Part shown: positions 1 to 63,264 of the stretch, in pieces
How the letters are laid out: each line of letters starts with the position of its first letter
Position numbering within the stretch: position 1 is the stretch's first letter
DNA from: Candidatus Uhrbacteria bacterium
GTDB taxonomy: Bacteria; Patescibacteriota; Patescibacteriia; UBA9934; GWF2-40-263
Assembly (NCBI GenBank): GCA_016188475.1
Contig: JACPHT010000004.1
Span: forward strand, 1 to 63,264
DNA: 63,264 nucleotides
Direction: 5' to 3'
Made by a program: the position numbers and the translations under genes
The notes under the pieces: model-generated
Databases searched by the model: none
What the model saw: the letters and a program-made list of their open reading frames with translations, nothing else
Told to the model about the DNA's origin: nothing

Positions 1-2
1 AG

Positions 3-128
3 CTCAATGACTGGCTTGGTTGGTACAACACCACTCGACCTCACCATTCACTAGATCTTCTTTCTCCTGTACAGTTTCTTAACAAATACGAACAAACAGT
101 TAAAACAGCTCAGGAGTGCAATATGTAG
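3..128 (+). CDS. 3' fragment of a DDE (rve-type) transposase/integrase; the 5' end lies outside the window
   Basis: My own translation gives LNDWLGWYNTTRPHHSLDLLSPVQFLNKYEQTVKTAQECNM*. The W-Y-N-x-x-R-P-H-x-x-L motif is the conserved C-terminal signature of IS3/IS481-type integrase core domains. Confidence 0.55.
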   Translation, partial: LNDWLGWYNTTRPHHSLDLLSPVQFLNKYEQTVKTAQECNM

Positions 129-198
129 TGGCCCAATACACCCTCTTGAATGTTTTTTAATATCATGATAGAGTGCGGGTCGCTATTTATCCCGCACT

Positions 199-3060
199 AT
201 GTCTGACTATATTTCAATTCGCGGCGCGCGCGTTCATAATCTTAAAAACATAAATGTTAAGATACCGAAAAATAAATTAGTTGTGATAACCGGTCTTTCC
301 GGTTCAGGTAAATCATCTTTGGCCTTTGACACAATTTATGCTGAAGGACAGCGACGTTACATGGAATCACTTTCCAGTTACGCTCGTCAGTTTTTGGAAT
401 TGCAAGACAAACCGGACGTTGATGAAATTCTCGGACTTTCTCCAACGATCGCGATTGATCAAAAATCTTCTTCTCACAATCCGCGTTCAACAGTTGGGAC
501 AGTAACTGAAATTTACGACTTTTTGAGAGTGTTGTTTGCTCGCGCTGGTCGCCCTCATTGTCCGAAGTGCGGAGCGTCCGTTCAAGAACAAACAGTCGAA
601 CAAATTGTTACGCGTCTTTCACAAATGGTTGGGAGTGACACACTTCTTCTTCTCGCTCCAATCGTGAAACAGCAAAAAGGTGAACACAGACACGCGCTTC
701 AAGCCGCGCTGAACGCAGGTTTTACACGTGTGCGTTTGGATGGACTTTTGGTTGATACTGATGAAGCGCTCGCAACTCGTCGCGACAAGAAAAAAGATCA
801 CGACATTGATGTTTTGATTTTTTCGTTTCTTCCTGACACAAATTATTCAACAGATACAATCACACAGCAGGTGAAAAAAGCACTTGAGTATGGAAATGGA
901 TTTTTAACAATCATCAAAGATGATAACGGTGATGAGCTTACATTGTCGCAAAGTTTTATGTGTGTGAATTGCGGCATGGATCTCCCAAAACCAGAACCGC
1001 GGCTTTTTTCATTCAACTCTCCTTATGGCGCGTGTTCAGAATGCACTGGCCTTGGTGAAAAACTCGTGCTTGAGCCAGATCTTGTTATTCCAAACAAACG
1101 CTTGACAATCGCGGAAGGCGCTGTTCGACCATGGACGCGTATTGCTGGAAATCAAACAAGTTATTTTCGTTTGCTTCAAACAGTTGGAAAAAAACATCGT
1201 ATTTCAATGGACACACCAGTTGAAAAAATTCCAAAAGCAAAATTGGATGTAATTTTGTACGGCACAGGCGATGAAACACACGAGTTTGACGGGCAAGCCG
1301 TGAAGTTTTTAGGAATTTTGGCACAGCTTGAACAAAAATATAGAGAAACGGATTCAGAATACGTTCGTTCAGAATTAGAAGGATACATGCGACGTATGAT
1401 TTGTCCTTCTTGTGAAGGTAAACGTTTGCAAAAATCTGTTCTTGCTGTAACGATCGCAGGAAAATCAATCGCGGATGTTGTAAACATGCCAGTTGAAGAA
1501 GTCGGAGAGTTTTTCACTTCCGTCATTGCGAGAAGCTCTGCCAAAGGCGGAGTGACGAAGCAATCTCAGACATTAACAGCAGGTCTTACATCTGACGAAC
1601 GTTTGGTGATTGAACGAGTTGCAAAAGAAGTTCGTACGCGACTCGCACAGCTTATTGAGGTTGGACTTGGTTATCTCACGCTTGATCGTTCCGCAATGAC
1701 GCTTTCCGGAGGAGAATCCCAACGTGTTCGTCTTGCAACACAACTTGGAACACAACTTTCAGGTGTGATTTATATTTTAGACGAGCCATCAATCGGTCTT
1801 CATCCATGCGACAATGACAAACTCATTGAAACAATTAAACAACTTCGTGACAATGGAAATTCCGTGATCGTTGTTGAACATGATGAAGCAATGATTCTTG
1901 CCGCGGATTATGTTTTTGATGTTGGACCAGGAGCGGGCGAGTACGGCGGGGAAATCATTGCTGAAGGAACTGCGGCGCAAATGAAAAGAATGAAAGATTC
2001 ACTCACCGGCCAATATCTTTCAGGCAAAAAAACAATTCCAACTCCGAAAAAACATCGAAAAGGAAACGGAAAAAAGATTTCAATTTTGGGAGCGAGCGCG
2101 TTTAATTTGCAAAACATTGATGTTGATATTCCACTTGGTCAGCTTGTGTGTGTGACAGGCGTTTCTGGTTCTGGAAAATCGACTCTTATTCTTGATATTT
2201 TGGGAAAGGAATTGTCGCGTAAGTTTTATCGCGCGAAAGTTTATCCCGGAGAACACAAAGCGATAAAGGGAATAGAGCACATTGATAAGATTGTTGCAGT
2301 TGATCAATCTCCTATTGGGCGCACTCCTCGTTCAAATCCAGCAACATACACCGGAGTGTTTACTGCCATTCGTGATCTGTACACTGCGGTTCCGGAAGCA
2401 AAGCTCCGAAATTTTGACGCTGGAAAATTCAGTTTCAATGTGAAAGGCGGCGGACGTTGTGAGACTTGTTCAGGCGACGGAATGCGTCGAATTGAAATGC
2501 AGTTTATGCCTGACGTTTATGTTGAATGTTCCGAGTGTCATGGCACGCGATACAATCAAGATGTTCTTGAGATTCATTACAAACAGAAAAATATTTCCGA
2601 TGTATTGATTATGACTGTTGAAGAAGCGCGAAGATTTTTTGCTGATCAAACAGCGATTTTTGAAAAGTTAAACGTGCTTCATGAAGTCGGACTTGGATAT
2701 TTGAAATTGGGGCAGAGCGCGACAACGCTTTCAGGCGGAGAGGCACAGCGTGTGAAACTCGCAACTGAACTTTCACGTCGAGCAACAGGACGAACACTTT
2801 ATATTTTAGACGAACCAACAACAGGTTTGCATTTTGAAGACATTAAACGACTGCTCGCCGTTTTGCATCAATTGGTTGATAAAGGAAATACGGTTGTGAT
2901 TATTGAACATAATTTGGATGTGATAAAAGGCGCTGACTGGGTGATTGATATGGGTCCAGGTGGAGGCATCAAAGGCGGAAAAGTGATTGCTGTTGGAACT
3001 CCACGCGAAATTATGAAATCAAAAGCCAGCATTACCGGTGATTATTTGAAAAAATTATAG
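199..3060 (+). CDS. uvrA: excinuclease ABC subunit A
   Basis: 953-aa ORF with two ABC ATPase modules. Walker A motifs are GLSGSGKSS and GVSGSGKST, and the ABC signatures are LSGGESQR and LSGGEAQR. It also has the CxxC zinc-finger pairs typical of UvrA. Confidence 0.97.
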
Positions 3061-3167
3061 ACATTGAAGATTTTTCAAGGTGAAAAATAAGTCCTGCACG
3101 ATTTTGGCTGTTTATCGAGTTCTGTTTCATAGTGTGATGTCTATAGACGCGCGAAAATCAAAAAATA

Positions 3168-3228
3168 GCTAAAATGAGTCAAAAATCTTGTTTCGTCTAT
3201 TGACGAAATATGGTTTTTTTGGTATCTT
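3168..3228 (+). promoter_or_regulatory. promoter-like module, copy 1 (TTGACG-N17-TATCTT)
   Basis: The sequence gctaaaatgagtcaaaaatcttgtttcgtctattgacgaaatatggtttttttggtatctt contains -35/-10-like hexamers with a 17-nt spacer. About 61 bp of it is repeated at 4057-4117. Confidence 0.45.
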
Positions 3229-3331
3229 TGAGATGTTCTTTGCCACAGTAAATCTGACAGGTGTTCAGAGGCTCTCTGGCAATACAATGCGACGAGTTTG
3301 AAAAACAGGTCGCAAAAAAGGAGAACAAGTC

Positions 3332-3943
3332 ATGAGTGACGCGTTTGAAATGGGTCAAGGTCTTGGACATCACCTTGAAATGGGCTTCGCTCGACACGGT
3401 TGGACAAAGGCCGATGTTAACAAACTCGGTCAAGGTGATCTGCTAGCGAATGTTCTGAAAGTCGTGCGCGGCACTGCCGTTGTCAAAATCCTGAAACACG
3501 TCGTCGATCTCGCGGGCGACTGTATGCCTGAATCATGGAAGAAGCAGAAGTGGGAGATCGAAAGGCATGTTGGAGATGGTCAGCTTGAACTCGATCTCTC
3601 CAAGATCCAACTTCACCTCTCGCCGAACCAGAAGGATAGCAAGACGATCGAAGGCAATGATCTTCGTGCAGAACTTGAAGATAGCAAGGTTCCTGTCTTG
3701 AACGCCTGCGTTCTCGAATACCTTCTCGCTCATCCTGAAATCATCCCCGAAGACTGGAAAGTCGACGAGAAAGGCAACACGCGTTACATCTACTTCTGGG
3801 GAACTGTTTATCGCAACCCGGATGGTGTTCTGTACGTTCGCTGCCTGTTCTGGAGCGACGGTGCGTGGAGCTGGGGTTGCGCTTGGCTCGACAATGGCTG
3901 GGGCGGCCAGGGTCCCGCGGCGATGCTCGCAAGTGTCACTTAG
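3332..3943 (+). CDS. hypothetical protein (orphan, visibly more G+C-rich than its neighbours)
   Basis: 203-aa ORF with AGGAG 8 nt upstream of the ATG. I recognise no motif. The C-terminus is Trp/Gly-rich (WSDGAWSWGCAWLDNGWGGQG). Confidence 0.6.
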   Translation: MSDAFEMGQGLGHHLEMGFARHGWTKADVNKLGQGDLLANVLKVVRGTAVVKILKHVVDLAGDCMPESWKKQKWEIERHVGDGQLELDLSKIQLHLSPNQKDSKTIEGNDLRAELEDSKVPVLNACVLEYLLAHPEIIPEDWKVDEKGNTRYIYFWGTVYRNPDGVLYVRCLFWSDGAWSWGCAWLDNGWGGQGPAAMLASVT

Positions 3944-4056
3944 TTCTTTGACTTCAGTCACTTGTTCATTTGGCGCTTAGACCCTTAGTCCTTTGTTTTT
4001 TTTCTTGCACAGTCACCAATGTTGAAATTCAACTTGGATGATTGTGTATTTTTTTT

Positions 4057-4117
4057 GCTAAAATGAGTCAAGAACCTTGTTTCGTCTATTGACAAAATCG
4101 GGTTTTTTTGGTATCTT
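4057..4117 (+). promoter_or_regulatory. promoter-like module, copy 2 (TTGACA-N17-TATCTT)
   Basis: The sequence gctaaaatgagtcaagaaccttgtttcgtctattgacaaaatcgggtttttttggtatctt is nearly identical to 3168-3228. It ends only 8 nt before the ATG at 4126, so the mRNA may be leaderless. Confidence 0.45.
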
Positions 4118-4125
4118 CGTTCTCT

Positions 4126-5805
4126 ATGATGAATATAAAGAAAGCCTTCATTTTTGTCTTTTTGCTCGCTATCGCAGTGAGCCCTGTTGTTCCATTTGCA
4201 AAAGCAACCGATGGGCAATGGAAAACAAACATTTCTGATGCAATATGGAATTACGACCTTTATCGTGTTGAGCGTCTTGCCTTTAACAAAACAGTTTCAG
4301 GTCCATACGAATTCAATCAAGGCGTGTTCGTGACAGAACAAGACAGCATTTCATTTTTGAAAGATGATTCAACGCTTCGTATTCCAAACGTGAACAAACA
4401 AATTACATCTTCATTTTGGCACAGCGCGCAAGATGACAGATTTGTTTATCTTGTTCCGTCAACAGATGGAAAATCATGGGCAACAGTTTACGAATACTTT
4501 GCAGATTCAGGCGTGATTAAAACTTTGGATACGATTGTTCGAAAGTCTGATGATTTGAATTATTTAACTTCAGCCGTTGATGGATCGCGTGTTTATTCAT
4601 CTATCTTGCATACAGATGCGATTACGAAAAATATCGAAAACAAACTCGTTGTCAGTGATTATCAAACAGGATATAAGTTTGATGATTTTACATGGGCATT
4701 GAACGCGCCGATTCAAGAAATTGTTGATGTGAAAGATTCTTTGGTTCTTGCGAAGTTTCAGTTTGATGGCGGGTTTAAGCAACTTTTGATGATTGATGAA
4801 AAGTCTAGAACAGTCACACCTGTTCCTGCAACATGGACGCAACCCGATGGAGATATTGTCGGCGCGCATTTTCTTTCCGATGGCACAATTCAATATTTCC
4901 AAAATTATCGTCTATATACTTTTAAGCCGGGCGTTGATTCTGTTTCGCATGAATCAGGCGGCGCTTACTTGAATTGGTTTGTTGACGCAGAAGACGCTAT
5001 TCAGTTTGTTGGCGATCGAATGGCGTATATTGATTCTGAAAACACACTGTATGTGACAAACCTTCAAGGCGCTTCCAGTTTCGGCAAGGCATTGAATGGC
5101 AAGTTCAACCTTGAAAAAGACGCGATTTATTATGAGTCTTTGGATGGATATATTGGATACACATTCAGCACAAAGACTTGGGAAGTTCAATCTTTTCTTG
5201 TGACAGATACTTATGAAGATACAATGGTTGGTACTGATGGTAGCGGAAATATCTGGTACAAGAATTTGAAAACAGGAAAAATCGTGAATGTTGGATTTGG
5301 ATCAAATCCTGTTCTTGCCGGACGCGAAGACGCTTATTGGAAAGGAACTGATGGAAAAATTTATCATGCTGAATTTTCTCCATTGCTTGACGTTGGCGAT
5401 GCAGACGTTCAAGCTGTGAAAGCTTTTGGAAAACCAACTGTATATATCATAAGTGGAAACAAAATGTGGAAAGTTGCTGACGAGGTAACTTATTTCACAT
5501 GGTTTGATTCATGGAAAGATGTGGTTTCAGTCTCACAACAAACTTTGAAAGTCTACACTGATTCACATACTGACATGGGTAACGCGCTTTTTGCTCCGGG
5601 GACTCGCGTGAAAGCTGTTAGCGATCCGCGTGTTTACGTAGTCGGCAGTGGCGGTTCACTTCATTGGATTGTTTCTGAAACAGTCGCGGATTCAATCTAC
5701 GGTCCGTCTTGGAACAAAGGAATTATTGAAGTGTCTTCAGTCAAGTTGTGGGATTATTCCAACGGAACTCAAATTAATTCAAACAAAGATATTAAAACAA
5801 TATAA
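4126..5805 (+). CDS. secreted hypothetical protein (signal peptide, beta-rich)
   Basis: The ORF track starts at a TTG at 4108. The ATG at 4126 gives MMNIKKAFIFVFLLAIAVSPVVPFAKA, a classical signal peptide. The rest is rich in Trp, Tyr, Gly and Asp. No catalytic motif is recognised. Confidence 0.75.
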   Translation: MMNIKKAFIFVFLLAIAVSPVVPFAKATDGQWKTNISDAIWNYDLYRVERLAFNKTVSGPYEFNQGVFVTEQDSISFLKDDSTLRIPNVNKQITSSFWHSAQDDRFVYLVPSTDGKSWATVYEYFADSGVIKTLDTIVRKSDDLNYLTSAVDGSRVYSSILHTDAITKNIENKLVVSDYQTGYKFDDFTWALNAPIQEIVDVKDSLVLAKFQFDGGFKQLLMIDEKSRTVTPVPATWTQPDGDIVGAHFLSDGTIQYFQNYRLYTFKPGVDSVSHESGGAYLNWFVDAEDAIQFVGDRMAYIDSENTLYVTNLQGASSFGKALNGKFNLEKDAIYYESLDGYIGYTFSTKTWEVQSFLVTDTYEDTMVGTDGSGNIWYKNLKTGKIVNVGFGSNPVLAGREDAYWKGTDGKIYHAEFSPLLDVGDADVQAVKAFGKPTVYIISGNKMWKVADEVTYFTWFDSWKDVVSVSQQTLKVYTDSHTDMGNALFAPGTRVKAVSDPRVYVVGSGGSLHWIVSETVADSIYGPSWNKGIIEVSSVKLWDYSNGTQINSNKDIKTI

Positions 5806-5807
5806 AA

Positions 5808-5845
5808 TAAAAAATCGCCATGAGTTAGCTCAAGGCGATTTTTTA
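5808..5845. terminator. bidirectional intrinsic terminator between convergent genes
   Basis: The sequence is aaaatcgcc-(14-nt loop)-ggcgatttt, with an A-run on one side and a T-run on the other. It lies between the stop at 5805 (+) and the rplS stop at 5847 (-). Confidence 0.7.
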
Positions 5846-5846
5846 T

Positions 5847-6182
5847 TTACTTTGTTTCAGTTGCGTATGTGTCTTTGAACTTTCGTTTTGCTTGGCGTTT
5901 TTTGTCTGACAAGAATGTAAGTTTTGCTCGTCTGACTTTCGCTGTTTTAACGAGTTCAATCTTTGAAATAACAGGTGAGTTGATTGGGTAGATTTTTTCC
6001 ACACCAACGCCCTCGCTCATTTTTCGGATCGTGAGAGTTTTTGATTTTCCTGATCCACGCACGCCAAGAATAATACCTTCAAAAATTTGCACGCGTTCGC
6101 GCTCTTCACCCTTTGAAGAGACATCTTTCACGCGTTCGTGTAAACGGACTGTTTGTCCTGCTTTGAGTTCGTTGAGTTCCAT
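5847..6182 (-). CDS. rplS: 50S ribosomal protein L19
   Basis: 111 aa. The segment RVQIFEGIILGVRGSGKSKTLTIRKMSEGVGVEKIYPINSPVISKIELV...VRRAKL matches the L19 family pattern. Confidence 0.95.
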   Translation of the reverse strand: MELNELKAGQTVRLHERVKDVSSKGEERERVQIFEGIILGVRGSGKSKTLTIRKMSEGVGVEKIYPINSPVISKIELVKTAKVRRAKLTFLSDKKRQAKRKFKDTYATETK

Positions 6183-6258
6183 AGAATGGTAAGTAGTAAA
6201 GTAGCAAAGTAATAAAGTAGCAAATGTGGAGGCATATTAGTCAAAATGTCCACGGAAG

Positions 6259-6804
6259 TCAAGAGGGCAGAGATTGAAGGATTTGTGCAATGATCTGATC
6301 GGGGTCCAGCAGTGTCGTGTCAATTACCAAGTCGTAATTTGTGCGGTCAAGATAATCAACATCATAATACTGTTTGTAGCGTTTTTGATCAGAAGCTAAA
6401 CGCGCTCGGATACTCTCTTTGACTTCTTGCGCTGATTGGTACGGCTTTTCATCTTTACGCAATCCTTGTTTGGATGCTTCAAAAATTCTTCGAGCCGCTT
6501 CATCTTCATCAACATCTAAAAAAATTTTGAATGATTGTGGAACAAAATGCCATGACAAACGTCCATCCAAAATAAAATTGTCTTGTTCGCGTCCTAATTT
6601 TTCTTGGTACGCGTCAACTTCGTTATCAGTGAATGGTTGTGTTTCACCGATTGTATTTAGTTCATCAATTGTAATGCCTTTTTCATCAGCCATTTTTCCG
6701 CGCAAGTCGCCAATCGAATACCATGGCATGTTTAATTTTTTTGAAAGCATCGAGGCGATAGTAGATTTTCCTGCGCCTGGGACGCCGGTGAGAGTGATGA
6801 TCAT
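6259..6804 (-). CDS. P-loop nucleoside-monophosphate kinase, archaeal-type (d)CMP kinase-like
   Basis: The N-terminus is MIITLTGVPGAGKST (Walker A). The overall layout resembles type-2 (archaeal) cytidylate kinases: ...ILDGRLSWHF..., ...KRYKQYYDVDYLDRTNYDLVIDT. Confidence 0.7.
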   Translation of the reverse strand: MIITLTGVPGAGKSTIASMLSKKLNMPWYSIGDLRGKMADEKGITIDELNTIGETQPFTDNEVDAYQEKLGREQDNFILDGRLSWHFVPQSFKIFLDVDEDEAARRIFEASKQGLRKDEKPYQSAQEVKESIRARLASDQKRYKQYYDVDYLDRTNYDLVIDTTLLDPDQIIAQILQSLPS

Positions 6805-6808
6805 ATTT

Positions 6809-6893
6809 GTGAGAGGTCTGAGAGGTCTGAGAGGTCTGAGAGGTCTGAGAGGTCTGAGAGGTCTGAAAGGTCGGAAAGGACTGAAAGGGTGAA
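6809..6893. repeat. tandem 9-bp repeat array (GAGAGGTCT x6, decaying to GAAAGGTCG / GAAAGGACT)
   Basis: Read directly: gtgagaggtctgagaggtctgagaggtctgagaggtctgagaggtctgagaggtctgaaaggtcggaaaggactgaaagggtg. It fills the rluD-cmk spacer. Confidence 0.95.
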
Positions 6894-6895
6894 AA

Positions 6896-7816
6896 TTATG
6901 ATAACGTTATTAATATATTTTCAAGCTCGTGCGGCAGTGGTTCTTCAAATGTTTTTTTAGTTCCGTTCATTAGCTTGAAACTAAGTTTATTAGAATGAAG
7001 AAAAATTCGATCGAGTTCGATCTGGCGAATATTTTTCATTTTATTTTTTTGATACAGACGATCTCCAACAAGCGGATGATCGATCGCTCGAAAGTGGACT
7101 CGAATTTGGTGAGTTCTCCCTGTGTGAATTGTTACGCGCGCGTAAGTGTGTTTTTTGAAACGCTTTAGAACGTCATATTCTGTGATCGCGTCTTTGCCTT
7201 CTTGAGTTTCAGGCCTTGCGACCATTCGTCCGCGAGCGTGAGATCTGGCGATTTTGAATTTAATAACATCATGATCTTTTGTGAGAGCTCCATAAACAAG
7301 CGCAAGATATTCTTTTTTAACAAACCTATTTTGAAATTGTGTTTTGAGTGATTCAAAAGCTGATTGCGTTTTTGCGATAACCATGAGTCCTGAAACATCT
7401 TTATCAAGTCTGTGTACGATTCCTGGACGTTCCGGTTCATCACCAACTTCAGCAATTGATTGATCGCGTTCTAGTATTGAGTCAATAAGAGAAACCTCAT
7501 TAGTGTGTCCTTTTGAAGGGTGAACGAGAAGTCCTGCTGGTTTATTTATCACCATCAAATCATCATCCTCGTAAACAATGTGAAGTATTGGTGTTTTTTC
7601 TTTTTTAATTAAAGGAAGAGATTTTTCAAGTTCTGGAACCTCAATTATTTCGCCGATTTCAAGATGCTTGTTTGACTTGCATGTTTTTCCATCAACAAGA
7701 ACACTTCCTGATTTAATCAATTTTTGAATATGCGCGCGCGAACGATCAATTTTTGTTGTGAGAAAAATATCTAACCGCTCATTTTTTTCATTTTCAGAAA
7801 TTTTGAATATCATCAT
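6896..7816 (-). CDS. rluD: RluA/RluD-family 23S rRNA pseudouridine synthase
   Basis: It has an N-terminal S4-like domain (RLDIFL...SRAHIQKLIKSGSVLVDG) and the catalytic motif HRLDKDVSGLMV. Confidence 0.9.
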   Translation of the reverse strand: MMIFKISENEKNERLDIFLTTKIDRSRAHIQKLIKSGSVLVDGKTCKSNKHLEIGEIIEVPELEKSLPLIKKEKTPILHIVYEDDDLMVINKPAGLLVHPSKGHTNEVSLIDSILERDQSIAEVGDEPERPGIVHRLDKDVSGLMVIAKTQSAFESLKTQFQNRFVKKEYLALVYGALTKDHDVIKFKIARSHARGRMVARPETQEGKDAITEYDVLKRFKKHTYARVTIHTGRTHQIRVHFRAIDHPLVGDRLYQKNKMKNIRQIELDRIFLHSNKLSFKLMNGTKKTFEEPLPHELENILITLS

Positions 7817-7983
7817 AATAGAGCGCGAAAGAATAATCCGAAAAATATCAGAAGCACGATCGCGGCTATTAGTATTGCTGTAAAACCGATAATTCCTTCT
7901 TTGTCGTTTGTTTTGATTGATCTGCGCATGAAAAAAACACCAAAGACAAGAACGATGAGGCCGAGGATGATGAAGGACATCAT
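7813..7983 (-). CDS. small membrane protein (56 aa, two TM helices), translationally coupled to rluD
   Basis: Not in the ORF track because it is under 60 aa. My translation is MMSFIILGLIVLVFGVFFMRRSIKTNDKEGIIGFTAILIAAIVLLIFFGLFFRALL*. Its TGA stop overlaps the rluD ATG (ATGA overlap). Confidence 0.5.
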   Translation of the reverse strand: MMSFIILGLIVLVFGVFFMRRSIKTNDKEGIIGFTAILIAAIVLLIFFGLFFRALL

Positions 7984-7994
7984 AGAAGAGGGCT

Positions 7995-8072
7995 AAGAGG
8001 ACCGAGAGGTCTAGTAGCCCACGGCTTTAGCCGTGGTGTTGAGAGGTCGGAAAGGTCGGAAAGGTTGGAAAG
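7995..8072. repeat. degenerate 9-bp GA(A/G)AGGTC(N) repeat blocks flanking a small hairpin
   Basis: The blocks are aagaggaccgagaggtct and ttgagaggtcggaaaggtcggaaaggttggaaag. The hairpin ccacggctttagccgtgg lies between them. Confidence 0.8.
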
Positions 8073-8080
8073 TTTAATTC

Positions 8081-8155
8081 TGGTGGGCGTGCTAGGATTC
8101 GAACCTAGAACCGGACGTGTATAAGACGTCAGCTCTACCATTGAGCTACACGCCC
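8081..8155 (-). tRNA. tRNA-Ile with anticodon UAU
   Basis: The reverse complement folds as a cloverleaf: GGGCGTG TA GCTC AATGGTA GAGC T GACGT CTTATAC ACGTC CGGTT CTAGG TTCGAAT CCTAG CACGCCC A CCA. The anticodon-loop centre is TAT, the discriminator is A73, and CCA is encoded. Confidence 0.8.
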
Positions 8156-8324
8156 ACAAATACAGGATAGCGTAGTTCTAAACATTATTATATCATTGCT
8201 TTGTATGCCCGGTAGCACAATGTTATTATAGAATAAATTGTTCTGACCGGAAATTAGGTGGGTTTATGATTTCCACGGTTAATAAACATAGTAATTCATT
8301 GAAAATACCATTGTACTACCGGGT

Positions 8325-8777
8325 ATGCAACTCTCATCCTTTGCAGTTTTTTTGTCAATTCTGTGGTTTCTCGTGTATTGGATACTTGGCGGTGTGTTTT
8401 TTGCAGTGATTTCTTTAATGCGATTAGGCCGTGTGCGAAAGCTTCGTTTTAGCTGTTTATTCAGTTTATGGGTTTTGGTGATTGGAATTGGCGCGGCGTT
8501 TAAGGGGATTGAATTTAGTCAGACACAAGTTGAGAAATGTCTTGTTGACGCGACCAATCGCGCACAAGTTGTGACTTCTGTTTTTGGATGTGGATTTTCA
8601 GGAGTGTTTGGCACGTTTTTAATTGGCGCTGTTGCAGTAACGCTTGGCGGGTTTTTAATTTTTGCGATCTCAAGAACAAAATCTCGACCTTGGATTGTTT
8701 TGGAACAAGGAGAGGATGAAAATGAGGAAAGACAGGAAATGGAAGAAAAGGAAGAAGGCGCGAGCAAATACTTCTAA
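8325..8777 (+). CDS. hypothetical integral membrane protein with an acidic C-terminal tail
   Basis: 150 aa with about four hydrophobic helices. The C-terminus is EQGEDENEERQEMEEKEEGASKYF. No clear SD sequence, so the start is uncertain. Confidence 0.5.
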   Translation: MQLSSFAVFLSILWFLVYWILGGVFFAVISLMRLGRVRKLRFSCLFSLWVLVIGIGAAFKGIEFSQTQVEKCLVDATNRAQVVTSVFGCGFSGVFGTFLIGAVAVTLGGFLIFAISRTKSRPWIVLEQGEDENEERQEMEEKEEGASKYF

Positions 8778-8781
8778 TAAC

Positions 8782-8822
8782 AAAAATCCCTCATTGCTCC
8801 AGTTTTCTGGAGCGACGAGGGA
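8782..8822 (-). terminator. intrinsic terminator downstream of tRNA-Val(GAC)
   Basis: The stem is gctccag/ctggagc, extended by tccctc/gaggga. It is followed on the minus strand by a T-run, seen as aaaaa at 8782-8786 on the plus strand. Confidence 0.6.
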
Positions 8823-8899
8823 TGGTGGGCGGCACAAGGCTCGAACTTGTGACCTTCACAATGTCAATGTGACGCTCTAACCAACTGAGCTAGCCGCCC
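8823..8899 (-). tRNA. tRNA-Val (anticodon GAC)
   Basis: The reverse complement reads GGGCGGC TA GCTC AGTTGGTTA GAGC G TCACA TTGACAT TGTGA AGGTC ACAAG TTCGAGC CTTGT GCCGCCC A CCA. Confidence 0.9.
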
Positions 8900-8974
8900 G
8901 AAATGAGTGAAATGGCCAAGAGCACGGCTTGGCTTCGCAAATAATCGCCCGTTAAGCACCAAAATAATAAACGA

Positions 8975-10327
8975 TTAGCTCTGGTGCGTCAACCACTCTT
9001 TTGCTTTCTCGCGTGTAAGAATTTTGCCGTCCAATTGTTCATCTCGTAATAAATCGAGAAGTTCGCGAATTTTTGGACCAGCTTGTATCCCAGCATTTAA
9101 TACATCATTACCAGACAGAAGGGAAGGAATCGGTTCTTCATCTTCAACCGACCACAGCTTCAATATCTTTGATTTACGATTTTCAATTGCATTAGCTTCC
9201 GCGTGTTCGTTCAGTGTGCGTAAAAGTTGAACAAAAAATTTTCCACGAGTGTTCATGAACATTGCTTCGAATTTTGAAGCGCGCATTGTTGCTATTGAAT
9301 GTGTATCGTACTTTTTTTGAAGTTGAGCAACAAGCCAAAAAATATCATTCGGTTCAATACGCAGGTCGCTTTCGCGTGGAAGGGAATCAAGACCTGTGAG
9401 CGCGAGTTTTTTTGCAATGTCTTTTTGTTCAAGATTTCGCAAAAGTAAAGTTACAACAAGTGTTATCTGATTCTCTGTTAAAGATTGGATTGGTTTTAGA
9501 AGTGTCGCGTCTGTTTCAAAAAACATGTCCAGGACTCCGGTTGATTTTAGATGTTTGAGTGCGTTAGACGGATTTTTTGTAAAAGTTTTTGCAAGTTCAG
9601 ATCCGATAGTTTCGCGCGGGACAATGTATTCAAATTTACTGCCTTCGACAGGCTCAGGCGATAATTTTTCTTTTGTATAATTAATATGTGTGATTTGTTT
9701 TTGAATCGCTCGCGCAGTTTTTTCTTCAATTTCAAAATTTAATTCTGAAGCGAATCTAACCCCACGCAACATGCGTGACAAATCTTCTTTGAAGCGATCT
9801 GATGGTTTTCCAACTGCGCGGATGAGACGCTGTTCAATGTCTTTTATTCCTTTGAATGGGTCATGTAATTCTCCTGTTCGCATGTCAACTGCCATTGCGT
9901 TGATTGTAAAATCGCGTCGCGAAAGATCTTTTTTGATTGGAAGTTTTGCATCTGATTGCACGTCAAATTCTTTGTAACCGCCGCAACTTTCTAAAGAAGA
10001 TTTTTCAGTGCGTGGGAGAGCGATATCTACAAAAGGATTATCAGCGTGGCTATGACCTACAGGCATAAATTTGTACACACCGAACGTTTTTCCGACAAAA
10101 TCAAGTTTCCCTCGCGACTCAAACCATTCTTCGATTTTTTCTTTTTCAAGAAGTCGAATTACAAAATCGAAATCCATTTTTTTAGTGCGACGTTTTAATA
10201 AAATATCTCTTACCGCGCCTCCGACCAAAAATAATTCCGCATTAGGAAAGTCATTCAAGAATTCTTCAACAAAAAAAAGCGCACTGTGCGATTTGCAAAT
10301 TTGAATCATTTCCTCCTTTAGATTCAT
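8975..10327 (-). CDS. cca: CCA-adding enzyme / poly(A) polymerase-family tRNA nucleotidyltransferase
   Basis: It carries the GGAVRD motif (LVGGAVRDILL), RRDFTINAMA and the ED..RMLRGVRFA helix, all characteristic of class-II nucleotidyltransferases. Confidence 0.85.
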   Translation of the reverse strand: MNLKEEMIQICKSHSALFFVEEFLNDFPNAELFLVGGAVRDILLKRRTKKMDFDFVIRLLEKEKIEEWFESRGKLDFVGKTFGVYKFMPVGHSHADNPFVDIALPRTEKSSLESCGGYKEFDVQSDAKLPIKKDLSRRDFTINAMAVDMRTGELHDPFKGIKDIEQRLIRAVGKPSDRFKEDLSRMLRGVRFASELNFEIEEKTARAIQKQITHINYTKEKLSPEPVEGSKFEYIVPRETIGSELAKTFTKNPSNALKHLKSTGVLDMFFETDATLLKPIQSLTENQITLVVTLLLRNLEQKDIAKKLALTGLDSLPRESDLRIEPNDIFWLVAQLQKKYDTHSIATMRASKFEAMFMNTRGKFFVQLLRTLNEHAEANAIENRKSKILKLWSVEDEEPIPSLLSGNDVLNAGIQAGPKIRELLDLLRDEQLDGKILTREKAKEWLTHQS

Positions 10328-10348
10328 ACGAGCAGATTATACATGAAA

Positions 10349-10380
10349 ATTTATTCCTTCGACAGGCTCGGGAGATAAAT
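10349..10380. repeat. stem-loop repeat with a conserved core (CCTTCGACAGGCTCGGG), complement orientation
   Basis: The sequence is atttat-tccttcgacaggctcgggag-ataaat. It belongs to a roughly 60-bp unit that is repeated at 10513-10575. Confidence 0.85.
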
Positions 10381-10469
10381 ATTATTAAGCTCAGAAAATA
10401 GATTTTGTTCTGTGTATAACTAGTTTTGTATACACTGGTGTATGCAAAGAAGTATAAAACAGCGTGTCG

Positions 10470-10497
10470 TTATACCCTGAGCTCGTCGAAGGGATAA
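10470..10497. repeat. stem-loop repeat, core CCCTGAGCTCGTCGAAGGG
   Basis: The sequence is ttata-ccctgagctcgtcgaaggg-ataa. Confidence 0.8.
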
Positions 10498-10512
10498 TGA
10501 CAATAAGTTCGG

Positions 10513-10548
10513 AAATTTATTCTTTCGACAGGCTCAGGAGATAAATTT
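10513..10548. repeat. stem-loop repeat, core CTTTCGACAGGCTCAGG
   Basis: The sequence is aaatttat-tctttcgacaggctcaggag-ataaattt. Confidence 0.85.
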
Positions 10549-10680
10549 TATTAAGCTCAGGAACTAGATTTTTTGAATTTCGTGATTTATTTTTTTAACT
10601 TCTCCAACTTTTTTATCTTCTTCAGCTTCTTGATTTCAGTACTTATGCACAGTTATTTACTTTCTGCTATTTCATTATCT

Positions 10681-10689
10681 TGATATAAT
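10681..10689 (+). promoter_or_regulatory. candidate extended -10 (TGATATAAT) for the surface-protein operon
   Basis: tgatataat lies 74 nt upstream of the ATG at 10763. The -35 element is weak. Confidence 0.35.
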
Positions 10690-10762
10690 TCTTGTGAAAT
10701 TTTGAGGCACCCACCTCATACTAACTTTTAACTTCGGTCTAAAAAATTTTTTCTTATTTACT

Positions 10763-12208
10763 ATGAAAAAGATAGCCGTCATTTTACTTAGTTTCGCGTT
10801 TGCATTCGCGAACATCGGCATCTTCACAGCACAGGCCGCCACAGCGGCTACGCTTTCACTGTCCCCAACAAACACGACAGTCAAAACAGGGGACAGTTTT
10901 TCATTAAGCGTGCTTGTGAATCCGAACGGGGAGTCGCTCGACACAGCTCGTGTCAATTTGAGTTGGGACGCAACCAAACTCGAGGCACAAGCTTTTGAAC
11001 TTGGGAGTTTATTTCCAAATCTTTCCCCATCTAATTCAATTAGTAACACAGCTGGAACTTTGAGTTACGGTGCTTATAAATTTGGAACAGCGGTTACAGC
11101 ATCGGGAACTCTTGGAACAGTAACTTTCAGAGCATTGGCTTCTGGAAGCGCGACGGTTTCTGTTTCAAGCGATTCAAAACTTATCAGTGATGGCGCAGAA
11201 AAAATAAATACAAGTGCGCTTGGAAAAACAACAGTTACAATTTCCGGAGTTGCAGTTAAGACCGAGGCTCCGTCAACTGTTGGCGATACAACAACTACAA
11301 CAACCACCAGCACATCAGCAAGCGCTGAAGCGGCCGCTTTGAAATACTTTGGAGCGATCGCCGGGCACCTTCCATCAACAGCGGCGGATTGGGCGGCAAA
11401 TAAATGTATTGCGTATGGTGGATGCCAGGCAAGTCCACGCGATCTTGATAAGGAACAAAAAGCATTGACACTTTACACAAAGAAATACAACGCGCTTCCG
11501 GCAACAAGCATGGAGTGGAATGTGATTCACGCGATTGCGTATACGAACGTGTTTATCAATTGGGAATCGACGAAGACGGTTACAACTCCAGCAGTTACAG
11601 TCACAACACCTGCAACAACACCGACCGCAACAACAACTGCGCCAAAAGCAGAAGCGGCTAATCCTGAAAAAGATGCTTTGAAATATTTTGGCGCGTTTTA
11701 TGGTCGTATGCCTGCTTCAAGTGAGGATTGGGCGGCACTCAAGTGTATGGCTTACGGTGGATGTCAAGGTAGTCCTCGTGATGTTGAAAAAGAGAAAGCA
11801 GCGCTCAAAGTGTTCGGCGCAAAGTATGGAAAACTTCCATCCACTTCTCTTGAGTGGAATGTTTTGAATACGATCGCTTACAAATTAACTGTGAGCACAA
11901 CGACAACAACCACTACAACTACGACAGCTCCAGCAACTTCGACAACCACAACCACCACAACAACGAAGGAACTAACTATTGAACAGCAAGCGATTGGTTG
12001 GTTTGGAAAAATATACGGCCGTCTTCCATCTCTGACCGCAGATTGGAATGCTGTTAAGTATATGGTGAGCGGTTACAAACCAGCCAAACAAGATTTAGAT
12101 GCGGAATCAGCCGCAATAAAACTTTTTGCCAGTAAGTTTGGTCACTTACCTTCATCTGATCAAGACTGGAACATTATTGCCGCAATAGCTTATTCAGGAG
12201 CCAAATAA
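10763..12208 (+). CDS. secreted cohesin-domain protein with Thr-rich linkers and six 'FG-x3-G-x-LPS-x3-DW-x7-AY' half-repeats
   Basis: The signal peptide is MKKIAVILLSFAFAFANIGIFTAQA. A cohesin-like beta-sandwich segment follows (ATLSLSPTNTTVKTGDSFSLSVLVNP...VNLSWDATKLE...GTLGTVTFRALASGSATVSV). After that come three roughly 70-aa repeats (ALKYFGA..G.LPS...DWAA.KC.AYGGCQ.SPRD...) separated by poly-Thr linkers. Confidence 0.8.
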   Translation: MKKIAVILLSFAFAFANIGIFTAQAATAATLSLSPTNTTVKTGDSFSLSVLVNPNGESLDTARVNLSWDATKLEAQAFELGSLFPNLSPSNSISNTAGTLSYGAYKFGTAVTASGTLGTVTFRALASGSATVSVSSDSKLISDGAEKINTSALGKTTVTISGVAVKTEAPSTVGDTTTTTTTSTSASAEAAALKYFGAIAGHLPSTAADWAANKCIAYGGCQASPRDLDKEQKALTLYTKKYNALPATSMEWNVIHAIAYTNVFINWESTKTVTTPAVTVTTPATTPTATTTAPKAEAANPEKDALKYFGAFYGRMPASSEDWAALKCMAYGGCQGSPRDVEKEKAALKVFGAKYGKLPSTSLEWNVLNTIAYKLTVSTTTTTTTTTTAPATSTTTTTTTTKELTIEQQAIGWFGKIYGRLPSLTADWNAVKYMVSGYKPAKQDLDAESAAIKLFASKFGHLPSSDQDWNIIAAIAYSGAK

Positions 12209-12221
12209 GCGAACTCCACCT

Positions 12222-13097
12222 ATGAGAATACTTAAATTATCAATTCCTCTCATTGCTCTGATGTTGGCGGCTTTTCCACTTGGAGTGGGAGCTGTTTCGT
12301 CAACCAGTTATCAGATCATTCCAGAACAAGGGTTTCTTTCAACTCACGGAGTTGAGGCAACCTCAGCAAGCTATCAGCTTCAAGGCGCAATAAGCGCTGT
12401 TGCTGGAAATCCAACCAGCAGTAGTTATGAACAAGAAACCGGCGAAGGTTTTGAGTTTTATTGCGGAGACGGGTTCGTTGATCCTGCAGGAGCTGGAGGA
12501 ACACCAGCGGCAGAGTCCTGCGATGGAAACGCACTAAATGGCGCAACGTGTTCAACTCAAGGATTTGCAAGCGGAACTCTAACATGCAGTAGCACTTGTG
12601 CTTATGTCACATCAGCTTGTAACACTGGTGGAGGCGGTGGCGGAGGTGGAGGCGGAGGCGGAAGTTCTGCGGCAGTACCAGATGCGCCAGGGGTTGGCGA
12701 CACAATAAAAACTCTCGGGTTTAGTTATAAAAATTCTTTCCTCTTATTTGGAACAAACAGTTCAACAACAACAAGTTTGAAAGTGAATGATTCTTCAACA
12801 GGTGTCACATTCCCGACAACGACTTCTTGGCAAAAAACTGTAACTCTCGCGTACGGCCTAAACACATTCAAAATTATCGCCAGTAACTCAACTGGAAATT
12901 CTACAGAAACAGTTTACGAACTTTACCGACGACTGGTTGGCGATATTACTCAAGATAGCAAAGTCAACGACTACGATCTAAGCAAACTTGTAAAGCTATG
13001 GGGAGGAAAAGATCGAGGAGGAGACTTTAATGAAGATAGTGTAGTGAACGATTACGACTTTTCAATGATGGTAGCTCGATGGGGAACAAGCGTCTAA
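12222..13097 (+). CDS. secreted dockerin-containing protein (Cys-rich CGDG repeat, poly-Gly linker, C-terminal type-I dockerin)
   Basis: It has a signal peptide. The segment FYCGDGFVDP...ESCDGNALNGATCSTQGF...CSSTC resembles the Myxococcus cysteine-rich repeat. A G12 run follows. The C-terminus has two EF-hand-like dockerin loops, DITQDSKVNDYD-LSKLV and DFNEDSVVNDYD-FSMMV, with D/N/T at loop positions 1, 3, 5, 9 and 12. Confidence 0.8.
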   Translation: MRILKLSIPLIALMLAAFPLGVGAVSSTSYQIIPEQGFLSTHGVEATSASYQLQGAISAVAGNPTSSSYEQETGEGFEFYCGDGFVDPAGAGGTPAAESCDGNALNGATCSTQGFASGTLTCSSTCAYVTSACNTGGGGGGGGGGGGSSAAVPDAPGVGDTIKTLGFSYKNSFLLFGTNSSTTTSLKVNDSSTGVTFPTTTSWQKTVTLAYGLNTFKIIASNSTGNSTETVYELYRRLVGDITQDSKVNDYDLSKLVKLWGGKDRGGDFNEDSVVNDYDFSMMVARWGTSV

Positions 13098-13126
13098 GAA
13101 TCAAATGAACAAAAAGGAGGAAGCAA

Positions 13127-14371
13127 ATGAAAAGTATGAAACAATTTATTGTCGGACTAATCATCCTAGCTTCCTCCATAGCTCCTTTTTCAGCGCTTGC
13201 GGCAGGTTCAGCAGAAATGGGATTTTCACAAACAAACGTGTCAGTTGAAAAAGGCGACAAGTTTGATCTCACGGTTACGTTTGACGCGAAGTCTGAAAAA
13301 ATTGACACAGTGCGAAGTGTTGTCACATTTGATCCGACAATTCTAAAAGCGGAATCAGTGGCTCTTATCGGTCAATTCAATCGAAACGCGCCTGGAAATT
13401 ACATTGACAACAAAACAGGAAAAGTTTTTTGGGGCGGATTTACTCTGGAAGCTCTTAAAGAAACATCAGGTTCATTGCTCAAAATAACTTTTTCTGCGAA
13501 ACAGCCAGGCGAGGCAACAGTGGCGATTGATCCTGAATCAAAAATGATAAGCAACGGCGAAGAGAGAATCAACACGAAAAAACTCGGATCAGTAAAAGTA
13601 GTTGTGGCAGAGGCAAAATCAGCAGACCCAAATCTTTCAGTGATAACTGTTAACAGCTCAACACATCTTGATGAATCAGAATGGTATCCGAATAATTCTG
13701 TAAAAGTTGAATGGGTTGAGCTCAAAGGCGACAGCGAAATAACGGGGTACTATTACAGCTTTGATGAAACATCAAACAGTGATCCAACAAAATTTGTTCC
13801 ATCAACGCAAACGACGGCTGATTTCAATAAAGTGAAAGATGGAATCCACTATTTTCACATCAAAGGTGTTCAGAAGGATGGGAAAACAACAAAGACTGTT
13901 CATCGTCAATTCAAGGTTGATGTAACAAAACCAAATCCAGTTTCACTAACAGTATCATCAGAACAACTTATTGAAGGAGAATCTCTGTGGCTCACGTTTG
14001 CAACAACAGATGAAATGTCAGGTGTGCTCCAGTATCAAGTAGCTTTGAACACTAGCGCGTTTCTTCCTCAGGAAAGTCCGATGGAACTTACTGATCTGAA
14101 ACCAGGCACATACTTTGTCCGAGTCGCGGCGCTTGATCGAGCAGGAAACGTAACTTATCAAGGGCAAAGCGTGCGTGTGTACCCAGAAGGAACCGAAATT
14201 CAACGACCTGAAGGATACGAACAAAGTTCAGAAATTAACGCGATTACCAAATCTCCAAGCAATGAAAGTGAACAAAAAAATAAAAACCGTAACCTGTTGA
14301 TAACTATCGTGTTGGGAGCGCTCATCGGTTTTGGTATAATTTACGCAATGAAATTTAAAAAAATTAAATAA
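13127..14371 (+). CDS. membrane-anchored cohesin-domain protein (signal peptide, cohesin, Ig-like domains, C-terminal TM helix)
   Basis: The RBS is AGGAGG. The cohesin-like segment is MGFSQTNVSVEKGDKFDLTVTFDAKSEKIDTVRSVVTFDPTILKAES...GSLLKITFSAKQPGEATVAI. The C-terminal anchor is NLLITIVLGALIGFGIIYAMKFKKIK. Confidence 0.8.
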   Translation: MKSMKQFIVGLIILASSIAPFSALAAGSAEMGFSQTNVSVEKGDKFDLTVTFDAKSEKIDTVRSVVTFDPTILKAESVALIGQFNRNAPGNYIDNKTGKVFWGGFTLEALKETSGSLLKITFSAKQPGEATVAIDPESKMISNGEERINTKKLGSVKVVVAEAKSADPNLSVITVNSSTHLDESEWYPNNSVKVEWVELKGDSEITGYYYSFDETSNSDPTKFVPSTQTTADFNKVKDGIHYFHIKGVQKDGKTTKTVHRQFKVDVTKPNPVSLTVSSEQLIEGESLWLTFATTDEMSGVLQYQVALNTSAFLPQESPMELTDLKPGTYFVRVAALDRAGNVTYQGQSVRVYPEGTEIQRPEGYEQSSEINAITKSPSNESEQKNKNRNLLITIVLGALIGFGIIYAMKFKKIK

Positions 14372-14416
14372 AGATCCAAAATTAATCAGCGTTTCTAACG
14401 CACCCTTTAACAAACT

Positions 14417-17400
14417 ATGAAAACCGCCAAAATATTTCTGCACTCGTTGGTCGGGATTTCGATGGTGTTTTACACCCTCGCCATCGCCCTTCTGGCAGTG
14501 CCGTCCGTTGCCAGTGCGCAGGTTCCAACCTCCATTGGTTACAGTGGACGACTCTTTAACGCATCAGGTACGGCATTATCCGGAACCTATTATTTCTGGT
14601 TTGACCTCGAAGACGCCTTAACTCTCGGATCGACAACAGCGTCAAACATCCAAGGTGTTACTGCGGCAGGAGCCGCGGCAATCACCGTGACCAACGGATT
14701 TTTCACATTGGAAATTCCTGTTGGAACAGATTTGGGAGACTTTACAGACGACCTTTATCTTGAAATGAAAGTTCATACCGCAGACGCGGTTGCAAGCGCG
14801 GAAACGCTTTCGCCTCGCGTTCGTATTTTGAAAAATCCTTATTCAGTATTCACACAAGCGGTTCAAAATTCCGCGGCTGACCCATCAGTCGCATTTAGCG
14901 GTGAGATGTATTACGACACAGATACAAACGACTTGAAGTGGTACAACGGAACTTCTTGGTTGCGATTGGCATCGAATTTGGACACGGCTTATAACAATTT
15001 TGGCGCTACTGCTTCCAAAATTACTGTTGACGCGGCAGAAAGCCAAACAGGCGGGCTTGAATTTGAATTGTCAGCAACAAACAATCCAAACTTAATTTTT
15101 GATACACAGGGAACAGGAGATGTAATTTTTCAAGATGCTGGCACAGCATGGTTTACGATTTCTGACGGACAGGCAATTACTTCAACCGGATCAGGAGCAA
15201 TTTCATTGGCTCCAGGTGCCGCTTCAAACATTACAACTTCAGCAGGTGATTTAACACTTCAAGCTTCGGCGGCTTCTGTGAACATTGTTGGAGTTGAAGC
15301 TGACGCTGCCGCAATTTTACTTGACGCGAATAACAACGCGGCAGGTGGAATTGATATCGACGCAGGAACGGGTGGAGTTGCGTTGGATACAACAGGAGCT
15401 TTTTCAATTGACGGCGCAACAGCCTCTAACGTAACAGTTACAGGTTCAGGAATAAGCTTGACCCTCGCGGCCGCTGGCGGTGGCGCGCAGTCGCTTGTCT
15501 TGAATTCTGCTGGAACTGGAACAAACGCGATTGATATCAATGCGACAGCCGGCGGAGTGGATGTAGACGCGGTAGGTGTTGTAACAATTGACGCGGCTGG
15601 AATTTCGAATTTTTCAACTTCAGTAGGAACACTCACACTTGGAACTTCAGCAGGTGGGACGTCATCAAGTTTGATTTTGAGCTCTGCTGACACTTCCAGC
15701 GATGCAATTTTACTTGATGTTGACGGATCTGCCGGTTCTGGGATTTATCTTGATGCATATGATTCAGCCACAAACACAACCGGTGTCATAACCCTTGATG
15801 GTGCTTCAGTTTCTATAAACAGTTCCGGATCGTCCGGAATTGCTCTTTCAGCCGGTGATTCCGGTCCGATTGCGATTGCGACAACAGGCGCCGCTCTTTC
15901 CATTACCGGTGGTGGAACAAACGGAACAGTGAGTATCAGCAGCACACTTCAAGATGTTACATTGGAAACAGTGGCATCCAGTCGAACTATTGGAATTGGA
16001 GCCAGTAATACTCCAACAACAAGAACAATTAACATGGCAACTGGTTCCGGAACAGATACAGTAACTTTTGGTGATGCGACAGGATCGGACCAGTTTAATC
16101 TTATTTCTGGTGAGAGTACTAACGATATTTTTGATGTTACTTTTGCATCTCTCACAACAGCTGATGCGTTTGATATTGATACAGCCGCTTTAACAACGGG
16201 CGATGTGTTTGATATTACATATACAGGCACAACAGGTTCCGCGATTCGTATCACGGATTCAACTGCCGCCAGTGCATCTAGCATGATTTTGATGGCAAAC
16301 ACGGCAGCAGATGTAACGGCACAGACATACTTAATTCAGGGAACATACACAGATACAGCTGACGCAGAAGCAGACTTCCTATTGTTTGCAGATAATGCAG
16401 GAGATGCTCAGTTTGCGATTAACACTGATGGAAATACTGTAATTACTGGAACCTTACTTGGTACAGATGCACTTACATTAACAGCAGGTGACATTCTCGT
16501 CTCAAGCGGTAATTTTGATCTAACTTCTGGAGACTTCAATGTCGGAGTTATAGATGCGCAATCTGTAAACATTGACGGTGATGGTTCACCAACCGCTGAC
16601 ATTCTTTCTATCGGAGTTGGCGACACATCTGCGACAGATGGCGTTGATGCACTTTTGATTACAAGCAATATATCTGGAGCTTCTGGAACAGCGCTACACT
16701 TTGATCCAGACTACACAACAGGAGTGGCTGATAATTACAGCGTGATTTCCGTTGACGCATTTACTGCCGCTACAACCGCAAACGTTGCAAGTGCAGTAAA
16801 AGGACTTGATATAGGTAATTTGACACAGACAGAAAACACGCTTAACGATATTACCGCAACCGCCGTTGACATCGGAACAGGATGGGATGTTGGTCTTGCG
16901 ATCGGATCAGGAGGTGTGCAACTTGACGATAATATAAGCATTTTGTTCGGCACAGGCTTAGATACAGCTTTCCGTTGGGATACTACTGACGCGAACGCAA
17001 ATGAGATGATTGTCGCAATGCCAGAAGGCGATGGTACAAATGTGCCTGTCTATGTAGTTGGAGACGCTTCGATAATCGGCGCGGATCTCGGATTTTTTAA
17101 TGGAGTTACAGACCCGACAATCGCTATTGTTTCAGATGATGGTGGAGATTATGCGCGATTCTCCGTGAGCGATGCCGGAATTCTAACTATTGATACTGTC
17201 ACAGCAGGTTCAGACATAGTGTTCACACCGGTTGATGAAGCTGTATACACATTGGCGGCAGGCGGTGCGGTTGTCATCGATGCGGCTTCAACCGATTCAA
17301 CTGAAACAACAGGAGTCATTAATCTTGATGTAGATTCTTCTGCTGCAAACGTTGGTATTGATGTTGACTCTGAAGTCATCGATGATGATGCTATCGATAC

Positions 17401-18094
17401 CCAAGCAGGTGCGAAGATCACAATGACAAACAGTGCAAACGATTCCGATGTTGTATACGGTTTGCAAGTTGCTGAACTTGGTGGTGCGGCTTCGGGTGGA
17501 AACGAATACGCTATCTACCAAGCAGGAACAGCATGGGATCTTGGACTCAAAGTTGAAGACGCAGTTGATATTGATGGATCCGCAAACATTGCAGACACAA
17601 CAGCTGGATCTGACGTTGCCATGGGGAACGCAACAGGAAACCTAACCTTCTTGTCTGACAATGCTGATTTCGGACTAACAGACGCAACAGACAACGTGTT
17701 CCAGCTTGTTAACGCAACTAATTCCCGCACATATCTTGACGTTGATGCTGGAGCCGCGGACACAGTCACTCTTGGTAACTCAACTGACGTTACAGCAATT
17801 GCTGGTTCTGCCACTTCAACCATTACACTTGGCACAGCCTTCACAGTTGCCGCAACAACAGGCGCGACTATCATTGCAGGTTCTGCCGAAGGCACAGCCG
17901 CTCTAACACTTACAGCAGGTGATGTTGTTCTTACAGACGGAGATATCACATTGACAAGCGGTCAGATTGAGATCCCGGACAACACAGCTTCTTTCACAGT
18001 TTTGGAAGATGCAACAGGTGGAGCAGACTATTTGGCCATTGCAACAACAGATGGTTCTGAGACAATGGTTTTGTACAACAGATGGAACTGGTGA
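14417..18094 (+). CDS. giant Thr/Ala/Gly/Asp-rich surface fibre protein, N-terminal part (reading frame ends at a probable frameshift)
   Basis: 1225-aa ORF. The signal peptide is ...LLAVPSVASA. The body is long and low-complexity, of the beta-helix type. It ends 27 nt after a 219-bp repeat. The downstream ORF continues the same composition in the +1 frame. Confidence 0.75.
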   Translation: MKTAKIFLHSLVGISMVFYTLAIALLAVPSVASAQVPTSIGYSGRLFNASGTALSGTYYFWFDLEDALTLGSTTASNIQGVTAAGAAAITVTNGFFTLEIPVGTDLGDFTDDLYLEMKVHTADAVASAETLSPRVRILKNPYSVFTQAVQNSAADPSVAFSGEMYYDTDTNDLKWYNGTSWLRLASNLDTAYNNFGATASKITVDAAESQTGGLEFELSATNNPNLIFDTQGTGDVIFQDAGTAWFTISDGQAITSTGSGAISLAPGAASNITTSAGDLTLQASAASVNIVGVEADAAAILLDANNNAAGGIDIDAGTGGVALDTTGAFSIDGATASNVTVTGSGISLTLAAAGGGAQSLVLNSAGTGTNAIDINATAGGVDVDAVGVVTIDAAGISNFSTSVGTLTLGTSAGGTSSSLILSSADTSSDAILLDVDGSAGSGIYLDAYDSATNTTGVITLDGASVSINSSGSSGIALSAGDSGPIAIATTGAALSITGGGTNGTVSISSTLQDVTLETVASSRTIGIGASNTPTTRTINMATGSGTDTVTFGDATGSDQFNLISGESTNDIFDVTFASLTTADAFDIDTAALTTGDVFDITYTGTTGSAIRITDSTAASASSMILMANTAADVTAQTYLIQGTYTDTADAEADFLLFADNAGDAQFAINTDGNTVITGTLLGTDALTLTAGDILVSSGNFDLTSGDFNVGVIDAQSVNIDGDGSPTADILSIGVGDTSATDGVDALLITSNISGASGTALHFDPDYTTGVADNYSVISVDAFTAATTANVASAVKGLDIGNLTQTENTLNDITATAVDIGTGWDVGLAIGSGGVQLDDNISILFGTGLDTAFRWDTTDANANEMIVAMPEGDGTNVPVYVVGDASIIGADLGFFNGVTDPTIAIVSDDGGDYARFSVSDAGILTIDTVTAGSDIVFTPVDEAVYTLAAGGAVVIDAASTDSTETTGVINLDVDSSAANVGIDVDSEVIDDDAIDTQAGAKITMTNSANDSDVVYGLQVAELGGAASGGNEYAIYQAGTAWDLGLKVEDAVDIDGSANIADTTAGSDVAMGNATGNLTFLSDNADFGLTDATDNVFQLVNATNSRTYLDVDAGAADTVTLGNSTDVTAIAGSATSTITLGTAFTVAATTGATIIAGSAEGTAALTLTAGDVVLTDGDITLTSGQIEIPDNTASFTVLEDATGGADYLAIATTDGSETMVLYNRWNW
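17849..18067 (+). repeat. 219-bp direct repeat, copy 1 (inside the fibre gene)
   Basis: The stretch from gccgcaacaacaggcgcgactatcattgcagg to gatggttctgagacaatg is identical to 18624-18842 except for 1 nt (ctt versus cta). Confidence 0.9.
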
Positions 18095-20228
18095 CGCTGA
18101 AGTCGAGCTTCCAGACGGATCTATCAATACAGATGAAGTGCTCAACGACTCTCTCACCTTCGCAGATATTTCAAATTCCTCTGCCATTGATGCAGATACA
18201 ACATTCACAGGGGCAGATGGTATTCAACTCACTCTTACTCCTTCTGCCACTTCAGGCGACTACAACTTTTTCACGATTGATGCCAACCAAGTTGACGATG
18301 GAGTCGCCACAGACGACTTTGACGCCATGCATCTTGATCTCACCTCTGAATCCGACGATGCAGGCGACACGTTTGATGGTCTTGTCATTAACTGGGAAAA
18401 CGGCACTGCAAACACAATCATTGATAGCGCGATTAAGATTGATAATGCTGAAACAACCGCTGGCACAATGACAGATGCAATCATCATTACTTCTTCTGGA
18501 GTTGACGCTGGAGTCACAGACGCAATTGACGTCTCGGCCGCTAATATTACAAATGCTATTAACGTTGGTGGAAACGTAATCCTTGGTGGAGCCGCAGTTA
18601 TTAACTTCGATGGATTCGATGTGGCCGCAACAACAGGCGCGACTATCATTGCAGGTTCTGCCGAAGGCACAGCCGCTCTAACACTTACAGCAGGTGATGT
18701 TGTTCTAACAGACGGAGATATCACATTGACAAGCGGTCAGATTGAGATCCCGGACAACACAGCTTCTTTCACAGTTTTGGAAGATGCAACAGGTGGAGCA
18801 GACTATTTGGCCATTGCAACAACAGATGGTTCTGAGACAATGACGGATGACAATGCTATTACTGATTTCACTTTCACTGGTGGTGTTACTGCAAGTAACG
18901 ATCTTGCTGTGGCTGATGATTTCTCAGTTGAAGGAATCGTGGATTTTGGAACATCAGATACGATGGCTGATAATGATCTAACGCCTTCAGTGAGCGGAGC
19001 AGCGATCTTTGTTAGTCAAGCAACTGAAGATACAATCACTAAATTTGATGATGCAGTTGAGGGACAGATTTGGATCATAAATCATCAGGGAATAGCTGGG
19101 GAGACATTTGATTGTGATAATACGGACGGAGGGAATGATGATTTACAGTGTGGAAGTGCTGATATTACAGCTTCTGCAAACGATACAACTGTGTGGTATT
19201 ATAGCTCTGGTGGTGCATCACAGCTTATAAGTTGGGTGAAAAACGGCAGTGCACAAACTGGTACTGACCTTGCGGAGTGGTTCCCGGCAACTGAAGAACT
19301 TGAGGCTGGCGATGTGCTTGTTGCAAGCAGTTCAGATCCAGTCAACGTTAGTAAGAGTTCATCTGGCTATCAGAAAGGTCTTATCGGCATTGTCGCTACA
19401 CAGCCAGGTTTAATTCTCGGTGAACAAGGAACATCAACTTACGCGGCACAAGTCGCTCTTGCTGGACGTGTTCCTGTAAAAGTATCTGACGAAAATGGAG
19501 CTATTGAAATCGGTGATTATTTGACTTCATCAGCGACACTTTCTGGATACGCCATGAAAGCAACTGAAACAGGTCCAGTTATCGGTATGGCAATGGAGGC
19601 GTTAGAAAGCGGATCAGGCTTAATCACTGTTAAGGTTGACAACATGTGGTACTCACCTTCAAGTGATACACTTCAGGGTGGAAATGCCGCCGCAGTGTCA
19701 AGCGCGGAAACAGTAACATCCGGCGATTACTCCTTCGAAGGCTCTGTCATAGTTGCCGAACACCTCTATGGCTCTCGCGATATGGCAGGCCGAGTTCGAT
19801 TGGCTTCAGGAAAAGACAGTGTCAAAGTGACATTTGAAAAACCTTACTCAGAAGGTTCAACTCCGATCATAACCTTTAGTTCTCGAAGCAATTCTGATTC
19901 TGCGCAAGGAGCATGGGTTAGCGATGAAAGTACAACCGGATTTACAATCAACAGATCCAATTCCGAAGCGCAAGTTGAGTTTAACTGGATCGCGATTGGT
20001 GTGAATGACGCTCAAGTGACAGTTTCTGATGATTATTCAGACGGAACAAGCGTTTCTGTGAATGATCAAAATGGTCCTTCAGCGCCAGCGCCAGTTGAGC
20101 CAGTAGCAGAGGAAATGGCTCCGGCGGTTGACGAACTAGTTGTCGAGGAACCAGCAGTAGCTGAAGAAGCTCCTGCAGAGGAACCAGCACCTGAAGTTCC
20201 AGTGGTTGAAGAGCTTCCAGTTGAATAA
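18069..20228 (+). CDS. giant surface fibre protein, C-terminal part (frame +1 relative to 14417-18094; no convincing start codon of its own)
   Basis: The ORF-track entry is 17967-20228, but its first roughly 34 codons merely overlap repeat copy 1 out of frame. From about 18075 the sequence reads TTDGTGDAEVELPDGSINTDEV..., which matches the upstream protein's composition. It contains repeat copy 2 in frame and a C-terminal globular part (GTDLAEWFPATEELEAGDVLVAS...IGIVATQPGLILG...). The tail is acidic and rich in Pro, Glu, Ala and Val. Confidence 0.7.
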   Translation, partial: FCTTDGTGDAEVELPDGSINTDEVLNDSLTFADISNSSAIDADTTFTGADGIQLTLTPSATSGDYNFFTIDANQVDDGVATDDFDAMHLDLTSESDDAGDTFDGLVINWENGTANTIIDSAIKIDNAETTAGTMTDAIIITSSGVDAGVTDAIDVSAANITNAINVGGNVILGGAAVINFDGFDVAATTGATIIAGSAEGTAALTLTAGDVVLTDGDITLTSGQIEIPDNTASFTVLEDATGGADYLAIATTDGSETMTDDNAITDFTFTGGVTASNDLAVADDFSVEGIVDFGTSDTMADNDLTPSVSGAAIFVSQATEDTITKFDDAVEGQIWIINHQGIAGETFDCDNTDGGNDDLQCGSADITASANDTTVWYYSSGGASQLISWVKNGSAQTGTDLAEWFPATEELEAGDVLVASSSDPVNVSKSSSGYQKGLIGIVATQPGLILGEQGTSTYAAQVALAGRVPVKVSDENGAIEIGDYLTSSATLSGYAMKATETGPVIGMAMEALESGSGLITVKVDNMWYSPSSDTLQGGNAAAVSSAETVTSGDYSFEGSVIVAEHLYGSRDMAGRVRLASGKDSVKVTFEKPYSEGSTPIITFSSRSNSDSAQGAWVSDESTTGFTINRSNSEAQVEFNWIAIGVNDAQVTVSDDYSDGTSVSVNDQNGPSAPAPVEPVAEEMAPAVDELVVEEPAVAEEAPAEEPAPEVPVVEELPVE
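18624..18842 (+). repeat. 219-bp direct repeat, copy 2
   Basis: See 17849-18067. Both copies encode AATTGATIIAGSAEGTAALTLTAGDVVLTDGDITLTSGQIEIPDNTASFTVLEDATGGADYLAIATTDGSETM. Confidence 0.9.
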
Positions 20229-20245
20229 TTAAAGAATTTGAAAAA

Positions 20246-20270
20246 AGCAGGGTCGTTTGACCCTGCTTTT
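20246..20270 (+). terminator. intrinsic terminator of the surface-protein operon
   Basis: The sequence is agcagggtc-gttt-gaccctgct followed by tttt, starting 18 nt after the stop at 20228. Confidence 0.8.
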
Positions 20271-20466
20271 AGATTTCCCAAAAATAATTTATAGGCGCGG
20301 TGCCCACACCACACCTATTTTGCAATGATGTGAAAAACCACTTGTCAGCCACATGGTCGTGAGGTAAGATAATCACCAGTTTAATACTGTGAAATATTTC
20401 CTAATATTGCCTGAGCTGGCCTCCCGTGAGCTTGTCGAACGGTCGAAGGCTGTAAGCGAATAAATT

Positions 20467-20504
20467 AAATTTTACCCCTTCGACAGGCTCAGGGAATAAA
20501 ATTT
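20467..20504. repeat. stem-loop repeat, core CCCCTTCGACAGGCTCAGGG
   Basis: The sequence is aaatttta-ccccttcgacaggctcaggga-a-taaaattt. A composite copy in the opposite orientation (cctgagctgg...gtgagcttgtcgaacggtcgaagg) lies at 20410-20449. Confidence 0.85.
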
Positions 20505-20514
20505 GAGTTGCTAT

Positions 20515-20988
20515 ATGTCCATTGAATCTAAACTCAATCGCGGTCCTGTTATTCGTCCAATGGGTCAGTCAGAAGAAAAGAAAAAAAGTAATCCATGGGT
20601 GTGGATAATTGTCATTCTAACTATTATTGTTGCTGGGGCGCTTTGGTGGTATCGTTCAGCTACTTCGCCAGGAGATCCCTCGGCTTCGCTCGGGATGACA
20701 TCAATAGAATATCAAGCAGTCTTCCTTGATAATGGGCAGGTTTATTTTGGTAAGCTGAAAAAGTCAGGAGAAGATTTTTACGAACTAACAGATGTTTTTT
20801 ATCTTCAAACCGGAGCCGTTGGGATAGATCAAGCATCTAATCTTTCGCTTGCAAAACTTGGAAACGAGGCGCACGGGCCAGAAGATAAAATGCAAATCAA
20901 CAAAGATCACGTTTTGTTTATTGAAGACATGAAGAGTGAAAGCAAAGTCGTTAAAGCAATTCAAGATTATTATTCAAAAAAGGAATAA
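20515..20988 (+). CDS. membrane-anchored hypothetical protein
   Basis: The ORF track begins at a TTG at 20503 inside the repeat. The ATG at 20515 gives MSIESKLNRG...NPWVWIIVILTIIVAGALWWY (one TM helix). It contains an in-frame repeat-derived segment, GDPSASLGMT (20674-20699). Confidence 0.6.
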   Translation: MSIESKLNRGPVIRPMGQSEEKKKSNPWVWIIVILTIIVAGALWWYRSATSPGDPSASLGMTSIEYQAVFLDNGQVYFGKLKKSGEDFYELTDVFYLQTGAVGIDQASNLSLAKLGNEAHGPEDKMQINKDHVLFIEDMKSESKVVKAIQDYYSKKE

Positions 20989-21000
20989 CATTTATCCAAC

Positions 21001-21039
21001 AAAATTTTATCCTTCGACAAGCTCAGGAAATAAAATTTT
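21001..21039. repeat. stem-loop repeat, core CCTTCGACAAGCTCAGG
   Basis: The sequence is aaaattttat-ccttcgacaagctcaggaa-ataaaatttt, with a perfect 10-bp outer stem. Confidence 0.85.
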
Positions 21040-21070
21040 AATCTGTTTCGTAATTCAAAGTAATCATACT

Positions 21071-23500
21071 ATGACTAACATTTTTCAGAAAATCACTTCG
21101 TGGTCAGTGTACCTGCTCTTTTTCATTCTTCCTCTTTTTTTCCTTCCATGGTCAACAAGCATTCTTGAACATAATAAACAACTGCTTCTTGTTGTTTTGT
21201 CCATTCTCGCTCTTGTCGCGTGGCTTGGGCAAATGGTGATGACTAAGCATCTAACTTTTCGTTCAGGATGGTTGAATATAATTCCCGGCGCTTTCTTGCT
21301 TGCTGTTCTTATTTCAGCCTCGACTTCGTTTGCCGGTTATCAAAGTTGGGTTGGTCAGGCTTCACAGGAATACACAAGTTTTCTTTCAATCGCGATGTAT
21401 GTTGTTTTATTCTATGTCTTGATGAATAACGCAAGCGGAACACAGACACAACGGAACATTCTTTTTGCGGTTTTATTATCTTCAGCGATTGTAGGTCTTA
21501 TCGCGCTTGTTGGAATGTTCAATCTTGTCCACTTGCCTTTTGATTTTGCCCAGTCTCTTGGTTTTAACACGGTTGGAACAATCAATGGTCTTATATCATT
21601 TCTTACAGTTGTCATGTTTACAGGTCTTGCAATGTGGCTTGTATCGCATCAAGGACGCGATCGCGTAATTCCACTTGGTAATTTGGGAATAGTAATGCGA
21701 GTATTGATCGTTATTGTAACTTTGGTAAATCTTGTTGCTTTGATCGCGATTGATTTTGGTGTTTTTTGGATCACCAACATTATCGGTGTTTTGCTTCTTG
21801 CCGCGTTTGGGTTTATTCAGTCACAAGAATTTCCAAGTCCAAAACGATTTGCTCTTCCGCTTGCTGTGTTGCTTGTGAGTATTTTGCTTCTTTTTCTTCC
21901 AACACCGCTTAAACTCAAACTGCCGATTGTTGTTTCGCCAAGTTATGGAACAAGTTGGGGAATTACGACTGCGGCTCTTGGTTCCAATTCAGGAAATATG
22001 TTGTTTGGAACAGGGCCCGGAACATACATGCATGATTTTCTTGCATTCAAACCGGTTGCTGTGAACTCATCGCAATTTTGGTCGTTAAATTTTGATCGAG
22101 CAAAGTCAGATTTATTTACGACTTTTGCAACACTAGGAATTGTTGGATCAGCTCTTTGGCTTGCACTTATGATTTGGGTTGCTGCGAAAGCGCTTGGTCG
22201 TTTGATTTTTGAGCGCGACCACGAAGAATGGAAAATGACGTATGTGATTTTTGTAGGATGGGCAATTTTGTTTGTCTCTCACTTGCTATATTCCTCGAAT
22301 ATCACAATGGAGTTTATGCTTTGGGGATTTACAGGGCTTCTTGCGTCACAAGTTATGCTCAAACTTTGGAATACCGATTTTGGTAAATCACCAAAGCTAG
22401 GCCTCGCAACTTCATTCGCATTCGTGCTTGTTGCTGTTGGTGTTCTTGCCTCTTTGTTTGTGACAGGTCAACGATACGCGGCTGAAGTTGCGTTTGCTAA
22501 AGCTGTGAAGGCCGACAAGGCAGGAGCGAACATTGACGAAGTAGCTGGCCAGCTTCAGCGCGCTGTAAAGTTGAACGGTTTGAGCGATATTTATTATCGA
22601 AATCTTGCCGCCGCTCAACTTTCACAAGCAAACCAAAAAATTTCAGCGGCCGGCGGAAAAGAACTTACAACAGAACAAACTCAAGAAGTCTCAAAACTTG
22701 TTTCTTCCGCGATCGAGTCAGCAAGTCGCGCAACAGCTCTTGAACCAAATTATGTTGCGAACTGGACAGTGCGCGGATCGATCTATCGCGATGTTATGAG
22801 TTTTGCGCAGGGCGCGGAAGATTTAGCGGCACAGATGTACATGAACGCGATACGGCTTGAACCGAACAATCCTGTTCATCGAGCAAATTTAGGGCGTGTT
22901 TATTTAACTGTTGCAAATCGCGCGAAGTCGCTTAAGTCAGCTGAAGACAAAGAACTTGCAAAAACAGCAACTGAACAAGAAACAAAACTTCTTGCCTCGG
23001 CTGAACAGGCTTTCACATCAGCTATTAAATTAAAGAATGATTATCTTCCAGCGCATTATTATCTTGCCGCAACTTACGAGCGACAAGGTCGTTTGGAAGA
23101 AGCTGCAACTCGACTTGCCGCGCTTCGAAACAATAATCAAGCTGACATCGGAGTCGCTTTTCAACTTTCACAAATGTTGATAAGACTTCAGCGATATGAT
23201 CTTGCGACAAAAGAATTGGAGCGTATTGTAGGACTCAAATCGGATTACTCAAACGCTCTGTGGTATTTGGCGTCAATGTACGAAGTCGGCAAGAAACAAA
23301 CAGACGCGATTAAGTTGATTGAAAAGGTTGTTGAACTCAATCCTGATAACGAACTTGCAAAGACTCGTTTAGCTAGAATGAAAAATGGCGAGATGACAAC
23401 TGTTTTACCAGAGCCGATTCAAGAAGGGCAGGGAAATCCAACCGAGGTTCCGGTTGGAGAAGTGGTTGAAGAACCAGCGCCAGCAGAAACAGCGGAGTAA
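21071..23500 (+). CDS. polytopic membrane protein, O-antigen-ligase (Wzy_C)-like, with a C-terminal TPR-repeat domain
   Basis: The ORF-track start at 20936 runs through the repeat. The ATG at 21071 gives MTNIFQKITSWSVYLLFFILPLFF. It has at least 10 hydrophobic helices and the segment LFGTGPGTYMHDF. The C-terminal roughly 330 aa show TPR-like periodicity (ALEPNYVANWTVRGSIY..., AIRLEPNNPVHRANLGRVY..., AIKLKNDYLPAHYYLAATY...). Confidence 0.65.
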   Translation: MTNIFQKITSWSVYLLFFILPLFFLPWSTSILEHNKQLLLVVLSILALVAWLGQMVMTKHLTFRSGWLNIIPGAFLLAVLISASTSFAGYQSWVGQASQEYTSFLSIAMYVVLFYVLMNNASGTQTQRNILFAVLLSSAIVGLIALVGMFNLVHLPFDFAQSLGFNTVGTINGLISFLTVVMFTGLAMWLVSHQGRDRVIPLGNLGIVMRVLIVIVTLVNLVALIAIDFGVFWITNIIGVLLLAAFGFIQSQEFPSPKRFALPLAVLLVSILLLFLPTPLKLKLPIVVSPSYGTSWGITTAALGSNSGNMLFGTGPGTYMHDFLAFKPVAVNSSQFWSLNFDRAKSDLFTTFATLGIVGSALWLALMIWVAAKALGRLIFERDHEEWKMTYVIFVGWAILFVSHLLYSSNITMEFMLWGFTGLLASQVMLKLWNTDFGKSPKLGLATSFAFVLVAVGVLASLFVTGQRYAAEVAFAKAVKADKAGANIDEVAGQLQRAVKLNGLSDIYYRNLAAAQLSQANQKISAAGGKELTTEQTQEVSKLVSSAIESASRATALEPNYVANWTVRGSIYRDVMSFAQGAEDLAAQMYMNAIRLEPNNPVHRANLGRVYLTVANRAKSLKSAEDKELAKTATEQETKLLASAEQAFTSAIKLKNDYLPAHYYLAATYERQGRLEEAATRLAALRNNNQADIGVAFQLSQMLIRLQRYDLATKELERIVGLKSDYSNALWYLASMYEVGKKQTDAIKLIEKVVELNPDNELAKTRLARMKNGEMTTVLPEPIQEGQGNPTEVPVGEVVEEPAPAETAE

Positions 23501-23508
23501 AAAGTATA

Positions 23509-23530
23509 GGCGGGGTCCCATGACCCCGCC
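23509..23530. repeat. REP hairpin GGCGGGGTC-CCAT-GACCCCGCC (also acts as terminator of the 21071-23500 gene)
   Basis: It has a perfect 9-bp G+C stem, is preceded by ATA and followed by TTTT, and lies immediately 5' of the RAYT gene. Confidence 0.85.
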
Positions 23531-23541
23531 TTTTGCATTGT

Positions 23542-24108
23542 ATGGCGCAAACACATCGTTATCATCAATCTCTTCATCAACTTAATGGAATTCATTTTAT
23601 TTCTGCAACGACTTATCATAGAACAATGTATTTTTCTGATAGCCAGATATGTTTGATCTTGCAACAGCAGATGATGTTTTATAGTAAATTATATCAAATA
23701 GATTTATTGAGTTTTGTCATCATGCCAGATCATTTACATTGTCTGATTTGGCCGCAAGGTGAAAAAACATTTAGTGACTTTATGAGAGGTGTGAAATCGT
23801 ATTCAGGAAAGAAAATTTTGGAGGAATTGGATAGGCGGGGTCCCCAGACCCAGCCCATCAAGACGAATTACGAGTATAATAATAGATTGGGTGTCAGTAC
23901 AAACATCAATAGGCGTGGTCCCATGACCCCGCCAGTACGAAAGATATGGCAAGATACATTCTTTACATATTTTATAGATTCTGTTTTTAAACTTGAAGAA
24001 AAATTAGAATACATAAAACAGAATCCAATTAAAGCAGGTTTGGTTTCGACATCGGAAGCTTATAGATGGTTGTATGTAAATCCGAAAATAAATGAGATTG
24101 AATTTTAA
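23542..24108 (+). CDS. REP-associated tyrosine transposase (RAYT, IS200/Y1-like HUH enzyme)
   Basis: It has the HUH motif VIMPDHLHCLIWP and the catalytic Tyr helix LEYIKQNPIKAGLV...YRW. The ATG at 23542 is preferred over the TTG at 23533. Two REP copies lie inside the CDS, between the HUH and Tyr motifs. Confidence 0.8.
   Translation: MAQTHRYHQSLHQLNGIHFISATTYHRTMYFSDSQICLILQQQMMFYSKLYQIDLLSFVIMPDHLHCLIWPQGEKTFSDFMRGVKSYSGKKILEELDRRGPQTQPIKTNYEYNNRLGVSTNINRRGPMTPPVRKIWQDTFFTYFIDSVFKLEEKLEYIKQNPIKAGLVSTSEAYRWLYVNPKINEIEF
23834..23855. repeat. REP copy inside the RAYT CDS (degenerate right arm)
   Basis: The sequence ataGGCGGGGTCCCCAGACCCAGCC encodes ..DRRGPQTQP.. Confidence 0.8.
23912..23933. 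repeat. REP copy inside the RAYT CDS
   Basis: The sequence ataGGCGTGGTCCCATGACCCCGCC encodes ..NRRGPMTPP.. Confidence 0.8.
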
Positions 24109-24109
24109 A

Positions 24110-24131
24110 GGCGAGGTCTGGGGACCCCGCC
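24110..24131. repeat. REP copy immediately 3' of the RAYT gene, inverted orientation
   Basis: The sequence is GGCGAGGTCTGGGGACCCCGCCtat. Its reverse complement matches the copy at 23834. Confidence 0.8.
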
Positions 24132-24151
24132 TATCAAACTCTACTCATCAA

Positions 24152-25288
24152 TCATGTTTTTATTTTTTCTTTCAAATGTTCTATCAATTCTTTTTCTACT
24201 TCCGCGATATTTTTTTTCAAAAAACAGAGTCGAACTTCTTCTCTCACGCCAGACGCATGAAATGCTGAACATAGCGAAATAGCGTCAAGTGGTTTTTCAG
24301 CTCGCACAATAGCGCAAACATTTCGTTCAGAATTTTCGTACATTAGTACGACTATTTTTACGTCAGGCGAAGTCGCGATTAGTTCATCAACAACATCCGG
24401 AAGATCGTTTTCCTGCGCTCGAGCAAGCATAAAATCTTGCTGAGAGAGCATTGTCCAGACAATTTTTTCCTGCTCATCCATTTTCAAACGAGCAAGTGCG
24501 CGTCCCCACAAACGAAGCGTATCAATCGAACGAGTGCGATACAGGTTCTGAACTATGTGTTCGCGCTTTGCTCCTTTTGCAATGAGTTTGCTTGCTGTTT
24601 GAAAAGTTTTCGGCGTGACATTGCTTGTTTTGAAACTTTTTGTTTTGGCTATCATGCCTGTTAGAAATGCCGTTGCCACTTCTTCGTCAATAAGTCCATT
24701 TTCAATCGAGTCTATAAGATCGTGACAAACTTCTCCGCAAGCTGAAGCCGTTAAATCAACTACATTTATTTGTCCGTAATTTTCGTTGTTTGGCGAATGA
24801 TCAATGTTGATGATAGGCGTGCGGTAAAAAAAATCAGGATTCTCCGAATACAAATGCGCGCATGATTCATAATCCGGCGAACCAATACAAATAATCAGGT
24901 CAAATTTATATTCGGATGAACTTGTACGAACATCTTTTTGATCCCAGAATCCCTGTTTTGGAGAAAGATAAACGCGAAGTTTTTCGTCTTTAATTTCATA
25001 TGAAAGTTCTCCAACTTTTGTTTTCGACGCGTCAAGCTCTATAACAAAACGACGAAGGTCTTCGAGTTTATCTTTTATATCTTCATGTCCTGAAAGGAAA
25101 TGGATATTTTTTGCCGGCTTTCCGTCAGCAGCGACGATTGTTGTTTGCTTGTCGAGTTTTTTTAGAACTTTTGCAAAACCAAGCGCACTTGCGTAATGAT
25201 CGGCGCCAGCTCCTGATGGTACACAAATAAGCGGATGATTGCTCCGCTTAATGGCTTCCAAAACTTGTTGTGATTGAAGAAGTGCCAT
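24152..25288 (-). CDS. DHH-family phosphoesterase (NrnA-like), catalytic motifs partly degenerate
   Basis: The start is placed at Met27 of the ORF-track protein (MALLQSQQVLEAI...), because the upstream 26 codons run through a short-repeat tract. It has the DHH-family layout (..ICIGSPDYES.., INIDHSPNNENYG, C-terminal DHHA1-like region). The canonical DHH motif reads DHS. Confidence 0.6.
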   Translation of the reverse strand: MALLQSQQVLEAIKRSNHPLICVPSGAGADHYASALGFAKVLKKLDKQTTIVAADGKPAKNIHFLSGHEDIKDKLEDLRRFVIELDASKTKVGELSYEIKDEKLRVYLSPKQGFWDQKDVRTSSSEYKFDLIICIGSPDYESCAHLYSENPDFFYRTPIINIDHSPNNENYGQINVVDLTASACGEVCHDLIDSIENGLIDEEVATAFLTGMIAKTKSFKTSNVTPKTFQTASKLIAKGAKREHIVQNLYRTRSIDTLRLWGRALARLKMDEQEKIVWTMLSQQDFMLARAQENDLPDVVDELIATSPDVKIVVLMYENSERNVCAIVRAEKPLDAISLCSAFHASGVREEVRLCFLKKNIAEVEKELIEHLKEKIKT

Positions 25289-25453
25289 GTGAAGAAGAAG
25301 TGATGAAGTGGCAAAGTGATGAAGTGAAAGGTGTGTCACTCCATTACTCCATGACTTATTCGACAAGCATGGGAATAGAGTAGCTTACAACTTCCTAAAA
25401 AGAGCGTCAATAGACTGTTGAAAGACTGTTGATAGATTCCGTTTGCATTGCAA

Positions 25454-25497
25454 GCCAAATTTTATTCCCTAAGCCTGTCGAAGGGGTAAAATTTGGC
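25454..25497. repeat. stem-loop repeat, core CCCTAAGCCTGTCGAAGGGG
   Basis: The sequence is gccaaatttta-ttccctaagcctgtcgaagggg-taaaatttggc, with a perfect 11-bp outer stem. A second, composite copy follows at about 25505-25560. Confidence 0.85.
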
Positions 25498-25617
25498 TAA
25501 TTCGTTTACAGCCTTCGACCAACCTTCGCCAGAGGCTATGGTCGGCAAGCAGGCTCAGGCAATAATTTGAGTTTTATTGTGTATTGAAAGAAAAATCCCC
25601 TCCAAGTAAGGAAGGGA

Positions 25618-28152
25618 CTAGTAACCGAGTCCGTAGAAAATGTAGGCACTTCCGGCATTAGAACCGGATGAATCGTTCTGATAGGCTCCAACAACGATAT
25701 CGTAGAACTCGTCATCGTTGAGATCGCTTAGTGCGATCGAACATCCGGCAAGATCACCATTGGTTTCGCCAGTGAACTTTATATTCGCATTGGCGAGCGA
25801 GATTTTTCCAGTCGTAAGAGGGCCGTAGAGAACATAGACAGCGCCTGATTCTCCTAACCATTTGAATGCACTGATTGCAAGATCATCTATTCCGTCGTGG
25901 TTTAGGTCTCCGGCTCCGGCAATACTCCAACCAGCGTAATTCGTGCCAGCTTCGCCAGTTAGTTTCAGGTTCGCGTTCGCAAGTGATATATTTCCGCTCG
26001 CAAGAGGTCCATACAGAACATACACTGCTCCTGCTCCTGAACCTCCGTCATCGTCACCTGTTGCGCCGATTGCAAGATCATCTATCCCGTCGTGGTTTAG
26101 GTCTCCAGCTTTAGCAACACTTCGACCAACATTGTCGTTGACTGATGTACCGGTTAGCTTGAGATCAGCTTTTGTGAGTGAAACGTTTCCGTTTTCGAGC
26201 GGGCCGTAGAGAACGTAGACCGCTCCTGCTCCTGAACTTCCGTCATCATCGTCAATTGCTCCGATGGCAAGATCGTCAACTCCATCATCATTGACGTCGC
26301 CAACTCCTGCAACATTCCAACCAACATAGTCGGCGCTGGCTTTACCTGTAAGTTTGAGATCAGCTTTTGTGAGTGACATTTTTCCACTCGAAAGAGGTCC
26401 GTAGAGAACGTAGACCGCTCCTGCTCCTGAACCTCCGTCGTCATCGCCTGGAGCTCCGATTGCAAGATCGTCAACTCCGTCATCATTTACGTCGCCAACT
26501 CCTGCAACACTCCATCCAGCGTTGTCATCACCAATTTCGCCAGTGAGTTTTATGTCAGCATCAGATAGAGAGATATTTCCACTCGAAAGAGGTCCGTAGA
26601 GAACGTGGACCGCTCCTGCTCCAGAGCCTCCGTCGTCATCGCCTGGAGCTCCGATTGCAAGATCGTCAACTCCGTCATCATTTACGTCGCCAACTCCTGC
26701 AACACTCCATCCAGCGTTGTCATCACCAATTTCGCCAGTGAGTTTGAGATCAGCATCAACGAGCAAAACGTTTCCGTTTTCGAGCGGGCCGTAAAGAACG
26801 TAGACCGCTCCTGCTCCAGGACCTCCGTCGTCATCGCCTGGAGCTCCGATTGCAAGATCGTCAACTCCGTCATCATTGACGTCGCCAACTCCTGCAACAC
26901 TCCATCCAGCGTTGTCGTTGTCTGTTTTGCCTGTAAACTTACTGTCAGCGTTTGTTAAACTGATCGTTCCGATCAACTCGCAACCGTCAAGCGAGTTATT
27001 GCAGTTGTCATCAAAGCCGTTGTTGCATGTTTCTTCAACAGCCGGATTGATAGTGAACAACTCATCGTCGCAGTCATCCGCGTTTTTTACGTATCCGTCG
27101 AGGACTTCGACACATGAAGTTGTTGAGTCTTTCGAGTTTCCAAATCCGTCTTTATCGACATCGTTGTACCATGTGAAGTATTCCGCATCAGAGTCAGTAA
27201 CTCCGTCACAGTCATTATCGATTCCGTCTTCACATGTTTCTGTGACATTGGGATTTGTTTTGCTGTTCCCGTCATCACAGTCGTCGTTTGAAGAAACGAA
27301 CTTGTTCGGCTGAACGCAAGCGTAGATTGAAATTGCTGAATTTCCTGATCCGTCTTCGTCTTCGTCAGCAAACCAGAGTTTCGCGCTTTCGGCATTGTCT
27401 GTTATTCCGTCGCAGTCTTGATCTATCTTGTCGTCGCAGATTTCTTCTGCTTCAGGATATGTCGCAGAATCATCATCGTCGCAGTCGTCGCTTGTTAGAA
27501 TGTATCCATCCAGCTGTTTGCAATTGTCTTCGAAGACATTCGCGTCGCCGTGCTTGTCATTATCTTTATCGAGATACCAGCGAACAGCTAGATTTTCATC
27601 CGTCTTTCCATCGCAGTCATTGTCGAACAAGTCGCATGCTTCCGTGGCGTTTGGATACACTTTGTCATTGTCATCATCACAATCACCAGACATAGCGATA
27701 TATCCGATCGGCTGTGAGCATTCATCGCGAAAATCGTTTAGACTTCCGAATTTGTCTTCGTCCTTGTCGCGATACCAGCGAGGAGTGACATTTTCATCTG
27801 TCTTACTGTCGCAGTCGTTGTCTATCAAGTCGCAAACTTCGACAGCGTCTGGATATACTTTGTCGTTTTCATCATCGCAGTCGCCTGTCTTTTCGACGAA
27901 TCCTTTGCTTTTCAAACAGTCGAGTTTGGATTCTTTTGATCCATATCCGTCTCCATCGAGATCGCGATAAAACGTGAGTTTGGAAATGTTTGGATCGTTT
28001 GGATCGCAATCCTCAACATTTGGAACTCCGTCATCATCAAGATCGAGGCGTTTTTCAAACTGCTTATCAGAAATGAATGGCGAGAGTTTGTCACAGCCAA
28101 CAGCCACAACAAATACACACGCAAGCGCGATTGTTTTGATCAAGTGTGACAT
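25618..28152 (-). CDS. lipoprotein with about five Cys/Asp 'putative metal-binding (MopE-like)' repeats and a 7-bladed FG-GAP/integrin-alpha beta-propeller
   Basis: The lipobox is ...VVAVGC. The repeats read GDCDDxNDKVYPxAxExCDLxDNDCDxKTDEN. There are seven 65-aa units of the form GDDNAGWSVAGVGDVNDDGVDDLAIGAPGDDDGGSGAGAVYVLYGPL. Units 2-4 are nearly identical at the DNA level, with a 195-bp period. Confidence 0.85.
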   Translation of the reverse strand: MSHLIKTIALACVFVVAVGCDKLSPFISDKQFEKRLDLDDDGVPNVEDCDPNDPNISKLTFYRDLDGDGYGSKESKLDCLKSKGFVEKTGDCDDENDKVYPDAVEVCDLIDNDCDSKTDENVTPRWYRDKDEDKFGSLNDFRDECSQPIGYIAMSGDCDDDNDKVYPNATEACDLFDNDCDGKTDENLAVRWYLDKDNDKHGDANVFEDNCKQLDGYILTSDDCDDDDSATYPEAEEICDDKIDQDCDGITDNAESAKLWFADEDEDGSGNSAISIYACVQPNKFVSSNDDCDDGNSKTNPNVTETCEDGIDNDCDGVTDSDAEYFTWYNDVDKDGFGNSKDSTTSCVEVLDGYVKNADDCDDELFTINPAVEETCNNGFDDNCNNSLDGCELIGTISLTNADSKFTGKTDNDNAGWSVAGVGDVNDDGVDDLAIGAPGDDDGGPGAGAVYVLYGPLENGNVLLVDADLKLTGEIGDDNAGWSVAGVGDVNDDGVDDLAIGAPGDDDGGSGAGAVHVLYGPLSSGNISLSDADIKLTGEIGDDNAGWSVAGVGDVNDDGVDDLAIGAPGDDDGGSGAGAVYVLYGPLSSGKMSLTKADLKLTGKASADYVGWNVAGVGDVNDDGVDDLAIGAIDDDDGSSGAGAVYVLYGPLENGNVSLTKADLKLTGTSVNDNVGRSVAKAGDLNHDGIDDLAIGATGDDDGGSGAGAVYVLYGPLASGNISLANANLKLTGEAGTNYAGWSIAGAGDLNHDGIDDLAISAFKWLGESGAVYVLYGPLTTGKISLANANIKFTGETNGDLAGCSIALSDLNDDEFYDIVVGAYQNDSSGSNAGSAYIFYGLGY

Positions 28153-28263
28153 GATTCAACTCCTGTTCAGTTGTAAAGGACTGACACCATATTCTGTCAG
28201 AAAACAGGCTTTTGTCAATCTTTTATTGCAAAATTTTAGTTTTTTTCGTAAACTAGCGACATT

Positions 28264-30972
28264 ATGGATGAAAAACAGCTCCCAAAAGCTTACGAAGCAA
28301 AACAATACGAAGATGAAATTTACGCCGCTTGGGAGAAAAGCGGGTTTTTTAATCCTGACAATTTGAAAGGAAAGCCATTTACAATCATGATGCCTCCGCC
28401 AAACGTGACCGGTGTTTTGCATTTGGGACACGCGCTTGAGAACGCGCTCATGGATTGTATGGCTCGTTACCAGCGAATGCGCGGGGAAAAAGTTTTGCTT
28501 ATTCCAGGAACAGATCACGCGGCTTTGCCAACACAGGCAAAAGTTGAAAAGATGTTGATGCAGAAAGGGATGAAGAATCCTCGCCAAGAACTTGGACGAG
28601 ATAAACTCGTTGAAAAGATTCGTGAGTTTGCCGAAGAATCTCGCACAACGATTTTAAGTCAAATTAAAAAAATTGGAACAAGTTGCGATTGGTCTCGACT
28701 CGCGTATACGTTTGATGACGCGCGCAATCGCGCTGTAAATGAATTGTTTTGTCGGATGTACAAAGACGGTTTGATTTATCGCGGATATCGAGTTGTTAAT
28801 TGGTCTGTTAAAGGACAATCAACTTCTTCTGACGACGAAATTATTTTTATAGAACGTCCGGCAAAGTTGTACACATTCAAATACAGTTCAAATTTTCCAA
28901 TTGCGATCGCGACAACTCGTCCAGAAACAAAACTTGGAGACACTGCTGTTGCTGTTCATCCTTCTGACTCGCGATACGCGCCTTACATCGGACAGGTTTT
29001 TACAGTTGATGTTGGTGCGGCAAAACCCCTTCAAATTAAAATAATTGCGGATGAACAAGTGGATCCAGAGTTTGGAACCGGAGCGCTTGGTGTCACACCA
29101 GCGCATAGTTCGGTTGACTTTGCGATGTATGAAAAACAAAAAGCGAAAGGAGAACCGATTGATCTGATACCTGTGATTGGGTTGGATGGAAAAATGACAG
29201 CAGAAGCCGGAGCAGATTACGTAGGGCTTTCAGTTGAAGAAGCTCGAGCAAAATTTGTGTTGTGGCTTAAGGAACAAAATTTGTTATTGAATGAAGAAGA
29301 CATTACACAAAATGTTGGAACTTCGGATCGCTATGGTGATGTTATCGAATCGATTCCGATGACACAATGGTGGTTGGATGTAAATAAAAAAATTCCATCA
29401 AAAGGGAAGAGTCTTTGTGATCTAATGCGTGAAGCGGTTACAACTGGTCTTGATGGAGATTCTTCAAAAATAGTTACAATTACGCCAGATCGTTTTAAAA
29501 AACTCTATCTTGATCGCGTGGATCACTTGCGAGATTGGTGTTTGTCACGCCAAATTTGGTGGGGTCATCGCATACCTGTTTGGTACAAACAGATGTCGGA
29601 AGTCGGAGATCAAAAGTCTGAAACAATTTTTGTTGGCGCGACAGCTCCGGAAGGCGATGGTTGGCAACAGGATCCTGACACTCTTGATACTTGGTTTAGC
29701 TCTGGATCATGGACTTTCTCAACGCTTGGATGGCCAGAACAAACAAAAGATCTCAAAACGTTTCATCCAACGCAGTGGATTCAAATGGGATATGAAATTC
29801 TCTATTTATGGTTGATGAGAATGATTCTAATGAGCGCTTACGCGCTTGACGAGATTCCATTTAAGGATGCTTACATTCATGGAATGTTGCGCGATAAAAA
29901 TGGAAATAAGTTTTCAAAGTCTTCTGGAAATGGAATCGACCCTATTGATGTGATTGACGAGTATGGTAGTGACGCACTTCGCATCAGTCTTCTTATCGGA
30001 ACTTCTCCTGGAAACGATGCGCGGTACTATACGGAAAAAATCGAAAGCGGTCGTAATTTTGTAAATAAGCTTTGGAATATCTCGAGGTTTGTTTTGACTA
30101 GCACAGACATGTTATCCCCTGAGCTTGTCGAAGGGGTAAAGCCGCAGACCCTTGCAGACCGTTGGATACTCTCACGTTTTGCGACTGTTACAAAAGAAGT
30201 AACAGACCATCTTGAAAAATACGAATTTTCTCAAGCCGGAGAAAAGTTGCGAGATTTTACTTGGAACGAATTTGCAGATTGGTATTTGGAGATTGCGAAA
30301 ATACAGAAGCAAGAAGAAAGAAGTAAGAAGAATGAGACTGATAAAATACTTCTTTATATTCTTCAGAACCTTCTTATTCTTTGGCATCCGTTCATGCCGT
30401 TTGTTACAGAAGTTATTTGGAAAAACATCTCGAAAGATTTACTAATCGTTCAACCATGGCCAAGTGATAAATCAAAAAATGTTGATCAGACTTCAGAACA
30501 GAATTTTTCGCGAATACAACAACTCATTGTTGCCATTCGAAACATTCGAGCTCAATACAAAGTTCGTCCAGAAAAAAAAGTTGATATTAGATTGCAATCA
30601 AGCGACAAAAAAGTTCGGCAATTGCTACAAGAAAATATCACCATAATCAAAACACTAGCGCGAGCGAACGATATTGAAATAACAGATGAGATCGCTGAAC
30701 CAAAGTTTGGATGCGCGCTTGCGGCACTTGAAAAAATTACAATTCACGTAATGCTTCCAAACGAGGATTTAGAATCAGAAATGGAAAGAATTAAAAAAGA
30801 ATGTCAGAGTCTTGAGGTATATATTAAAACCACAGAAACAAAATTAGAAAATAAAGAATTTGTTTCCAATGCGCCTGCGCATATAGTTGCAACAATGAAA
30901 GCAAAATTGCAAGAAGCGAAGGAGAAATTTGAAACGATATGTACTCAATTCAAAAAGCAAAACAACAAATAA
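28264..30972 (+). CDS. valS: valine--tRNA ligase
   Basis: 902 aa with a HIGH-type motif (PNVTGVLHLGHA), a KMSKS-type motif (KFSKSSGN) and a C-terminal coiled coil. It contains an in-frame copy of the dispersed repeat core (LSPELVEGVKPQ, nt 30118-30135). The 3' end overlaps argS by 34 nt. Confidence 0.97.
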   Translation: MDEKQLPKAYEAKQYEDEIYAAWEKSGFFNPDNLKGKPFTIMMPPPNVTGVLHLGHALENALMDCMARYQRMRGEKVLLIPGTDHAALPTQAKVEKMLMQKGMKNPRQELGRDKLVEKIREFAEESRTTILSQIKKIGTSCDWSRLAYTFDDARNRAVNELFCRMYKDGLIYRGYRVVNWSVKGQSTSSDDEIIFIERPAKLYTFKYSSNFPIAIATTRPETKLGDTAVAVHPSDSRYAPYIGQVFTVDVGAAKPLQIKIIADEQVDPEFGTGALGVTPAHSSVDFAMYEKQKAKGEPIDLIPVIGLDGKMTAEAGADYVGLSVEEARAKFVLWLKEQNLLLNEEDITQNVGTSDRYGDVIESIPMTQWWLDVNKKIPSKGKSLCDLMREAVTTGLDGDSSKIVTITPDRFKKLYLDRVDHLRDWCLSRQIWWGHRIPVWYKQMSEVGDQKSETIFVGATAPEGDGWQQDPDTLDTWFSSGSWTFSTLGWPEQTKDLKTFHPTQWIQMGYEILYLWLMRMILMSAYALDEIPFKDAYIHGMLRDKNGNKFSKSSGNGIDPIDVIDEYGSDALRISLLIGTSPGNDARYYTEKIESGRNFVNKLWNISRFVLTSTDMLSPELVEGVKPQTLADRWILSRFATVTKEVTDHLEKYEFSQAGEKLRDFTWNEFADWYLEIAKIQKQEERSKKNETDKILLYILQNLLILWHPFMPFVTEVIWKNISKDLLIVQPWPSDKSKNVDQTSEQNFSRIQQLIVAIRNIRAQYKVRPEKKVDIRLQSSDKKVRQLLQENITIIKTLARANDIEITDEIAEPKFGCALAALEKITIHVMLPNEDLESEMERIKKECQSLEVYIKTTETKLENKEFVSNAPAHIVATMKAKLQEAKEKFETICTQFKKQNNK

Positions 30973-32642
30973 TCCAAGAGTTGAAAAAATCCGTCGGAAG
31001 CGGTTTTTCGCCATCTTTTGATGACTTTACATCTCCGCCAGATCCAAGCTTGGGCGATATAACATTTTCGTGTTTTTCTCTTGCAAAAAGTTTGAAGAGA
31101 AATCCAAATGAAATTGCAACAGAGATCGCAGTAAAAATTGGTCCAAAGCAATTTATCTCTGAAGCGCGTGCGATTGGTCCGTATGTAAATTTTGTTTTTT
31201 CATCAGAATTTGGAACTGATGTTCTTTCTGAAATCAACGATCAGGAAGAAAAATATGGACGATCAAAAGTTGGAGAGAAGAAACGTGTAATGGTTGAATA
31301 CGCGAATCTCAATACTCACAAAGATATTCATATAGGTCACTTGCGTAATCTTTTTTTGGGTCAGACGCTTGTGAATGTTTTGAACGCAAACGGATACGAT
31401 GTTATTCCAGTTGCATACATCAATGATCTTGGCGCGCATGTTGCAAAATCTGTTTGGGCGATAAGCCGGTTTCATAAAGATGAAGAAGTTCCTAAAGATC
31501 AACGTATCGATTTTTTGCGTAACGTTTATATAGAAGCAACAAAAGCTGTTGAAGAAAATCCAGCGTACAAAGAAGAGATCGCTGCTGTTTTTCGAAATTT
31601 GGAAGAACAACGAGGAGATGAAGTTAAACTCTGGAAAGAAACATGGCAATGGTCAGTTGATTTTTTGGAAGAAGTTTACGCGGAACTAAATATCAAACTT
31701 GATAAATGGTATTTTGAAAGCGATCTTATTAAAAAATCGAGGAAGATTATTGATGGCTTGATTAAAAAAGGAATTGTTGTTCAGTCTGAAGGCGCGTGGA
31801 TTGTTAATTTGGAAGAAGAAGAATTAGGTGTGAACTTACTCGTGAAATCTGATGGCACCCTTCTTTATAATGCAAAAGATTTAGGGCTTGCGCTCAAAAA
31901 AGAAGAGGATTATCACCCAACTCGTTCGGTTTACGTTGTTGACGCGCGCCAATCACACGCGCTTCAGCAATTATTTGCGACACTTTTGAAAATGGGATTT
32001 GCACACGAGCTTCAACACCTTTCGTATGAATTTGTAACAACCGTGGATGGCGCAATGGCATCTAGAACAGGAAATGTAATTCGCTATGAAACTTTTCGCG
32101 ATCGTTTAATCAATCAAGCTCGACACGGAACACATGAGAGACATCCTGACTGGAGTGAAAAACAAATTGAGCAAACATCTCGCACACTTGCATTTGCCGC
32201 GATGCGTTTTGGAATGCTCAAACAAGATGTTGAGAAAAAAATTGTTTTTGATTTTGATGAAGCGCTTTCGTTTGATGGTTTTAGCGGTCCGTATTTGCTT
32301 TACATGTATGCGCGTATACAAAGTTTGTTTGAAAAAGCTGGAAAAGTGAAACCACGATATGACGCGTCATATCTCAATCATCCTCTCGAACATCAACTGA
32401 TAACACAACTCGCTTTTTATCCGGAAGTTTTATTTGGAATCAGTCAAACCTTAAAGTTGAGTCTTCTTGCAAGATACTTGTTTGATCTGTGTCAAATTTT
32501 TTCCCATTATTACAACGAGGTTCCAGTGCTTAAATCAGAGGATAAGTTGCGATCCGCGCGTTTGGGTTTAATTCGAAGTGTTGAACAGGTGCTTAAAAAT
32601 GGTTTGGGATTGATGGAAATAGAAACTATTGATGAAATGTAA
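30939..32642 (+). CDS. argS: arginine--tRNA ligase
   Basis: 567 aa with the HIGH motif (NTHKDIHIGHLRN) and the DALR anticodon-binding C-terminal domain (..LARYLFDLCQIFSHYYNEVPVL..). Confidence 0.95.
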   Translation: MYSIQKAKQQIIQELKKSVGSGFSPSFDDFTSPPDPSLGDITFSCFSLAKSLKRNPNEIATEIAVKIGPKQFISEARAIGPYVNFVFSSEFGTDVLSEINDQEEKYGRSKVGEKKRVMVEYANLNTHKDIHIGHLRNLFLGQTLVNVLNANGYDVIPVAYINDLGAHVAKSVWAISRFHKDEEVPKDQRIDFLRNVYIEATKAVEENPAYKEEIAAVFRNLEEQRGDEVKLWKETWQWSVDFLEEVYAELNIKLDKWYFESDLIKKSRKIIDGLIKKGIVVQSEGAWIVNLEEEELGVNLLVKSDGTLLYNAKDLGLALKKEEDYHPTRSVYVVDARQSHALQQLFATLLKMGFAHELQHLSYEFVTTVDGAMASRTGNVIRYETFRDRLINQARHGTHERHPDWSEKQIEQTSRTLAFAAMRFGMLKQDVEKKIVFDFDEALSFDGFSGPYLLYMYARIQSLFEKAGKVKPRYDASYLNHPLEHQLITQLAFYPEVLFGISQTLKLSLLARYLFDLCQIFSHYYNEVPVLKSEDKLRSARLGLIRSVEQVLKNGLGLMEIETIDEM

Positions 32643-32688
32643 AAGACTTGCTCATATGTTTGGGATGTTTTAAGATCATCTCACACAT

Positions 32689-33063
32689 ATGTTTAGAGTA
32701 AATAAACCTGAACAATCTATGGCACAGCAATCCAGCAATGAAACGATCATTGCACAAGGAGTAAAAGTTGAGGGGGATTTTCATTCACAAGGCGATGTTG
32801 TAATTGATGGGGAAGTAAGTGGAACCATTGAAACGACACAAGCGCTTTCTATAGGACAGAGCGCTCGTATAAAAGCCGATATCACATCAAAAAGCGCTAT
32901 TGTCGCTGGAGAGGTAAAGGGAAACATTAAGGCGAGTGAACGTCTTGAGCTTTTGGCAACTTCAATTGTTGAGGGCGATGTTGAAACAGCCAACCTGTCA
33001 ATTGCGTCAGGGGCGCGAGTAAACGGCAAGATTACAATGGGGGAGTTGGAAAAAGAAGGATAG
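32689..33063 (+). CDS. bactofilin (polymer-forming cytoskeletal protein)
   Basis: 124 aa with a repetitive beta-helix pattern: IIAQGVKVEGDFHSQGDVVIDGEVSGTIETTQALSIGQSARIKADITSKSAIVAGEVKGNIKASERLELLATSIVEGDVETANLSIASGARVNGKI. Confidence 0.85.
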   Translation: MFRVNKPEQSMAQQSSNETIIAQGVKVEGDFHSQGDVVIDGEVSGTIETTQALSIGQSARIKADITSKSAIVAGEVKGNIKASERLELLATSIVEGDVETANLSIASGARVNGKITMGELEKEG

Positions 33064-33111
33064 ATTTTTTAAAACTGTCATCTCGAGCGAAGTCGAGAGA
33101 TCTCTCATTCC

Positions 33112-33852
33112 ATGTATTGTTATTTATACGATGAATTTATTCAAGGAAACAAACGGTATGAACGAGAGCTTCTTGACATTGAAAACCGTTTGACTGACCT
33201 CGGCATTGCCGGGAAGATTTCGCGTTTGGCGCTTTTTCGCAACGCGGAAGAAATGATTCGTGATGAAATCGATCACGGAGTTAAAACAGTTGTTGTTCTT
33301 GGAAATGACGACACAGTGCGAAAAGTTCTTGATGTGATTTCAGAAAGCAAGATCACGCTTGGGCTTATTCCGATTGGACCAAAAAATGAATTAGCAAGAC
33401 TTCTTGGAATTCCAAATGGAGTTGAAGCATGTGATATTTTGTCTGCGCGTCGTATTGAACAAATTGATGTCGGAACCATTAACGGACGAAAGTTCATCAC
33501 CGGTGTTCGTGTTCCTGATTTTAAAGCAGAGCTAATGTGCAACGACGGAAAATATCGTGTTGTTCCAACATCGCACGCTGATTTGGAGATTCAGAATTTG
33601 GCAGATATATGTAATCCGCGTGACGGAATGTTGCGAGCAAACATTCATACTTTGATTAGAAAAGGTTGGGGGCCGTTTGCACGACACGAACAAACTAACA
33701 CTGTTTTGCCATTTCAATTTTTGGCGATTCGAAGTGACAAGCCGATTTCGCTTTATGCTGATGGAGAAGAAATGCAAGGCACGAGGTTTGATATAGGGAT
33801 TGAAGCAATGATTCTGAAGGTGATAATTGGAAAAAGCCGTGTGTTTGTTTAG
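33112..33852 (+). CDS. diacylglycerol/lipid kinase catalytic-domain (DAGK_cat/YegS-like) protein
   Basis: It carries ...VVVLGNDDTVRKVLDVI...LGLIPIGPKNELARLLGIP..., a pattern typical of the DAGK_cat/NAD-kinase fold. The ATG is directly preceded by a hairpin repeat (33078-33105). Confidence 0.6.
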   Translation: MYCYLYDEFIQGNKRYERELLDIENRLTDLGIAGKISRLALFRNAEEMIRDEIDHGVKTVVVLGNDDTVRKVLDVISESKITLGLIPIGPKNELARLLGIPNGVEACDILSARRIEQIDVGTINGRKFITGVRVPDFKAELMCNDGKYRVVPTSHADLEIQNLADICNPRDGMLRANIHTLIRKGWGPFARHEQTNTVLPFQFLAIRSDKPISLYADGEEMQGTRFDIGIEAMILKVIIGKSRVFV

Positions 33853-33868
33853 TGAGTTTAGTGTTTTT

Positions 33869-33945
33869 GGACGTTTAGCTCAGCTGGTTAGAGCGTCTCG
33901 TTTACACCGAGAAGGTCGCAGGTTCGAATCCTGCAACGTCCACCA
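33869..33945 (+). tRNA. tRNA-Val (anticodon UAC)
   Basis: GGACGTT TA GCTC AGCTGGTTA GAGC G TCTCG TTTACAC CGAGA AGGTC GCAGG TTCGAAT CCTGC AACGTCC A CCA. Confidence 0.9.
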
Positions 33946-33978
33946 GAATTAAACTTTTGACTCGTTCTCATATTAAAC

Positions 33979-34007
33979 AAAAGAACTGCTTAAAAAGCAG
34001 TTCTTTT
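33979..34007. terminator. bidirectional terminator between convergent tRNA genes
   Basis: The sequence aaaagaactgct-taaaa-agcagttctttt has a perfect 12-bp stem that includes the A and T runs. Confidence 0.75.
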
Positions 34008-34011
34008 GTCT

Positions 34012-34097
34012 TGGTGCGCGGGAGAGGACTCGAACCTCCATGCTCTTGCGAGCGTTACCACCTCAAGGTAGTGCGTCTACCATTTCGCCACCCGCGC
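34012..34097 (-). tRNA. tRNA-Leu (anticodon GAG), class II with a long variable arm
   Basis: The reverse complement reads GCGCGGG TG GCG AAATGGTAGA CGC A CTACC TTGAGGT GGTAA CGCTCGCAAGAGCAT GGAGG TTCGAGT CCTCT CCCGCGC A CCA. Confidence 0.85.
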
Positions 34098-34378
34098 ATT
34101 AACGCGAAGGCATTATAGATAATGCCTTGAAAATTTTCAAGCCGCCTTGCTACTACAACACATTTCACTTTTGTTTTTTTGAAAAATTGAATATTGTAGT
34201 CTTTCCAAATTGGAAGAACCGGAACTTAGTGTAATGATTTTTCGGTCGGTAATATGTTGACAACATTTCACAGGGGTGAACTTTTGTCAACAAGTTTTTC
34301 ATCAAATTTTTTTACACAGTATAACAGCGGCACAACTAATTTTCAATCCAATCATGTTGTGATAAACTTAAACATAGT

Positions 34379-34630
34379 ATGTCCTCATTTTATCGCATTC
34401 CATTGGGTCTTATAGTAATGGTTGTTGGGTTTTTAATGGTTAAAAAAACAGAAACTCTGCTTGAATGGTTTGGTGAAGTTCAGTTTGCTGAAGATAAATT
34501 TGGTCCAGGTGGCACACGATTTTTTTATAAGCTTCTGGGAGTTGGTGTGACTTTTCTTGGAATTTTTATTGCCACAAACGTAATATCTGATGTTTTAACA
34601 AGCGTTGCAAAACTTTTGACTCACACTTAA
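34379..34630 (+). CDS. small membrane protein, hypothetical
   Basis: 83 aa with two hydrophobic helices. Confidence 0.5.
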   Translation: MSSFYRIPLGLIVMVVGFLMVKKTETLLEWFGEVQFAEDKFGPGGTRFFYKLLGVGVTFLGIFIATNVISDVLTSVAKLLTHT

Positions 34631-34658
34631 CTTCTTCATCCTCTCTAGCTTCTAACTT

Positions 34659-35219
34659 ATGCCCACTATTCCTTCCGGTCGCTCGCTTCTTGATTCCGAT
34701 GTATTACTGCGTCGCGCAGGTCTTACGATTGACATGCACTATGCAGATTTCGGCGCTGGAATGCTTGGGCATTTTGTTTTGCCAGCCTGCGAGATCGTTG
34801 GACCTGGCGGGGAGGTGTATGCAGTGGATATTCTAAAAGAAGCGCTTCAATCAGTTGAAAGTCGTGCGCAAATGGAAAATGTGACAAACCTTCATATTGT
34901 TTGGGGCGATTTTGAACGATCAGGAGGAGTAAAAATTCCAGCAGGTTCTTTGCATATCATTTCATTTGTGAATGTTGCTCGAGTTTTGATGAAATCAAGC
35001 GTTCCGATTGAAGAAGCAAAGCGACTTCTTCGAGAAAATGGACGAGTTCTCGTTGTTGATTGGAAACCAGGAATCGGATCAATAATTGTTGATGAACAAA
35101 GGCGCGTTCGATCAGACGCCGTACATAAGCTTTTTGTCGAACACGGCTTTCATCTCCTTGAAGCTTTTGATGCAGGGCCACAACATTGGGGTTTGATTTT
35201 TAAACTTTCAACAGCTTGA
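34659..35219 (+). CDS. class I SAM-dependent methyltransferase
   Basis: It has motif I (YADFGAGMLGHF) and an acidic post-I residue (VYAVDILKEAL), with the size and layout of small Methyltransf_11/25-type enzymes. Confidence 0.65.
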   Translation: MPTIPSGRSLLDSDVLLRRAGLTIDMHYADFGAGMLGHFVLPACEIVGPGGEVYAVDILKEALQSVESRAQMENVTNLHIVWGDFERSGGVKIPAGSLHIISFVNVARVLMKSSVPIEEAKRLLRENGRVLVVDWKPGIGSIIVDEQRRVRSDAVHKLFVEHGFHLLEAFDAGPQHWGLIFKLSTA

Positions 35220-35299
35220 CGTGTTGGAAATAATTTATTATCTTTTTTGAGTAAATTAACGGCTAACAGCTAAAGGCTAACGGCTTTTACATTCATTAT

Positions 35300-35713
35300 A
35301 TGTTTAATAATTTTCTCGATCCATCATATTGGTTCACTCTTCGACCGGCGCTTGTCGGAGGAACAGAAGGTAAAATTATTTTTGGTGTTTTTGCGATTCT
35401 TTTTGTGCTCGGAATTGTTGCTCGGATTGTATCTTCAAACAAAACTGGAGATCGTTATATGAAAGAAGTTGTCGAACGTATTGCGACAATGCTCGTGACA
35501 ATGGGAATTCTCGGTGCACTTTTGTATTTTTTCAGTTTCGAACAAATAAGATTATTTGGTTCGAGATTTTGGTATTTGTTTTGGTTAATTGGAATTATTG
35601 TTTGGTGTTTCTTTCTGTTGCGTTTTGTAAAACGCACTATTCCAGAACTTCGCGCGCATGAAGCATTGAAAGCCGAACAAAGAAAATACTTCCCACCACG
35701 ACGAAAGAAATAA
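35300..35713 (+). CDS. hypothetical membrane protein
   Basis: 137 aa with three hydrophobic helices and a basic C-terminus. Confidence 0.5.
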   Translation: MFNNFLDPSYWFTLRPALVGGTEGKIIFGVFAILFVLGIVARIVSSNKTGDRYMKEVVERIATMLVTMGILGALLYFFSFEQIRLFGSRFWYLFWLIGIIVWCFFLLRFVKRTIPELRAHEALKAEQRKYFPPRRKK

Positions 35714-35716
35714 CCT

Positions 35717-36085
35717 ATGACGGATTTTCGTCGTGAATTTGGAACTTTCGTTGAAAAAGCTGTTGCAAAGTATTTGGAAAACAACGGGTTTCGTATTCTT
35801 AGACACCAATACAAATCTCCATTTGGAGAAATCGACCTTGTTTGCCAAGATGGCGACGAGGTCGTTTTTGTTGAAGTAAAAGCGCGTCACACATCAACAT
35901 TTGGATATCCTGAAGAAAGTGTTACGCCACATAAACTTCGCCATATTGTCCGGTGCGGGCAGTCTTATCTTCAATCTAGAAATATCAACACTTCATGGAG
36001 AATTGACGTTATCGCTGTTGAATTTTCAGAAAGCATTTGTATTACACATTTGAAGGCCATTGACATTCCGGACGGTGTTTGGTAA
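35717..36085 (+). CDS. yraN: YraN-family (UPF0102) endonuclease-like protein
   Basis: EKAVAKYLENNGFRILRHQYKSPFGEIDLVCQDGDEVVFVEVKAR...ESVTPHKLRHIVRCGQSYL matches the YraN signature, with the E-x-D...E-x-K PD-(D/E)xK core. Confidence 0.8.
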   Translation: MTDFRREFGTFVEKAVAKYLENNGFRILRHQYKSPFGEIDLVCQDGDEVVFVEVKARHTSTFGYPEESVTPHKLRHIVRCGQSYLQSRNINTSWRIDVIAVEFSESICITHLKAIDIPDGVW

Positions 36086-36141
36086 AGTTAGCTTACTGTT
36101 GAACCTGTCGAAAGACGGGTTTATTTATTAAAATAAACACT

Positions 36142-37344
36142 ATGCCCTCTGCCATCGAACAAGCTATCAGACAAATAGTCGAAGAAAAAGGTCTTCAATA
36201 CGAAGCTGTAATTGATGCGATCGAGTCAGCTCTTGCGGCCGCATATAGAAAAGATTTTGGTGACAAAAATCAAAACATTGAAACCAAATTTGATCCAACC
36301 GACGGCTCAATGAAAGTTTGGGATGTAAAGACCGTTATTGAAGATATTGATTTGGAAGAGTTGGAACGTCAAGATGAAGCGCGTCGTCAAAAGGCTGAAG
36401 AGCTTGCTCTTCAAATTGAGGAAGCAAGAAAAAACGGTGAGCCTATTCCTGCTGTTTCGCTTGAGGAAGACATTGGGCTTCGTTTTAATCCAAAAACAGA
36501 TATCATGCTTTCTGAAGCAAAAATTTTAAAACACAGCGCGAAGATTGGGGACGTTATCAGAAACGAACTTCCTCAAGCTGAAGAGTTTGGTCGCATGGCC
36601 GCGATGACTGCAAAGCAAGTCATCACACAAAAATTACGCGAAGCAGAGCGAGAAGTGGTTTACAATGAATACAAAGAACATGAAGGAGAAATAATGAACG
36701 GAACTGTTCAACGTCGGGAAGGGCGAGTCGTTCTTGTTGATCTTGGACGTACGACCGCGATCATGCGTCCTGAAGATCAAATTACTTCAGAGCGATATAA
36801 TACCGGAGATCGAATCAAAGTTTATATTCGCCAAGTTGGGCTTACAACAAAAGGTCCTGAAATTTTAGTTTCACGAACATCAGAAGAGATGGTTCGAAAA
36901 TTATTTGCTGTTGAAATTCCTGAAATCTCGGAAGGATCAGTTGAAATTCGAGCGATCGCGCGCGAGGCTGGCTCAAGATCCAAAGTCGCTGTTTCAACTC
37001 CAGATGAATCAATCGATCCGATCGGCGCGTGTATTGGTCAGCGCGGAACTCGTATTCAAACAATTATTTCAGAACTCGGAGGTGAGAAAGTTGACATAAT
37101 TGAATGGAACAACAATCCAGTTGAGTTTATTACGCACTCTCTTTCACCGGCAAAAGTCATATCAGTGACTTTGGATGAAAAAGAGCATTCTGCTTTTGTA
37201 AAAGTGAATGCTGACCAGTTGTCGCTTGCCATTGGAAAGGGCGGTCAGAACGTTCGTCTTGCAGCTCGGCTTACAGGATGGAAAATCAATATAGGGGAAG
37301 CTGAAGAGGAAGAAAAGGAAGAAGATAATTCAACGACTCCATGA
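36142..37344 (+). CDS. nusA: transcription termination/antitermination factor NusA
   Basis: It has the N-terminal NusA domain, an S1 domain (GEIMNGTVQRREGRVVLVDLG) and two KH domains (..DPIGACIGQRGTRIQ.., ..LAIGKGGQNVRLAARLTGW..). Confidence 0.95.
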   Translation: MPSAIEQAIRQIVEEKGLQYEAVIDAIESALAAAYRKDFGDKNQNIETKFDPTDGSMKVWDVKTVIEDIDLEELERQDEARRQKAEELALQIEEARKNGEPIPAVSLEEDIGLRFNPKTDIMLSEAKILKHSAKIGDVIRNELPQAEEFGRMAAMTAKQVITQKLREAEREVVYNEYKEHEGEIMNGTVQRREGRVVLVDLGRTTAIMRPEDQITSERYNTGDRIKVYIRQVGLTTKGPEILVSRTSEEMVRKLFAVEIPEISEGSVEIRAIAREAGSRSKVAVSTPDESIDPIGACIGQRGTRIQTIISELGGEKVDIIEWNNNPVEFITHSLSPAKVISVTLDEKEHSAFVKVNADQLSLAIGKGGQNVRLAARLTGWKINIGEAEEEEKEEDNSTTP

Positions 37345-37372
37345 CTATATTGACTCTTTTGACTGCTCACTT

Positions 37373-38092
37373 ATGAACATTTTTCAAACGTTTCTTGTTC
37401 AGCCACTTTTTAACTTGCTTGTTTTTCTTTATGACGCGATTCCCGGTTCGGATATGGGAGTCGCTATTATTTTACTCACGCTCATTATCAAATTTATTCT
37501 TTGGCCGTTCATGAACTCGTCTTTGAAGTCACAGAAAGCGATGCAAGAGATTCAACCAAAGATCGAGGAGCTTAAGCAGACTCACAAGGATGACAAAGAA
37601 GCGCTTGCAAAAGCAATGATGACTTTGTATCAACAAGAAAAAGTAAATCCACTATCGTCTTGTCTTCCGCTTATTATCCAGTTTCCTATTTTGATTGCGC
37701 TTTATCGAGTTCTTTTGAAAGGGTTTGATCCGTCAGCATTGAACATGCTTTATTCTTTTGTTCCAAATCCTGGCGAGATTCACAAATTTTTTCTTGGTTT
37801 TGTGGATCTTTCTGTTCCAAGTATTTGGCTTGCTGTTTTGGCTGGAGTGTTTCAATTCTTTCAATCAAGAATGTTGATGTCTAAACAACCTCCCAAACAA
37901 GTCGCAGGAACTACTGGCGCAAAAGATGAAACAATGCTCGCATCCATGAATAAGTCCATGCTGTATTTCATGCCAGTTATGACAGTCGTAATTGGTGTTA
38001 GTCTCCCTGGCGGATTGGCTTTATATTGGGTAACAGTTACTCTGTTTTCGATTGTTCAACAAGTGGTTGTTTTTAGAAAGAAGAAACAGTAA
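37373..38092 (+). CDS. yidC: membrane protein insertase YidC (short form)
   Basis: 239 aa. MQEIQPKIEELKQTHKDDKEALAKAMMTLYQQEKVNPLSSCLPLIIQFPILIALY matches the YidC/Oxa1 core. It has five TM helices. Confidence 0.9.
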   Translation: MNIFQTFLVQPLFNLLVFLYDAIPGSDMGVAIILLTLIIKFILWPFMNSSLKSQKAMQEIQPKIEELKQTHKDDKEALAKAMMTLYQQEKVNPLSSCLPLIIQFPILIALYRVLLKGFDPSALNMLYSFVPNPGEIHKFFLGFVDLSVPSIWLAVLAGVFQFFQSRMLMSKQPPKQVAGTTGAKDETMLASMNKSMLYFMPVMTVVIGVSLPGGLALYWVTVTLFSIVQQVVVFRKKKQ

Positions 38093-38103
38093 GATTGGTC
38101 GGT

Positions 38104-39033
38104 ATGTCGCAACCGACAGATCTTGAACTTTCAATTTTTCGCACACTCTGTTGGTTTTCTGTTTTTCATTATCCACTAACGACTTTTGAAATTTGGAAAT
38201 GGTTGTTGCGCCCTGTGCGATCTTACGATTTGTTTGAGGTTACACAGTCGATTACAAACAGTGGTTGGCTTAAAGAAAAATTGAATCAGAAAGATGGTTT
38301 TTGGACACTTCGCTACGATCCCAATTTATCAATGATCGAAGAACGTCATAAACGATTTTTGAATGCTATTGTTAAATATCGCAAACTTAGTCGAGCCAGT
38401 TATTTTTTCCAACTCTTGCCAAGTCTTAAGACTGTCGCATCAGCAAATACTCTTGCGTGGTGGCATACAACAAATGAAAGTGATATTGATTTATACATAA
38501 TGACAGATCCGAACAGAATATGGTCGACGCGTTTTTTTCTTGTTTTGCCGTTTGCTGTTTGTGGAAATCGGCCGAAACGTTTTGAAAATGTGAAGGTGAA
38601 CGATCCGTTTTGTTTCAGTTTTTTCACGACAACGGAAGCTATTCAGATGGAATCGCTTAAATGTGCGCAGGAAGATCTGTATCTTGCGTATTGGATTAAA
38701 TCGCTTGTTCCAATTATTGATCGTTCAGATTTTTTTTCACAACTTTCATCTGTGAATCGTTGGGTGGATGTTGTTTTACCAAACGCGCATCCGCGTTTAT
38801 TGCATCCGTATCATTGTCAACATAAATTGTTTTCCATTCCTATTCAGTGGTCTTTGTTTGAGTCACTATTTCGTTTTATTCAACGCAGACATTTTCCATC
38901 AAGCATAGCAGAGCTCGCAAACAAAGATTCGCGCGTGGTTGTTTCAGATCAGATTTTGAAGTTTCACAACAGCGATCGTCGTGATCAGTTCATGGATGAA
39001 TTTAAAAAAATTTATGAGAGAGAAATTAACTGA
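38104..39033 (+). CDS. conserved hypothetical protein
   Basis: The ATG at 38104 (MSQPTDLELSIF...) is preferred over the TTG at 38095. No motif is recognised. It overlaps the next gene. Confidence 0.55.
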   Translation: MSQPTDLELSIFRTLCWFSVFHYPLTTFEIWKWLLRPVRSYDLFEVTQSITNSGWLKEKLNQKDGFWTLRYDPNLSMIEERHKRFLNAIVKYRKLSRASYFFQLLPSLKTVASANTLAWWHTTNESDIDLYIMTDPNRIWSTRFFLVLPFAVCGNRPKRFENVKVNDPFCFSFFTTTEAIQMESLKCAQEDLYLAYWIKSLVPIIDRSDFFSQLSSVNRWVDVVLPNAHPRLLHPYHCQHKLFSIPIQWSLFESLFRFIQRRHFPSSIAELANKDSRVVVSDQILKFHNSDRRDQFMDEFKKIYEREIN

Positions 39034-40282
39034 AATTTTTTTACTGTTGACCATTTTTCTTTTACCATGGCAAACGCGATGGATTTTTTCTTTTGCAATG
39101 ATTGGCGGTGAAGCATCACAGTATGGAACATTGTCTTTGTACGCGACAGAATTTATTATTTTTATCGTCGTGTTGTTGCGCGGAAAATGGCAACCAATCG
39201 AAGGAATAAAAAAAATTATTCAGGCTGGATATTTTTTATTTGGAACGGTTTTCTTTTCTCTTGCGTTTACATCGTTTTTTCTAGCAGGAATCGCGCAAAT
39301 TTTCCATTTTATTTTTGCCTTTGCGCTTTTCACACTTTTGTGTGATGTCCGTACTAATATAAAATCTGTTGGCATTGCTTTTATTGCAGGACTTATCATC
39401 CCGTCTGTTCTTGGATTGTGGCAGGTGATATTTGGCGCATCCCCGGCTTCGACATTTTTTGGACTTTCCGCTCAAGATGCGAAGTTCGCAGGAACAGCAG
39501 TTGTTGAAACCGCGACTTCAAGAACATTGCGTGCGCATGGATCTTTTCCTCATCCGAACATTTTTGGCGGTTATATCGCAGTTAGTCTTGTTTCTTTGTC
39601 ATGGATTGTTCGAATGATAAAGACAAAAAAACAGCTTATCATTTCGTCAATTCCTGCTATTTTGTTTTCCGTAACGCTTATTATAACTTTTTCTCGAGGA
39701 GCGTGGATTGCTGTTATTGTCGGATTTTTGATTTTGCTTAGTTTTATGTTTGTGAGACGCCGCGCGGTTCCTTCACGTGTGATTCCTATAATGATCATAG
39801 GTTTTGTTAGTTTGATCGCCACATTTATTATTTTTTATCCGCAAATTTTTGCTCGATTTGAACCAGGTCTTCGTGTTGAAAAAATTTCCATCGAAGAGCG
39901 TGTGTCACAATACTCGTGGTTTGATGACGTGCTCAGACATAATCCATTGTTTGGAGTTGGGCCTGGTGCGTATACGTTTGCTCTTCAAGCGATTGATCCA
40001 GAAAAAGAAGTTTGGAATTACCAGCCGATTCATAACATCTTTTTATTGATTCTCGGCGAGATTGGTATTTTTGGGTTCATAGTATTTTTGAATTTCATTT
40101 TGCGTGTTGATCAGATTAGCGCGCGAGTTTCAAAACAAGCAGGTGGAATGTTTGGGCTGACGCTCGGTGTTGTTTTGATAATACTCGGTTTATTTGATCA
40201 TTATCTTTGGTCGCTTTGGCCGGGTTTGGCGCTTGGAGTTGTTGGAATTTCGCTTATTATTCAATGGTCTAAACAGACTTGA
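39014..40282 (+). CDS. O-antigen ligase (Wzy_C)-family polytopic membrane protein
   Basis: MREKLTEIFLLLTIFLLPWQTRW... It has at least 10 TM helices, the characteristic loop ...TFSRGAWIAVIVGFLILL..., and ...GVGPGAYTFAL... The start is uncertain (38996 or 39014). Confidence 0.65.
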   Translation: MREKLTEIFLLLTIFLLPWQTRWIFSFAMIGGEASQYGTLSLYATEFIIFIVVLLRGKWQPIEGIKKIIQAGYFLFGTVFFSLAFTSFFLAGIAQIFHFIFAFALFTLLCDVRTNIKSVGIAFIAGLIIPSVLGLWQVIFGASPASTFFGLSAQDAKFAGTAVVETATSRTLRAHGSFPHPNIFGGYIAVSLVSLSWIVRMIKTKKQLIISSIPAILFSVTLIITFSRGAWIAVIVGFLILLSFMFVRRRAVPSRVIPIMIIGFVSLIATFIIFYPQIFARFEPGLRVEKISIEERVSQYSWFDDVLRHNPLFGVGPGAYTFALQAIDPEKEVWNYQPIHNIFLLILGEIGIFGFIVFLNFILRVDQISARVSKQAGGMFGLTLGVVLIILGLFDHYLWSLWPGLALGVVGISLIIQWSKQT

Positions 40283-40305
40283 CAGTCTAATTTTTTTTGA
40301 TAAGA
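40278..40305 (+). promoter_or_regulatory. sigma-70-type promoter of groES-groEL (TTGACA-N16-TAAGAT)
   Basis: The hexamers were read directly from the sequence. The promoter lies immediately upstream of the CIRCE element. Confidence 0.6.
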
Positions 40306-40311
40306 TGACGA

Positions 40312-40340
40312 CGCTAGCAGTCATATAAGACGAGTGCTAG
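40312..40340 (+). promoter_or_regulatory. CIRCE-like HrcA operator
   Basis: The sequence gCTAGCAGTC-atataagac-GAGTGCTAGc compares well with the CIRCE consensus TTAGCACTC-N9-GAGTGCTAA. It sits about 90 nt upstream of groES. Confidence 0.75.
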
Positions 40341-40431
40341 CGTATTTTGGGTAGCCTTTAGCCATTAGCCTCTAGCCATTAGGAATGAAATTATCCTAAC
40401 TGCTAACGGCTAAAAGCTAAGGCATATTTTT

Positions 40432-40722
40432 ATGCATCTTATTCCAATATCCGATCACATTGTGGTCAAACCAATTTCCGCAGAAGAAAAGTCAGTTTCA
40501 GGAATAATTATTCCAGACACAGTTAATAAAGAGCGTCCGGAGCGCGGTGAAGTTATCGCGGTTGGTCCTGGCCGCGAACTTGAAAACGGTAGCCGATCTA
40601 AAATGGAAGTCAGTGAAGGTCAAATAGTTTTATTTAAAAAATACGCGCCAGACGAAGTTAAAATGAACAACGAAGAATTTTTGTTAATTCGTATGGAGGA
40701 TGTGATGGGAGTGATTGAATAA
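40432..40722 (+). CDS. groES: co-chaperonin GroES
   Basis: 96 aa. The sequence ...IIIPDTVNKERPERGEVIAVGPG...GQIVLFKKY... fits the Cpn10 family. Confidence 0.95.
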   Translation: MHLIPISDHIVVKPISAEEKSVSGIIIPDTVNKERPERGEVIAVGPGRELENGSRSKMEVSEGQIVLFKKYAPDEVKMNNEEFLLIRMEDVMGVIE

Positions 40723-40826
40723 TAAGTAATTAATAGTCTTGTAGTCGAAAGACAAAGTTTTGGAGTCATAAAGTAAGTCATTTAATACTCCACGCCTCTG
40801 TGATTTCCGACTTCATGACTCCATGA

Positions 40827-42454
<1,628 letters not shown>

Positions 42455-42455
<1 letters not shown>

Positions 42456-42540
42456 AGAAAGGTCTGAAAGGACCGAGAGGTCGGAGATGTTGGAAAGGTC
42501 TGAAAGGACCGAGAGGTCTGAAAGGTCGGAAAGGTTAGGA
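42455..42540. repeat. tandem 9-bp GA(A/G)AGGTC(N) repeat array downstream of groEL
   Basis: gaagaaaggtctgaaaggaccgagaggtcggagatgttggaaaggtctgaaaggaccgagaggtctgaaaggtcggaaaggttagga. Confidence 0.9.
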
Positions 42541-42557
42541 TCGAATGTAAAAAACAT

Positions 42558-42583
42558 AACGGCTCGAGATGAGCCGTTTTTGT
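42558..42583 (+). terminator. intrinsic terminator of the groESL operon
   Basis: The sequence is aacggctc-gagat-gagccgtt followed by tttttg. Confidence 0.8.
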
Positions 42584-42681
42584 TGTACAATCCAGCAATT
42601 TTTGTTAGTATCATTGTATCTTTTACTCTTAATTCTTCTCGGCCATTTCCGACCCTTAAGACCTTTGTGATCTTTTCCATT

Positions 42682-42987
42682 ATGCCTACACAATCAGAAA
42701 AATTTATTTCCGCGATAGGTTATCTTGGGGTTTTGTGTGTTCTTCCTCTTTGGCTCAATCGTCAAAGCGCTTTTTCTCAACATCACGGCAAGCAAGGGTT
42801 GGTTCTTCTTATTGTCTGGATAATATTATGGGTTGGAAATATTGTTCCAGTTTTGGGACAAGTAGTTTGGGTGCTTGGGTCGCTTGTGCTCATCATCCTG
42901 ATAATTCTTGGAATGATTAACGCTTTTGCAGGACGTATGTGGGAAATGCCTATTTTGGGAGCGTATGCGAAAAAATTTAATTTTTAA
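42682..42987 (+). CDS. small membrane protein (three TM helices, DUF4870-like layout)
   Basis: The ATG at 42682 gives MPTQSEKFISAIGYLGVLCVLPLWLNRQSAFSQHHGKQGLVLLIVWIILWV... The ORF-track N-terminal extension (42430-42681) is just the translated 9-bp repeat array. Confidence 0.6.
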   Translation: MPTQSEKFISAIGYLGVLCVLPLWLNRQSAFSQHHGKQGLVLLIVWIILWVGNIVPVLGQVVWVLGSLVLIILIILGMINAFAGRMWEMPILGAYAKKFNF

Positions 42988-43048
42988 CGTAAAGTTTGTT
43001 CTCGCGGCGAGTTGTAGAGGCGATAAAAAATTAGATTGGTTTTTATAG

Positions 43049-43123
43049 AGTAGCTACTGTGCCATGTCTCCGGGCCAACGGACTCTTCGCCGTTGTTCCC
43101 TAAGACATAGCACAGTAGCTACT
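43049..43123. repeat. 75-bp palindromic element, copy A
   Basis: The sequence is agtagctactgtgccatgtct-ccgggccaacggactcttcgccgttgttccct-aagacatagcacagtagctact. The same core occurs at 45500-45571. Confidence 0.85.
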
Positions 43124-43280
43124 GAATAGCTTAATTTAGTGCGTTAACATTTATTCAAAGCGATTTAATTTTTAACGTAAGGTTTGTTCTCGCGATCAGC
43201 CAAAGTGGATTGAAAAATTAGCAAAGTTTACATTCATTCACTTTAGCGTACTGACTGCCAGTTGACCATTGTCAATCATA

Positions 43281-43354
43281 AGAGACAGTTACGGGACACT
43301 TTTTCTGCCGGTGTTTGAATTTAAGGCCAAGAAAAAGTCGTCCCGTCTGTCTCT
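43281..43354 (+). other. long imperfect hairpin (about 23 bp of stem) directly upstream of the prfB RBS
   Basis: The sequence is agagacag-ttacgggac-actttttct ...23-nt loop... agaaaaagt-cgtcccg-tctgtctct. Its function is unknown. Confidence 0.5.
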
Positions 43355-43388
43355 ATAGCACAGACGACAATAAAGAAGGTGGAAATTT

Positions 43389-44517
43389 ATGCAAGAACTT
43401 CTCAATCAAATTCAAGCCCTCCGGGTGAAAGCAGAGAACACCTGGAGGTCTCTTTGACCTCGACACTGTAAAAACGCAACTTGCGGCTTTTGAAGTTGAA
43501 ATGGGAAGACAGGATTTTTGGAATGACAGCGAGAACGCTCGCAAAGTTAGCAAACAAGCCGCAGAATTACGAAATGAACTTTCAATTTGGGAAGGGTTTT
43601 TATCCGAAATTAAAGATCTTGAGGAGGTTGTTGTGCTCGCGCAAAGTGAAAGAGATGATTCTCTTCACTATGAAGTTACAAAAAAAGTTGAGATACTTGA
43701 TAGAAAATTTGAGAGACTTGAATTTGCCACACTTTTTTCCGGCGTTTATGATCAGCGTCCAGCGATTGTCTCAATCCATGCTGGTTCTGGAGGAACAGAA
43801 GCGCAAGATTGGACAGAAATGTTATTTAGAATGTATCTGCGTTTTGCTGAACGTCATGATTGGACAGTTACGATTTTGAGCGAATCGCGCGCCGAAGACG
43901 TTGGAATAAAAAGTATTACAATGCGAATTGAAGGACGATATGCGTACGGATATCTCAAATCCGAAGCCGGCGTGCACAGGCTTGTCCGCATTTCTCCATT
44001 CGATGCTGAAAAAATGCGTCATACTACTTTCGCGCTTGTTGAGGTAATTCCAGAGCTTGATGAAGTTGAAGAAATTGAAATTGATCCAAAAGATTTACGC
44101 ATTGATACGTATATGGCGGGCGGAAAAGGAGGACAAAGCGTGAACACAACTTATTCAGCTGTTCGCATTGTTCATCTTCCAACCAACATTTCAGTTGCAT
44201 GTCAAAATGAACGGTCGCAATTGCAAAACAAAGAAACCGCGATGAAGATTTTGAAATCAAAACTTTTGCAATTACAAGTACAAGAGCAAGAAAAAGAAAA
44301 GAAAGAACTTCGCGGAGAATATCAATCTGCTGAATGGGGGAATCAAATTCGTTCGTACGTTTTGCATCCGTATAAAATGGTAAAAGATCATCGGACAGAG
44401 TATGAAACGTCAGACACTACTTCTGTGCTTGATGGCGAGCTTGAACCGTTTATGGAAGCGTATTTGAGGAAACAACTTACGGACTCGGATCGCTTTTCTA
44501 AAGCAAATAAAGAATAG
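43389..44517 (+). CDS. prfB: peptide chain release factor 2, made by a programmed +1 frameshift (join 43389..43454, 43456..44517)
   Basis: ORF0 is MQELLNQIQALRVKAENTWRSL followed by an in-frame TGA. The site reads GGAGG-tct-CTT-TGA-C (43444-43458). The +1 frame continues DLDTVKTQLAAFEVEMGRQDFW... into the 338-aa ORF, which carries SPF (RISPFDA) and GGQ (GGKGGQSVN). Confidence 0.95.
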
Positions 44518-44564
44518 AATAATGTCAGATTGCTTCGGCCTTTGGCCTCGCAATGACCAAATGT

Positions 44565-45491
44565 ATGTCAAAGTACACAACTGCATTAGTAACAGGCGGC
44601 GCTGGATTCATCGGCTCTCACATTGTTGACGCGCTCATTCGGCGTCGCATTAAAGTTTATGTAGTTGATGATCTGTCAACTGGCAATGCGAAGAACGTTA
44701 ATCCGAACGCGCACTTTACACGGATGTCAATTTTGAATCCGCAGTTTGTTGAGTATCTAAAGCGTGTTAAACCGGATGTTATTTTTCACACCGCGGCTCA
44801 AATAAATTTGCGGGATTCAGTTAAAGATCCGCTCAACGATGCGAAAATAAACATTTTGGGAAGTTTGACGATTGCGCATGTTGCCGGACAAATTGGGGTT
44901 AAGAAAATTATTTTTTCTTCAAGCGGCGGTGCAATGTATCCTGAATCTGCGCGTTTGCCATGGTCTGAAAAAATAATTCCAGATCCATCGTCTCCATACG
45001 CTATTTCAAAACGTTCGGCTGAAATGTATTTTCATTTTGCGTATATGGTGCACGGAGTTCAGTATGTTGCGCTTCGCTACGCGAATGTTTATGGGCCGCG
45101 ACAAAATGCAAAAGGGGAGGCAGGAGTGATTTCTATTCTCACAAGTCAAATGTTAAAAGGAAAACCATCAACGATTTTCGGAACTGGAAAACAAACACGC
45201 GATTTTATTTTTGTTGAAGATGTTGTTGCGGCAAACATAGCCGCGATGAACAAAAAAGTAATCGGTATTTTTAATATCGGTACAGGAAAAGAGACTGACG
45301 TAAATACGATTTTTCACAAATTACAAAAACTCACACACGCTCAACTTCCAGCGCGTCATGAACCAGCGGCAGTTGGAGAGGTTGCGCGTTCAGCGCTTGA
45401 CGCGAGAAAAGCGCGAGAGGTCTTAGGATGGAAACCAAATGTGAAATTGGATGAAGGGTTAGAAAGGACAGTGAGGTGGTTTGGGAAATGA
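44565..45491 (+). CDS. NAD-dependent epimerase/dehydratase (UDP-glucose 4-epimerase-like SDR)
   Basis: It has a Rossmann motif (VTGGAGFIGSH) and the catalytic YxxxK (PYAISKRSAE). The ORF-track ATG at 44553 lies inside a hairpin repeat, so the ATG at 44565 (MSKYTT...) is preferred. Confidence 0.85.
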   Translation: MSKYTTALVTGGAGFIGSHIVDALIRRRIKVYVVDDLSTGNAKNVNPNAHFTRMSILNPQFVEYLKRVKPDVIFHTAAQINLRDSVKDPLNDAKINILGSLTIAHVAGQIGVKKIIFSSSGGAMYPESARLPWSEKIIPDPSSPYAISKRSAEMYFHFAYMVHGVQYVALRYANVYGPRQNAKGEAGVISILTSQMLKGKPSTIFGTGKQTRDFIFVEDVVAANIAAMNKKVIGIFNIGTGKETDVNTIFHKLQKLTHAQLPARHEPAAVGEVARSALDARKAREVLGWKPNVKLDEGLERTVRWFGK

Positions 45492-45499
45492 AAAAGCAT

Positions 45500-45571
45500 G
45501 GAGCAGTTGTGCCATGTCTCCGGGCCATCGGACTGTCGCCGTTGTTCCCTACGACATGGCACAACCGCTCC
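45500..45571. repeat. palindromic element, copy B
   Basis: The sequence is ggagcagttgtgccatgtct-ccgggccatcggactgtcgccgttgttccct-acgacatggcacaaccgctcc. It lies between the epimerase stop and the tsaC start. Confidence 0.85.
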
Positions 45572-45578
45572 TATTATA

Positions 45579-46202
45579 ATGTCGCGAACTATGTTGTCAC
45601 TGGAAAAGGAAGAAATTAGGAAAGCAGTTGTAATTCTCCGCAAAGGCGGGGTTGTTGTGTTTCCAACAGAAACTGCTTACGGGATTGCGGCCGACGCTAC
45701 AAACACGCGTGCTGTTGAAAAAGTAATGGCTATCAAAGGCCGAGCAACAGGGAAAGCGCCGCCGCTTATTGTTGCTGATTTAAAAATGGCGGAAAAACAC
45801 GCTTTGCTTTCTCCGATTTTTGATCAACTTATTTCCAGCTTTTGGCCCGGACCACTAACTATTGTTTCGCCAATTCGCAAAGAATCAACTTTGTCTTCGC
45901 TTGTTGTTCAAGACAACACGATTGCTGTTCGTGTGAGTTCGCATCCGATCGCTCAAGCACTATCGCAATTATTGAATGTTCCGATTGTTGCAACGTCAGC
46001 GAATCTCGCTGGTGAATCTCCTTGTTATGATATTGAGTCAGTGAAAAGACAATTCAAGTCTCAACTTTTGCTACCTGATTTGTATTTGGATGGAGGAGTT
46101 CTTCCAATTCGACAGCCTTCAACTATTATTACAGAAAAAAACGGAAGGACAGTTGTTTTGCGTCAAGGAGAAATTACAATTCCTCAAACGTATGTTGCCT
46201 AG
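45579..46202 (+). CDS. tsaC: L-threonylcarbamoyladenylate synthase (TsaC/YrdC family)
   Basis: ...AVVILRKGGVVVFPTETAYGIAADATN..., ...PLTIV..., ...VATSANLAGE... The start is moved to the ATG at 45579, because the ORF-track start (45498) lies inside the palindromic element. Confidence 0.85.
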   Translation: MSRTMLSLEKEEIRKAVVILRKGGVVVFPTETAYGIAADATNTRAVEKVMAIKGRATGKAPPLIVADLKMAEKHALLSPIFDQLISSFWPGPLTIVSPIRKESTLSSLVVQDNTIAVRVSSHPIAQALSQLLNVPIVATSANLAGESPCYDIESVKRQFKSQLLLPDLYLDGGVLPIRQPSTIITEKNGRTVVLRQGEITIPQTYVA

Positions 46203-46962
46203 AGCTAAAAAATCATTTGGGCAAAATTTTTTGGTGGATAAAACAGCTGTGCAAAAAATCATTCAAGCCGCTGAAATAAAAAAAGGCGAAACTGTTTTTG
46301 AAATTGGTCCAGGAACAGGAACACTAACTCAAGCGCTTGTTGATACTGGCGCGCGAGTGATCGCGATCGAAACTGACAAAGATTTGATCGCGCCTCTTCA
46401 AAAAAGATTCGGCAATCGTATCGAATTGATTCATGGCGATACCCTTTCCGACCTTTCGGTCCTTTCCGACCTTTCAGACCTGTCTTTCAAACTTGTCGCA
46501 AACATTCCTTACAACATCACCTCGCCAATTCTTGAGCGATTCCTCACAACATCTCCTCGTCCGTCGAGAATGATTCTTATGGTTCAAAAAGAAGTAGCGG
46601 ATCGAATAACTGCCAAACCGCCGAAAATGAGTTTGCTTTCGATTGTTTGTCAGATTTACGCGAAGTGTAAGCGTATTGCGATTGTGAAAGCCGGTGCTTT
46701 TCGCCCTATTCCAAAAGTTGATTCAGCGATTATTCGACTAGATCTTTATAAACAGAGTCATCCTGGATTGCATGACGTTGATCCCGAAACAATCATTGCG
46801 CTTGCAAAGCGTGGATTTTCTTCAAAACGCAAACAACTCAAGACAAATCTTGGCTTTGACTTTGAAGAAAAGTTAAAACAACTCGGCCTTGATCCAAAGA
46901 TAAGAGCAGAGGGATTGACTGTTGAAAACTGGATAAACTTATCCCTAATACTTTCCTGGTAA
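46192..46962 (+). CDS. rsmA: 16S rRNA (adenine1518/1519-N6)-dimethyltransferase
   Basis: MLPRAKKSFGQNFLVDKTAVQKII...VFEIGPGTGTLTQAL...VANIPYNITSPIL. It overlaps tsaC by 11 nt. It contains an in-frame 9-bp repeat tract encoding LSDLSVLSDLSDLS. Confidence 0.9.
   Translation: MLPRAKKSFGQNFLVDKTAVQKIIQAAEIKKGETVFEIGPGTGTLTQALVDTGARVIAIETDKDLIAPLQKRFGNRIELIHGDTLSDLSVLSDLSDLSFKLVANIPYNITSPILERFLTTSPRPSRMILMVQKEVADRITAKPPKMSLLSIVCQIYAKCKRIAIVKAGAFRPIPKVDSAIIRLDLYKQSHPGLHDVDPETIIALAKRGFSSKRKQLKTNLGFDFEEKLKQLGLDPKIRAEGLTVENWINLSLILSW
46441..46488. repeat. 9-bp repeat tract (complement orientation) inside the rsmA CDS
   Basis: The sequence accctttccgacctttcggtcctttccgacctttcagacctgtctttc is the reverse complement of the GAAAGGTCN family seen at 6809, 8039 and 42455. 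Confidence 0.9.
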
Positions 46963-46987
46963 TTTTGCTATAATAGGATTATCGATT

Positions 46988-47686
46988 ATGGGAATTAAAC
47001 GCGTTCGAACACGCGAACCTCGTCCTCTTTCGTCCGAGCAAAAGGTTGCTTTTGTGCTTTTGTTATTTTTGGGTCTTGGAGGAATCTTTTTTGGATTCCG
47101 TTCGTTTGGCGTGAATATCAAGCGTCCGTTTGATTTACAGATTGCGAAGTATTTGCAAGGCGAACGGTTTGTATCAACTTCACAGCGCGAACAAGAAGAA
47201 CTCGAGGCTTCTAAAACTCGCGATGTTGATGGAGACGGTTTGACTGATTATGACGAACTTCAAGTTTATAAAACAAGTCCGTACTTGGCTGACTCTGATT
47301 CAGACGGGTTTGACGACAAGATGGAAATTTTTTCAAACAACGATCCGAATTGTCCAAAAGATAAAATTTGTACCGGAATTTCTTCAGCTGAAATAGTAGA
47401 CGAAAGCAATCCTCTCGCAGGTCTTGAGGGAATTTTTGGAGATATGACATCTTTGTCAGACGCTGGCGAAATTAACTTTAAGTCAAAAGAAGATGTTGAA
47501 GCGTTTTTCAAAAAAGCAACTTTGGTTGAAATTCGCAAAGCGCTTCTTAAATCAGGAATGAAAAAGGAAGATCTTGATAAGTTAGATGATAAATCTCTTT
47601 CCGAGTTTTTTAATATGACAGTTGATGAAGCTTCAAAAAAAGGAACATTTGACGCGCTTGTATCGCCAACTGAAGTAACAGAGTAG
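46988..47686 (+). CDS. membrane-anchored protein with thrombospondin-type-3-like Ca-binding repeats
   Basis: It has one TM helix (VAFVLLLFLGLGGIFFGF) and two D-x-D-x-D-G-x-x-D-x-x-E loops (DVDGDGLTDYDE and DSDSDGFDDKME). Confidence 0.6.
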   Translation: MGIKRVRTREPRPLSSEQKVAFVLLLFLGLGGIFFGFRSFGVNIKRPFDLQIAKYLQGERFVSTSQREQEELEASKTRDVDGDGLTDYDELQVYKTSPYLADSDSDGFDDKMEIFSNNDPNCPKDKICTGISSAEIVDESNPLAGLEGIFGDMTSLSDAGEINFKSKEDVEAFFKKATLVEIRKALLKSGMKKEDLDKLDDKSLSEFFNMTVDEASKKGTFDALVSPTEVTE

Positions 47687-47696
47687 GTAACGTATT

Positions 47697-47760
47697 CCCT
47701 GAGCGGAGACAAGTTACGGCCTTCGACAGGCTCAGGCAGTAACTTGTCGGAGTCGAAGGG
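47697..47760. repeat. composite (nested) copy of the CCTGAGC..GTCGAAGG stem-loop family
   Basis: ccctgagcggagacaagttacggccttcgacaggctcaggcagtaacttgtcggagtcgaaggg. Confidence 0.8.
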
Positions 47761-47775
47761 TTAAGAAAAAAGAAT

Positions 47776-50700
47776 ATGAATCTTAATAAGCAAAAAACAA
47801 AACAATGGATTTCGGTCGGACTCGTATTTGTTTTTGCTTTCGGAATTGTAAGCTCGGTGATTTTTTCACGTACAAAAGTTGTTCAGGCTTATGATTTAGG
47901 AGTGGGCACTGAACTTCAAGGAGCAACAAGTATGTCTGCTTGTGGCGCATCTCCTATTTCTCCTCCATGTATTGGTGAATCAGTCAAGGAAAGCATGAAA
48001 ATTTTAAATGAAAAAGTTGCTACTCCAGCTTGGAAAATTGCGTTGGTGCAGGGATTGTTGGATATAGGAAAATTTGTCACCAATCGTCTGGCATACGAAT
48101 CAGCATTGATTATCGCAAACGGCGGGATTGGACAAGGATCGATGTTTTATAAAAAAGGTATTGGCGAAGGATTTGCGGATTTTGGAAAAGAAGTCGCTGG
48201 AGAAGCAGTCGCTGAATTGAGTGAGGGTCTTGAAAGCGGATTAGGACTAAAACTCGGAGCGTGTCTTCCGCCACCGGATTTCACACTTGCTCTTCAGCTT
48301 GGAATCGCTCAAAGATATAAACCGCAAAAGCCTCGTTGTGACATTGATGAGGTTCTGAACAACTGGGAGAACTTTGCCAGTGAGATTCAATCTGCAATGG
48401 ATCCTGATCAAGCTAATAAAGCGATTCTGTCAAAATTTGCAGAATCACTTCAGCCAGGTCGAAATGAATTAAGCGCGGCAGTCAAAATAAATTATGAGGT
48501 TGCAAGACAGGTGGATGAGAAAAAAAATGCCAGTATTTTAGAACAACTAAGATCAAATGCGCTAAAACCAGTTAAAGATCCTACAACAGGACAAACCACG
48601 ACACCTTCGACTTTTGTTGAAGATGATTTTATTACAAAACTTAGAAAACTCGCTACAGGAGAAGACATCCAATTAAAAGCCTCTGATATTCTTGCCGCAG
48701 ATGATCCAAGCGGGGCGGCGATTAGCGGGCTTGCAATGACTGCGGCTTCGACTTTCACAAACACTCTTCTTTCTGAACTTTTCAATAAGATTTACAAAGG
48801 ACTTTTTGCTGTTACCGCAGAATCATCAGATCCGTTCAATCTAGAAGCGCTTCCGGACGATGAAGAATCCCAGCGCGATCGTCTTTCAGGAATTTTTGCG
48901 ACTCTCCCATTTGCGACAACAGACTACAACGCTCTTTCCGAGTTCATCATCTGTCCTCCGGAGGGAATTGCCAATCGCAGTGTAAACAACTGTGTGATGA
49001 ATGCGAATTTAATGGCCGCTATTTCAAGAGGAAATACAGGAGTACCTCTGACTGTTCAAGAAGCGATTGATGAAGGTTTACTCGATGGAAGTTGGAAGTT
49101 GATTTCTTCTCGCAAATTGGATGTGAATCAGGACCCGCTTTGTTATACATACAGTTTTTGTTACGCGAACCTTGTAAAAATGCGAAAAGCTCGAATCCTT
49201 CCGATCGGTTGGGAACTGGCGGCACAGGCTAACAATGACACAAATCCGAAATCTCTTAAGGAAATTGTCAGTGAGTTTAATAATTGCAGTCCAAATGGAA
49301 CGATTGATGCGGCTCATCCATTTTGTCATTTGATTGATCCTGATTGGGTTCTTAAATATCCAGACTCGCAATGTCGCGCGACAGTGAACGGCGAAATTCG
49401 TCTGACAATGTTAAGCCCTGGCAGACAGAGCGTTTGCGCTGATGCGCCAAGTTGTTTGGGAGAAGATGGAAATGGAAAATGCACAAATGGATACGGATAT
49501 TGTGTCAGCGAGAAAAACGTTTGGAGATTCAAAGGCGACGCGTGCGCTGAAGAGTATGCCGGTTGTTTATCAATGACAAATACCACAACAAAGAAACAAA
49601 ACGCGGTTATCATAAATACGGTTGATTACAGCGTGTGCGGAAAAGAAAACGCCGGTTGTCAGTGGTATCGCACAAATCGTTATTTAGATAACAAAGGAAC
49701 GAATACAAAACCAGAAGATGACACTTTTGAGTGGTTGGTTTCAAATGAATCGTTTGATACGGCAAAACATGAATCGGATTGGCGTTATCAGAATTCAAAC
49801 GGAGTGATGACTGATCCGACGCAATATACTCCTCAGAATGGAAGTTCCTATTCTGTTTTTTCGTACGAAGATCGTCAGTATTTCACTCACGCGGCAAAAG
49901 AATGTTCAAATAACGACGCCGGATGTTCTGAATTGTTTTCTTCAAATAGTTCAACTTTGAACATGAATCGGAATCCGAGTTTTGAAACAGATGAAAACAG
50001 CGATGGAGTTCCAGATCATTGGACGCTTCAAAATATCGCGGCAAATGATTTGGTGATTGAAAAAACCAAGCCGGCGGCGCGCGGAACATCATCAATAAAA
50101 CTTTTGCAAGGAAACGGAAAAGGCGTGAGCCAGTTGCTTTCTGTTTCGCCAAATCAGTTTTACACTTTGAGTTATTATGCTGTTTCAGAAACATCAAACC
50201 CGCAAAGCGCTGATGTTCGTCTTACATTTTTGGATAAAAACAGCAGTCCTGTAAGTTTGTCAGGTTTGTCGTTTGTTGGTTGTACAGCGATTGGAAACGA
50301 ATTGGTTGCCGTAAAAAACGTTGAAACAGAATGGATTCGGCAATCGTGCACATTTGGCGCTCCAAAAAATGCTTCTCAAATGAAAGTTTTGCTTGATTCA
50401 ACAAATATTCGCTATGACGCGATTCAGATTGAACCAAAAGAAACAGCAAGCACATTTGCTGAAGGTTTGAAGACCGACGGACAAGCGCAATACATAAAAA
50501 CAGCTCCGAATTATCTTGGTTGCGAAGGAAAAGCAACTGATCCTGCCGCGTGCAAAGCTTACGCGCAGGTTTGTGCTTCCCAAGACGTCGGATGCAATTT
50601 ATACAATCCAGACGACGGAGATCCGGCTGTTTCGGCGATTACAAGTTCTTTGGACATCTGTCCAAACGAGTGTGTTGGATATGACGCTTTCAAACAAGAA

Positions 50701-53700
50701 TCGACACTTTACGATGATGAAGATTTTCCAGTGCATTTCATTCCTTCAAAAGCTGTGACGTGTTCAGCGCAATATGTTGGATGCGATAGTTTTACGAATT
50801 TGAATATCGTTGGAGAGGGCGGAGAGGGAATTGAGTATTACACAACACTTCGAGCTTGCGCGACTCCGAAAATGACTGACGGATCATCAAACAAAGAATC
50901 CTCGACGTTTTTCACGTGGGAGGGATCAGACAATGCCGGTTATCAATTACGCTCATGGGTTTTGCTTGAATCAAATGAGAATGATGCTCCATGCACAAAA
51001 TGGAAAGTCAACGCGAAAGATCAGATGATTTGTGAAGAAGACGCAGCATATTTAACAACTGTTGCGGCAGATAAATCTTGTGATGACCACTCGGATATTT
51101 TCTCAAATCCAGATTGTCGAGAATTTTTTGACGCGTCAGGTATTGTTCATTATCGAAAGTTTTCAAAAACAGTAACAATAAGCGAAGAGTGCGCGCCATA
51201 TCGAAAAGATGTTTCGACAAAGTCTGATTGTGATACGTCTGGTGGATTTTGGGATCAGCAAGTTGGTTTCTGCCGGTACTTTGGTTTGACTTCCGAGAGC
51301 AATAGTTGTCCTTCTGCGCAAAACGGCTGTCGTTCATATACTGGAGGTGCAGGACGAAACGCGGTCACGCTTCTCAATGAAACATTTGAATCAGGATCGT
51401 ACGCGGGATTTGAGAAATTCGGTTCAGCCAATACTGATATAAAAATCAGCAACGAATCCATTGCAACAGACGGACATTCTTTGCGCGTGTCTGCTCCGGC
51501 TGGCACAAAAGGCGGATTTGCCACAACACAAGCTTATCTTGATGTAAATCAAATAAGTACAAAGTATGATCCAAACAATTCCGTGCAAACGTGTTCTAAG
51601 TTAGGTCATACTGTCACTCCTGCCGGCTGTGAAATCGCGCCTGATTGTGTTGTGTATTCCGGCGCGAACAGTTGCGGTCCTCTTGTGAACAAACTTGTTT
51701 CAGGGAAAACATTTGTTGTTCAATTCTGGGCAAAAGGCAATGGAAATTTACAAGCGTCAATTGTTGAATACGGAGGACAACAGAATTCCGTTTCTCATGA
51801 TTTTGGCGGCTCAATCGCTTTAACAGGAAATTGGAAAGTTTACTCGCTTGGCCCGTTCGATTCGAGTCAATACTCTGGAATTGAAAAAAATTCTATTCTT
51901 GCTTTTCAAACTGACACTGGAAAAGAATTTTTTATTGATAATTTGATTCTCAAACAAGTTGAAGAAAATATCACGATCGTGAAAGATTCTTGGGTTGTTC
52001 CGTCAACTTGCGACACTTCGCCTAACGGAGCTGTCACTCCGCAGTATTATCTTGGATGCGAGGCATATTCAGACAAAGACGGCAAAGCAAGTAATTTATA
52101 TCAATTCTCAAATTTGTGTTCAGAGGCAGTGGTCGGTTGCGAAGCGTTTAACAAAACATTTGAATCAGACTCAGCTTACAGTCAAGTGTTTAATGCAAGA
52201 TGTGTGCAAGGCACTGCAGGAGATTTGGCAAAACCGTCTTTTGTGAATCTAAACACTGCTTGTGTTGTTGACGGAAAAACATATTGCACAATTTCAACCG
52301 GCCGTTCGTATTGTACTTTCGATTATGATGGTACGTTTGAAAATAAACTGCCGAAAGAAGGAGACTTTGGAATTGTGTTTGGACCAGAAACCGTTTTATC
52401 TCCAGCTGACAGCGCAGTTTACATTGTTGACAATGGAAAAGCGGATTGCGACGCGAAAGTCGCGGGATGTCGAGAAGTCGGCGCTCCAAAATACAGTCAA
52501 GACTTGAAAAAAGTTGAAGGATTTGACAGTGCGTATTTTATAAACGATCCGGAACAGTACGGAGAAATTTTGTGCGACAATGAAGCGTTGTTCTGTGATG
52601 AATTTGCTTCAACCAAAGACGGAAATTTTTATTTCAAAGATCCGATTAAGAAAACTTGTGAATATCGAGCCGGAGTTGAAATTGAAAAACAGAAATTTTC
52701 AGGTTGGTTTAGAAGCGGCACAAGCGAGCCGTGTTATTGGAAAGACATTAACGGAACGGACGGATTCCAGCCAAAAGCAGATAATGCTTATATTATCGCT
52801 GGAGATCAAGCCGCGATTTGGCAAAACGGAGACAGCGCGTATGACGGTTGGGTTGGAAGCTGTCCTTCCAGCGCTGATTTGTGCACTGAATTTGCGGATG
52901 TTACAGATAATGAAAAACCATATCTTTTCCTCAATAACGACAAGTTGGACGAAGCCGCCACTGCTGATCCAGACGTTTGCAAAGGAAGAGTTAGTCAAAA
53001 ACTTGGTTGCGCTGTGTTCAACAATCGAAGCAAATCAGAGCTCAATTACAACGCGAGCGCTTCGTATGTTGTTTCAATTCACGCTGATGAATTGTTGAAT
53101 CAATCGCCAAACGCGCTTGTTGATCCTGTTAGTTGTACTATAACTGGAGGAGGAGAGTTTACACTTTCAGACGCAAGCAAAGTTGATCTTTGTCAGAGAA
53201 GGTGTGAATACAATCCAGCGCAAGGCGATTCGATTGAAACAAGCTTGAGCCAGGTTTCAGATGCCGCCACCAATACTTATGTTGAGCGTTCGTGTTTCAA
53301 AGTTGACGATTGTCCAATACTTGAAACAAAAAATGGAAAAGATATTAAAGCGACTAACTGCGCTGATGTTCCGAATTTCAAATTGGAAAACGATTCAAAC
53401 ACAGTTCTTCGGGTTGTGCGCGATCGCAGTTGTTCGTCGTGGCTCGCGTGCGATTCAGCGCGAACAAGTTGGAACGAGAGAAATAATAAATATGAACAGA
53501 TTTGCGATTCGATAAATTTGTGCACTGAAGGTGGTGCGCTTGGGGATCAGTCAACTTGCACAAAGTGGTCGCCTCGGGATCCGAAAATTTTAACAGCGTA
53601 TCAATATTCCAAACGCGACACGACATGGAGCGGTTCGGATTTATCAGGTTACGCGATTCCAAACAAATTGCCTGTTGAGCTTTATAATCAATTTAATATC

Positions 53701-56700
53701 AACCCGACAAAGGCTTGTGAGAAAAATGGAACACCTCAATTAAACAACGGTTTTCCAAAGGAATGCGATGCTGATAAAGATTGCGCGTCAGGATACTCTT
53801 GTAAAGAAGCTGAACCATCATATCGCTTGGTGAATGACGCTGGGCCGTGTAAAGCATCGGACGTACTTGGAAGCGAATGTAAAGTTGGTTTTTGTGAAAC
53901 CGGAGGCGAAGCGTGCGGAACAAAAGCCGATTGTGCCGGAGCGTCAAATAATTGTGTTATTGGATCGTGTCAGGAAACAGTAAAACCAGCGGACGCAAAA
54001 ACAAACTGCGTAAATGGAGATTGTTCATGCGCAACTAGCGCGGATTGTAAAACAGTTGGTACAGTAAAATATGTTTGTGACGCTGTTACTAGTGTTTGTG
54101 TTGATAAACAGCTTGGTGAGCAAAATTGTTATGCTGGCGCAACAAACGGATGTACTGCACAACAAACTTGCGTTCCAAACGCGACAACTGCAATTGGTTC
54201 GTGTATTGGCGGCAGATGTCTTACTTCGATTATTGATTCTGACAACAATGGTCAAGCTGACAAGTTAAAACCTGAAAATTATGTTAGCCAGTCGTGCCGC
54301 GGATATCCGGAGGTTGATTCTCCTTACTCACCGAACGTTGTTGAACAATGGGCAACGGCGAATGTTGAAGCTGACGGGAAAACAAAGGCGGCAGGATTCA
54401 CACCAACTTTAGAAGCAGACACACAAACTTGGTCTCGTCCTTACACATTCAAAACCGGTTATCAAGATTCCCAAATTTGCGCTCCACAAGGAAATGGAAA
54501 ATTTTCAAACTGTAATTGCAGTTACGACAAAGTTGAATACGCTGATGGAACAATTAACCGTTTTGAAGAAGTTGGTTCTTCCGCGACTCTTCCAACCGGC
54601 TTTTGTTCAGGCGGAGAGTTTGACGGACACATTTGTCAATCAAACGACGATTGCGCTGATAAAACAGAAAACCCATTAAGTTCCGGAACTTGTTTGAAAC
54701 AAACCCGCCGCGACACATTGTTTGGCTGGGACGGATATTGCATTGAGAAAGATTCGTCAATCCAGCTTTTCGCGAGCACTGATCCAAAAGATCAGGCGTG
54801 TTTAACATGGCTTCCTGTTGATCAACTCTCTGGCGCAACTGATTTGTACGCGAAATATTTAAGCGCCGGTTTTGAACCTGAAGATGCGTATTTTTGCGGA
54901 GAAATTAATGTTGCGTACGATTTTAATACAAACGGATATCACTGCGCTGAAACAGATGGCGGAAACTGTGATGATGAAGCTTCAACTGATGCTTTTCAAG
55001 ATGATGATCCTGATGAAGACACTTATTGTGCTACAGGCTCATTTGCGGTTATGGCTCCTTGCGGTGATCCATCGCCGGATGATAAGTGCACAGAAAGTTG
55101 GGGAGATGACGACTATCCATATTTCTGCGTTCCAGAATTGTCTTATAAAACAGAAGATGACGCCGATGGGGTCGAAGGCATGACTAAAAAGGGAGACAGG
55201 TGTGTTGTGCCAAAAACAGATGATGTTATTTATTCTGGATCAGAAGATGAAAACGGAAATACGATTTATTTTATGACTGCTGGAAATTGGAAATCATACA
55301 AAAAGTCTTATAGTGATTGCATGGTGCGAGGAGTGTTTAAATTATCTGATACGTATAATGGCTATTTTAGCGGAAGTAAATCCGGGATTTCATTGCAACC
55401 ATACGCGGCTTGCGAGACAATTTTGAAAGTCGGAACTCAAATTCCTGATGACAAAGGAAACTACAATGCGGCTTGGACAGATCGAGTTTGGAAGAGTAAA
55501 CAACCCCAATATTTTATTCAAGATAATTATGCGATAACAATCGGGGACAAAAAACTCAACGCGTTTGGCTATAAAGCAAGCACTGTTCCGGAAATTTTTG
55601 GACAAGCTTTTGGAATTACAAAGAAGCTTGATAAAGAAACAGTGCCTGATCCTTATCCTCATCGCGTGTACATGTGTCAAAATGGCGACAATCAAAAACT
55701 CGCGACAACTGATGGAGCTGGAGTATGCGATGCAGATTACGAAATTAAATCAGGAATCGGCGAAGCTCGACCGTATTACGGAATTGAAGTGTTATCTCCA
55801 TTAACTCTTGACAAAACATTATGCAAAAATGAAGGTTGTTCTTGTGCGGAAAATAAAGATTGCAATTTTGATTTAAAAATACAAGCGTCTGCTTCGTGTG
55901 GAAATATGGTTTGCACAGGTGGAGAATTTGATGGTAAAAAGTGCGATGAGAATCTTGGGAAACAGTATACTGATACTACAAAATTAGCGAAATGCGATGA
56001 TTTGCCTAATCAAACCAATGAAGAAAAGGAAACTAAAAAGAATTGCTATGCCGGATATTCTGATGAAGTGTGCGAAAGCAGTGGAGGATCGTGTGGCGGA
56101 CAATGTGTTGGAGGAGCAAAAAATGGAGTCTCATGCAATAAAACTTCAAATTGTGAAACACAGACGTGTGATGAGTTTTTTGTGAATACAAAGACAGGAC
56201 TCAAGAGTGTAACTCAATGCGTTTCAGATGAGAGTCTTCAAATTTCAATTCTTGAAAATCCTCCTGTATCAGATTTGGTCGTATCTCGACTGAAACAACT
56301 ATTCGCGTATTCATACGATTTGTTGAGATTTGAAAATGATGGTGTTTATACTGATGAAAATACAAATGATTTATTGGAAAATCACGATGATTTAGAAGCT
56401 AAGTCAAATACTGCTGAAGAAGTGTTTAAACAAGAACAGGGAGCAAATAAAGATTCTTGGATGTGGGATGAGCGCGCAAAAAATGGAGAGCCGCCTACGG
56501 TTGTTTCGCTTGGCGCGTGCGTTGGCGCCAAGTGTAAGGAAGGAACGGAAGGCGCGTTTACAGTCAACGACCAAGACGAAGGGGATATTTTGGCAAAAGG
56601 TTCAAAGCGCGCGAACGTGAGTTTCTTCACTTACGCTAACACAAACCAAATGCCGATTAGAAACATTGTTGTTGACTGGGGAGATGGAGAAGACATTACG

Positions 56701-57237
56701 GCTGGCGGAATGCCATGGCCGACAGATTCGCAAAGCGGTTCAAACGCGAGCGATAACTTCTACAAAAATCATAGAGGATTAAGTACGTCTGGAAATGAGA
56801 TCTGTCGAAGCGATGCTGATACGTTTGGTGAATCGCCTGAAGCGTGTTCAAGCGGATACGTTGTGTTCAGCCATGATTACGCGTGCAGTCAAGCTGATGT
56901 GAACAAGCTTTCCGACCGGGAGTGCGAGTTTGCCAATGACGGACGTTTGATTAACTCTCCGTGTTTGAGTTCAACAAAAGAAGGAAAAGCCGCGTGTGTT
57001 TTCCAGCCGCGTGTTCACGTCAAAGACAACTGGGGCTGGTGCACAGGATTCTGTGATGCTGGGTCAGATGGAAAAGAGGGGTGCTATGCTGGAGAAGACG
57101 TTGCTAATGATGAATGTCAGATAAACGTTTGTCCTAGTGAAGGGAAACTCGGTGACTGCCCTGATTCTTTAAATAATAAGTTTACAGATAACCCTTGGGT
57201 CAACTACGACGGAACAATAATCGTGGAAGTGGAATAA
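47776..57237 (+). CDS. giant (3,153-aa) cysteine-rich secreted/surface protein with an N-terminal TM anchor and two CBM4/9-like jelly-roll modules
   Basis: It is a single uninterrupted ORF. The N-terminus is KQWISVGLVFVFAFGIVSSVIF. Cys-rich segments occur throughout (for example CVNGDCSCATSADCKTVGTVKYVCDAVTSVCVD...). Two segments start with N-x-[ST]-F-E and end with a beta-strand such as IDNLILKQVE (about nt 49960-50440 and 51370-51965), which resemble carbohydrate-binding modules. Confidence 0.85.
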   Translation: MNLNKQKTKQWISVGLVFVFAFGIVSSVIFSRTKVVQAYDLGVGTELQGATSMSACGASPISPPCIGESVKESMKILNEKVATPAWKIALVQGLLDIGKFVTNRLAYESALIIANGGIGQGSMFYKKGIGEGFADFGKEVAGEAVAELSEGLESGLGLKLGACLPPPDFTLALQLGIAQRYKPQKPRCDIDEVLNNWENFASEIQSAMDPDQANKAILSKFAESLQPGRNELSAAVKINYEVARQVDEKKNASILEQLRSNALKPVKDPTTGQTTTPSTFVEDDFITKLRKLATGEDIQLKASDILAADDPSGAAISGLAMTAASTFTNTLLSELFNKIYKGLFAVTAESSDPFNLEALPDDEESQRDRLSGIFATLPFATTDYNALSEFIICPPEGIANRSVNNCVMNANLMAAISRGNTGVPLTVQEAIDEGLLDGSWKLISSRKLDVNQDPLCYTYSFCYANLVKMRKARILPIGWELAAQANNDTNPKSLKEIVSEFNNCSPNGTIDAAHPFCHLIDPDWVLKYPDSQCRATVNGEIRLTMLSPGRQSVCADAPSCLGEDGNGKCTNGYGYCVSEKNVWRFKGDACAEEYAGCLSMTNTTTKKQNAVIINTVDYSVCGKENAGCQWYRTNRYLDNKGTNTKPEDDTFEWLVSNESFDTAKHESDWRYQNSNGVMTDPTQYTPQNGSSYSVFSYEDRQYFTHAAKECSNNDAGCSELFSSNSSTLNMNRNPSFETDENSDGVPDHWTLQNIAANDLVIEKTKPAARGTSSIKLLQGNGKGVSQLLSVSPNQFYTLSYYAVSETSNPQSADVRLTFLDKNSSPVSLSGLSFVGCTAIGNELVAVKNVETEWIRQSCTFGAPKNASQMKVLLDSTNIRYDAIQIEPKETASTFAEGLKTDGQAQYIKTAPNYLGCEGKATDPAACKAYAQVCASQDVGCNLYNPDDGDPAVSAITSSLDICPNECVGYDAFKQESTLYDDEDFPVHFIPSKAVTCSAQYVGCDSFTNLNIVGEGGEGIEYYTTLRACATPKMTDGSSNKESSTFFTWEGSDNAGYQLRSWVLLESNENDAPCTKWKVNAKDQMICEEDAAYLTTVAADKSCDDHSDIFSNPDCREFFDASGIVHYRKFSKTVTISEECAPYRKDVSTKSDCDTSGGFWDQQVGFCRYFGLTSESNSCPSAQNGCRSYTGGAGRNAVTLLNETFESGSYAGFEKFGSANTDIKISNESIATDGHSLRVSAPAGTKGGFATTQAYLDVNQISTKYDPNNSVQTCSKLGHTVTPAGCEIAPDCVVYSGANSCGPLVNKLVSGKTFVVQFWAKGNGNLQASIVEYGGQQNSVSHDFGGSIALTGNWKVYSLGPFDSSQYSGIEKNSILAFQTDTGKEFFIDNLILKQVEENITIVKDSWVVPSTCDTSPNGAVTPQYYLGCEAYSDKDGKASNLYQFSNLCSEAVVGCEAFNKTFESDSAYSQVFNARCVQGTAGDLAKPSFVNLNTACVVDGKTYCTISTGRSYCTFDYDGTFENKLPKEGDFGIVFGPETVLSPADSAVYIVDNGKADCDAKVAGCREVGAPKYSQDLKKVEGFDSAYFINDPEQYGEILCDNEALFCDEFASTKDGNFYFKDPIKKTCEYRAGVEIEKQKFSGWFRSGTSEPCYWKDINGTDGFQPKADNAYIIAGDQAAIWQNGDSAYDGWVGSCPSSADLCTEFADVTDNEKPYLFLNNDKLDEAATADPDVCKGRVSQKLGCAVFNNRSKSELNYNASASYVVSIHADELLNQSPNALVDPVSCTITGGGEFTLSDASKVDLCQRRCEYNPAQGDSIETSLSQVSDAATNTYVERSCFKVDDCPILETKNGKDIKATNCADVPNFKLENDSNTVLRVVRDRSCSSWLACDSARTSWNERNNKYEQICDSINLCTEGGALGDQSTCTKWSPRDPKILTAYQYSKRDTTWSGSDLSGYAIPNKLPVELYNQFNINPTKACEKNGTPQLNNGFPKECDADKDCASGYSCKEAEPSYRLVNDAGPCKASDVLGSECKVGFCETGGEACGTKADCAGASNNCVIGSCQETVKPADAKTNCVNGDCSCATSADCKTVGTVKYVCDAVTSVCVDKQLGEQNCYAGATNGCTAQQTCVPNATTAIGSCIGGRCLTSIIDSDNNGQADKLKPENYVSQSCRGYPEVDSPYSPNVVEQWATANVEADGKTKAAGFTPTLEADTQTWSRPYTFKTGYQDSQICAPQGNGKFSNCNCSYDKVEYADGTINRFEEVGSSATLPTGFCSGGEFDGHICQSNDDCADKTENPLSSGTCLKQTRRDTLFGWDGYCIEKDSSIQLFASTDPKDQACLTWLPVDQLSGATDLYAKYLSAGFEPEDAYFCGEINVAYDFNTNGYHCAETDGGNCDDEASTDAFQDDDPDEDTYCATGSFAVMAPCGDPSPDDKCTESWGDDDYPYFCVPELSYKTEDDADGVEGMTKKGDRCVVPKTDDVIYSGSEDENGNTIYFMTAGNWKSYKKSYSDCMVRGVFKLSDTYNGYFSGSKSGISLQPYAACETILKVGTQIPDDKGNYNAAWTDRVWKSKQPQYFIQDNYAITIGDKKLNAFGYKASTVPEIFGQAFGITKKLDKETVPDPYPHRVYMCQNGDNQKLATTDGAGVCDADYEIKSGIGEARPYYGIEVLSPLTLDKTLCKNEGCSCAENKDCNFDLKIQASASCGNMVCTGGEFDGKKCDENLGKQYTDTTKLAKCDDLPNQTNEEKETKKNCYAGYSDEVCESSGGSCGGQCVGGAKNGVSCNKTSNCETQTCDEFFVNTKTGLKSVTQCVSDESLQISILENPPVSDLVVSRLKQLFAYSYDLLRFENDGVYTDENTNDLLENHDDLEAKSNTAEEVFKQEQGANKDSWMWDERAKNGEPPTVVSLGACVGAKCKEGTEGAFTVNDQDEGDILAKGSKRANVSFFTYANTNQMPIRNIVVDWGDGEDITAGGMPWPTDSQSGSNASDNFYKNHRGLSTSGNEICRSDADTFGESPEACSSGYVVFSHDYACSQADVNKLSDRECEFANDGRLINSPCLSSTKEGKAACVFQPRVHVKDNWGWCTGFCDAGSDGKEGCYAGEDVANDECQINVCPSEGKLGDCPDSLNNKFTDNPWVNYDGTIIVEVE

Positions 57238-57264
57238 AAAAAGGAGAAAATCACAAGAAAGGTG

Positions 57265-57308
57265 GTGGCCAAATATTTCCTGAGCCAGTCGAAGGAGCAT
57301 TTGGCCAC
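57265..57308 (+). terminator. stem-loop repeat (core TTCCTGAGCCAGTCGAAGGA) serving as terminator of the giant gene
   Basis: The sequence is gtggccaaat-atttcctgagccagtcgaaggagc-atttggccac followed by ttttgttttt. Confidence 0.65.
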
Positions 57309-57411
57309 TTTTGTTTTTCCGTCATTGCGAGCGAAGCGAAGCAATCTTCTGTTTTGTGTCATCTCGACCGAGGAGGCCAATAGCCGACGAGCGGAGAGAT
57401 CTCTCGACTTC

Positions 57412-57454
57412 GGTAAAGTTATTGCCTGAACTTGTTGAAGGCCATAACTTTACC
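57412..57454. repeat. stem-loop repeat, core GCCTGAACTTGTTGAAGGCC
   Basis: The sequence is ggtaaagttat-tgcctgaacttgttgaaggcc-ataactttacc, with a perfect 11-bp outer stem. Confidence 0.85.
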
Positions 57455-57614
57455 TTCGCTCGAGATGACAAAAAATCCTTGTGTCATTGCGAGGCCGAAG
57501 GCCGAAGCAATCTCTGCAAATCACGAGATTGCTTCGTCGTCACTGTGTTCCTCCTCGCAATGACATGACTCATTGTCTCCCTCTGTCCTACTCTGTCCCT
57601 CTTTGTTTTAAATT

Positions 57615-57646
57615 AAAAAATCCCGATTTGCAGAATGCAAACCGGG
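57615..57646 (-). terminator. intrinsic terminator of the lipoprotein gene
   Basis: On the minus strand the sequence is cccggtttgca-ttc-tgcaaatcggg followed by tttttt. Confidence 0.7.
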
Positions 57647-57704
57647 CAGTGATCCTCGCTGTAATCCTGAACGAACATCAGGCGAGCGAAGGATCTATGA
57701 CCAG

Positions 57705-58367
57705 CTATTCGACAAGGGTTAGGACGAAGTCGAATTCGTTTCCTCCAGGTGTGGCTCTGTGGTATGAGATCGTCTTGAGGTCTGCGGTGATGATTCCGTT
57801 GTACTCGGTTCCCCCTTCCGCAGTATAACTGAACTTATTGCCGTAGACCTCACCCAACATATAGCCCTTCTTTCTTAGAAGAATGTTACCATCCTCCATT
57901 ATGGTTTCAACTTCAACGTTGTCGTTGGACTCATCACTAAAGTACATCCCATTCGGCGCAAGTCCCCAGTCCCCTGGTTCGTCCCACGTGACCGTCTGTT
58001 CCTTGTCCGAGCCAACAGCAACGTACTTGGTCAAGAACAGGGCGTCAGTCCGCTTGAACTCGATCTGAATCGTCCCCTCGACTTCTGCCTTGCACGAGCT
58101 CGAGGCTTCGCACTCAAGGTTTTCGTCGAAGTAGAAATCCCCGACGAAATCGTTCGGCGCGGTCGCAATGACCAGCCCGGTCTTGAGCTCACCATTGGAG
58201 TCCTCTCCGTTGACATAGCCGTCTTCGTTGTAGCTGTAGTTGCCACCAGTGTTGTCGGCCCCTCCACCCTCGCAACCAGCGAGAACAAAAATGGAAAGAG
58301 CAACTGTGATAATCACGGACAGGATCAGCCCGGCCATTCCTATCGTGGCCGCATTGATCTGCTTCAT
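57705..58367 (-). CDS. hypothetical lipoprotein (G+C-richer than the genome background)
   Basis: The RBS is AAAGGAGAGG. The signal peptide and lipobox read ...LSIFVLAGC. No other motif is recognised. Confidence 0.7.
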   Translation of the reverse strand: MKQINAATIGMAGLILSVIITVALSIFVLAGCEGGGADNTGGNYSYNEDGYVNGEDSNGELKTGLVIATAPNDFVGDFYFDENLECEASSSCKAEVEGTIQIEFKRTDALFLTKYVAVGSDKEQTVTWDEPGDWGLAPNGMYFSDESNDNVEVETIMEDGNILLRKKGYMLGEVYGNKFSYTAEGGTEYNGIITADLKTISYHRATPGGNEFDFVLTLVE

Positions 58368-58408
58368 TTCCTCTCCTTTCAGCCCATTTTTGGGGCATCC
58401 TCATCAAC

Positions 58409-58437
58409 ATTTCATCACAAAACCCCGATTTTGTCAA
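58409..58437 (-). promoter_or_regulatory. candidate promoter of the lipoprotein gene (TTGACA-N17-TGAAAT on the minus strand)
   Basis: On the plus strand this reads atttca (58409-58414) and tgtcaa (58432-58437). The palindrome TCAG-N10-CTGA (58446-58463) lies 8 bp upstream of the -35. Confidence 0.45.
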
Positions 58438-58526
58438 GTTTGTGTTCAGTTTTGTTTTTCTGACATTACAGAAATCAAATTTCGTTTAACTCAATAGAAT
58501 TTCACAAAAAATCGATTTTTTCCTTT

Positions 58527-58542
58527 GTCAGTTTTTTCTGAC
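58527..58542. promoter_or_regulatory. palindromic operator-like site GTCAG-TTTTTT-CTGAC upstream of the rSAM operon
   Basis: It lies 123 nt upstream of the ATG at 58665. A near-identical site sits 122 nt upstream of the gene starting at 62664. Confidence 0.5.
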
Positions 58543-58578
58543 GTTATTGTTTTTTGACTAGATTTAGCTAATAATTGC

Positions 58579-58607
58579 TTGGCATATATTTCAACAGGTG
58601 TTAGAGT
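58579..58607 (+). promoter_or_regulatory. candidate promoter of the rSAM operon (TTGGCA-N17-TAGAGT)
   Basis: The hexamers were read directly. The region aligns with TTGACG-N17-TACGCT in the paralogous module at 62720-62750 (minus strand). Confidence 0.4.
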
Positions 58608-58664
58608 GATCGGTTGCGGTAGTCGCAACAAAGTTCATTAAATATAGAAAGGAAGGCTAAACAA

Positions 58665-59756
58665 ATGCTGCCAAACACATTCTGGATGGTTACAAATTAT
58701 ACCTGCAATAACAGGTGTCTCTACTGTTATGCAACTGAAGGATGTTCAGATCCAAGCCAAAGCCAAGATATAATGGACTTTGATTATGCGACAGAAGTCA
58801 TGGAGGAACTTAAAAGATGCAACGCCGAACATTGCCTTCTTATCGGCGGTGAACCTACATTGTATCCCAGGCTTCTTGATCTTATCCGTTTCGGAACCAA
58901 GATCGGTCTCAAGATGAAATTGGTTTCGAATGGAAGAAAATTGGTTGACCGTGAATTCGTAAGGCAATTGAAGAATGCTGGCTTGATTCACTCAAGTGTG
59001 TCAATCGAGGGGGCGACCGCTGAAGAGCATAATAAGATTACGCAATCGAACAGCTTTCAGGAAAGTTGCGAAGGATTACAAAATCTCATATTGGAAGGGG
59101 TTTCATGTAATAGTATACTGACAGTCAGCTTACTGAATCTTGAAGATGTCATACCCTTGGGGAGATTGGTTCACGGCTTCGGTGCCAAAAATATTCTTTT
59201 CAATTTCAGTCTCCCATCTGTTGGTACCAATGGAATTAAAGCTTGTTCTTCTCCGAACCCTCAACAGTGTGTTGATGTCATTAGTGACGCGTATCTTCGT
59301 CTTAAGATTGAAGGAATCAAAGTCGGCTTTTTTGCCACTTTACCACTTTGTCTTTTTGACCAAGATGTCCTCCAACAAATGATAACAGAAGGAGTGATCG
59401 GGAGAGACTACCATTGCCATATTTTTTATGGCACTGGCGCGGCTTTTGAGCCTAACGGCAACGTCCTTCCGTGCACTCACTTTGTGAATTCTCCTCTCTT
59501 TAACGCCAAGGGCACAGATGGTCACTTTGCCTATAGCGGTAGGTTTGATCATGAATGGGAAGAAGGGATTCACAAACAATTCATTGAAACGGCATGGCGA
59601 TACCCGACCAAACACTGTAAACTTTGCAGTATGTGGGGTAAATGCTTTGGCGGCTGTCCTTTTCTCTGGATGCATTTTAATCCTGACGACTTCATCAGAA
59701 AGGAGGTGATGCAACATGGAAGCTGTCCAACTCTTGCTGGTGCGCAAGGGAGTTGA
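58665..59756 (+). CDS. radical SAM / SPASM-domain peptide-modifying enzyme
   Basis: CX3CX2C lies at residues 14-21 (TCNNRCLYCYA), followed by the SAM-binding motif GGEPTL. The C-terminal SPASM motifs are CHIFYGTGAAFEPNGNVLPC and CKLCSMWGKCFGGCP. The RBS is AAGGAAGG. Confidence 0.9.
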   Translation: MLPNTFWMVTNYTCNNRCLYCYATEGCSDPSQSQDIMDFDYATEVMEELKRCNAEHCLLIGGEPTLYPRLLDLIRFGTKIGLKMKLVSNGRKLVDREFVRQLKNAGLIHSSVSIEGATAEEHNKITQSNSFQESCEGLQNLILEGVSCNSILTVSLLNLEDVIPLGRLVHGFGAKNILFNFSLPSVGTNGIKACSSPNPQQCVDVISDAYLRLKIEGIKVGFFATLPLCLFDQDVLQQMITEGVIGRDYHCHIFYGTGAAFEPNGNVLPCTHFVNSPLFNAKGTDGHFAYSGRFDHEWEEGIHKQFIETAWRYPTKHCKLCSMWGKCFGGCPFLWMHFNPDDFIRKEVMQHGSCPTLAGAQGS

Positions 59757-59850
59757 GGAGCAGGCTCCAGTCCAAGACCCGAAACGTACATGTTTCGGGT
59801 CGTGCGACTGTTGCGACTGCGCCGATTGCTCCTGCGACTGCGTCAACTAG
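59716..59850 (+). CDS. candidate RiPP precursor peptide, 44 aa, Cys/Asp-rich core (not in the ORF track)
   Basis: AGGAGG (59701-59706) lies 9 nt before the ATG. My translation is MEAVQLLLVRKGVEEQAPVQDPKRTCFGSCDCCDCADCSCDCVN*. It overlaps the last 41 nt of the rSAM gene in another frame and is followed by a terminator. Confidence 0.6.
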   Translation: MEAVQLLLVRKGVEEQAPVQDPKRTCFGSCDCCDCADCSCDCVN

Positions 59851-59862
59851 CCAGTTGGCTGG

Positions 59863-59895
59863 GCTAGAGAGAATTATTCTCTAGCTTTTTTATTT
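59863..59895 (+). terminator. intrinsic terminator after the peptide ORF
   Basis: The sequence is gctagaga-gaattat-tctctagc followed by ttttttattttt. Confidence 0.7.
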
Positions 59896-59927
59896 TTGTT
59901 TTGTGTTGTATTGTGTGTTTTACAAAT

Positions 59928-60605
59928 ATGTCAAAAATAATTGTCAAACAAAACATTGAAAAAGACGCATGGAATTGGTGGAGCGCTTGCAATAAAATTT
60001 CTTATGGCACAGATTGGAAACAGAGAATAGACGAAAAAATTCGAAGTAAATTAGTTGGCAAAACTAGAAAACAAGCTTTTCGGTTTCTGGTTCCTTTTTT
60101 GAAGAATTTATATAAAAAAGAAAATATTATTCAAAAAAAGAAAGAAATACAAAATATTTTCAATCAGCATCAAGAAGAAATTTTTTTTCGAATGCGGAAA
60201 GTTACTGGCAAGAAAATTTATCGAAAAGATTTTGTTTGCTATTTGACAACGTTTCCGAGAGCTCCATATTTTTATTCGCATGGTTATGTTTGGCTTCCAA
60301 TGATCTGGCCAAGAGAAACTTATGTGAGAACGTTCATTCATGAATTACTTCATTTTCAAACTTACGCTTATTGGCAGACGAGATGTTTAAAAAAGTTAAC
60401 TTCGTATGAATTTGAAGACTTGAAAGAGGCGTTAACAATCGTTTTAAATGAAGAATTTATAGATTTAATTATTTGGCCAGATAAAGGATACAAAATTCAC
60501 AAAAGTTTAAGAAATAAATTATTAAAATTTTGGCGAGTGAATAGAAATTTTGAAAAACTCATAAATCATGGAGTAACTATTATCGTAAATCAAAAAACAA
60601 CATAG
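59928..60605 (+). CDS. hypothetical protein with an HExxH motif (possible Zn-metallopeptidase), very A+T-rich
   Basis: The ATG at 59928 gives MSKIIVKQNIEKDAW... The motif FIHELLHFQTYAYW is at nt 60339-60353. There is no signal peptide and no obvious SD. Confidence 0.5.
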   Translation: MSKIIVKQNIEKDAWNWWSACNKISYGTDWKQRIDEKIRSKLVGKTRKQAFRFLVPFLKNLYKKENIIQKKKEIQNIFNQHQEEIFFRMRKVTGKKIYRKDFVCYLTTFPRAPYFYSHGYVWLPMIWPRETYVRTFIHELLHFQTYAYWQTRCLKKLTSYEFEDLKEALTIVLNEEFIDLIIWPDKGYKIHKSLRNKLLKFWRVNRNFEKLINHGVTIIVNQKTT

Positions 60606-60623
60606 CTATTAGCACACACGTTT

Positions 60624-60649
60624 GGGTCAGGTCTTGAATTTTAGAATTT
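60624..60649. repeat. 26-bp perfect inverted repeat, left arm
   Basis: The sequence is gggtcaggtcttgaattttagaattt. It includes the stop codon and the last codons of the transposase gene. Confidence 0.9.
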
Positions 60650-61504
60650 GTTATCTTTGATGTTGTTGATAATCTTGCTAACCATGGTGTAATGCAAATC
60701 AACATAATCAGCAATTTCTTTCTGAGAATATCCGAGTTGTGTGTGAGCAAAACAAATCAAATCATCTCTTATTTTTTTATTCTTCAGTATTTCAGAATCA
60801 AAAAGATCTTCAAGAGATGGCCGACCGACAAATCTCTGAATTCTAGGGATTTCCGTTATTTTCTCCTGATCAGTTTTTGTATCACGTACCCAATCAACAA
60901 ATTGTTGAAAACCAAGTACAATGCCTTCATTTACGTTTTCAAATGGGCTATTCTTGCCAATACCATCCGTTACAAATTGTTCGTATTTTTTCTGAGCGTT
61001 TGATATTTTATTATCGAAAAAATTTAGGATCCATTCTGTTGTAAGCCAGACAGGTTTTATTTCTTTTCCAGCAGTTGATAAGTAGCTGCTCCATTCCCAT
61101 TCAATTGGAGATGTGACTGTGCCTGCTCTTACTGGATTGAGCACAATGTATCGAGCAACCTCAAGCAGATAAGGATCTTTTTCGATCAGAAACGTCTTAT
61201 AGCGACTTTGAAACAAATGCCCAACTGTTTTGTGAGTGAAATTAAATCGTTGTGTATAAACTCCATTGAGTTGCCTCATTCCTTTTGACAGGTTTCCTTC
61301 CGGTGTCTCAAGAAGAAGATGATAGTGATTGTCCATCAGACAATACGCGTGACATAACCAGTTGTAGCGTTCAATCGTTGTTTTAACATTTTGGAGAAAA
61401 TTGTTTCGATCGGTGTCGTTTAGGAAAATTTTTTTTCGATTATCTCCACGAGTGGTAATGTGATAAAGAGCTCCTGGGTACTCGATACGCAAAGGTCGTG
61501 CCAT
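60641..61504 (-). CDS. Y1 (IS200-like/HUH) transposase with a C-terminal DnaA-type helix-turn-helix
   Basis: It has ALYHITTRG, the HUH motif (CLMDNHYHLLLE), the catalytic Tyr helix (ARYIVLNPVRAG...WEWSSY) and a C-terminal HTH (LGYSQKEIADYVDLHYTMVSKIINN). Confidence 0.85.
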   Translation of the reverse strand: MARPLRIEYPGALYHITTRGDNRKKIFLNDTDRNNFLQNVKTTIERYNWLCHAYCLMDNHYHLLLETPEGNLSKGMRQLNGVYTQRFNFTHKTVGHLFQSRYKTFLIEKDPYLLEVARYIVLNPVRAGTVTSPIEWEWSSYLSTAGKEIKPVWLTTEWILNFFDNKISNAQKKYEQFVTDGIGKNSPFENVNEGIVLGFQQFVDWVRDTKTDQEKITEIPRIQRFVGRPSLEDLFDSEILKNKKIRDDLICFAHTQLGYSQKEIADYVDLHYTMVSKIINNIKDNKF

Positions 61505-61525
61505 ATAAAACTATTGTAACGATCG

Positions 61526-61551
61526 AAATTCTAAAATTCAAGACCTGACCC
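61526..61551. repeat. 26-bp perfect inverted repeat, right arm
   Basis: The sequence aaattctaaaattcaagacctgaccc is the exact reverse complement of 60624-60649. It lies 22 nt upstream of the transposase ATG. Confidence 0.9.
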
Positions 61552-61580
61552 CAATGCTTCTATGCTGTGTACAACTGCCA

Positions 61581-61609
61581 TTGACGGACGGAATATTTTA
61601 GAGTATAGT
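61581..61609 (+). promoter_or_regulatory. strong sigma-70-like promoter (TTGACG-N17-TATAGT)
   Basis: Read directly. It is followed by the hairpin aaaacctcc-N12-gggaggtttt(tg)ttt at 61622-61655, then AGGAGG (61673-61678) and the ATG at 61685. Confidence 0.55.
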
Positions 61610-61684
61610 GAAATTACAAATAAAAACCTCCTATCAAGTCGATGGGAGGTTTTTGTTTGTGTCAAAAACATAAGGAGGAATGTC

Positions 61685-61915
61685 ATGTATCGCTTTTCGA
61701 AATGTTCTTTCAACTTCGCACTCGCCATTTTGATGATCGTCGAAGTCACCTATATCGCAACGAGATTTCTTCCAGATCTCGTTTCGCAGTACGAGTCGTT
61801 TTCGAACGACGATAAGGTCATTTACGATCCTGTTGAATCGTTTGGCAATCATATCGAGATCGATCTCAAAGGAGATGAGTGGATTCCTTGCGGATATCCA
61901 AATCTGACAGAATAA
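61685..61915 (+). CDS. small hypothetical protein (76 aa, one N-terminal hydrophobic helix)
   Basis: It has a strong SD, correct spacing and a G/C-rich third-codon-position bias like the neighbouring island genes. It competes with the antisense ORF 61634-62008, which lacks such signals. Confidence 0.5.
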   Translation: MYRFSKCSFNFALAILMIVEVTYIATRFLPDLVSQYESFSNDDKVIYDPVESFGNHIEIDLKGDEWIPCGYPNLTE

Positions 61916-61980
61916 AGAAGACCGGCCAAACAAAGGTGAATGACCGGTCTCAAGTAGAAAGAAGGTGACCCTGATGTTGA

Positions 61981-62664
61981 CTAATGAATTTGTACTAAGG
62001 AAGAACATAGTCGCATGGACATGTCGCCTTTCACGAGCGTTTTGAAAAGTTCATCCTTGTACTCTGGTGTTCCGGAGTACGCGCATAATGGCAGAAGATT
62101 AATCGTCTTGGCCAGACGCGTGAACTCGCACTCTTTGTGGTATGCCTCCAACTCGGCACGCCACTTTTTCGTACAATGATCAACTGGATCAGTTGATGAG
62201 CCTATAGGTTCGAACAAGAAAGTATCTTCCGGCAATGTTTTGTACTTCCACTGCCGGAAATGAATGTATTCATGGAATATAACAAGCTGTGCGTAATCTT
62301 TGTTACCGAATAGAAGTTGCGGTTTGACCATCAGCGTTGGCTGAAGATCTTGCGTATCCGACTCACTGCTCGATATCATTTTCTTTGGAACGAGCATGAA
62401 TGCGGCCGCGTAGTCGTCTGTCCACGAGACTGCAACTTCTGTATCCTCGATCGCTTTGTAAAGTTTAGTTCTGATACCTGGTGTTGGATGTGTTGCGAGA
62501 AGAATACGCAGGGATTCTTCGAGTTCATTTGTCGTATAGTTCACGATTGGAACTTGCTTTGTGCGATGTGTTTGACTGGTTGCTCGAGCTTCATCTTGGT
62601 TTTGACTGATGTGCAGAATGCTGACTCCGGCCAAAATGCAAATGATCAGGATAAGACACTTCAT
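61981..62664 (-). CDS. secreted hypothetical protein with an HExxH motif (possible Zn-metallopeptidase)
   Basis: GGAGG lies 9 nt upstream of the ATG at 62664 (Met12 of the ORF-track protein). The signal peptide is MKCLILIICILAGVSIL. The motif VIFHEYIHFRQW is at nt 62260-62274. Confidence 0.6.
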   Translation of the reverse strand: MKCLILIICILAGVSILHISQNQDEARATSQTHRTKQVPIVNYTTNELEESLRILLATHPTPGIRTKLYKAIEDTEVAVSWTDDYAAAFMLVPKKMISSSESDTQDLQPTLMVKPQLLFGNKDYAQLVIFHEYIHFRQWKYKTLPEDTFLFEPIGSSTDPVDHCTKKWRAELEAYHKECEFTRLAKTINLLPLCAYSGTPEYKDELFKTLVKGDMSMRLCSSLVQIH

Positions 62665-62785
62665 GATGACTTTCCTCCACAGGTTGTAATAGAACATGTT
62701 GCATCCATTGCAACTGACAAGCGTAACACGATTTTTAATTTACGTCAAGCATTTTTAGGCTAAATTTAGACAAAAAACACAAGAC

Positions 62786-62801
62786 GTCAAGAAAAACTGA
62801 C
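62786..62801. promoter_or_regulatory. palindromic operator-like site GTCAAG-AAAAA-CTGAC, paralogue of 58527-58542
   Basis: It is part of a roughly 85-nt module (62720-62802) that aligns by eye at about 75-80% identity with 58525-58607. Confidence 0.5.
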
Positions 62802-62884
62802 ATAAAAAACTACTGTTTTACATTGTCAAAACGGCCGGTTTTTGAGTTTGGTGATTTTGTGGTGTTGATCGAACAAAACAGAAC

Positions 62885-62921
62885 AAAAAAGACCCCGCAC
62901 CTTTGTGAAAAGGTGCGGGGT
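62885..62921 (-). terminator. intrinsic terminator of the partial gene at the window edge
   Basis: The sequence is gaccccgcacctt-tgtga-aaggtgcggggtc, with a T-run on the minus strand. Confidence 0.8.
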
Positions 62922-62930
62922 CAGATAGTA

Positions 62931-63264
62931 CTACTTGCACCCAGTCGCTTGTCGCCCTTCAAATGAGAGCGCTGAACAGTTGAGTTTTCCACTATGTTGA
63001 TCTCCGTTAGAAGGAATAGACATTAGAAGTGGAGTTGGCGAAGGAGCTTGAGTAGACTCTGGCGCGAAAAGGTCATCCAGATCGATCTCATGTTTTTCTG
63101 TTTTGATCCATGGCATTGCCGCTATCACAATCGCGATCGCGATCACTGCCAGCCGTGCGAACCAACTCGTCTTTTTGTCGATGTATAGAGTGTTTCCGGA
63201 ACGATACTTAGTCCGCTCAACCGTACGGACGATCAGCAGATGACCAAGTTTCAGAGCGATTGCG
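62931..63264 (-). CDS. hypothetical membrane-anchored protein, 5' end probably outside the window
   Basis: The ORF track gives a GTG start at 63146. I translated the same frame upstream (...AIALKLGHLLIVRTVERTKYRSGNTLYIDKKTSWFARLAVIAIAIVIAAMPW...) and it stays open to nt 63264. Confidence 0.45.
   Translation of the reverse strand, partial: AIALKLGHLLIVRTVERTKYRSGNTLYIDKKTSWFARLAVIAIAIVIAAMPWIKTEKHEIDLDDLFAPESTQAPSPTPLLMSIPSNGDQHSGKLNCSALSFEGRQATGCK

Follow-up and report, generated by a model that had tools for sequence, protein, structure and literature searches.

The locus lies within a 63,264-nucleotide stretch, which we refer to as the window, of a contig from Candidatus Uhrbacteria, an ultra-small CPR bacterium that is uncultured. 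Three consecutive genes, on the forward strand like all features described here, encode a secreted cohesin protein of 481 amino acids (P1, 10763–12208), a secreted dockerin protein of 291 amino acids (P2, 12222–13097) and a membrane-anchored cohesin protein of 414 amino acids (P3, 13127–14371). The ORF list places them exactly where the sequence-only reading, an earlier annotation made from the DNA letters, had described a tightly spaced trio, with gaps of 13 nt between P1 and P2, 29 nt between P2 and P3, and 45 nt between P3 and the giant ORF that follows. P1 is preceded by a 435-nt leader that contains two 60-nt direct repeats (10347–10572).

The same reading had identified the three products as cohesin, dockerin and cohesin proteins, and Pfam searches of the isolated domains, profile searches against the PDB, and AlphaFold2 models compared using Foldseek concur. 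Scans of the full-length proteins, taken at face value, would contradict these identities: the Cohesin family was absent from P1 and P3 in the full-length Pfam scan, and Dockerin_1 reached 20.1 bits on full-length P2, under its gathering score of 22.9. When the domains were scanned alone, all three exceeded the gathering scores, with 40.9 bits (E=3e-10) for P1 residues 27–167 and 32.9 bits (E=8.8e-8) for P3 residues 24–165 against a Cohesin threshold of 24.1 bits, and 26.1 bits (E=9.8e-6) for the last 64 residues of P2. The cohesins of P1 and P3 are paralogues (36% identity, E=8e-27). In cellulosomes, cohesins are the sockets into which dockerins plug. As proposed earlier, the trio contains no glycoside hydrolase, and searches with Pfam and NCBIfam revealed neither glycoside hydrolase nor carbohydrate-binding module (CBM) in the trio or the giant gene. 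Pfam found no SLH domain or multi-cohesin scaffoldin, with P1 and P3 containing one cohesin each.

P1 comprises a signal peptide, the cohesin domain (10844–11266; residues 28–168), Thr-rich spacers and three C-terminal copies of a 77-residue module. The N-terminal cohesin and the secretion of P1 had been recognized previously, while the C-terminal modules had been missed. Cellulosomal cohesins are the top PDB matches of the cohesin family profile. The three copies of this helical module, delimited by alignment, occupy 11321–11554, 11660–11893 and 11972–12205 (overall span 11321–12205). The module is matched in 1,099 proteins at E≤1e-3, and its last copy ends within 5 residues of the C-terminus in 139 of 155 retrieved proteins. 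It is fused to a variety of domains of secreted types, and none of the 155 combines it with a dockerin. It has no match in Pfam, nor to any natural protein in the PDB. Judged from its position and partner domains, it is a candidate surface- or wall-retention module, which would make P1 a candidate retained anchor.

P3, for which about 95 orthologues were found, consists of a signal peptide, the cohesin (13211–13609; residues 29–161), two Ig/fn3-like stalk domains delimited by the strands of the AlphaFold2 model (13640–14182; residues 172–264 and 272–352) and a C-terminal TM helix (14288–14350) followed by KFKKIK. The membrane anchor proposed for P3 agrees with the model, in which a helix spans residues 379–413, and is retained in orthologues; the P3 C-terminal sequence contains no LPXTG motif. 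The model has a pLDDT of 88.5, and its top Foldseek match is the cohesin–FN3 structure of Clostridium perfringens GH84C (PDB: 2w1n; E=3.3e-12), with TM scores of 0.72 and 0.70 to the cohesins 6kgc_A and 4dh2. The modelled cohesin lacks the helix of type II cohesins, and the Uhrbacteria cohesin matches are nearer to type I. In the stalk region, fn3 exceeds its gathering score of 25 both when the C-terminal part is scanned alone (28.5 bits) and in the full-length protein (26.8 bits), and an OmpL47-type barrel narrowly misses its cut-off of 40 with 39.8 bits.

P2 is arranged as a signal peptide, a motif region, a six-cysteine module, a glycine linker, an Ig-like module and the dockerin, and has 76 full-length orthologues at 37–81% identity. 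The AlphaFold2 model is confident from residue 146 to 291 (pLDDT above 94), while the N-terminal 70 residues fall below 50. What had been read as a “CGDG repeat” is a single module of about 55 residues (12459–12623; residues 80–134; pLDDT about 80) with six cysteines at positions 81, 100, 110, 122, 126 and 133; across 59 orthologues five of these are invariant and C81 nearly so. Another protein (P0090) carries three tandem copies of this module. The linker (12627–12662; residues 136–147) is indeed a run of exactly 12 glycines, and poly-Gly is conserved at this position in orthologues. It leads into an Ig-like beta-sandwich (12669–12932; residues 150–237) that directly abuts the dockerin. Foldseek matched this module to Ig and fn3 domains and listed the XDoc chain 5m0y_B, but the superposition with the latter is poor (rmsd 13 Å).

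The dockerin itself (12933–13094; residues 238–291) consists of two Ca-loop-plus-helix segments and bears out the two Ca-binding loops claimed for the end of P2, each with the expected helix segment: DITQDSKVNDYD (residues 241–252), followed by LSKLV, and DFNEDSVVNDYD (residues 268–279), followed by FSMMV. Every PDB match of the dockerin profile down to E of about 0.1 is a dockerin-bearing chain, the best being C. perfringens NagH (2jnk/2ozn; E=9.4e-5), and the modelled domain superimposes on 2y3n_B with a TM score of 0.82 and an rmsd of 1.3 Å. Six aspartates (D241, D250, D252, D268, D277 and D279) are the same in all 59 orthologues, and N270 and D272 in nearly all of them; positions 3 and 5 of loop 1 are variable. 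In P2 itself, position 3 of loop 1 is Thr instead of Asp or Asn, which counts against our preferred model. Conservation within P2 peaks in the dockerin (mean column conservation 0.76), which, judging from this peak and the invariant Ca-loop acids, is under purifying selection.

Downstream of P3 lies the gene for a giant secreted fibre-like protein (14417–20228), described in the sequence-only reading as a fibre gene of roughly 1,950 codons. In the window it is frame-shifted, being split into two overlapping ORFs in different frames (14417–18094 and 17967–20228), while its orthologues are intact, with complete proteins of about 1,800–2,300 residues. The frame change occurs just after the first of two 222-nt direct repeats (17846–18067 and 18621–18842; 99% identity, with a spacing of 775 nt). 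The protein contains neither a dockerin nor a cohesin, and what ties it to the trio is conserved gene order. Its conserved C-terminal region begins at DLAEWF (nt 19266), and the protein ends in an H-lectin-like region and an acidic Pro/Glu tail. Further downstream, conserved genes (20503–23500) code for a product of 161 aa and for a TPR protein about 850 aa long, the latter hydrophobic in its N-terminal half as read from the translation; the P0076 contig and L001 have the two in identical order. The core motif of the 60-nt leader repeats is also found upstream of both genes. The neighbours of the locus are housekeeping genes, including CCA/PolyA_pol, pseudouridine synthase and cytidylate kinase, and much of the neighbourhood, including ribosomal protein L19, is common to two other contigs. 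An IS200-like transposase is the sole mobile-element gene among the neighbours scanned using Pfam.

To assess conservation, we compared 39 species-level loci or genomes, almost all from Candidatus Uhrbacteria. Both the nearest homologues and the loci with shared synteny belong to this group, in agreement with the CPR-like cell proposed earlier. The gene order cohesin, dockerin, cohesin-TM, giant is nearly invariant across the 39 genomes. In 36 of 37 loci the gene immediately after P2 encodes a P3-type cohesin, and a P1-type cohesin is upstream of P2 in 31 of 35 by script count, or 32 when L041, a locus missed by the filter of that count, is included. The association with the fibre gene, for which a synteny survey had been suggested, was found throughout, the giant ORF coming next after P3 in all 28 loci. 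P1 is missing while P2 and P3 are kept in L027, L031 and the P0076 contig. On this gene order, the trio and the giant gene are an evolutionarily maintained unit.

Dockerin and cohesin genes are also neighbours in other CPR lineages. The Parcubacteria genome GWB1_42_6 (L045) contains two adjacent pairs, in each of which a TM-cohesin gene comes after a dockerin gene, with one dockerin fused to a 974-aa repeat protein. At Roizmanbacteria-type loci with an upstream flank, one to three genes for C-terminal dockerins precede the cohesin genes (32/32); M4 peptidases of the thermolysin type are among their cargoes, and adaptor proteins with both a cohesin and a dockerin also occur. The recurrence of this adjacency in three separate CPR lineages provides independent evidence that such dockerins and cohesins would be cognate pairs.

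The Roizmanbacteria-type loci raise the question of whether P1 and P3 are general anchoring scaffoldins for several dockerin proteins encoded elsewhere, with P2 as one client. The presence of two cohesins for a single adjacent dockerin suggests spare capacity; however, HMMs and a Ca-loop pattern search detected no further dockerin within the window, the one-dockerin cassette is fixed over about 39 Uhrbacteria species, and each protein offers a single cohesin and no CBM. We regard a general scaffoldin role as rather unlikely. Its more specific form, in which proteases or wall-degrading enzymes are recruited against a host in a “proteolysome” or cellulosome analogue instead of a dedicated fibre tether, appears similarly doubtful. 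Since 63 kb of the genome was covered, other dockerin proteins may compete for the P1 and P3 cohesins.

A further consideration is whether the partners bind each other at all. We consider it improbable that these are three independent surface proteins with cohesin- and dockerin-like folds, in which the cohesins would be glycan binders or Ig-like spacers and the EF-hand pair would bind a ligand or lend Ca-dependent stability. To our knowledge, no partner has been demonstrated for many of the cohesin and dockerin homologues outside cellulosomes, and the modest sequence scores (26–41 bits) and the deviating position 3 of loop 1 point the same way. Against this stand the adjacency in three CPR lineages, the peak of conservation in the dockerin within P2, and the residues that the P1 and P3 cohesin families have in common, most of which are also conserved among the P3 orthologues. 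A prophage or phage-derived tail-fibre module, with the trio as phage accessory genes and not cellular surface machinery, is suggested by the giant protein. Its C-terminal region opens with D-x-A-E, an invariant motif whose counterpart in the alignment is residue 1 (DFAEYF) in the autochaperone of the phi29 gp12 pre-neck appendage (tailspike), a C-terminal auto-cleaving intramolecular chaperone (MEROPS G2; PDB: 3gqh), and there is one weak PHROG match. All scores of this kind are below significance or gathering thresholds, including gp12 itself (E=0.066), Peptidase_G2 (1 of 8 giant orthologues, at 3.1e-4), H_lectin and Gp53-like_C. Unlike gp12, the giant is chromosomal, has about 1,800–2,300 residues, and carries the extra H-lectin-like end and acidic tail. 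Given also the housekeeping and shared neighbourhood, the spread over about 39 species, the absence of capsid, terminase or phage integrase genes among the neighbours scanned using Pfam, and the lack of PHROGs matches for P1, P2 and P3, we judge a phage origin highly improbable.

The closest known counterparts are found in C. perfringens, where non-cellulosomal cohesin and dockerin modules are carried by large, secreted toxins of the glycoside hydrolase type. NagJ/GH84C (2w1n) is the best structural match of P3, including the order of cohesin then fn3-like domain, and the NagH mu-toxin provides the best sequence-profile match of the P2 dockerin; both systems use cohesin–dockerin pairing outside cellulose degradation. 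Unlike the C. perfringens pair, the Uhrbacteria partners carry no enzyme, one cohesin (P3) is membrane-anchored, and the trio is fixed as a cassette together with a giant fibre gene. With the anchoring system of Clostridium (Acetivibrio) thermocellum, in which the X-dockerin of CipA docks on the SLH-anchored cohesins SdbA, OlpB and Orf2p, the cassette would share the logic of a cell-bound cohesin capturing a dockerin braced by an Ig-like (X) module. The cohesin and the repeated C-terminal candidate retention modules of P1 parallel cohesin and SLH repeats there, whereas SLH, CBM, glycoside hydrolase and multi-cohesin scaffoldin are all absent here by Pfam. Peer et al. are said to have surveyed non-cellulosomal cohesin and dockerin modules over three domains of life in 2009; like those modules, the Uhrbacteria domains occur in organisms without a cellulolytic lifestyle. 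In the saccharibacterium Southlakia epibionticum, a cultivated CPR episymbiont, the dockerin-domain protein SEML1_0315 is essential, and the paper notes this single dockerin-domain protein and mentions no cohesin partner (PMC10633639). We found no description of a conserved CPR cohesin–dockerin–cohesin–giant cassette in the open-access full-text literature.

Taken together, we consider it likely that the locus is a lineage-conserved cassette for non-cellulolytic, Ca-dependent surface display, with P2 docking on P3 and perhaps also on P1. Domain identities and synteny are established, and each binding step is inferred. All three proteins would be exported through the Sec-type signal peptides read from their sequences. 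P3 would sit in the membrane by its TM helix, its two Ig/fn3-like domains spacing the cohesin outward, while P1 would offer the paralogous cohesin, its 77-residue modules probably keeping it in the wall or surface layer, as their distribution suggests. The P2 dockerin, with its two EF-hand-like loops and helices braced by the Ig-like module, could then plug into a cohesin; near-universal adjacency points to P3 as the obligatory partner, and P1 may be a second, optional docking site. Docking would display the N-terminal part of P2 on its G12 tether, presenting the S-x-S-Y-Q motif region, which is conserved yet unstructured, and the six-Cys module with its disulfide knot. This head may be an adaptor that binds the co-conserved giant fibre, or itself a ligand-binding tip. 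Tethering of the giant protein, like the host attachment suggested in the sequence-only reading, would be a hypothetical function of the cassette. Its conservation across the lineage beside the giant fibre gene makes the retention of a surface protein on the cell its most likely function.

The three genes lie on the forward strand exactly where the sequence-only reading had placed them: a 481-aa cohesin protein (P1) is encoded at 10763–12208, a 291-aa dockerin protein (P2) at 12222–13097, and a 414-aa cohesin protein with a membrane anchor (P3) at 13127–14371. ORF calling gives intergenic gaps of 13, 29 and 45 nt from P1 onward, the last separating P3 from a giant fibre-like gene. A Sec-type signal peptide can be read at each of the three N-termini, and P3 is preceded by a strong Shine-Dalgarno sequence, AAAGGAGG. 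Long low-complexity Thr and Gly runs occur in P1, P2 and P3.

Full-length searches were silent on the cohesins, with no Pfam match to Cohesin (PF00963, gathering score 24.1) in P1 or P3 and nothing relevant in P1–P3 from NCBIfam. Full-length P2 likewise reached only 20.1 bits for the Pfam dockerin type I family Dockerin_1 (PF00404), under its gathering score of 22.9. Scanned in isolation, P1 aa 27–167 scored 40.9 bits (E=3e-10) and P3 aa 24–165 scored 32.9 bits (E=8.8e-8) for Cohesin, and the last 64 aa of P2 scored 26.1 bits (E=9.8e-6) for Dockerin_1. The sequence-only reading had named failure of these HMMs as grounds for dropping its claim; the full-length scans did fail, but the isolated domains of both families pass their gathering scores, so the misses are a problem of sensitivity and not of domain absence.

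Homologues of the cohesins, and for P3 a predicted structure, point the same way. Cohesin was matched by 15 of the 15 members of a mixed cohesin alignment and is carried by all 13 database homologues of the domain. The P1 and P3 domains are 36% identical (E=8e-27), and the two are, judged by sequence, paralogues. Single-sequence searches of the PDB returned no match, or only artefacts of the poly-Gly linker; the family profile, in turn, matched the cellulosomal cohesins 4ums, 1g1k, 5g5d and 2vn5 best. An AF2 model of P3 built from a 61-sequence alignment (pLDDT 88.5, pTM 0.72) shows an all-beta cohesin sandwich at aa 29–161, mostly with pLDDT >90, behind which come two more beta domains and, at 379–413, a C-terminal helix. 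For this model Foldseek ranks 2w1n first (E=3.3e-12), a double module of cohesin and FN3 from C. perfringens GH84C; among cohesins the model aligns to 6kgc_A with a TM-score of 0.72 and to 4dh2_A with 0.70 (rmsd 2.6 Å). Type II cohesins carry an extra alpha-helix and beta-flaps, whereas the AF2 model of the P3 cohesin contains no helix; type II cohesins also score below type I in the family-profile search.

The dockerin of P2 is equally recognizable. A profile built from 22 dockerins retrieved only dockerin-bearing PDB chains down to an E-value of about 0.1, with C. perfringens NagH (2jnk/2ozn, E=9.4e-5) as the best match, followed by 4fl4, 1daq and 2mte. P2 has the duplicated 12-residue EF-hand-like Ca loop with its helix: the loops are DITQDSKVNDYD (aa 241–252) and DFNEDSVVNDYD (aa 268–279), and the helices are predicted at 250–259 and 277–285. 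In the P2 model (59 sequences), aa 146–291 are predicted with pLDDT >94 as an Ig-like sandwich packed on the two-helix dockerin, and the latter superposes on 2y3n_B with a Foldseek TM-score of 0.82 and an rmsd of 1.3 Å. Across 59 orthologues D241, D250, D252, D268, D277 and D279 are invariant, and N270 and D272 nearly so; position 3 of loop 1, a Thr, is a deviation. Conservation within P2 peaks in the dockerin (0.76), and a V-N-D-Y-D-(L/F)-S core is common to both dockerin segments. Dual binding modes are known from other dockerins, and the symmetry of the P2 segments would fit such a mode by analogy. The proposed cohesin-dockerin-cohesin order thus holds, because the isolated domains pass in Pfam and the PDB profiles and predicted structures concur.

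The remainder of P2 also contains the motifs previously quoted for it, namely both loops, a run of exactly 12 Gly (aa 136–147) and six Cys. The supposed CGDG repeat, in contrast, is a single six-Cys module, in which five Cys are invariant and C81 nearly invariant among the 59 orthologues; P0090, an unrelated protein, has three tandem copies of this unit. At the N-terminal end, aa 25–79 hold three motifs of the S-x-S-Y-Q type and are modeled with pLDDT <50, with a mean conservation of 0.54 vs 0.56 in the folded Ig-like module. Such conservation despite predicted disorder would fit a head segment that folds upon a conserved partner. We searched for the motif in the giant protein and other proteins and found it in P2 orthologues only, so sequence provides no link between P2 and the giant.

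P3 carries a membrane anchor at its other end: the tail, ...KNKNRNLLITIVLGALIGFGIIYAMKFKKIK, consists of an ordinary TM helix and a subsequent KFKKIK and contains no LPXTG motif. The cohesin homologues of Roizmanbacteria end instead in an LPxSG motif plus a TM segment.

To place the trio in its lineage, we collected 76 full-length P2 orthologues (37–81% identity) and about 95 P3 orthologues, some of them already named “cohesin domain-containing protein” by NCBI. The 43 loci obtained by scanning species-representative genomes belong almost all to Candidatus Uhrbacteria, and some carry an automatic “uncultured Gammaproteobacteria” label. Our own HMMs recovered 39 loci with a P2 orthologue, and counting those with enough flanking sequence, a cohesin gene lies directly downstream of P2 in 36 of 37 and upstream in 31 of 35 (32 with locus L041, which the filter had missed), while an ORF of at least 700 aa follows the second cohesin in 28/28. 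The trio is preceded by housekeeping genes for a CCA/PolyA_pol enzyme, pseudouridine synthase and cytidylate kinase, and two other contigs share much of this upstream neighbourhood, plus ribosomal protein L19. From this conserved neighbourhood and gene order, we conclude that the cassette is a stable part of the chromosome in this lineage, as opposed to a mobile or phage island. A prophage reading of the trio was rejected, as PHROGs gave no match for P1, P2 or P3.

Dockerin and cohesin genes also stand side by side in other CPR lineages. In locus L045 (Parcubacteria GW2011_GWB1_42_6, 1–11019), two separate dockerin genes are each immediately followed by a gene for a TM-anchored cohesin, one dockerin belonging to a protein of 211 aa that has a poly-Gly linker and the other attached as a fusion to the end of a repeat protein of 974 aa. 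Using the LPxSG-anchored cohesins as a query, we found 34 further loci in Roizmanbacteria/Microgenomates (L046–L079); in all 32 with an upstream flank, one or two cohesin genes are preceded on the same strand by one to three genes whose products end in a dockerin. Dockerin_1 scores above its gathering score in eight of ten such cargo proteins. Two cargoes (L061, L066) are thermolysin-type M4 peptidases, and two others, which are adaptor-like (L049, L057), pair a dockerin with a cohesin match; this match passes the gathering score in L049 but not in L057. Because the adjacency recurs in L045 and in Roizmanbacteria/Microgenomates, side-by-side encoding of plug and socket is a recurring CPR arrangement, and this recurrence is the strongest available argument that the adjacent dockerin and cohesin are cognate. 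In the open-access literature on CPR, Uhrbacteria, Parcubacteria and Roizmanbacteria, we found neither this cassette described nor any account of paired dockerin and cohesin genes in CPR.

Cohesins and dockerins outside cellulosomes are familiar and already known to be common. The absence of a glycoside hydrolase from the trio, noted in the sequence-only reading, was borne out by Pfam and NCBIfam, which detect neither GH nor CBM in P1, P2, P3 or the giant. Each cohesin protein has one cohesin, there is no multi-cohesin scaffoldin, and P2 holds the only dockerin found in the window. With no CAZymes, no CBM and no multi-cohesin scaffoldin, the cassette is not a cellulosome; it is not SLH-anchored either, Pfam finding no SLH in P1, nor sortase-anchored. 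By structure and sequence, the closest characterised system is the non-cellulosomal pair of C. perfringens, NagJ (cohesin-FN3) and NagH (dockerin). In logic, the cassette comes closest to the anchoring tier of cellulosomes, where an X-dockerin sits on a cell-bound cohesin. X-dockerin systems are defined by an X (Ig-like) module fused to the dockerin; in P2 an Ig-like module is predicted to abut the dockerin (pLDDT >94), and the X-dockerin chain 5m0y_B appears among the Foldseek matches, but with an rmsd of 13 Å.

Gene adjacency suggests that the P2 dockerin would bind the P3 cohesin. P3 would be the obligatory partner, since P2 and P3 persist where P1 is absent (loci L027 and L031 and the P0076 contig), and P2 might possibly dock on the paralogous cohesin of P1 as well. 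Most of the residues common to the P1 and P3 cohesins (DT-R, F...P-N...N..G, SK-IS-G-E-IN) coincide with positions conserved in the P3 family. On the P3 model they fall mainly in four strands, with a modest enrichment; we take these to be strands 3, 5, 6 and 8 by our own numbering, the usual dockerin-binding face in solved complexes, and the placement of conserved residues on this putative face is only suggestive. Docking would display the head of P2 on its 12-Gly tether. The co-conserved giant fibre is, by gene order, a candidate partner of that head, and a role of the cassette in host attachment is plausible.

Past its cohesin, P1 consists of three helical modules of 77 aa separated by Thr runs (aa 187–481; 11321–12205), each built of two half-repeats of the form A-L-x-x-F-x-x-x-Y-G-x-L-P-x-x-x-x-D/E-W. 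Upstream cohesin proteins at the orthologous loci carry one to four copies. An exhaustive profile search with a cut-off of E<=1e-3 yielded 1,099 representative proteins that carry the module. Carriers have one to five copies and range from 79 to 3,508 aa in length, and in 139 of the 155 retrieved the last copy ends no more than 5 aa from the C-terminus. A cohesin accompanies the module in 26 of these 155 and a dockerin in none. In a sample of 35, the N-terminal partners included subtilase, polysaccharide deacetylase, fn3, CARDB, beta-helix and LRR domains, which are typical of secreted proteins. Organism names were obtained for two of the ten clusters looked up, Peregrinibacteria and Patescibacteria, both CPR. 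The profile matches no Pfam family and no natural PDB entry, returning only a designed helical-repeat protein (8fje) and noise, and no description of the module was found in the open-access literature. Its sequence contexts make it a candidate C-terminal surface-retention module; widespread and unnamed, it may represent a CPR surface-retention signal.

Large ORFs do follow the trio, but they do not form the single gene of about 1,950 aa that the sequence-only reading had described: the giant (14417–20228) is split into two overlapping ORFs in different frames, 14417–18094 and 17967–20228. Two direct repeats of 222 nt (17846–18067 and 18621–18842), 99% identical, are spaced by 775 nt (1 mod 3). 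Directly behind the first copy, within 18068–18094, the reading frame changes. The orthologues are unbroken, and complete ones measure about 1,800–2,300 aa. The split is either an assembly mis-join at the repeat, beside which the frame changes, or a real frameshift.

The giant has a signal peptide and no anchor, and our own HMMs found no cohesin or dockerin in it. Compared with the orthologue in locus L001, the N-terminal 500 aa and the C-terminal ~340 aa are conserved and the middle is variable. The conserved C-terminal region (19266–20228) opens with a D-x-A-E motif (DLAEWF, nt 19266) that is invariant in eight orthologues and aligns, weakly (E=0.066), to residue 1 of 3gqh, the auto-cleaving intramolecular chaperone of phi29 gp12. 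Autochaperones of the Peptidase_G2 type begin at their cleavage site with a catalytic D-x-x-E. Among the eight orthologues, Peptidase_G2 matches one (3.1e-4), H_lectin four (best 4.1e-5) and Gp53-like_C four; the scores of the last two lie under the gathering scores in individual scans. An acidic Pro/Glu tail follows the lectin-like end. These motifs would be consistent with a trimeric fibre that resembles a tailspike, processes itself and ends in a lectin-like part, a reading we offer as a lead only. Downstream, 20503–23500 encodes two proteins: one of 161 aa that belongs to no family, and one of ~850 aa whose N-terminal half is hydrophobic and whose C-terminal part bears TPR repeats. The P0076 contig and L001 have a ~160-aa protein followed by a TPR protein of ~820–850 aa at the same place. 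A role of this pair in the export, glycosylation or assembly of surface proteins is possible.

A motif of ~35 nt with the core TTCGACAGGCTCRGGAGATAAAT occurs five times around the locus, against 0 expected. Two sites lie in the leader of P1 (10347–10406 and 10513–10572), one just upstream of the 161-aa gene (20479–20501), one upstream of the TPR gene (21013–21035), and the fifth inside the CCA-enzyme gene on the opposite strand (9644–9666). The motif is absent from all 79 fetched loci and might be a regulatory or repeat element specific to this genome. An IS200-like Y1 transposase gene (23533–24108; Y1_Tnp, E=3.9e-11) lies a short way past the surface locus. Further on, 25618–28152 on the reverse strand encodes an 844-aa protein with seven FG-GAP repeats and five MopE-type metal-binding motifs, in a segment with a G+C content of 0.48 vs about 0.42 in its neighbours. 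At 34012–34097 (reverse strand) ARAGORN calls a tRNA to which it assigns no identity and whose anticodon loop is odd; as a tRNA it scores 49 bits in Rfam, well under the other three tRNAs of the window. A second giant ORF of 3,153 aa (47776–57237) gave no match to our HMMs for the cohesin, dockerin or P1 module.

Taken to its furthest extent, the material would allow a general picture that, as a whole, we regard as rather unlikely. In it, cohesin-dockerin cassettes would be a general means by which CPR bacteria (at the least Uhrbacteria, other Parcubacteria and Roizmanbacteria/Microgenomates) build their surface, with cognate plug and socket encoded side by side and cargoes from proteases to adaptors. 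The 77-aa module, which over 1,000 secreted proteins carry and which is traced to CPR in the two retrieved clusters with names, would be the direct wall-retention alternative. In Uhrbacteria, the cassette would be universally conserved and would hold in place a giant trimeric fibre, lectin-tipped and similar to a phage tailspike, for attachment to host cells.

Should binding not be confirmed, the genes would be just another set of non-cellulosomal cohesin and dockerin homologues; the finding would matter more if both binding and tethering of the fibre were confirmed. A dockerin protein has been noted as essential in a cultivated Saccharibacterium (PMC10633639). Little is known of how the ultra-small CPR bacteria assemble their surface and stay attached to host cells, and almost none have been cultivated. 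Affinity probes made from recombinant cohesin or dockerin could be used for labelling Uhrbacteria cells in environmental samples or for capturing them, and a lineage-wide cassette made of well-understood parts leads to testable predictions about binding pairs, Ca2+ dependence and the cargo displayed on the cell.

Follow-up and report, generated by a model that had tools for sequence, protein, structure and literature searches.

Comparison of related loci shows that a 44-aa ORF at 59716..59850 (+) of the window (the whole stretch of DNA analysed, 63,264 nucleotides) is a genuine gene for a bipartite precursor peptide, in which a variable linker joins an N-terminal recognition leader of the helix-[K/R/N]G type to a C-terminal core of C-D-C and D-C units. 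The same comparison shows that the adjacent radical SAM/SPASM-type enzyme, devoid of RRE, is the dedicated partner of this peptide. As judged from sequence, the pair is a real and previously undescribed family. Our best explanation, which we hold to be fairly probable, is that the two genes form a conserved RiPP-type maturase-substrate cassette operating through the mechanism proposed below. By analogy with known enzymes, Cys-to-Asp thioether crosslinking is a plausible chemistry for it.

The precursor peptide gene

The peptide ORF (44 codons, MEAVQLLLVRKGVEEQAPVQDPKRTCFGSCDCCDCADCSCDCVN) is preceded by a Shine-Dalgarno sequence, AGGAGG, at 59701..59706 (+), 9 nt before the ATG, and it overlaps the enzyme gene by 41 nt in a different frame. 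A terminator-like hairpin with a T-run (59861..59897 (+)) lies directly 3′ of the gene; the hairpin itself (59861-59887) has 11 pairs and is followed by TTTTATTTTT. The motif TGCGACTG is found three times, at 59803, 59812 and 59833. All these features had been pointed out in a previous sequence-only reading of this DNA and were confirmed. That reading had also counted 8 Cys and 5 Asp in the last 19 residues of the peptide. The number of Cys is correct, but only 4 Asp are present in this region, the fifth one being residue 21, in the leader half. Upstream, a promoter-like site (58579..58607 (+), TTGGCA-17-TAGAGT with TG), located about 60 nt 5′ of the enzyme gene, matches the consensus weakly and is a candidate only, because the regional count of such sites is not above shuffle expectation.

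From the peptide alignment, the leader part corresponds to residues 1-25 (MEAVQLLLVRKGVEEQAPVQDPKRT, 59716..59790 (+)) and the core part to residues 26-44 (CFGSCDCCDCADCSCDCVN, 59791..59850 (+) with the stop codon), with a leader/core boundary that we infer. The leader consists of an N-terminal hydrophobic/amphipathic stretch followed by [K/R/N]G and recurs in all peptide types. When we strictly required at least 2 [DE]C together with at least 3 Cys within the last 20 residues, the peptide ORF was the sole stop-to-stop segment to qualify in the 63-kb window, both strands included. Under a looser definition, by which C[DE]C had only to occur in a segment of 25-130 aa, the chance rate was 0.04 per 550 nt.

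The radical SAM/SPASM-type enzyme

The enzyme ORF (58665..59756 (+), 363 aa) encodes a radical SAM/SPASM-type protein, the presumed peptide maturase. Profile PF04055 gives 71.8 bits with the window enzyme, for a cutoff of 29.5, which assigns it to the radical SAM superfamily. The CNNRCLYC sequence (CX3CX2C) occupies residues 14-21 and GGEPTL residues 61-66; C14-x3-C18-x2-C21 is invariant among 44 family members. In radical SAM enzymes, this motif binds the [4Fe-4S] cluster that cleaves SAM, and the C-terminal GX4C and CX2CX5CX3C motifs of SPASM enzymes serve auxiliary clusters. In the family alignment, the invariant SPASM-type motifs are G265-x4-C270 and C318-x2-C321-x5-C327-x3-C331, and the C-terminal part of the enzyme contains seven conserved Cys (229, 251, 270, 318, 321, 327 and 331). 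No Cys is conserved in the family after C331, C354 being confined to close relatives, and the complete set of 7-8 SPASM Cys, including the one following CX3C, was not found. The SPASM profile PF13186 was not reported for the window enzyme at E <= 1 and was precomputed for a few relatives only. Because of the missing Cys after C331 and of the unreported PF13186 match, we consider the family as a divergent SPASM/twitch-like variant.

In the AF2 model of the enzyme, the rSAM barrel begins at residue 5, and the tail (residues 350-363), whose coding sequence overlaps with the peptide ORF, is disordered. The fold search gave matches to BlsE (top), which we take to be a twitch enzyme, and to SuiB, anSME, SkfB and PqqE. 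Those to anSME and SuiB were full-length, with TM values of 0.67-0.70 (~0.68 for anSME). According to the model, the fold is anSME/SuiB-like, without RRE. Neither an RRE nor any other known domain for leader binding was detected, and neighbour clustering of the related loci revealed no conserved PqqD-like or RRE gene near the cassette. In searches against PDB sequences, the best match was SkfB, but it was limited to the rSAM core (residues 8-169), and the SPASM domain alone had no match.

No curated rSAM/SPASM subfamily of NCBIfam or Pfam scored above its cutoff with the enzyme. The best NCBIfam score was obtained with NirJ2 (74 bits for a cutoff of 500). The window enzyme scored 61.4 bits with the StsB (sactisynthase) model (cutoff 625), 45.5 bits with the PapB model NF047865 (cutoff 340; 70.6 bits for the L052 relative) and 44.5 bits with the anSME model TIGR03942 (cutoff 349.45). 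Four divergent relatives were likewise far below all NCBIfam cutoffs, and neither the SCIFF-maturase nor the QhpD model was among the NCBIfam matches listed for the window enzyme and these four relatives. Among the best matches of the family were models and structures of NirJ2, AhbD, MftC, ScmF, StsB, HxsC, SkfB, BlsE, SuiB and anSME. On the peptide side, the NCBIfam models gave at E <= 1 a single, irrelevant match (0.22) with 29 peptides, and the SCIFF precursor model matched none of the 29; Pfam likewise gave no family for the peptide. The sequence-only description of the enzyme (CX3CX2C at 14-21, GGEPTL, SPASM-type Cys motifs, an anSME-like plan leaving no room for an RRE before the Fe-S motif) was thus borne out, and the profile search that it had called for placed the enzyme outside every curated rSAM/SPASM subfamily.

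Conservation of the enzyme-peptide pairing

Related loci with usable flanking sequence all contained a small ORF beside the enzyme, on the same strand or adjacent (~60 of ~60), and the pairing persisted as enzyme identity fell from 87% to 28%, to be compared with the chance rate of about 0.04 per 550 nt. Reverse look-up starting from the peptides also found the enzyme adjacent. Each small ORF begins with a leader of the helix-[K/R/N]G type and ends with a core based on C-D-C. In the peptide alignment the leader motif and the core are conserved and the linker is variable; an adjacent precursor with these properties corresponds to the generic RiPP cassette. Between close loci, the codon differences in the core are almost all synonymous TGC/TGT and GAC/GAT swaps, together with A/S changes, and stops are present in the other frames. 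On this comparison, the peptide frame is under purifying selection. Retention of the small ORF with synonymous variation, which had been suggested as a check of the system, was therefore observed.

In loci of Patescibacteria the peptide gene is downstream of the enzyme gene, whereas DPANN-labelled loci have it upstream, and the type of peptide changes together with enzyme clade and gene order. At some loci, the peptide gene is separate from the enzyme gene or lies on the opposite strand. Since the peptide gene is elsewhere separate, upstream or on the other strand, its fusion to the enzyme by a programmed frameshift was rejected.

The number of core units varies from one CDC (locus L004) to at least 7 CDCPDCV units (L068), with CDCxDCx-type repeats, and two tandem precursor genes occur in L059, L061 and L086. 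The conserved core context is CDCCDCxDCSCDC[VK][NC]. The only universally conserved feature of the core is a Cys-flanked acidic residue (or Asn). The earlier reading had not foreseen that CDC, and not CX3D, is the universal unit of the core.

Taxonomic distribution

The enzyme family comprises 576 representatives at 50% clustering (E <= 1e-30). According to the record titles, the related loci belong to CPR bacteria (Patescibacteria) and to DPANN archaea, two radiations made up of ultra-small symbionts. These labels support the CPR setting proposed from the initial reading, in which archaeal DPANN members had not been anticipated. Some short or binned contigs of the family are labelled 'Gammaproteobacteria', 'Mariniphaga' or 'Elusimicrobiaceae' and may have been mis-binned. 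The genomes of CPR and DPANN are very small, and biosynthetic gene clusters are generally reported to be scarce or absent in them. A survey counted zero such clusters in its Patescibacteria MAGs (PMC11613949). Full-text searches of the literature available without subscription gave no description of the enzyme-peptide family.

The cassette is compact and overlooked by standard annotation, its precursor often not being called as a gene, and the enzyme family has no curated model yet contains hundreds of sequence clusters, in both CPR and DPANN. If our explanation is true, the cassette would offer an experimentally tractable two-gene system in which to find new chemistry performed by radical SAM enzymes on peptides with a minimal C-D-C motif, and a handle on the physiology of organisms that are as yet not culturable alone. 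The leader motif and the signatures of the enzyme family (PCTHF, WGxCxGGCP) could then be used as profile models for annotation.

HExxH partners and gene neighbourhood

A frequent partner of the cassette is the 225-aa HExxH...E protein encoded at 59928..60605 (+), a putative zinc metallopeptidase or leader peptidase, whose family adjoins the enzyme in 33 related loci. Its invariant residues are D13, H138, E139, H142, E167, T170 and Y188, the HExxH motif being followed by a Glu 25 residues downstream. In the gluzincin metallopeptidases (MA clan), a Glu downstream of HExxH is the third zinc ligand, within an active-site fold of the thermolysin type. No family was found for it in Pfam or NCBIfam. 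Its AF2 model has a pLDDT of 96, and the fold search gave non-significant matches (best E 0.4 in PDB and 0.06 in BFVD), nearly all of them zincins (M1 aminopeptidases, LTA4H, ArdC, BlaR1, selecase and SprT-like proteins). The partner is missing from the well-flanked loci L009, L012, L017, L018 and L053, and its family is also found far from any rSAM gene. Therefore, its role in the system is not obligatory. In 7 loci with GCDC[RK]GCDKD-type peptides, it is replaced by a second, non-homologous HExxH protein, which matches Peptidase_MA_2 below threshold. Profile-profile comparison of the two partner families gave a probability of 1.3%, that is no detectable homology, and they were therefore treated as independent recruitments. 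In L106, the backbone is syntenic except that the three cassette genes occupy another position in it; they thus move as a unit.

The sequence-only reading had proposed two HExxH proteins of the window as candidate peptidases. The one at 59928..60605 is indeed associated with the system, whereas that at 61981..62697 had matches in none of the related loci and was rejected as a part of the cassette. A 220-aa lipoprotein-like gene (57705..58367), with matches in 1 related locus, was also rejected. As stated in the same reading, no transporter gene is adjacent in the window. Across the related loci, neighbour clustering found no conserved transporter, further tailoring enzyme or alternative substrate gene, and no sulfatase gene was present near the cassette in any locus. 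The transporter genes seen were an MFS gene in L106 and an ABC pair in one lineage (L016/L077). A giant 3153-aa protein had no BLAST similarity to the large secreted proteins encoded beside archaeal cassettes.

Proposed mechanism and alternative explanations

In the mechanism that we favour, the enzyme would bind the leader directly and reductively cleave SAM. The 5′-deoxyadenosyl radical would then take a hydrogen from the Cys-flanked acidic residue (Asp, sometimes Glu or Asn), and a neighbouring Cys thiolate would close the thioether. Because the last SPASM Cys is missing in the family, an auxiliary Fe-S cluster may have a free site at which this thiolate could be held. Repetition at each unit would give a compact, multiply crosslinked peptide keeping spare thiols and carboxylates. 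In about two thirds of the loci, the leader would probably be removed by the 225-aa HExxH...E protein or by the unrelated MA-clan HExxH protein. As no transporter is conserved, an intracellular role (metal or redox) would be as likely as a secreted one.

Several enzymes provide precedents. Ranthipeptides are defined by a thioether in which the sulfur of a Cys is bound to the acceptor residue at a carbon other than the alpha one. QhpD forms Cys-Asp/Glu thioethers, and RimO makes a C-S bond at the beta-carbon of Asp. PapB is reported to form thioethers between Cys and Asp/Glu and, in vitro, to tolerate Cys-Xn-Asp sequences with n = 0-6 (PMC9413430). Against a PapB-like chemistry, the conserved CDC unit differs from the CX3D of PapB substrates. 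Moreover, Cys are twice as many as Asp in the core, so that some Cys would have no Asp partner.

This last feature would also fit the same enzyme-substrate pair performing a chemistry other than a Cys-to-Asp side-chain thioether, such as sactionine (S-C-alpha) formation, anSME-like Cys oxidation (formylglycine-like), epimerisation, C-C crosslinking or formation of a thio-heterocycle. In addition, many SPASM enzymes of differing chemistries are equally distant from the family, and sequence similarity is a poor predictor of chemistry in this superfamily. However, the fact that the Cys-flanked acidic residue (or Asn) is the only universal core feature points to a need for both residue types, and the anSME recognition motif C/S-x-P/A-x-R is present in none of the cores. 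We regard a different chemistry as possible, if rather unlikely.

It is quite improbable, in our view, that the cassette yields a peptide-derived small molecule (cofactor or metallophore), as in the PQQ and mycofactocin pathways. A short CDC or DC unit would in that case be crosslinked and excised by peptidases, and the repeats would represent several copies per precursor. The combination of a small peptide with an RRE-less SPASM enzyme and a metallopeptidase fits the PQQ/mycofactocin logic, unit copies vary from 1 to at least 7 with one enzyme family, and no transporter is conserved. The family is also widespread in genome-reduced CPR and DPANN (576 representatives), and genome-reduced organisms keep few dispensable genes. 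On the other hand, the peptidase partner is not universal, no further tailoring enzyme is conserved, and the conserved residues around and after CDC suggest that the whole core matters, not a single tripeptide.

The alternation of thiol and carboxylate residues resembles metal-binding peptides, and the enzyme has no RRE. Both points would agree with an unmodified, metallothionein- or phytochelatin-like peptide binding metal or Fe-S as an accessory of the rSAM enzyme, to which it might for instance donate a cluster, sulfur or electrons, the enzyme itself acting on another molecule. Such a role is very improbable: RiPP precursors, unlike accessory subunits, typically have a conserved N-terminal leader-like motif set apart from the Cys-rich part by a variable linker, differences in repeat number and duplication of the precursor gene are also RiPP-typical, no natural enzyme-peptide fusion was found among the ~260 family sequences inspected, and no alternative substrate gene is conserved nearby. 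Finally, despite a similar size, overall fold (TM ~0.68) and absence of RRE, the idea that the enzyme is an anSME and the small ORF a chance or non-functional frame has a negligible probability and is refuted as far as sequence analysis allows by the TIGR03942 score and by the conservation of the ORF with synonymous variation in all related loci, none of which has a sulfatase gene near the cassette.

Comparison with known systems

The RiPP-type cassette resembles the PapB/freyrasin-type ranthipeptide systems, with an rSAM/SPASM-type enzyme beside a short precursor, a repeating Cys/Asp core and an acidic residue that can be Asp or Glu. However, the window enzyme is far below the PapB cutoff and lacks the RRE of the PapB family; the unit is C-D-C instead of C-x3-D, the leader motif is different and Cys is in twofold excess. 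PapB/freyrasin-type systems occur in Paenibacillus and relatives, the present family in CPR and DPANN. SCIFF/CteB-type systems share a Cys-rich precursor of ~45 aa beside a SPASM enzyme, no obligatory transporter and a wide distribution suggesting a physiological rather than antibiotic role. In contrast, CteB has an N-terminal RRE, whereas the present family starts at the Fe-S motif, and the SCIFF precursor model misses all 29 peptides.

The anSMEs have the same length and domain plan (rSAM barrel and SPASM, no RRE), are a top-ranking structural match and act on a Cys in a peptide. Unlike them, the present family lacks the last SPASM Cys, has a sequence score far under the cutoff and no C/S-x-P/A-x-R motif, and is paired with a dedicated small peptide instead of sulfatases.

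In the QhpD/QhpC system, an rSAM/SPASM enzyme introduces several intrapeptide Cys-to-Asp/Glu thioethers into the gamma-subunit of quinohemoprotein amine dehydrogenase, a small Cys/Asp-rich polypeptide retained in the producing cell's own machinery. Here, no amine dehydrogenase genes are nearby, and the peptide is much shorter and repeat-based.

The PQQ (PqqA/E) and mycofactocin (MftA/C) systems follow the same logic, combining a small peptide with a SPASM enzyme and a peptidase, and PqqE and MftC are detectable relatives of the enzyme, with scores far under the cutoffs. These systems differ by a separate or fused RRE (PqqD, MftB), by further tailoring enzymes and by Glu/Tyr or Val-Tyr cores in place of Cys/Asp. 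As for sactipeptides, the StsB score is far below the cutoff and the match to SkfB is limited to the rSAM core.

More speculatively, the cassette product might be a new thiol/carboxylate-rich crosslinked peptide, or a peptide-derived cofactor/metallophore, which a new rSAM chemistry would make out of C-D-C units. It would be shared by, and characteristic of, CPR and DPANN and serve a core physiological need, not an antibiotic function; taken as a whole, this proposal is unlikely and is made tentatively. Seven-membered rings between adjacent Cys and Asp are an example of such a new chemistry, and metal handling, redox buffering and host interaction are candidates for the physiological need.

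A small peptide gene adjoins the radical SAM enzyme gene

In the window, an ORF of 44 codons (59716..59850, + strand; product MEAVQLLLVRKGVEEQAPVQDPKRTCFGSCDCCDCADCSCDCVN) follows the gene for a 363-residue radical SAM (rSAM)/SPASM-type enzyme (58665..59756, + strand). The sequence-only reading had proposed this pair as an rSAM enzyme and its Cys/Asp-rich peptide, and the DNA features that it listed were recovered: a 41-nt overlap with the enzyme gene in another frame, an AGGAGG 9 nt 5′ of the peptide ATG, three copies of TGCGACTG, and a terminator-like hairpin of 11 pairs followed by a T-run (59861-59887), just after the ORF. The last 19 peptide residues do contain the eight Cys that it counted; the five Asp, however, were recounted as four. 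The AlphaFold model of the enzyme predicts disorder (pLDDT <50) for residues 350-363, the part encoded by the overlap. The overlap would thus cost the enzyme no structured part.

Searching with the enzyme retrieved some 56 proteins at 38-85% identity, and the sharp drop beyond them sets this family clearly apart. Related loci (97, numbered L001 onwards, about 70 of them encoding family members) were taken from one-genome-per-species contigs and JGI metagenomes. Whether the small ORF is conserved beside the enzyme, with synonymous-site variation, had been put forward as a check, and both were observed. The ORF adjoins the enzyme gene in every family locus with usable flanks; in L042, L050, L071, L076, L082 and L085 the contig ends too early to judge. 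Peptides outside the first filter are present in L006, L014, L016, L017, L068 and L083, as is a two-Cys core in L004/L037/L038. The peptide gene lies on the opposite strand in L066 and after the partner gene in L073. Among five close loci, the only changes within the core CDCCDCxDCSCDCVN are silent TGC/TGT and GAC/GAT swaps and Ala/Ser exchanges. Over the whole peptide ORF, synonymous codon differences amount to 9-15 per pair of these loci, and the nearly identical pair L032/L033 shows two synonymous codon differences only. Stops occur in both other frames in several loci.

Chance does not explain the small ORFs beside the enzyme genes. In the window, segments of 25-130 amino acids with C[DE]C occur at a rate of 0.04 per 550 nt; a stricter definition (at least two [DE]C and at least three Cys in the last 20 residues) leaves only 59716-59850. 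An identity look-up with two of the peptides led to contigs having an adjacent rSAM gene. Overall, these comparisons establish the ORF as a true gene with a functional tie to the enzyme. In L003/L035 (about 6028-6161), where the enzyme is 83% identical, leader and core are in different frames, one indel apart, so that the gene is misassembled there or has (recently) become a pseudogene.

Anatomy of the peptides

The peptides share a two-part design, with an N-terminal hydrophobic stretch, a variable linker of 15-35 residues and a C-terminal Cys/Asp core. The leader stretch ends in [K/R/N/Q]G, as in LLLVRKG, LIETLKG, ILERLNG or VETLSLKG. Five core types were distinguished. The first, [CDC]CDC[A/S/N/G]DCSCDC(VN/KC/KN), is that of the window and its relatives (enzymes 41-87% identical), and the second, GCDC[R/K]GCD(KD/NS), accompanies enzymes about 35-43% identical. 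Tandem 7-mers CDCxDCx, from three to at least seven copies, make up the third (L011, L052, L068), a single NCDCKK unit the fourth (L004/L037/L038), and CDCGDCSSDNCDC..GDCVCTDCNECGND, ACDCGCEQDGEGFC and DCECDCDCQGTDC, from DPANN-labelled loci, the fifth. The sole universal core feature is an acidic residue with Cys on both sides (C-D-C), the acidic position being now and then Glu or Asn. The enzyme gene precedes the peptide gene in Patescibacteria loci; the order is reversed in loci labelled Woesearchaeota or Nanoarchaeia, the Nanoarchaeia locus lying on a 623-kb contig. Two tandem precursor genes are found in L059/L086 and L061. A profile built from 29 peptides matched 19 called proteins, each unnamed or annotated as hypothetical protein, and no NCBIfam model matched the peptides.

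A divergent radical SAM/SPASM enzyme

The motifs reported for the enzyme are all present: the CX3CX2C (CNNRCLYC, 14-21), GGEPTL (61-66) and the C-terminal G-x4-C and C-x2-C-x5-C-x3-C. In Pfam, only the generic Radical_SAM domain was recognized. Profile comparison with the rSAM/SPASM subfamilies, which the sequence-only reading had recommended, left the enzyme and four divergent relatives far under every NCBIfam cutoff; for the enzyme, scores (cutoffs) in bits were 74 (500) for NirJ2, 67 (265) for MftC, 61 (625) for StsB, 45.5 (340) for PapB and 44.5 (349) for anSME, the anaerobic sulfatase-maturating enzyme. The nearest solved structures by profile are all distant, namely SkfB (79 bits over the rSAM core) and, over their full length, SuiB and anSME. 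The AF2 model (pLDDT 87) matches the folds of BlsE, SuiB, anSME, SkfB, MoaA and PqqE, with full-length matches to SuiB and anSME at TM 0.67-0.70. The anSME-like architecture claimed earlier agrees with this match. Because the Fe-S motif begins at residue 14, there is no room for an N-terminal RRE (leader-binding, PqqD-like domain), and comparison of neighbours across related loci showed no conserved PqqD-like gene near the cassette.

Invariant positions include C14/C18/C21, GGEP, C229, C251-H252, P269-C270-T271-H272, C318, C321, W324-G325, C327 and G330-C331-P332. Since the family does not keep the final Cys of the canonical SPASM motif, one auxiliary cluster may have a non-Cys or open ligand position. 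The family is large: of 1.84 billion cluster representatives, all of them scanned, 576 match at E <= 1e-30, and the best 150 of these all have E <= 1e-53 and mostly measure 340-360 residues. Eight matched proteins of about 900-1300 residues (P0259, P0265, P0271, P0282, P0300, P0310, P0314, P0327) contain three to four separate enzyme-profile stretches; they may be fusions of several rSAM units or gene calls joined in error.

HExxH partners

Two nearby HExxH proteins had been named as candidate peptidases. The first, a putative metallopeptidase of 225 residues encoded 3′ of the terminator (59928..60605, + strand), recurs at the cassette, adjoining the enzyme in 33 related loci on either side and either strand; the second (61981..62697) was found in no related locus. 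Neither Pfam nor NCBIfam has a family for the 225-residue partner. AF2 modelled it with very high confidence (pLDDT 96); fold searches gave no significant match, the weak ones being almost all zincin peptidases. Invariant residues are D13, H138, E139, H142, E167, T170 and Y188, HExxH plus a Glu 25 residues on corresponding to a gluzincin arrangement. Seven loci whose peptides are of the GCDC[R/K]GCDKD type have in its place a different protein of about 207 residues (HE[IL]CH...DEG), which matches Peptidase_MA_2 just under threshold and has no profile similarity to the 225-residue partner. Yet another HExxH protein is found at L052. Recruitment of two or three unrelated HExxH proteins to the same cassette argues for a metallopeptidase step in the pathway, leader removal being the simplest possibility, and we give even chances to these proteins being the leader peptidases. 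Such a partner is not obligatory, since several loci with ample flanks have no HExxH protein.

Members of the 225-residue family also occur without an rSAM gene nearby (L098, 5001-6101; L099-L101), one of them joined to a transglutaminase-core domain and next to a methyltransferase, another with SMODS/SLATT (CBASS-like) genes and a serine recombinase as neighbours.

Proposed mechanism and relation to known systems

The loci show a dedicated enzyme-peptide pair: the peptide is built like a precursor, its core is under purifying selection, and metallopeptidase-like partners are frequent. That the peptide is the substrate of the enzyme is very probable. The RRE-less enzyme would bind the leader directly; in SuiB, the leader touches the catalytic and bridging regions, not the RRE. 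Within each C-D-C unit, a 5′-deoxyadenosyl radical would then take hydrogen from the acidic residue, to which the sulfur of a neighbouring Cys would bind as a thioether. QhpD and RimO, like PapB, are rSAM enzymes making C-S bonds at Asp side-chain carbons. Glu and Asn, seen now and then at the acidic position of C-D-C, fit the known acceptors of ranthipeptide enzymes. PapB itself accepts Cys-Xn-Asp with n = 0-6 (PMC9413430), so that linkage of adjacent Cys and Asp is chemically feasible. By this analogy, the Cys-to-Asp thioether is a tentative assignment, somewhat short of an even chance. Three points leave room for a product other than a secreted bioactive peptide: spare thiols and carboxylates would be left after crosslinking, no transporter gene is conserved across related loci, and the cassette sits in symbionts with reduced genomes. 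A part in metal handling or redox chemistry, or a cofactor derived from the peptide, are thus serious alternatives.

The system would work like ranthipeptide/SCIFF-type and QhpD-type systems, shares its domain plan with anSME and its gene logic with the PQQ and mycofactocin pathways, and belongs to none of these families by curated cutoffs, RRE, substrate motifs or precursor models. It is real and conserved, its type, radical-SAM-modified ribosomal peptides, being already familiar. What distinguishes it is the C-D-C unit, a new leader motif, the lack of an RRE, a divergent SPASM domain, novel HExxH partners and an occurrence mainly in CPR bacteria and DPANN archaea. The family is apparently undescribed: no description was found in open-access and bioRxiv full text on rSAM/RiPP or SPASM with CPR/Patescibacteria/DPANN, or on Cys-Asp thioethers. 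One survey found no BGCs in its Patescibacteria MAGs (PMC11613949). The find is solid and makes a simple experiment possible.

Genomic setting

In L106, the enzyme-peptide-HExxH trio lies between RF-1/MFS and Sua5, on a backbone (RF-1, Sua5, KsgA, a 230-residue gene, a giant protein) otherwise syntenic with the window, where the trio is located after the giant gene. This difference in position shows that the three genes move as one module. At L106 (Logan SRR22387853_26724, 1028-4440), and at no other locus seen, an MFS transporter gene is adjacent; it precedes the trio. Bacterial-type cassettes also occur on contigs labelled as archaeal or non-CPR (L012, Candidatus Iainarchaeum MAG; L011, Mariniphaga MAG; L004, Elusimicrobiaceae MAG; several 'uncultured Gammaproteobacteria' MAG contigs). 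Either these contigs are mis-binned or mislabelled, or the cassette has been transferred horizontally.

The cassette of the window is flanked by REP-like repeats and a RAYT-like gene. The repeats (57315-57565), short palindromes GTCATTGCGAG..GAAGCAATC and complement with several copies as inverted pairs, lie in the intergenic stretch that separates the giant gene from a gene for a 220-residue protein, just 5′ of the cassette. The RAYT-like gene (REP-associated tyrosine transposase; 60641-61504, - strand), directly 3′, encodes a Y1_Tnp domain and a C-terminal HTH (NF047646, 93 bits, cutoff 80) and was found in no related locus. The giant protein (47776-57237, + strand; 3153 residues, 148 Cys) has an N-terminal hydrophobic segment and a marginal CBM_4_9 match as its sole Pfam hit. 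Its homologues adjoin the cassette in L083, L081 and L008 and lie on the same contig in L106, with enzymes only 36-54% identical, which may reflect synteny or a functional link. The 220-residue protein (57705-58367, - strand) has no known domain and begins like a lipoprotein (…LAGC); it is shared only with L083, where its gene again lies between the giant-protein gene and the cassette.
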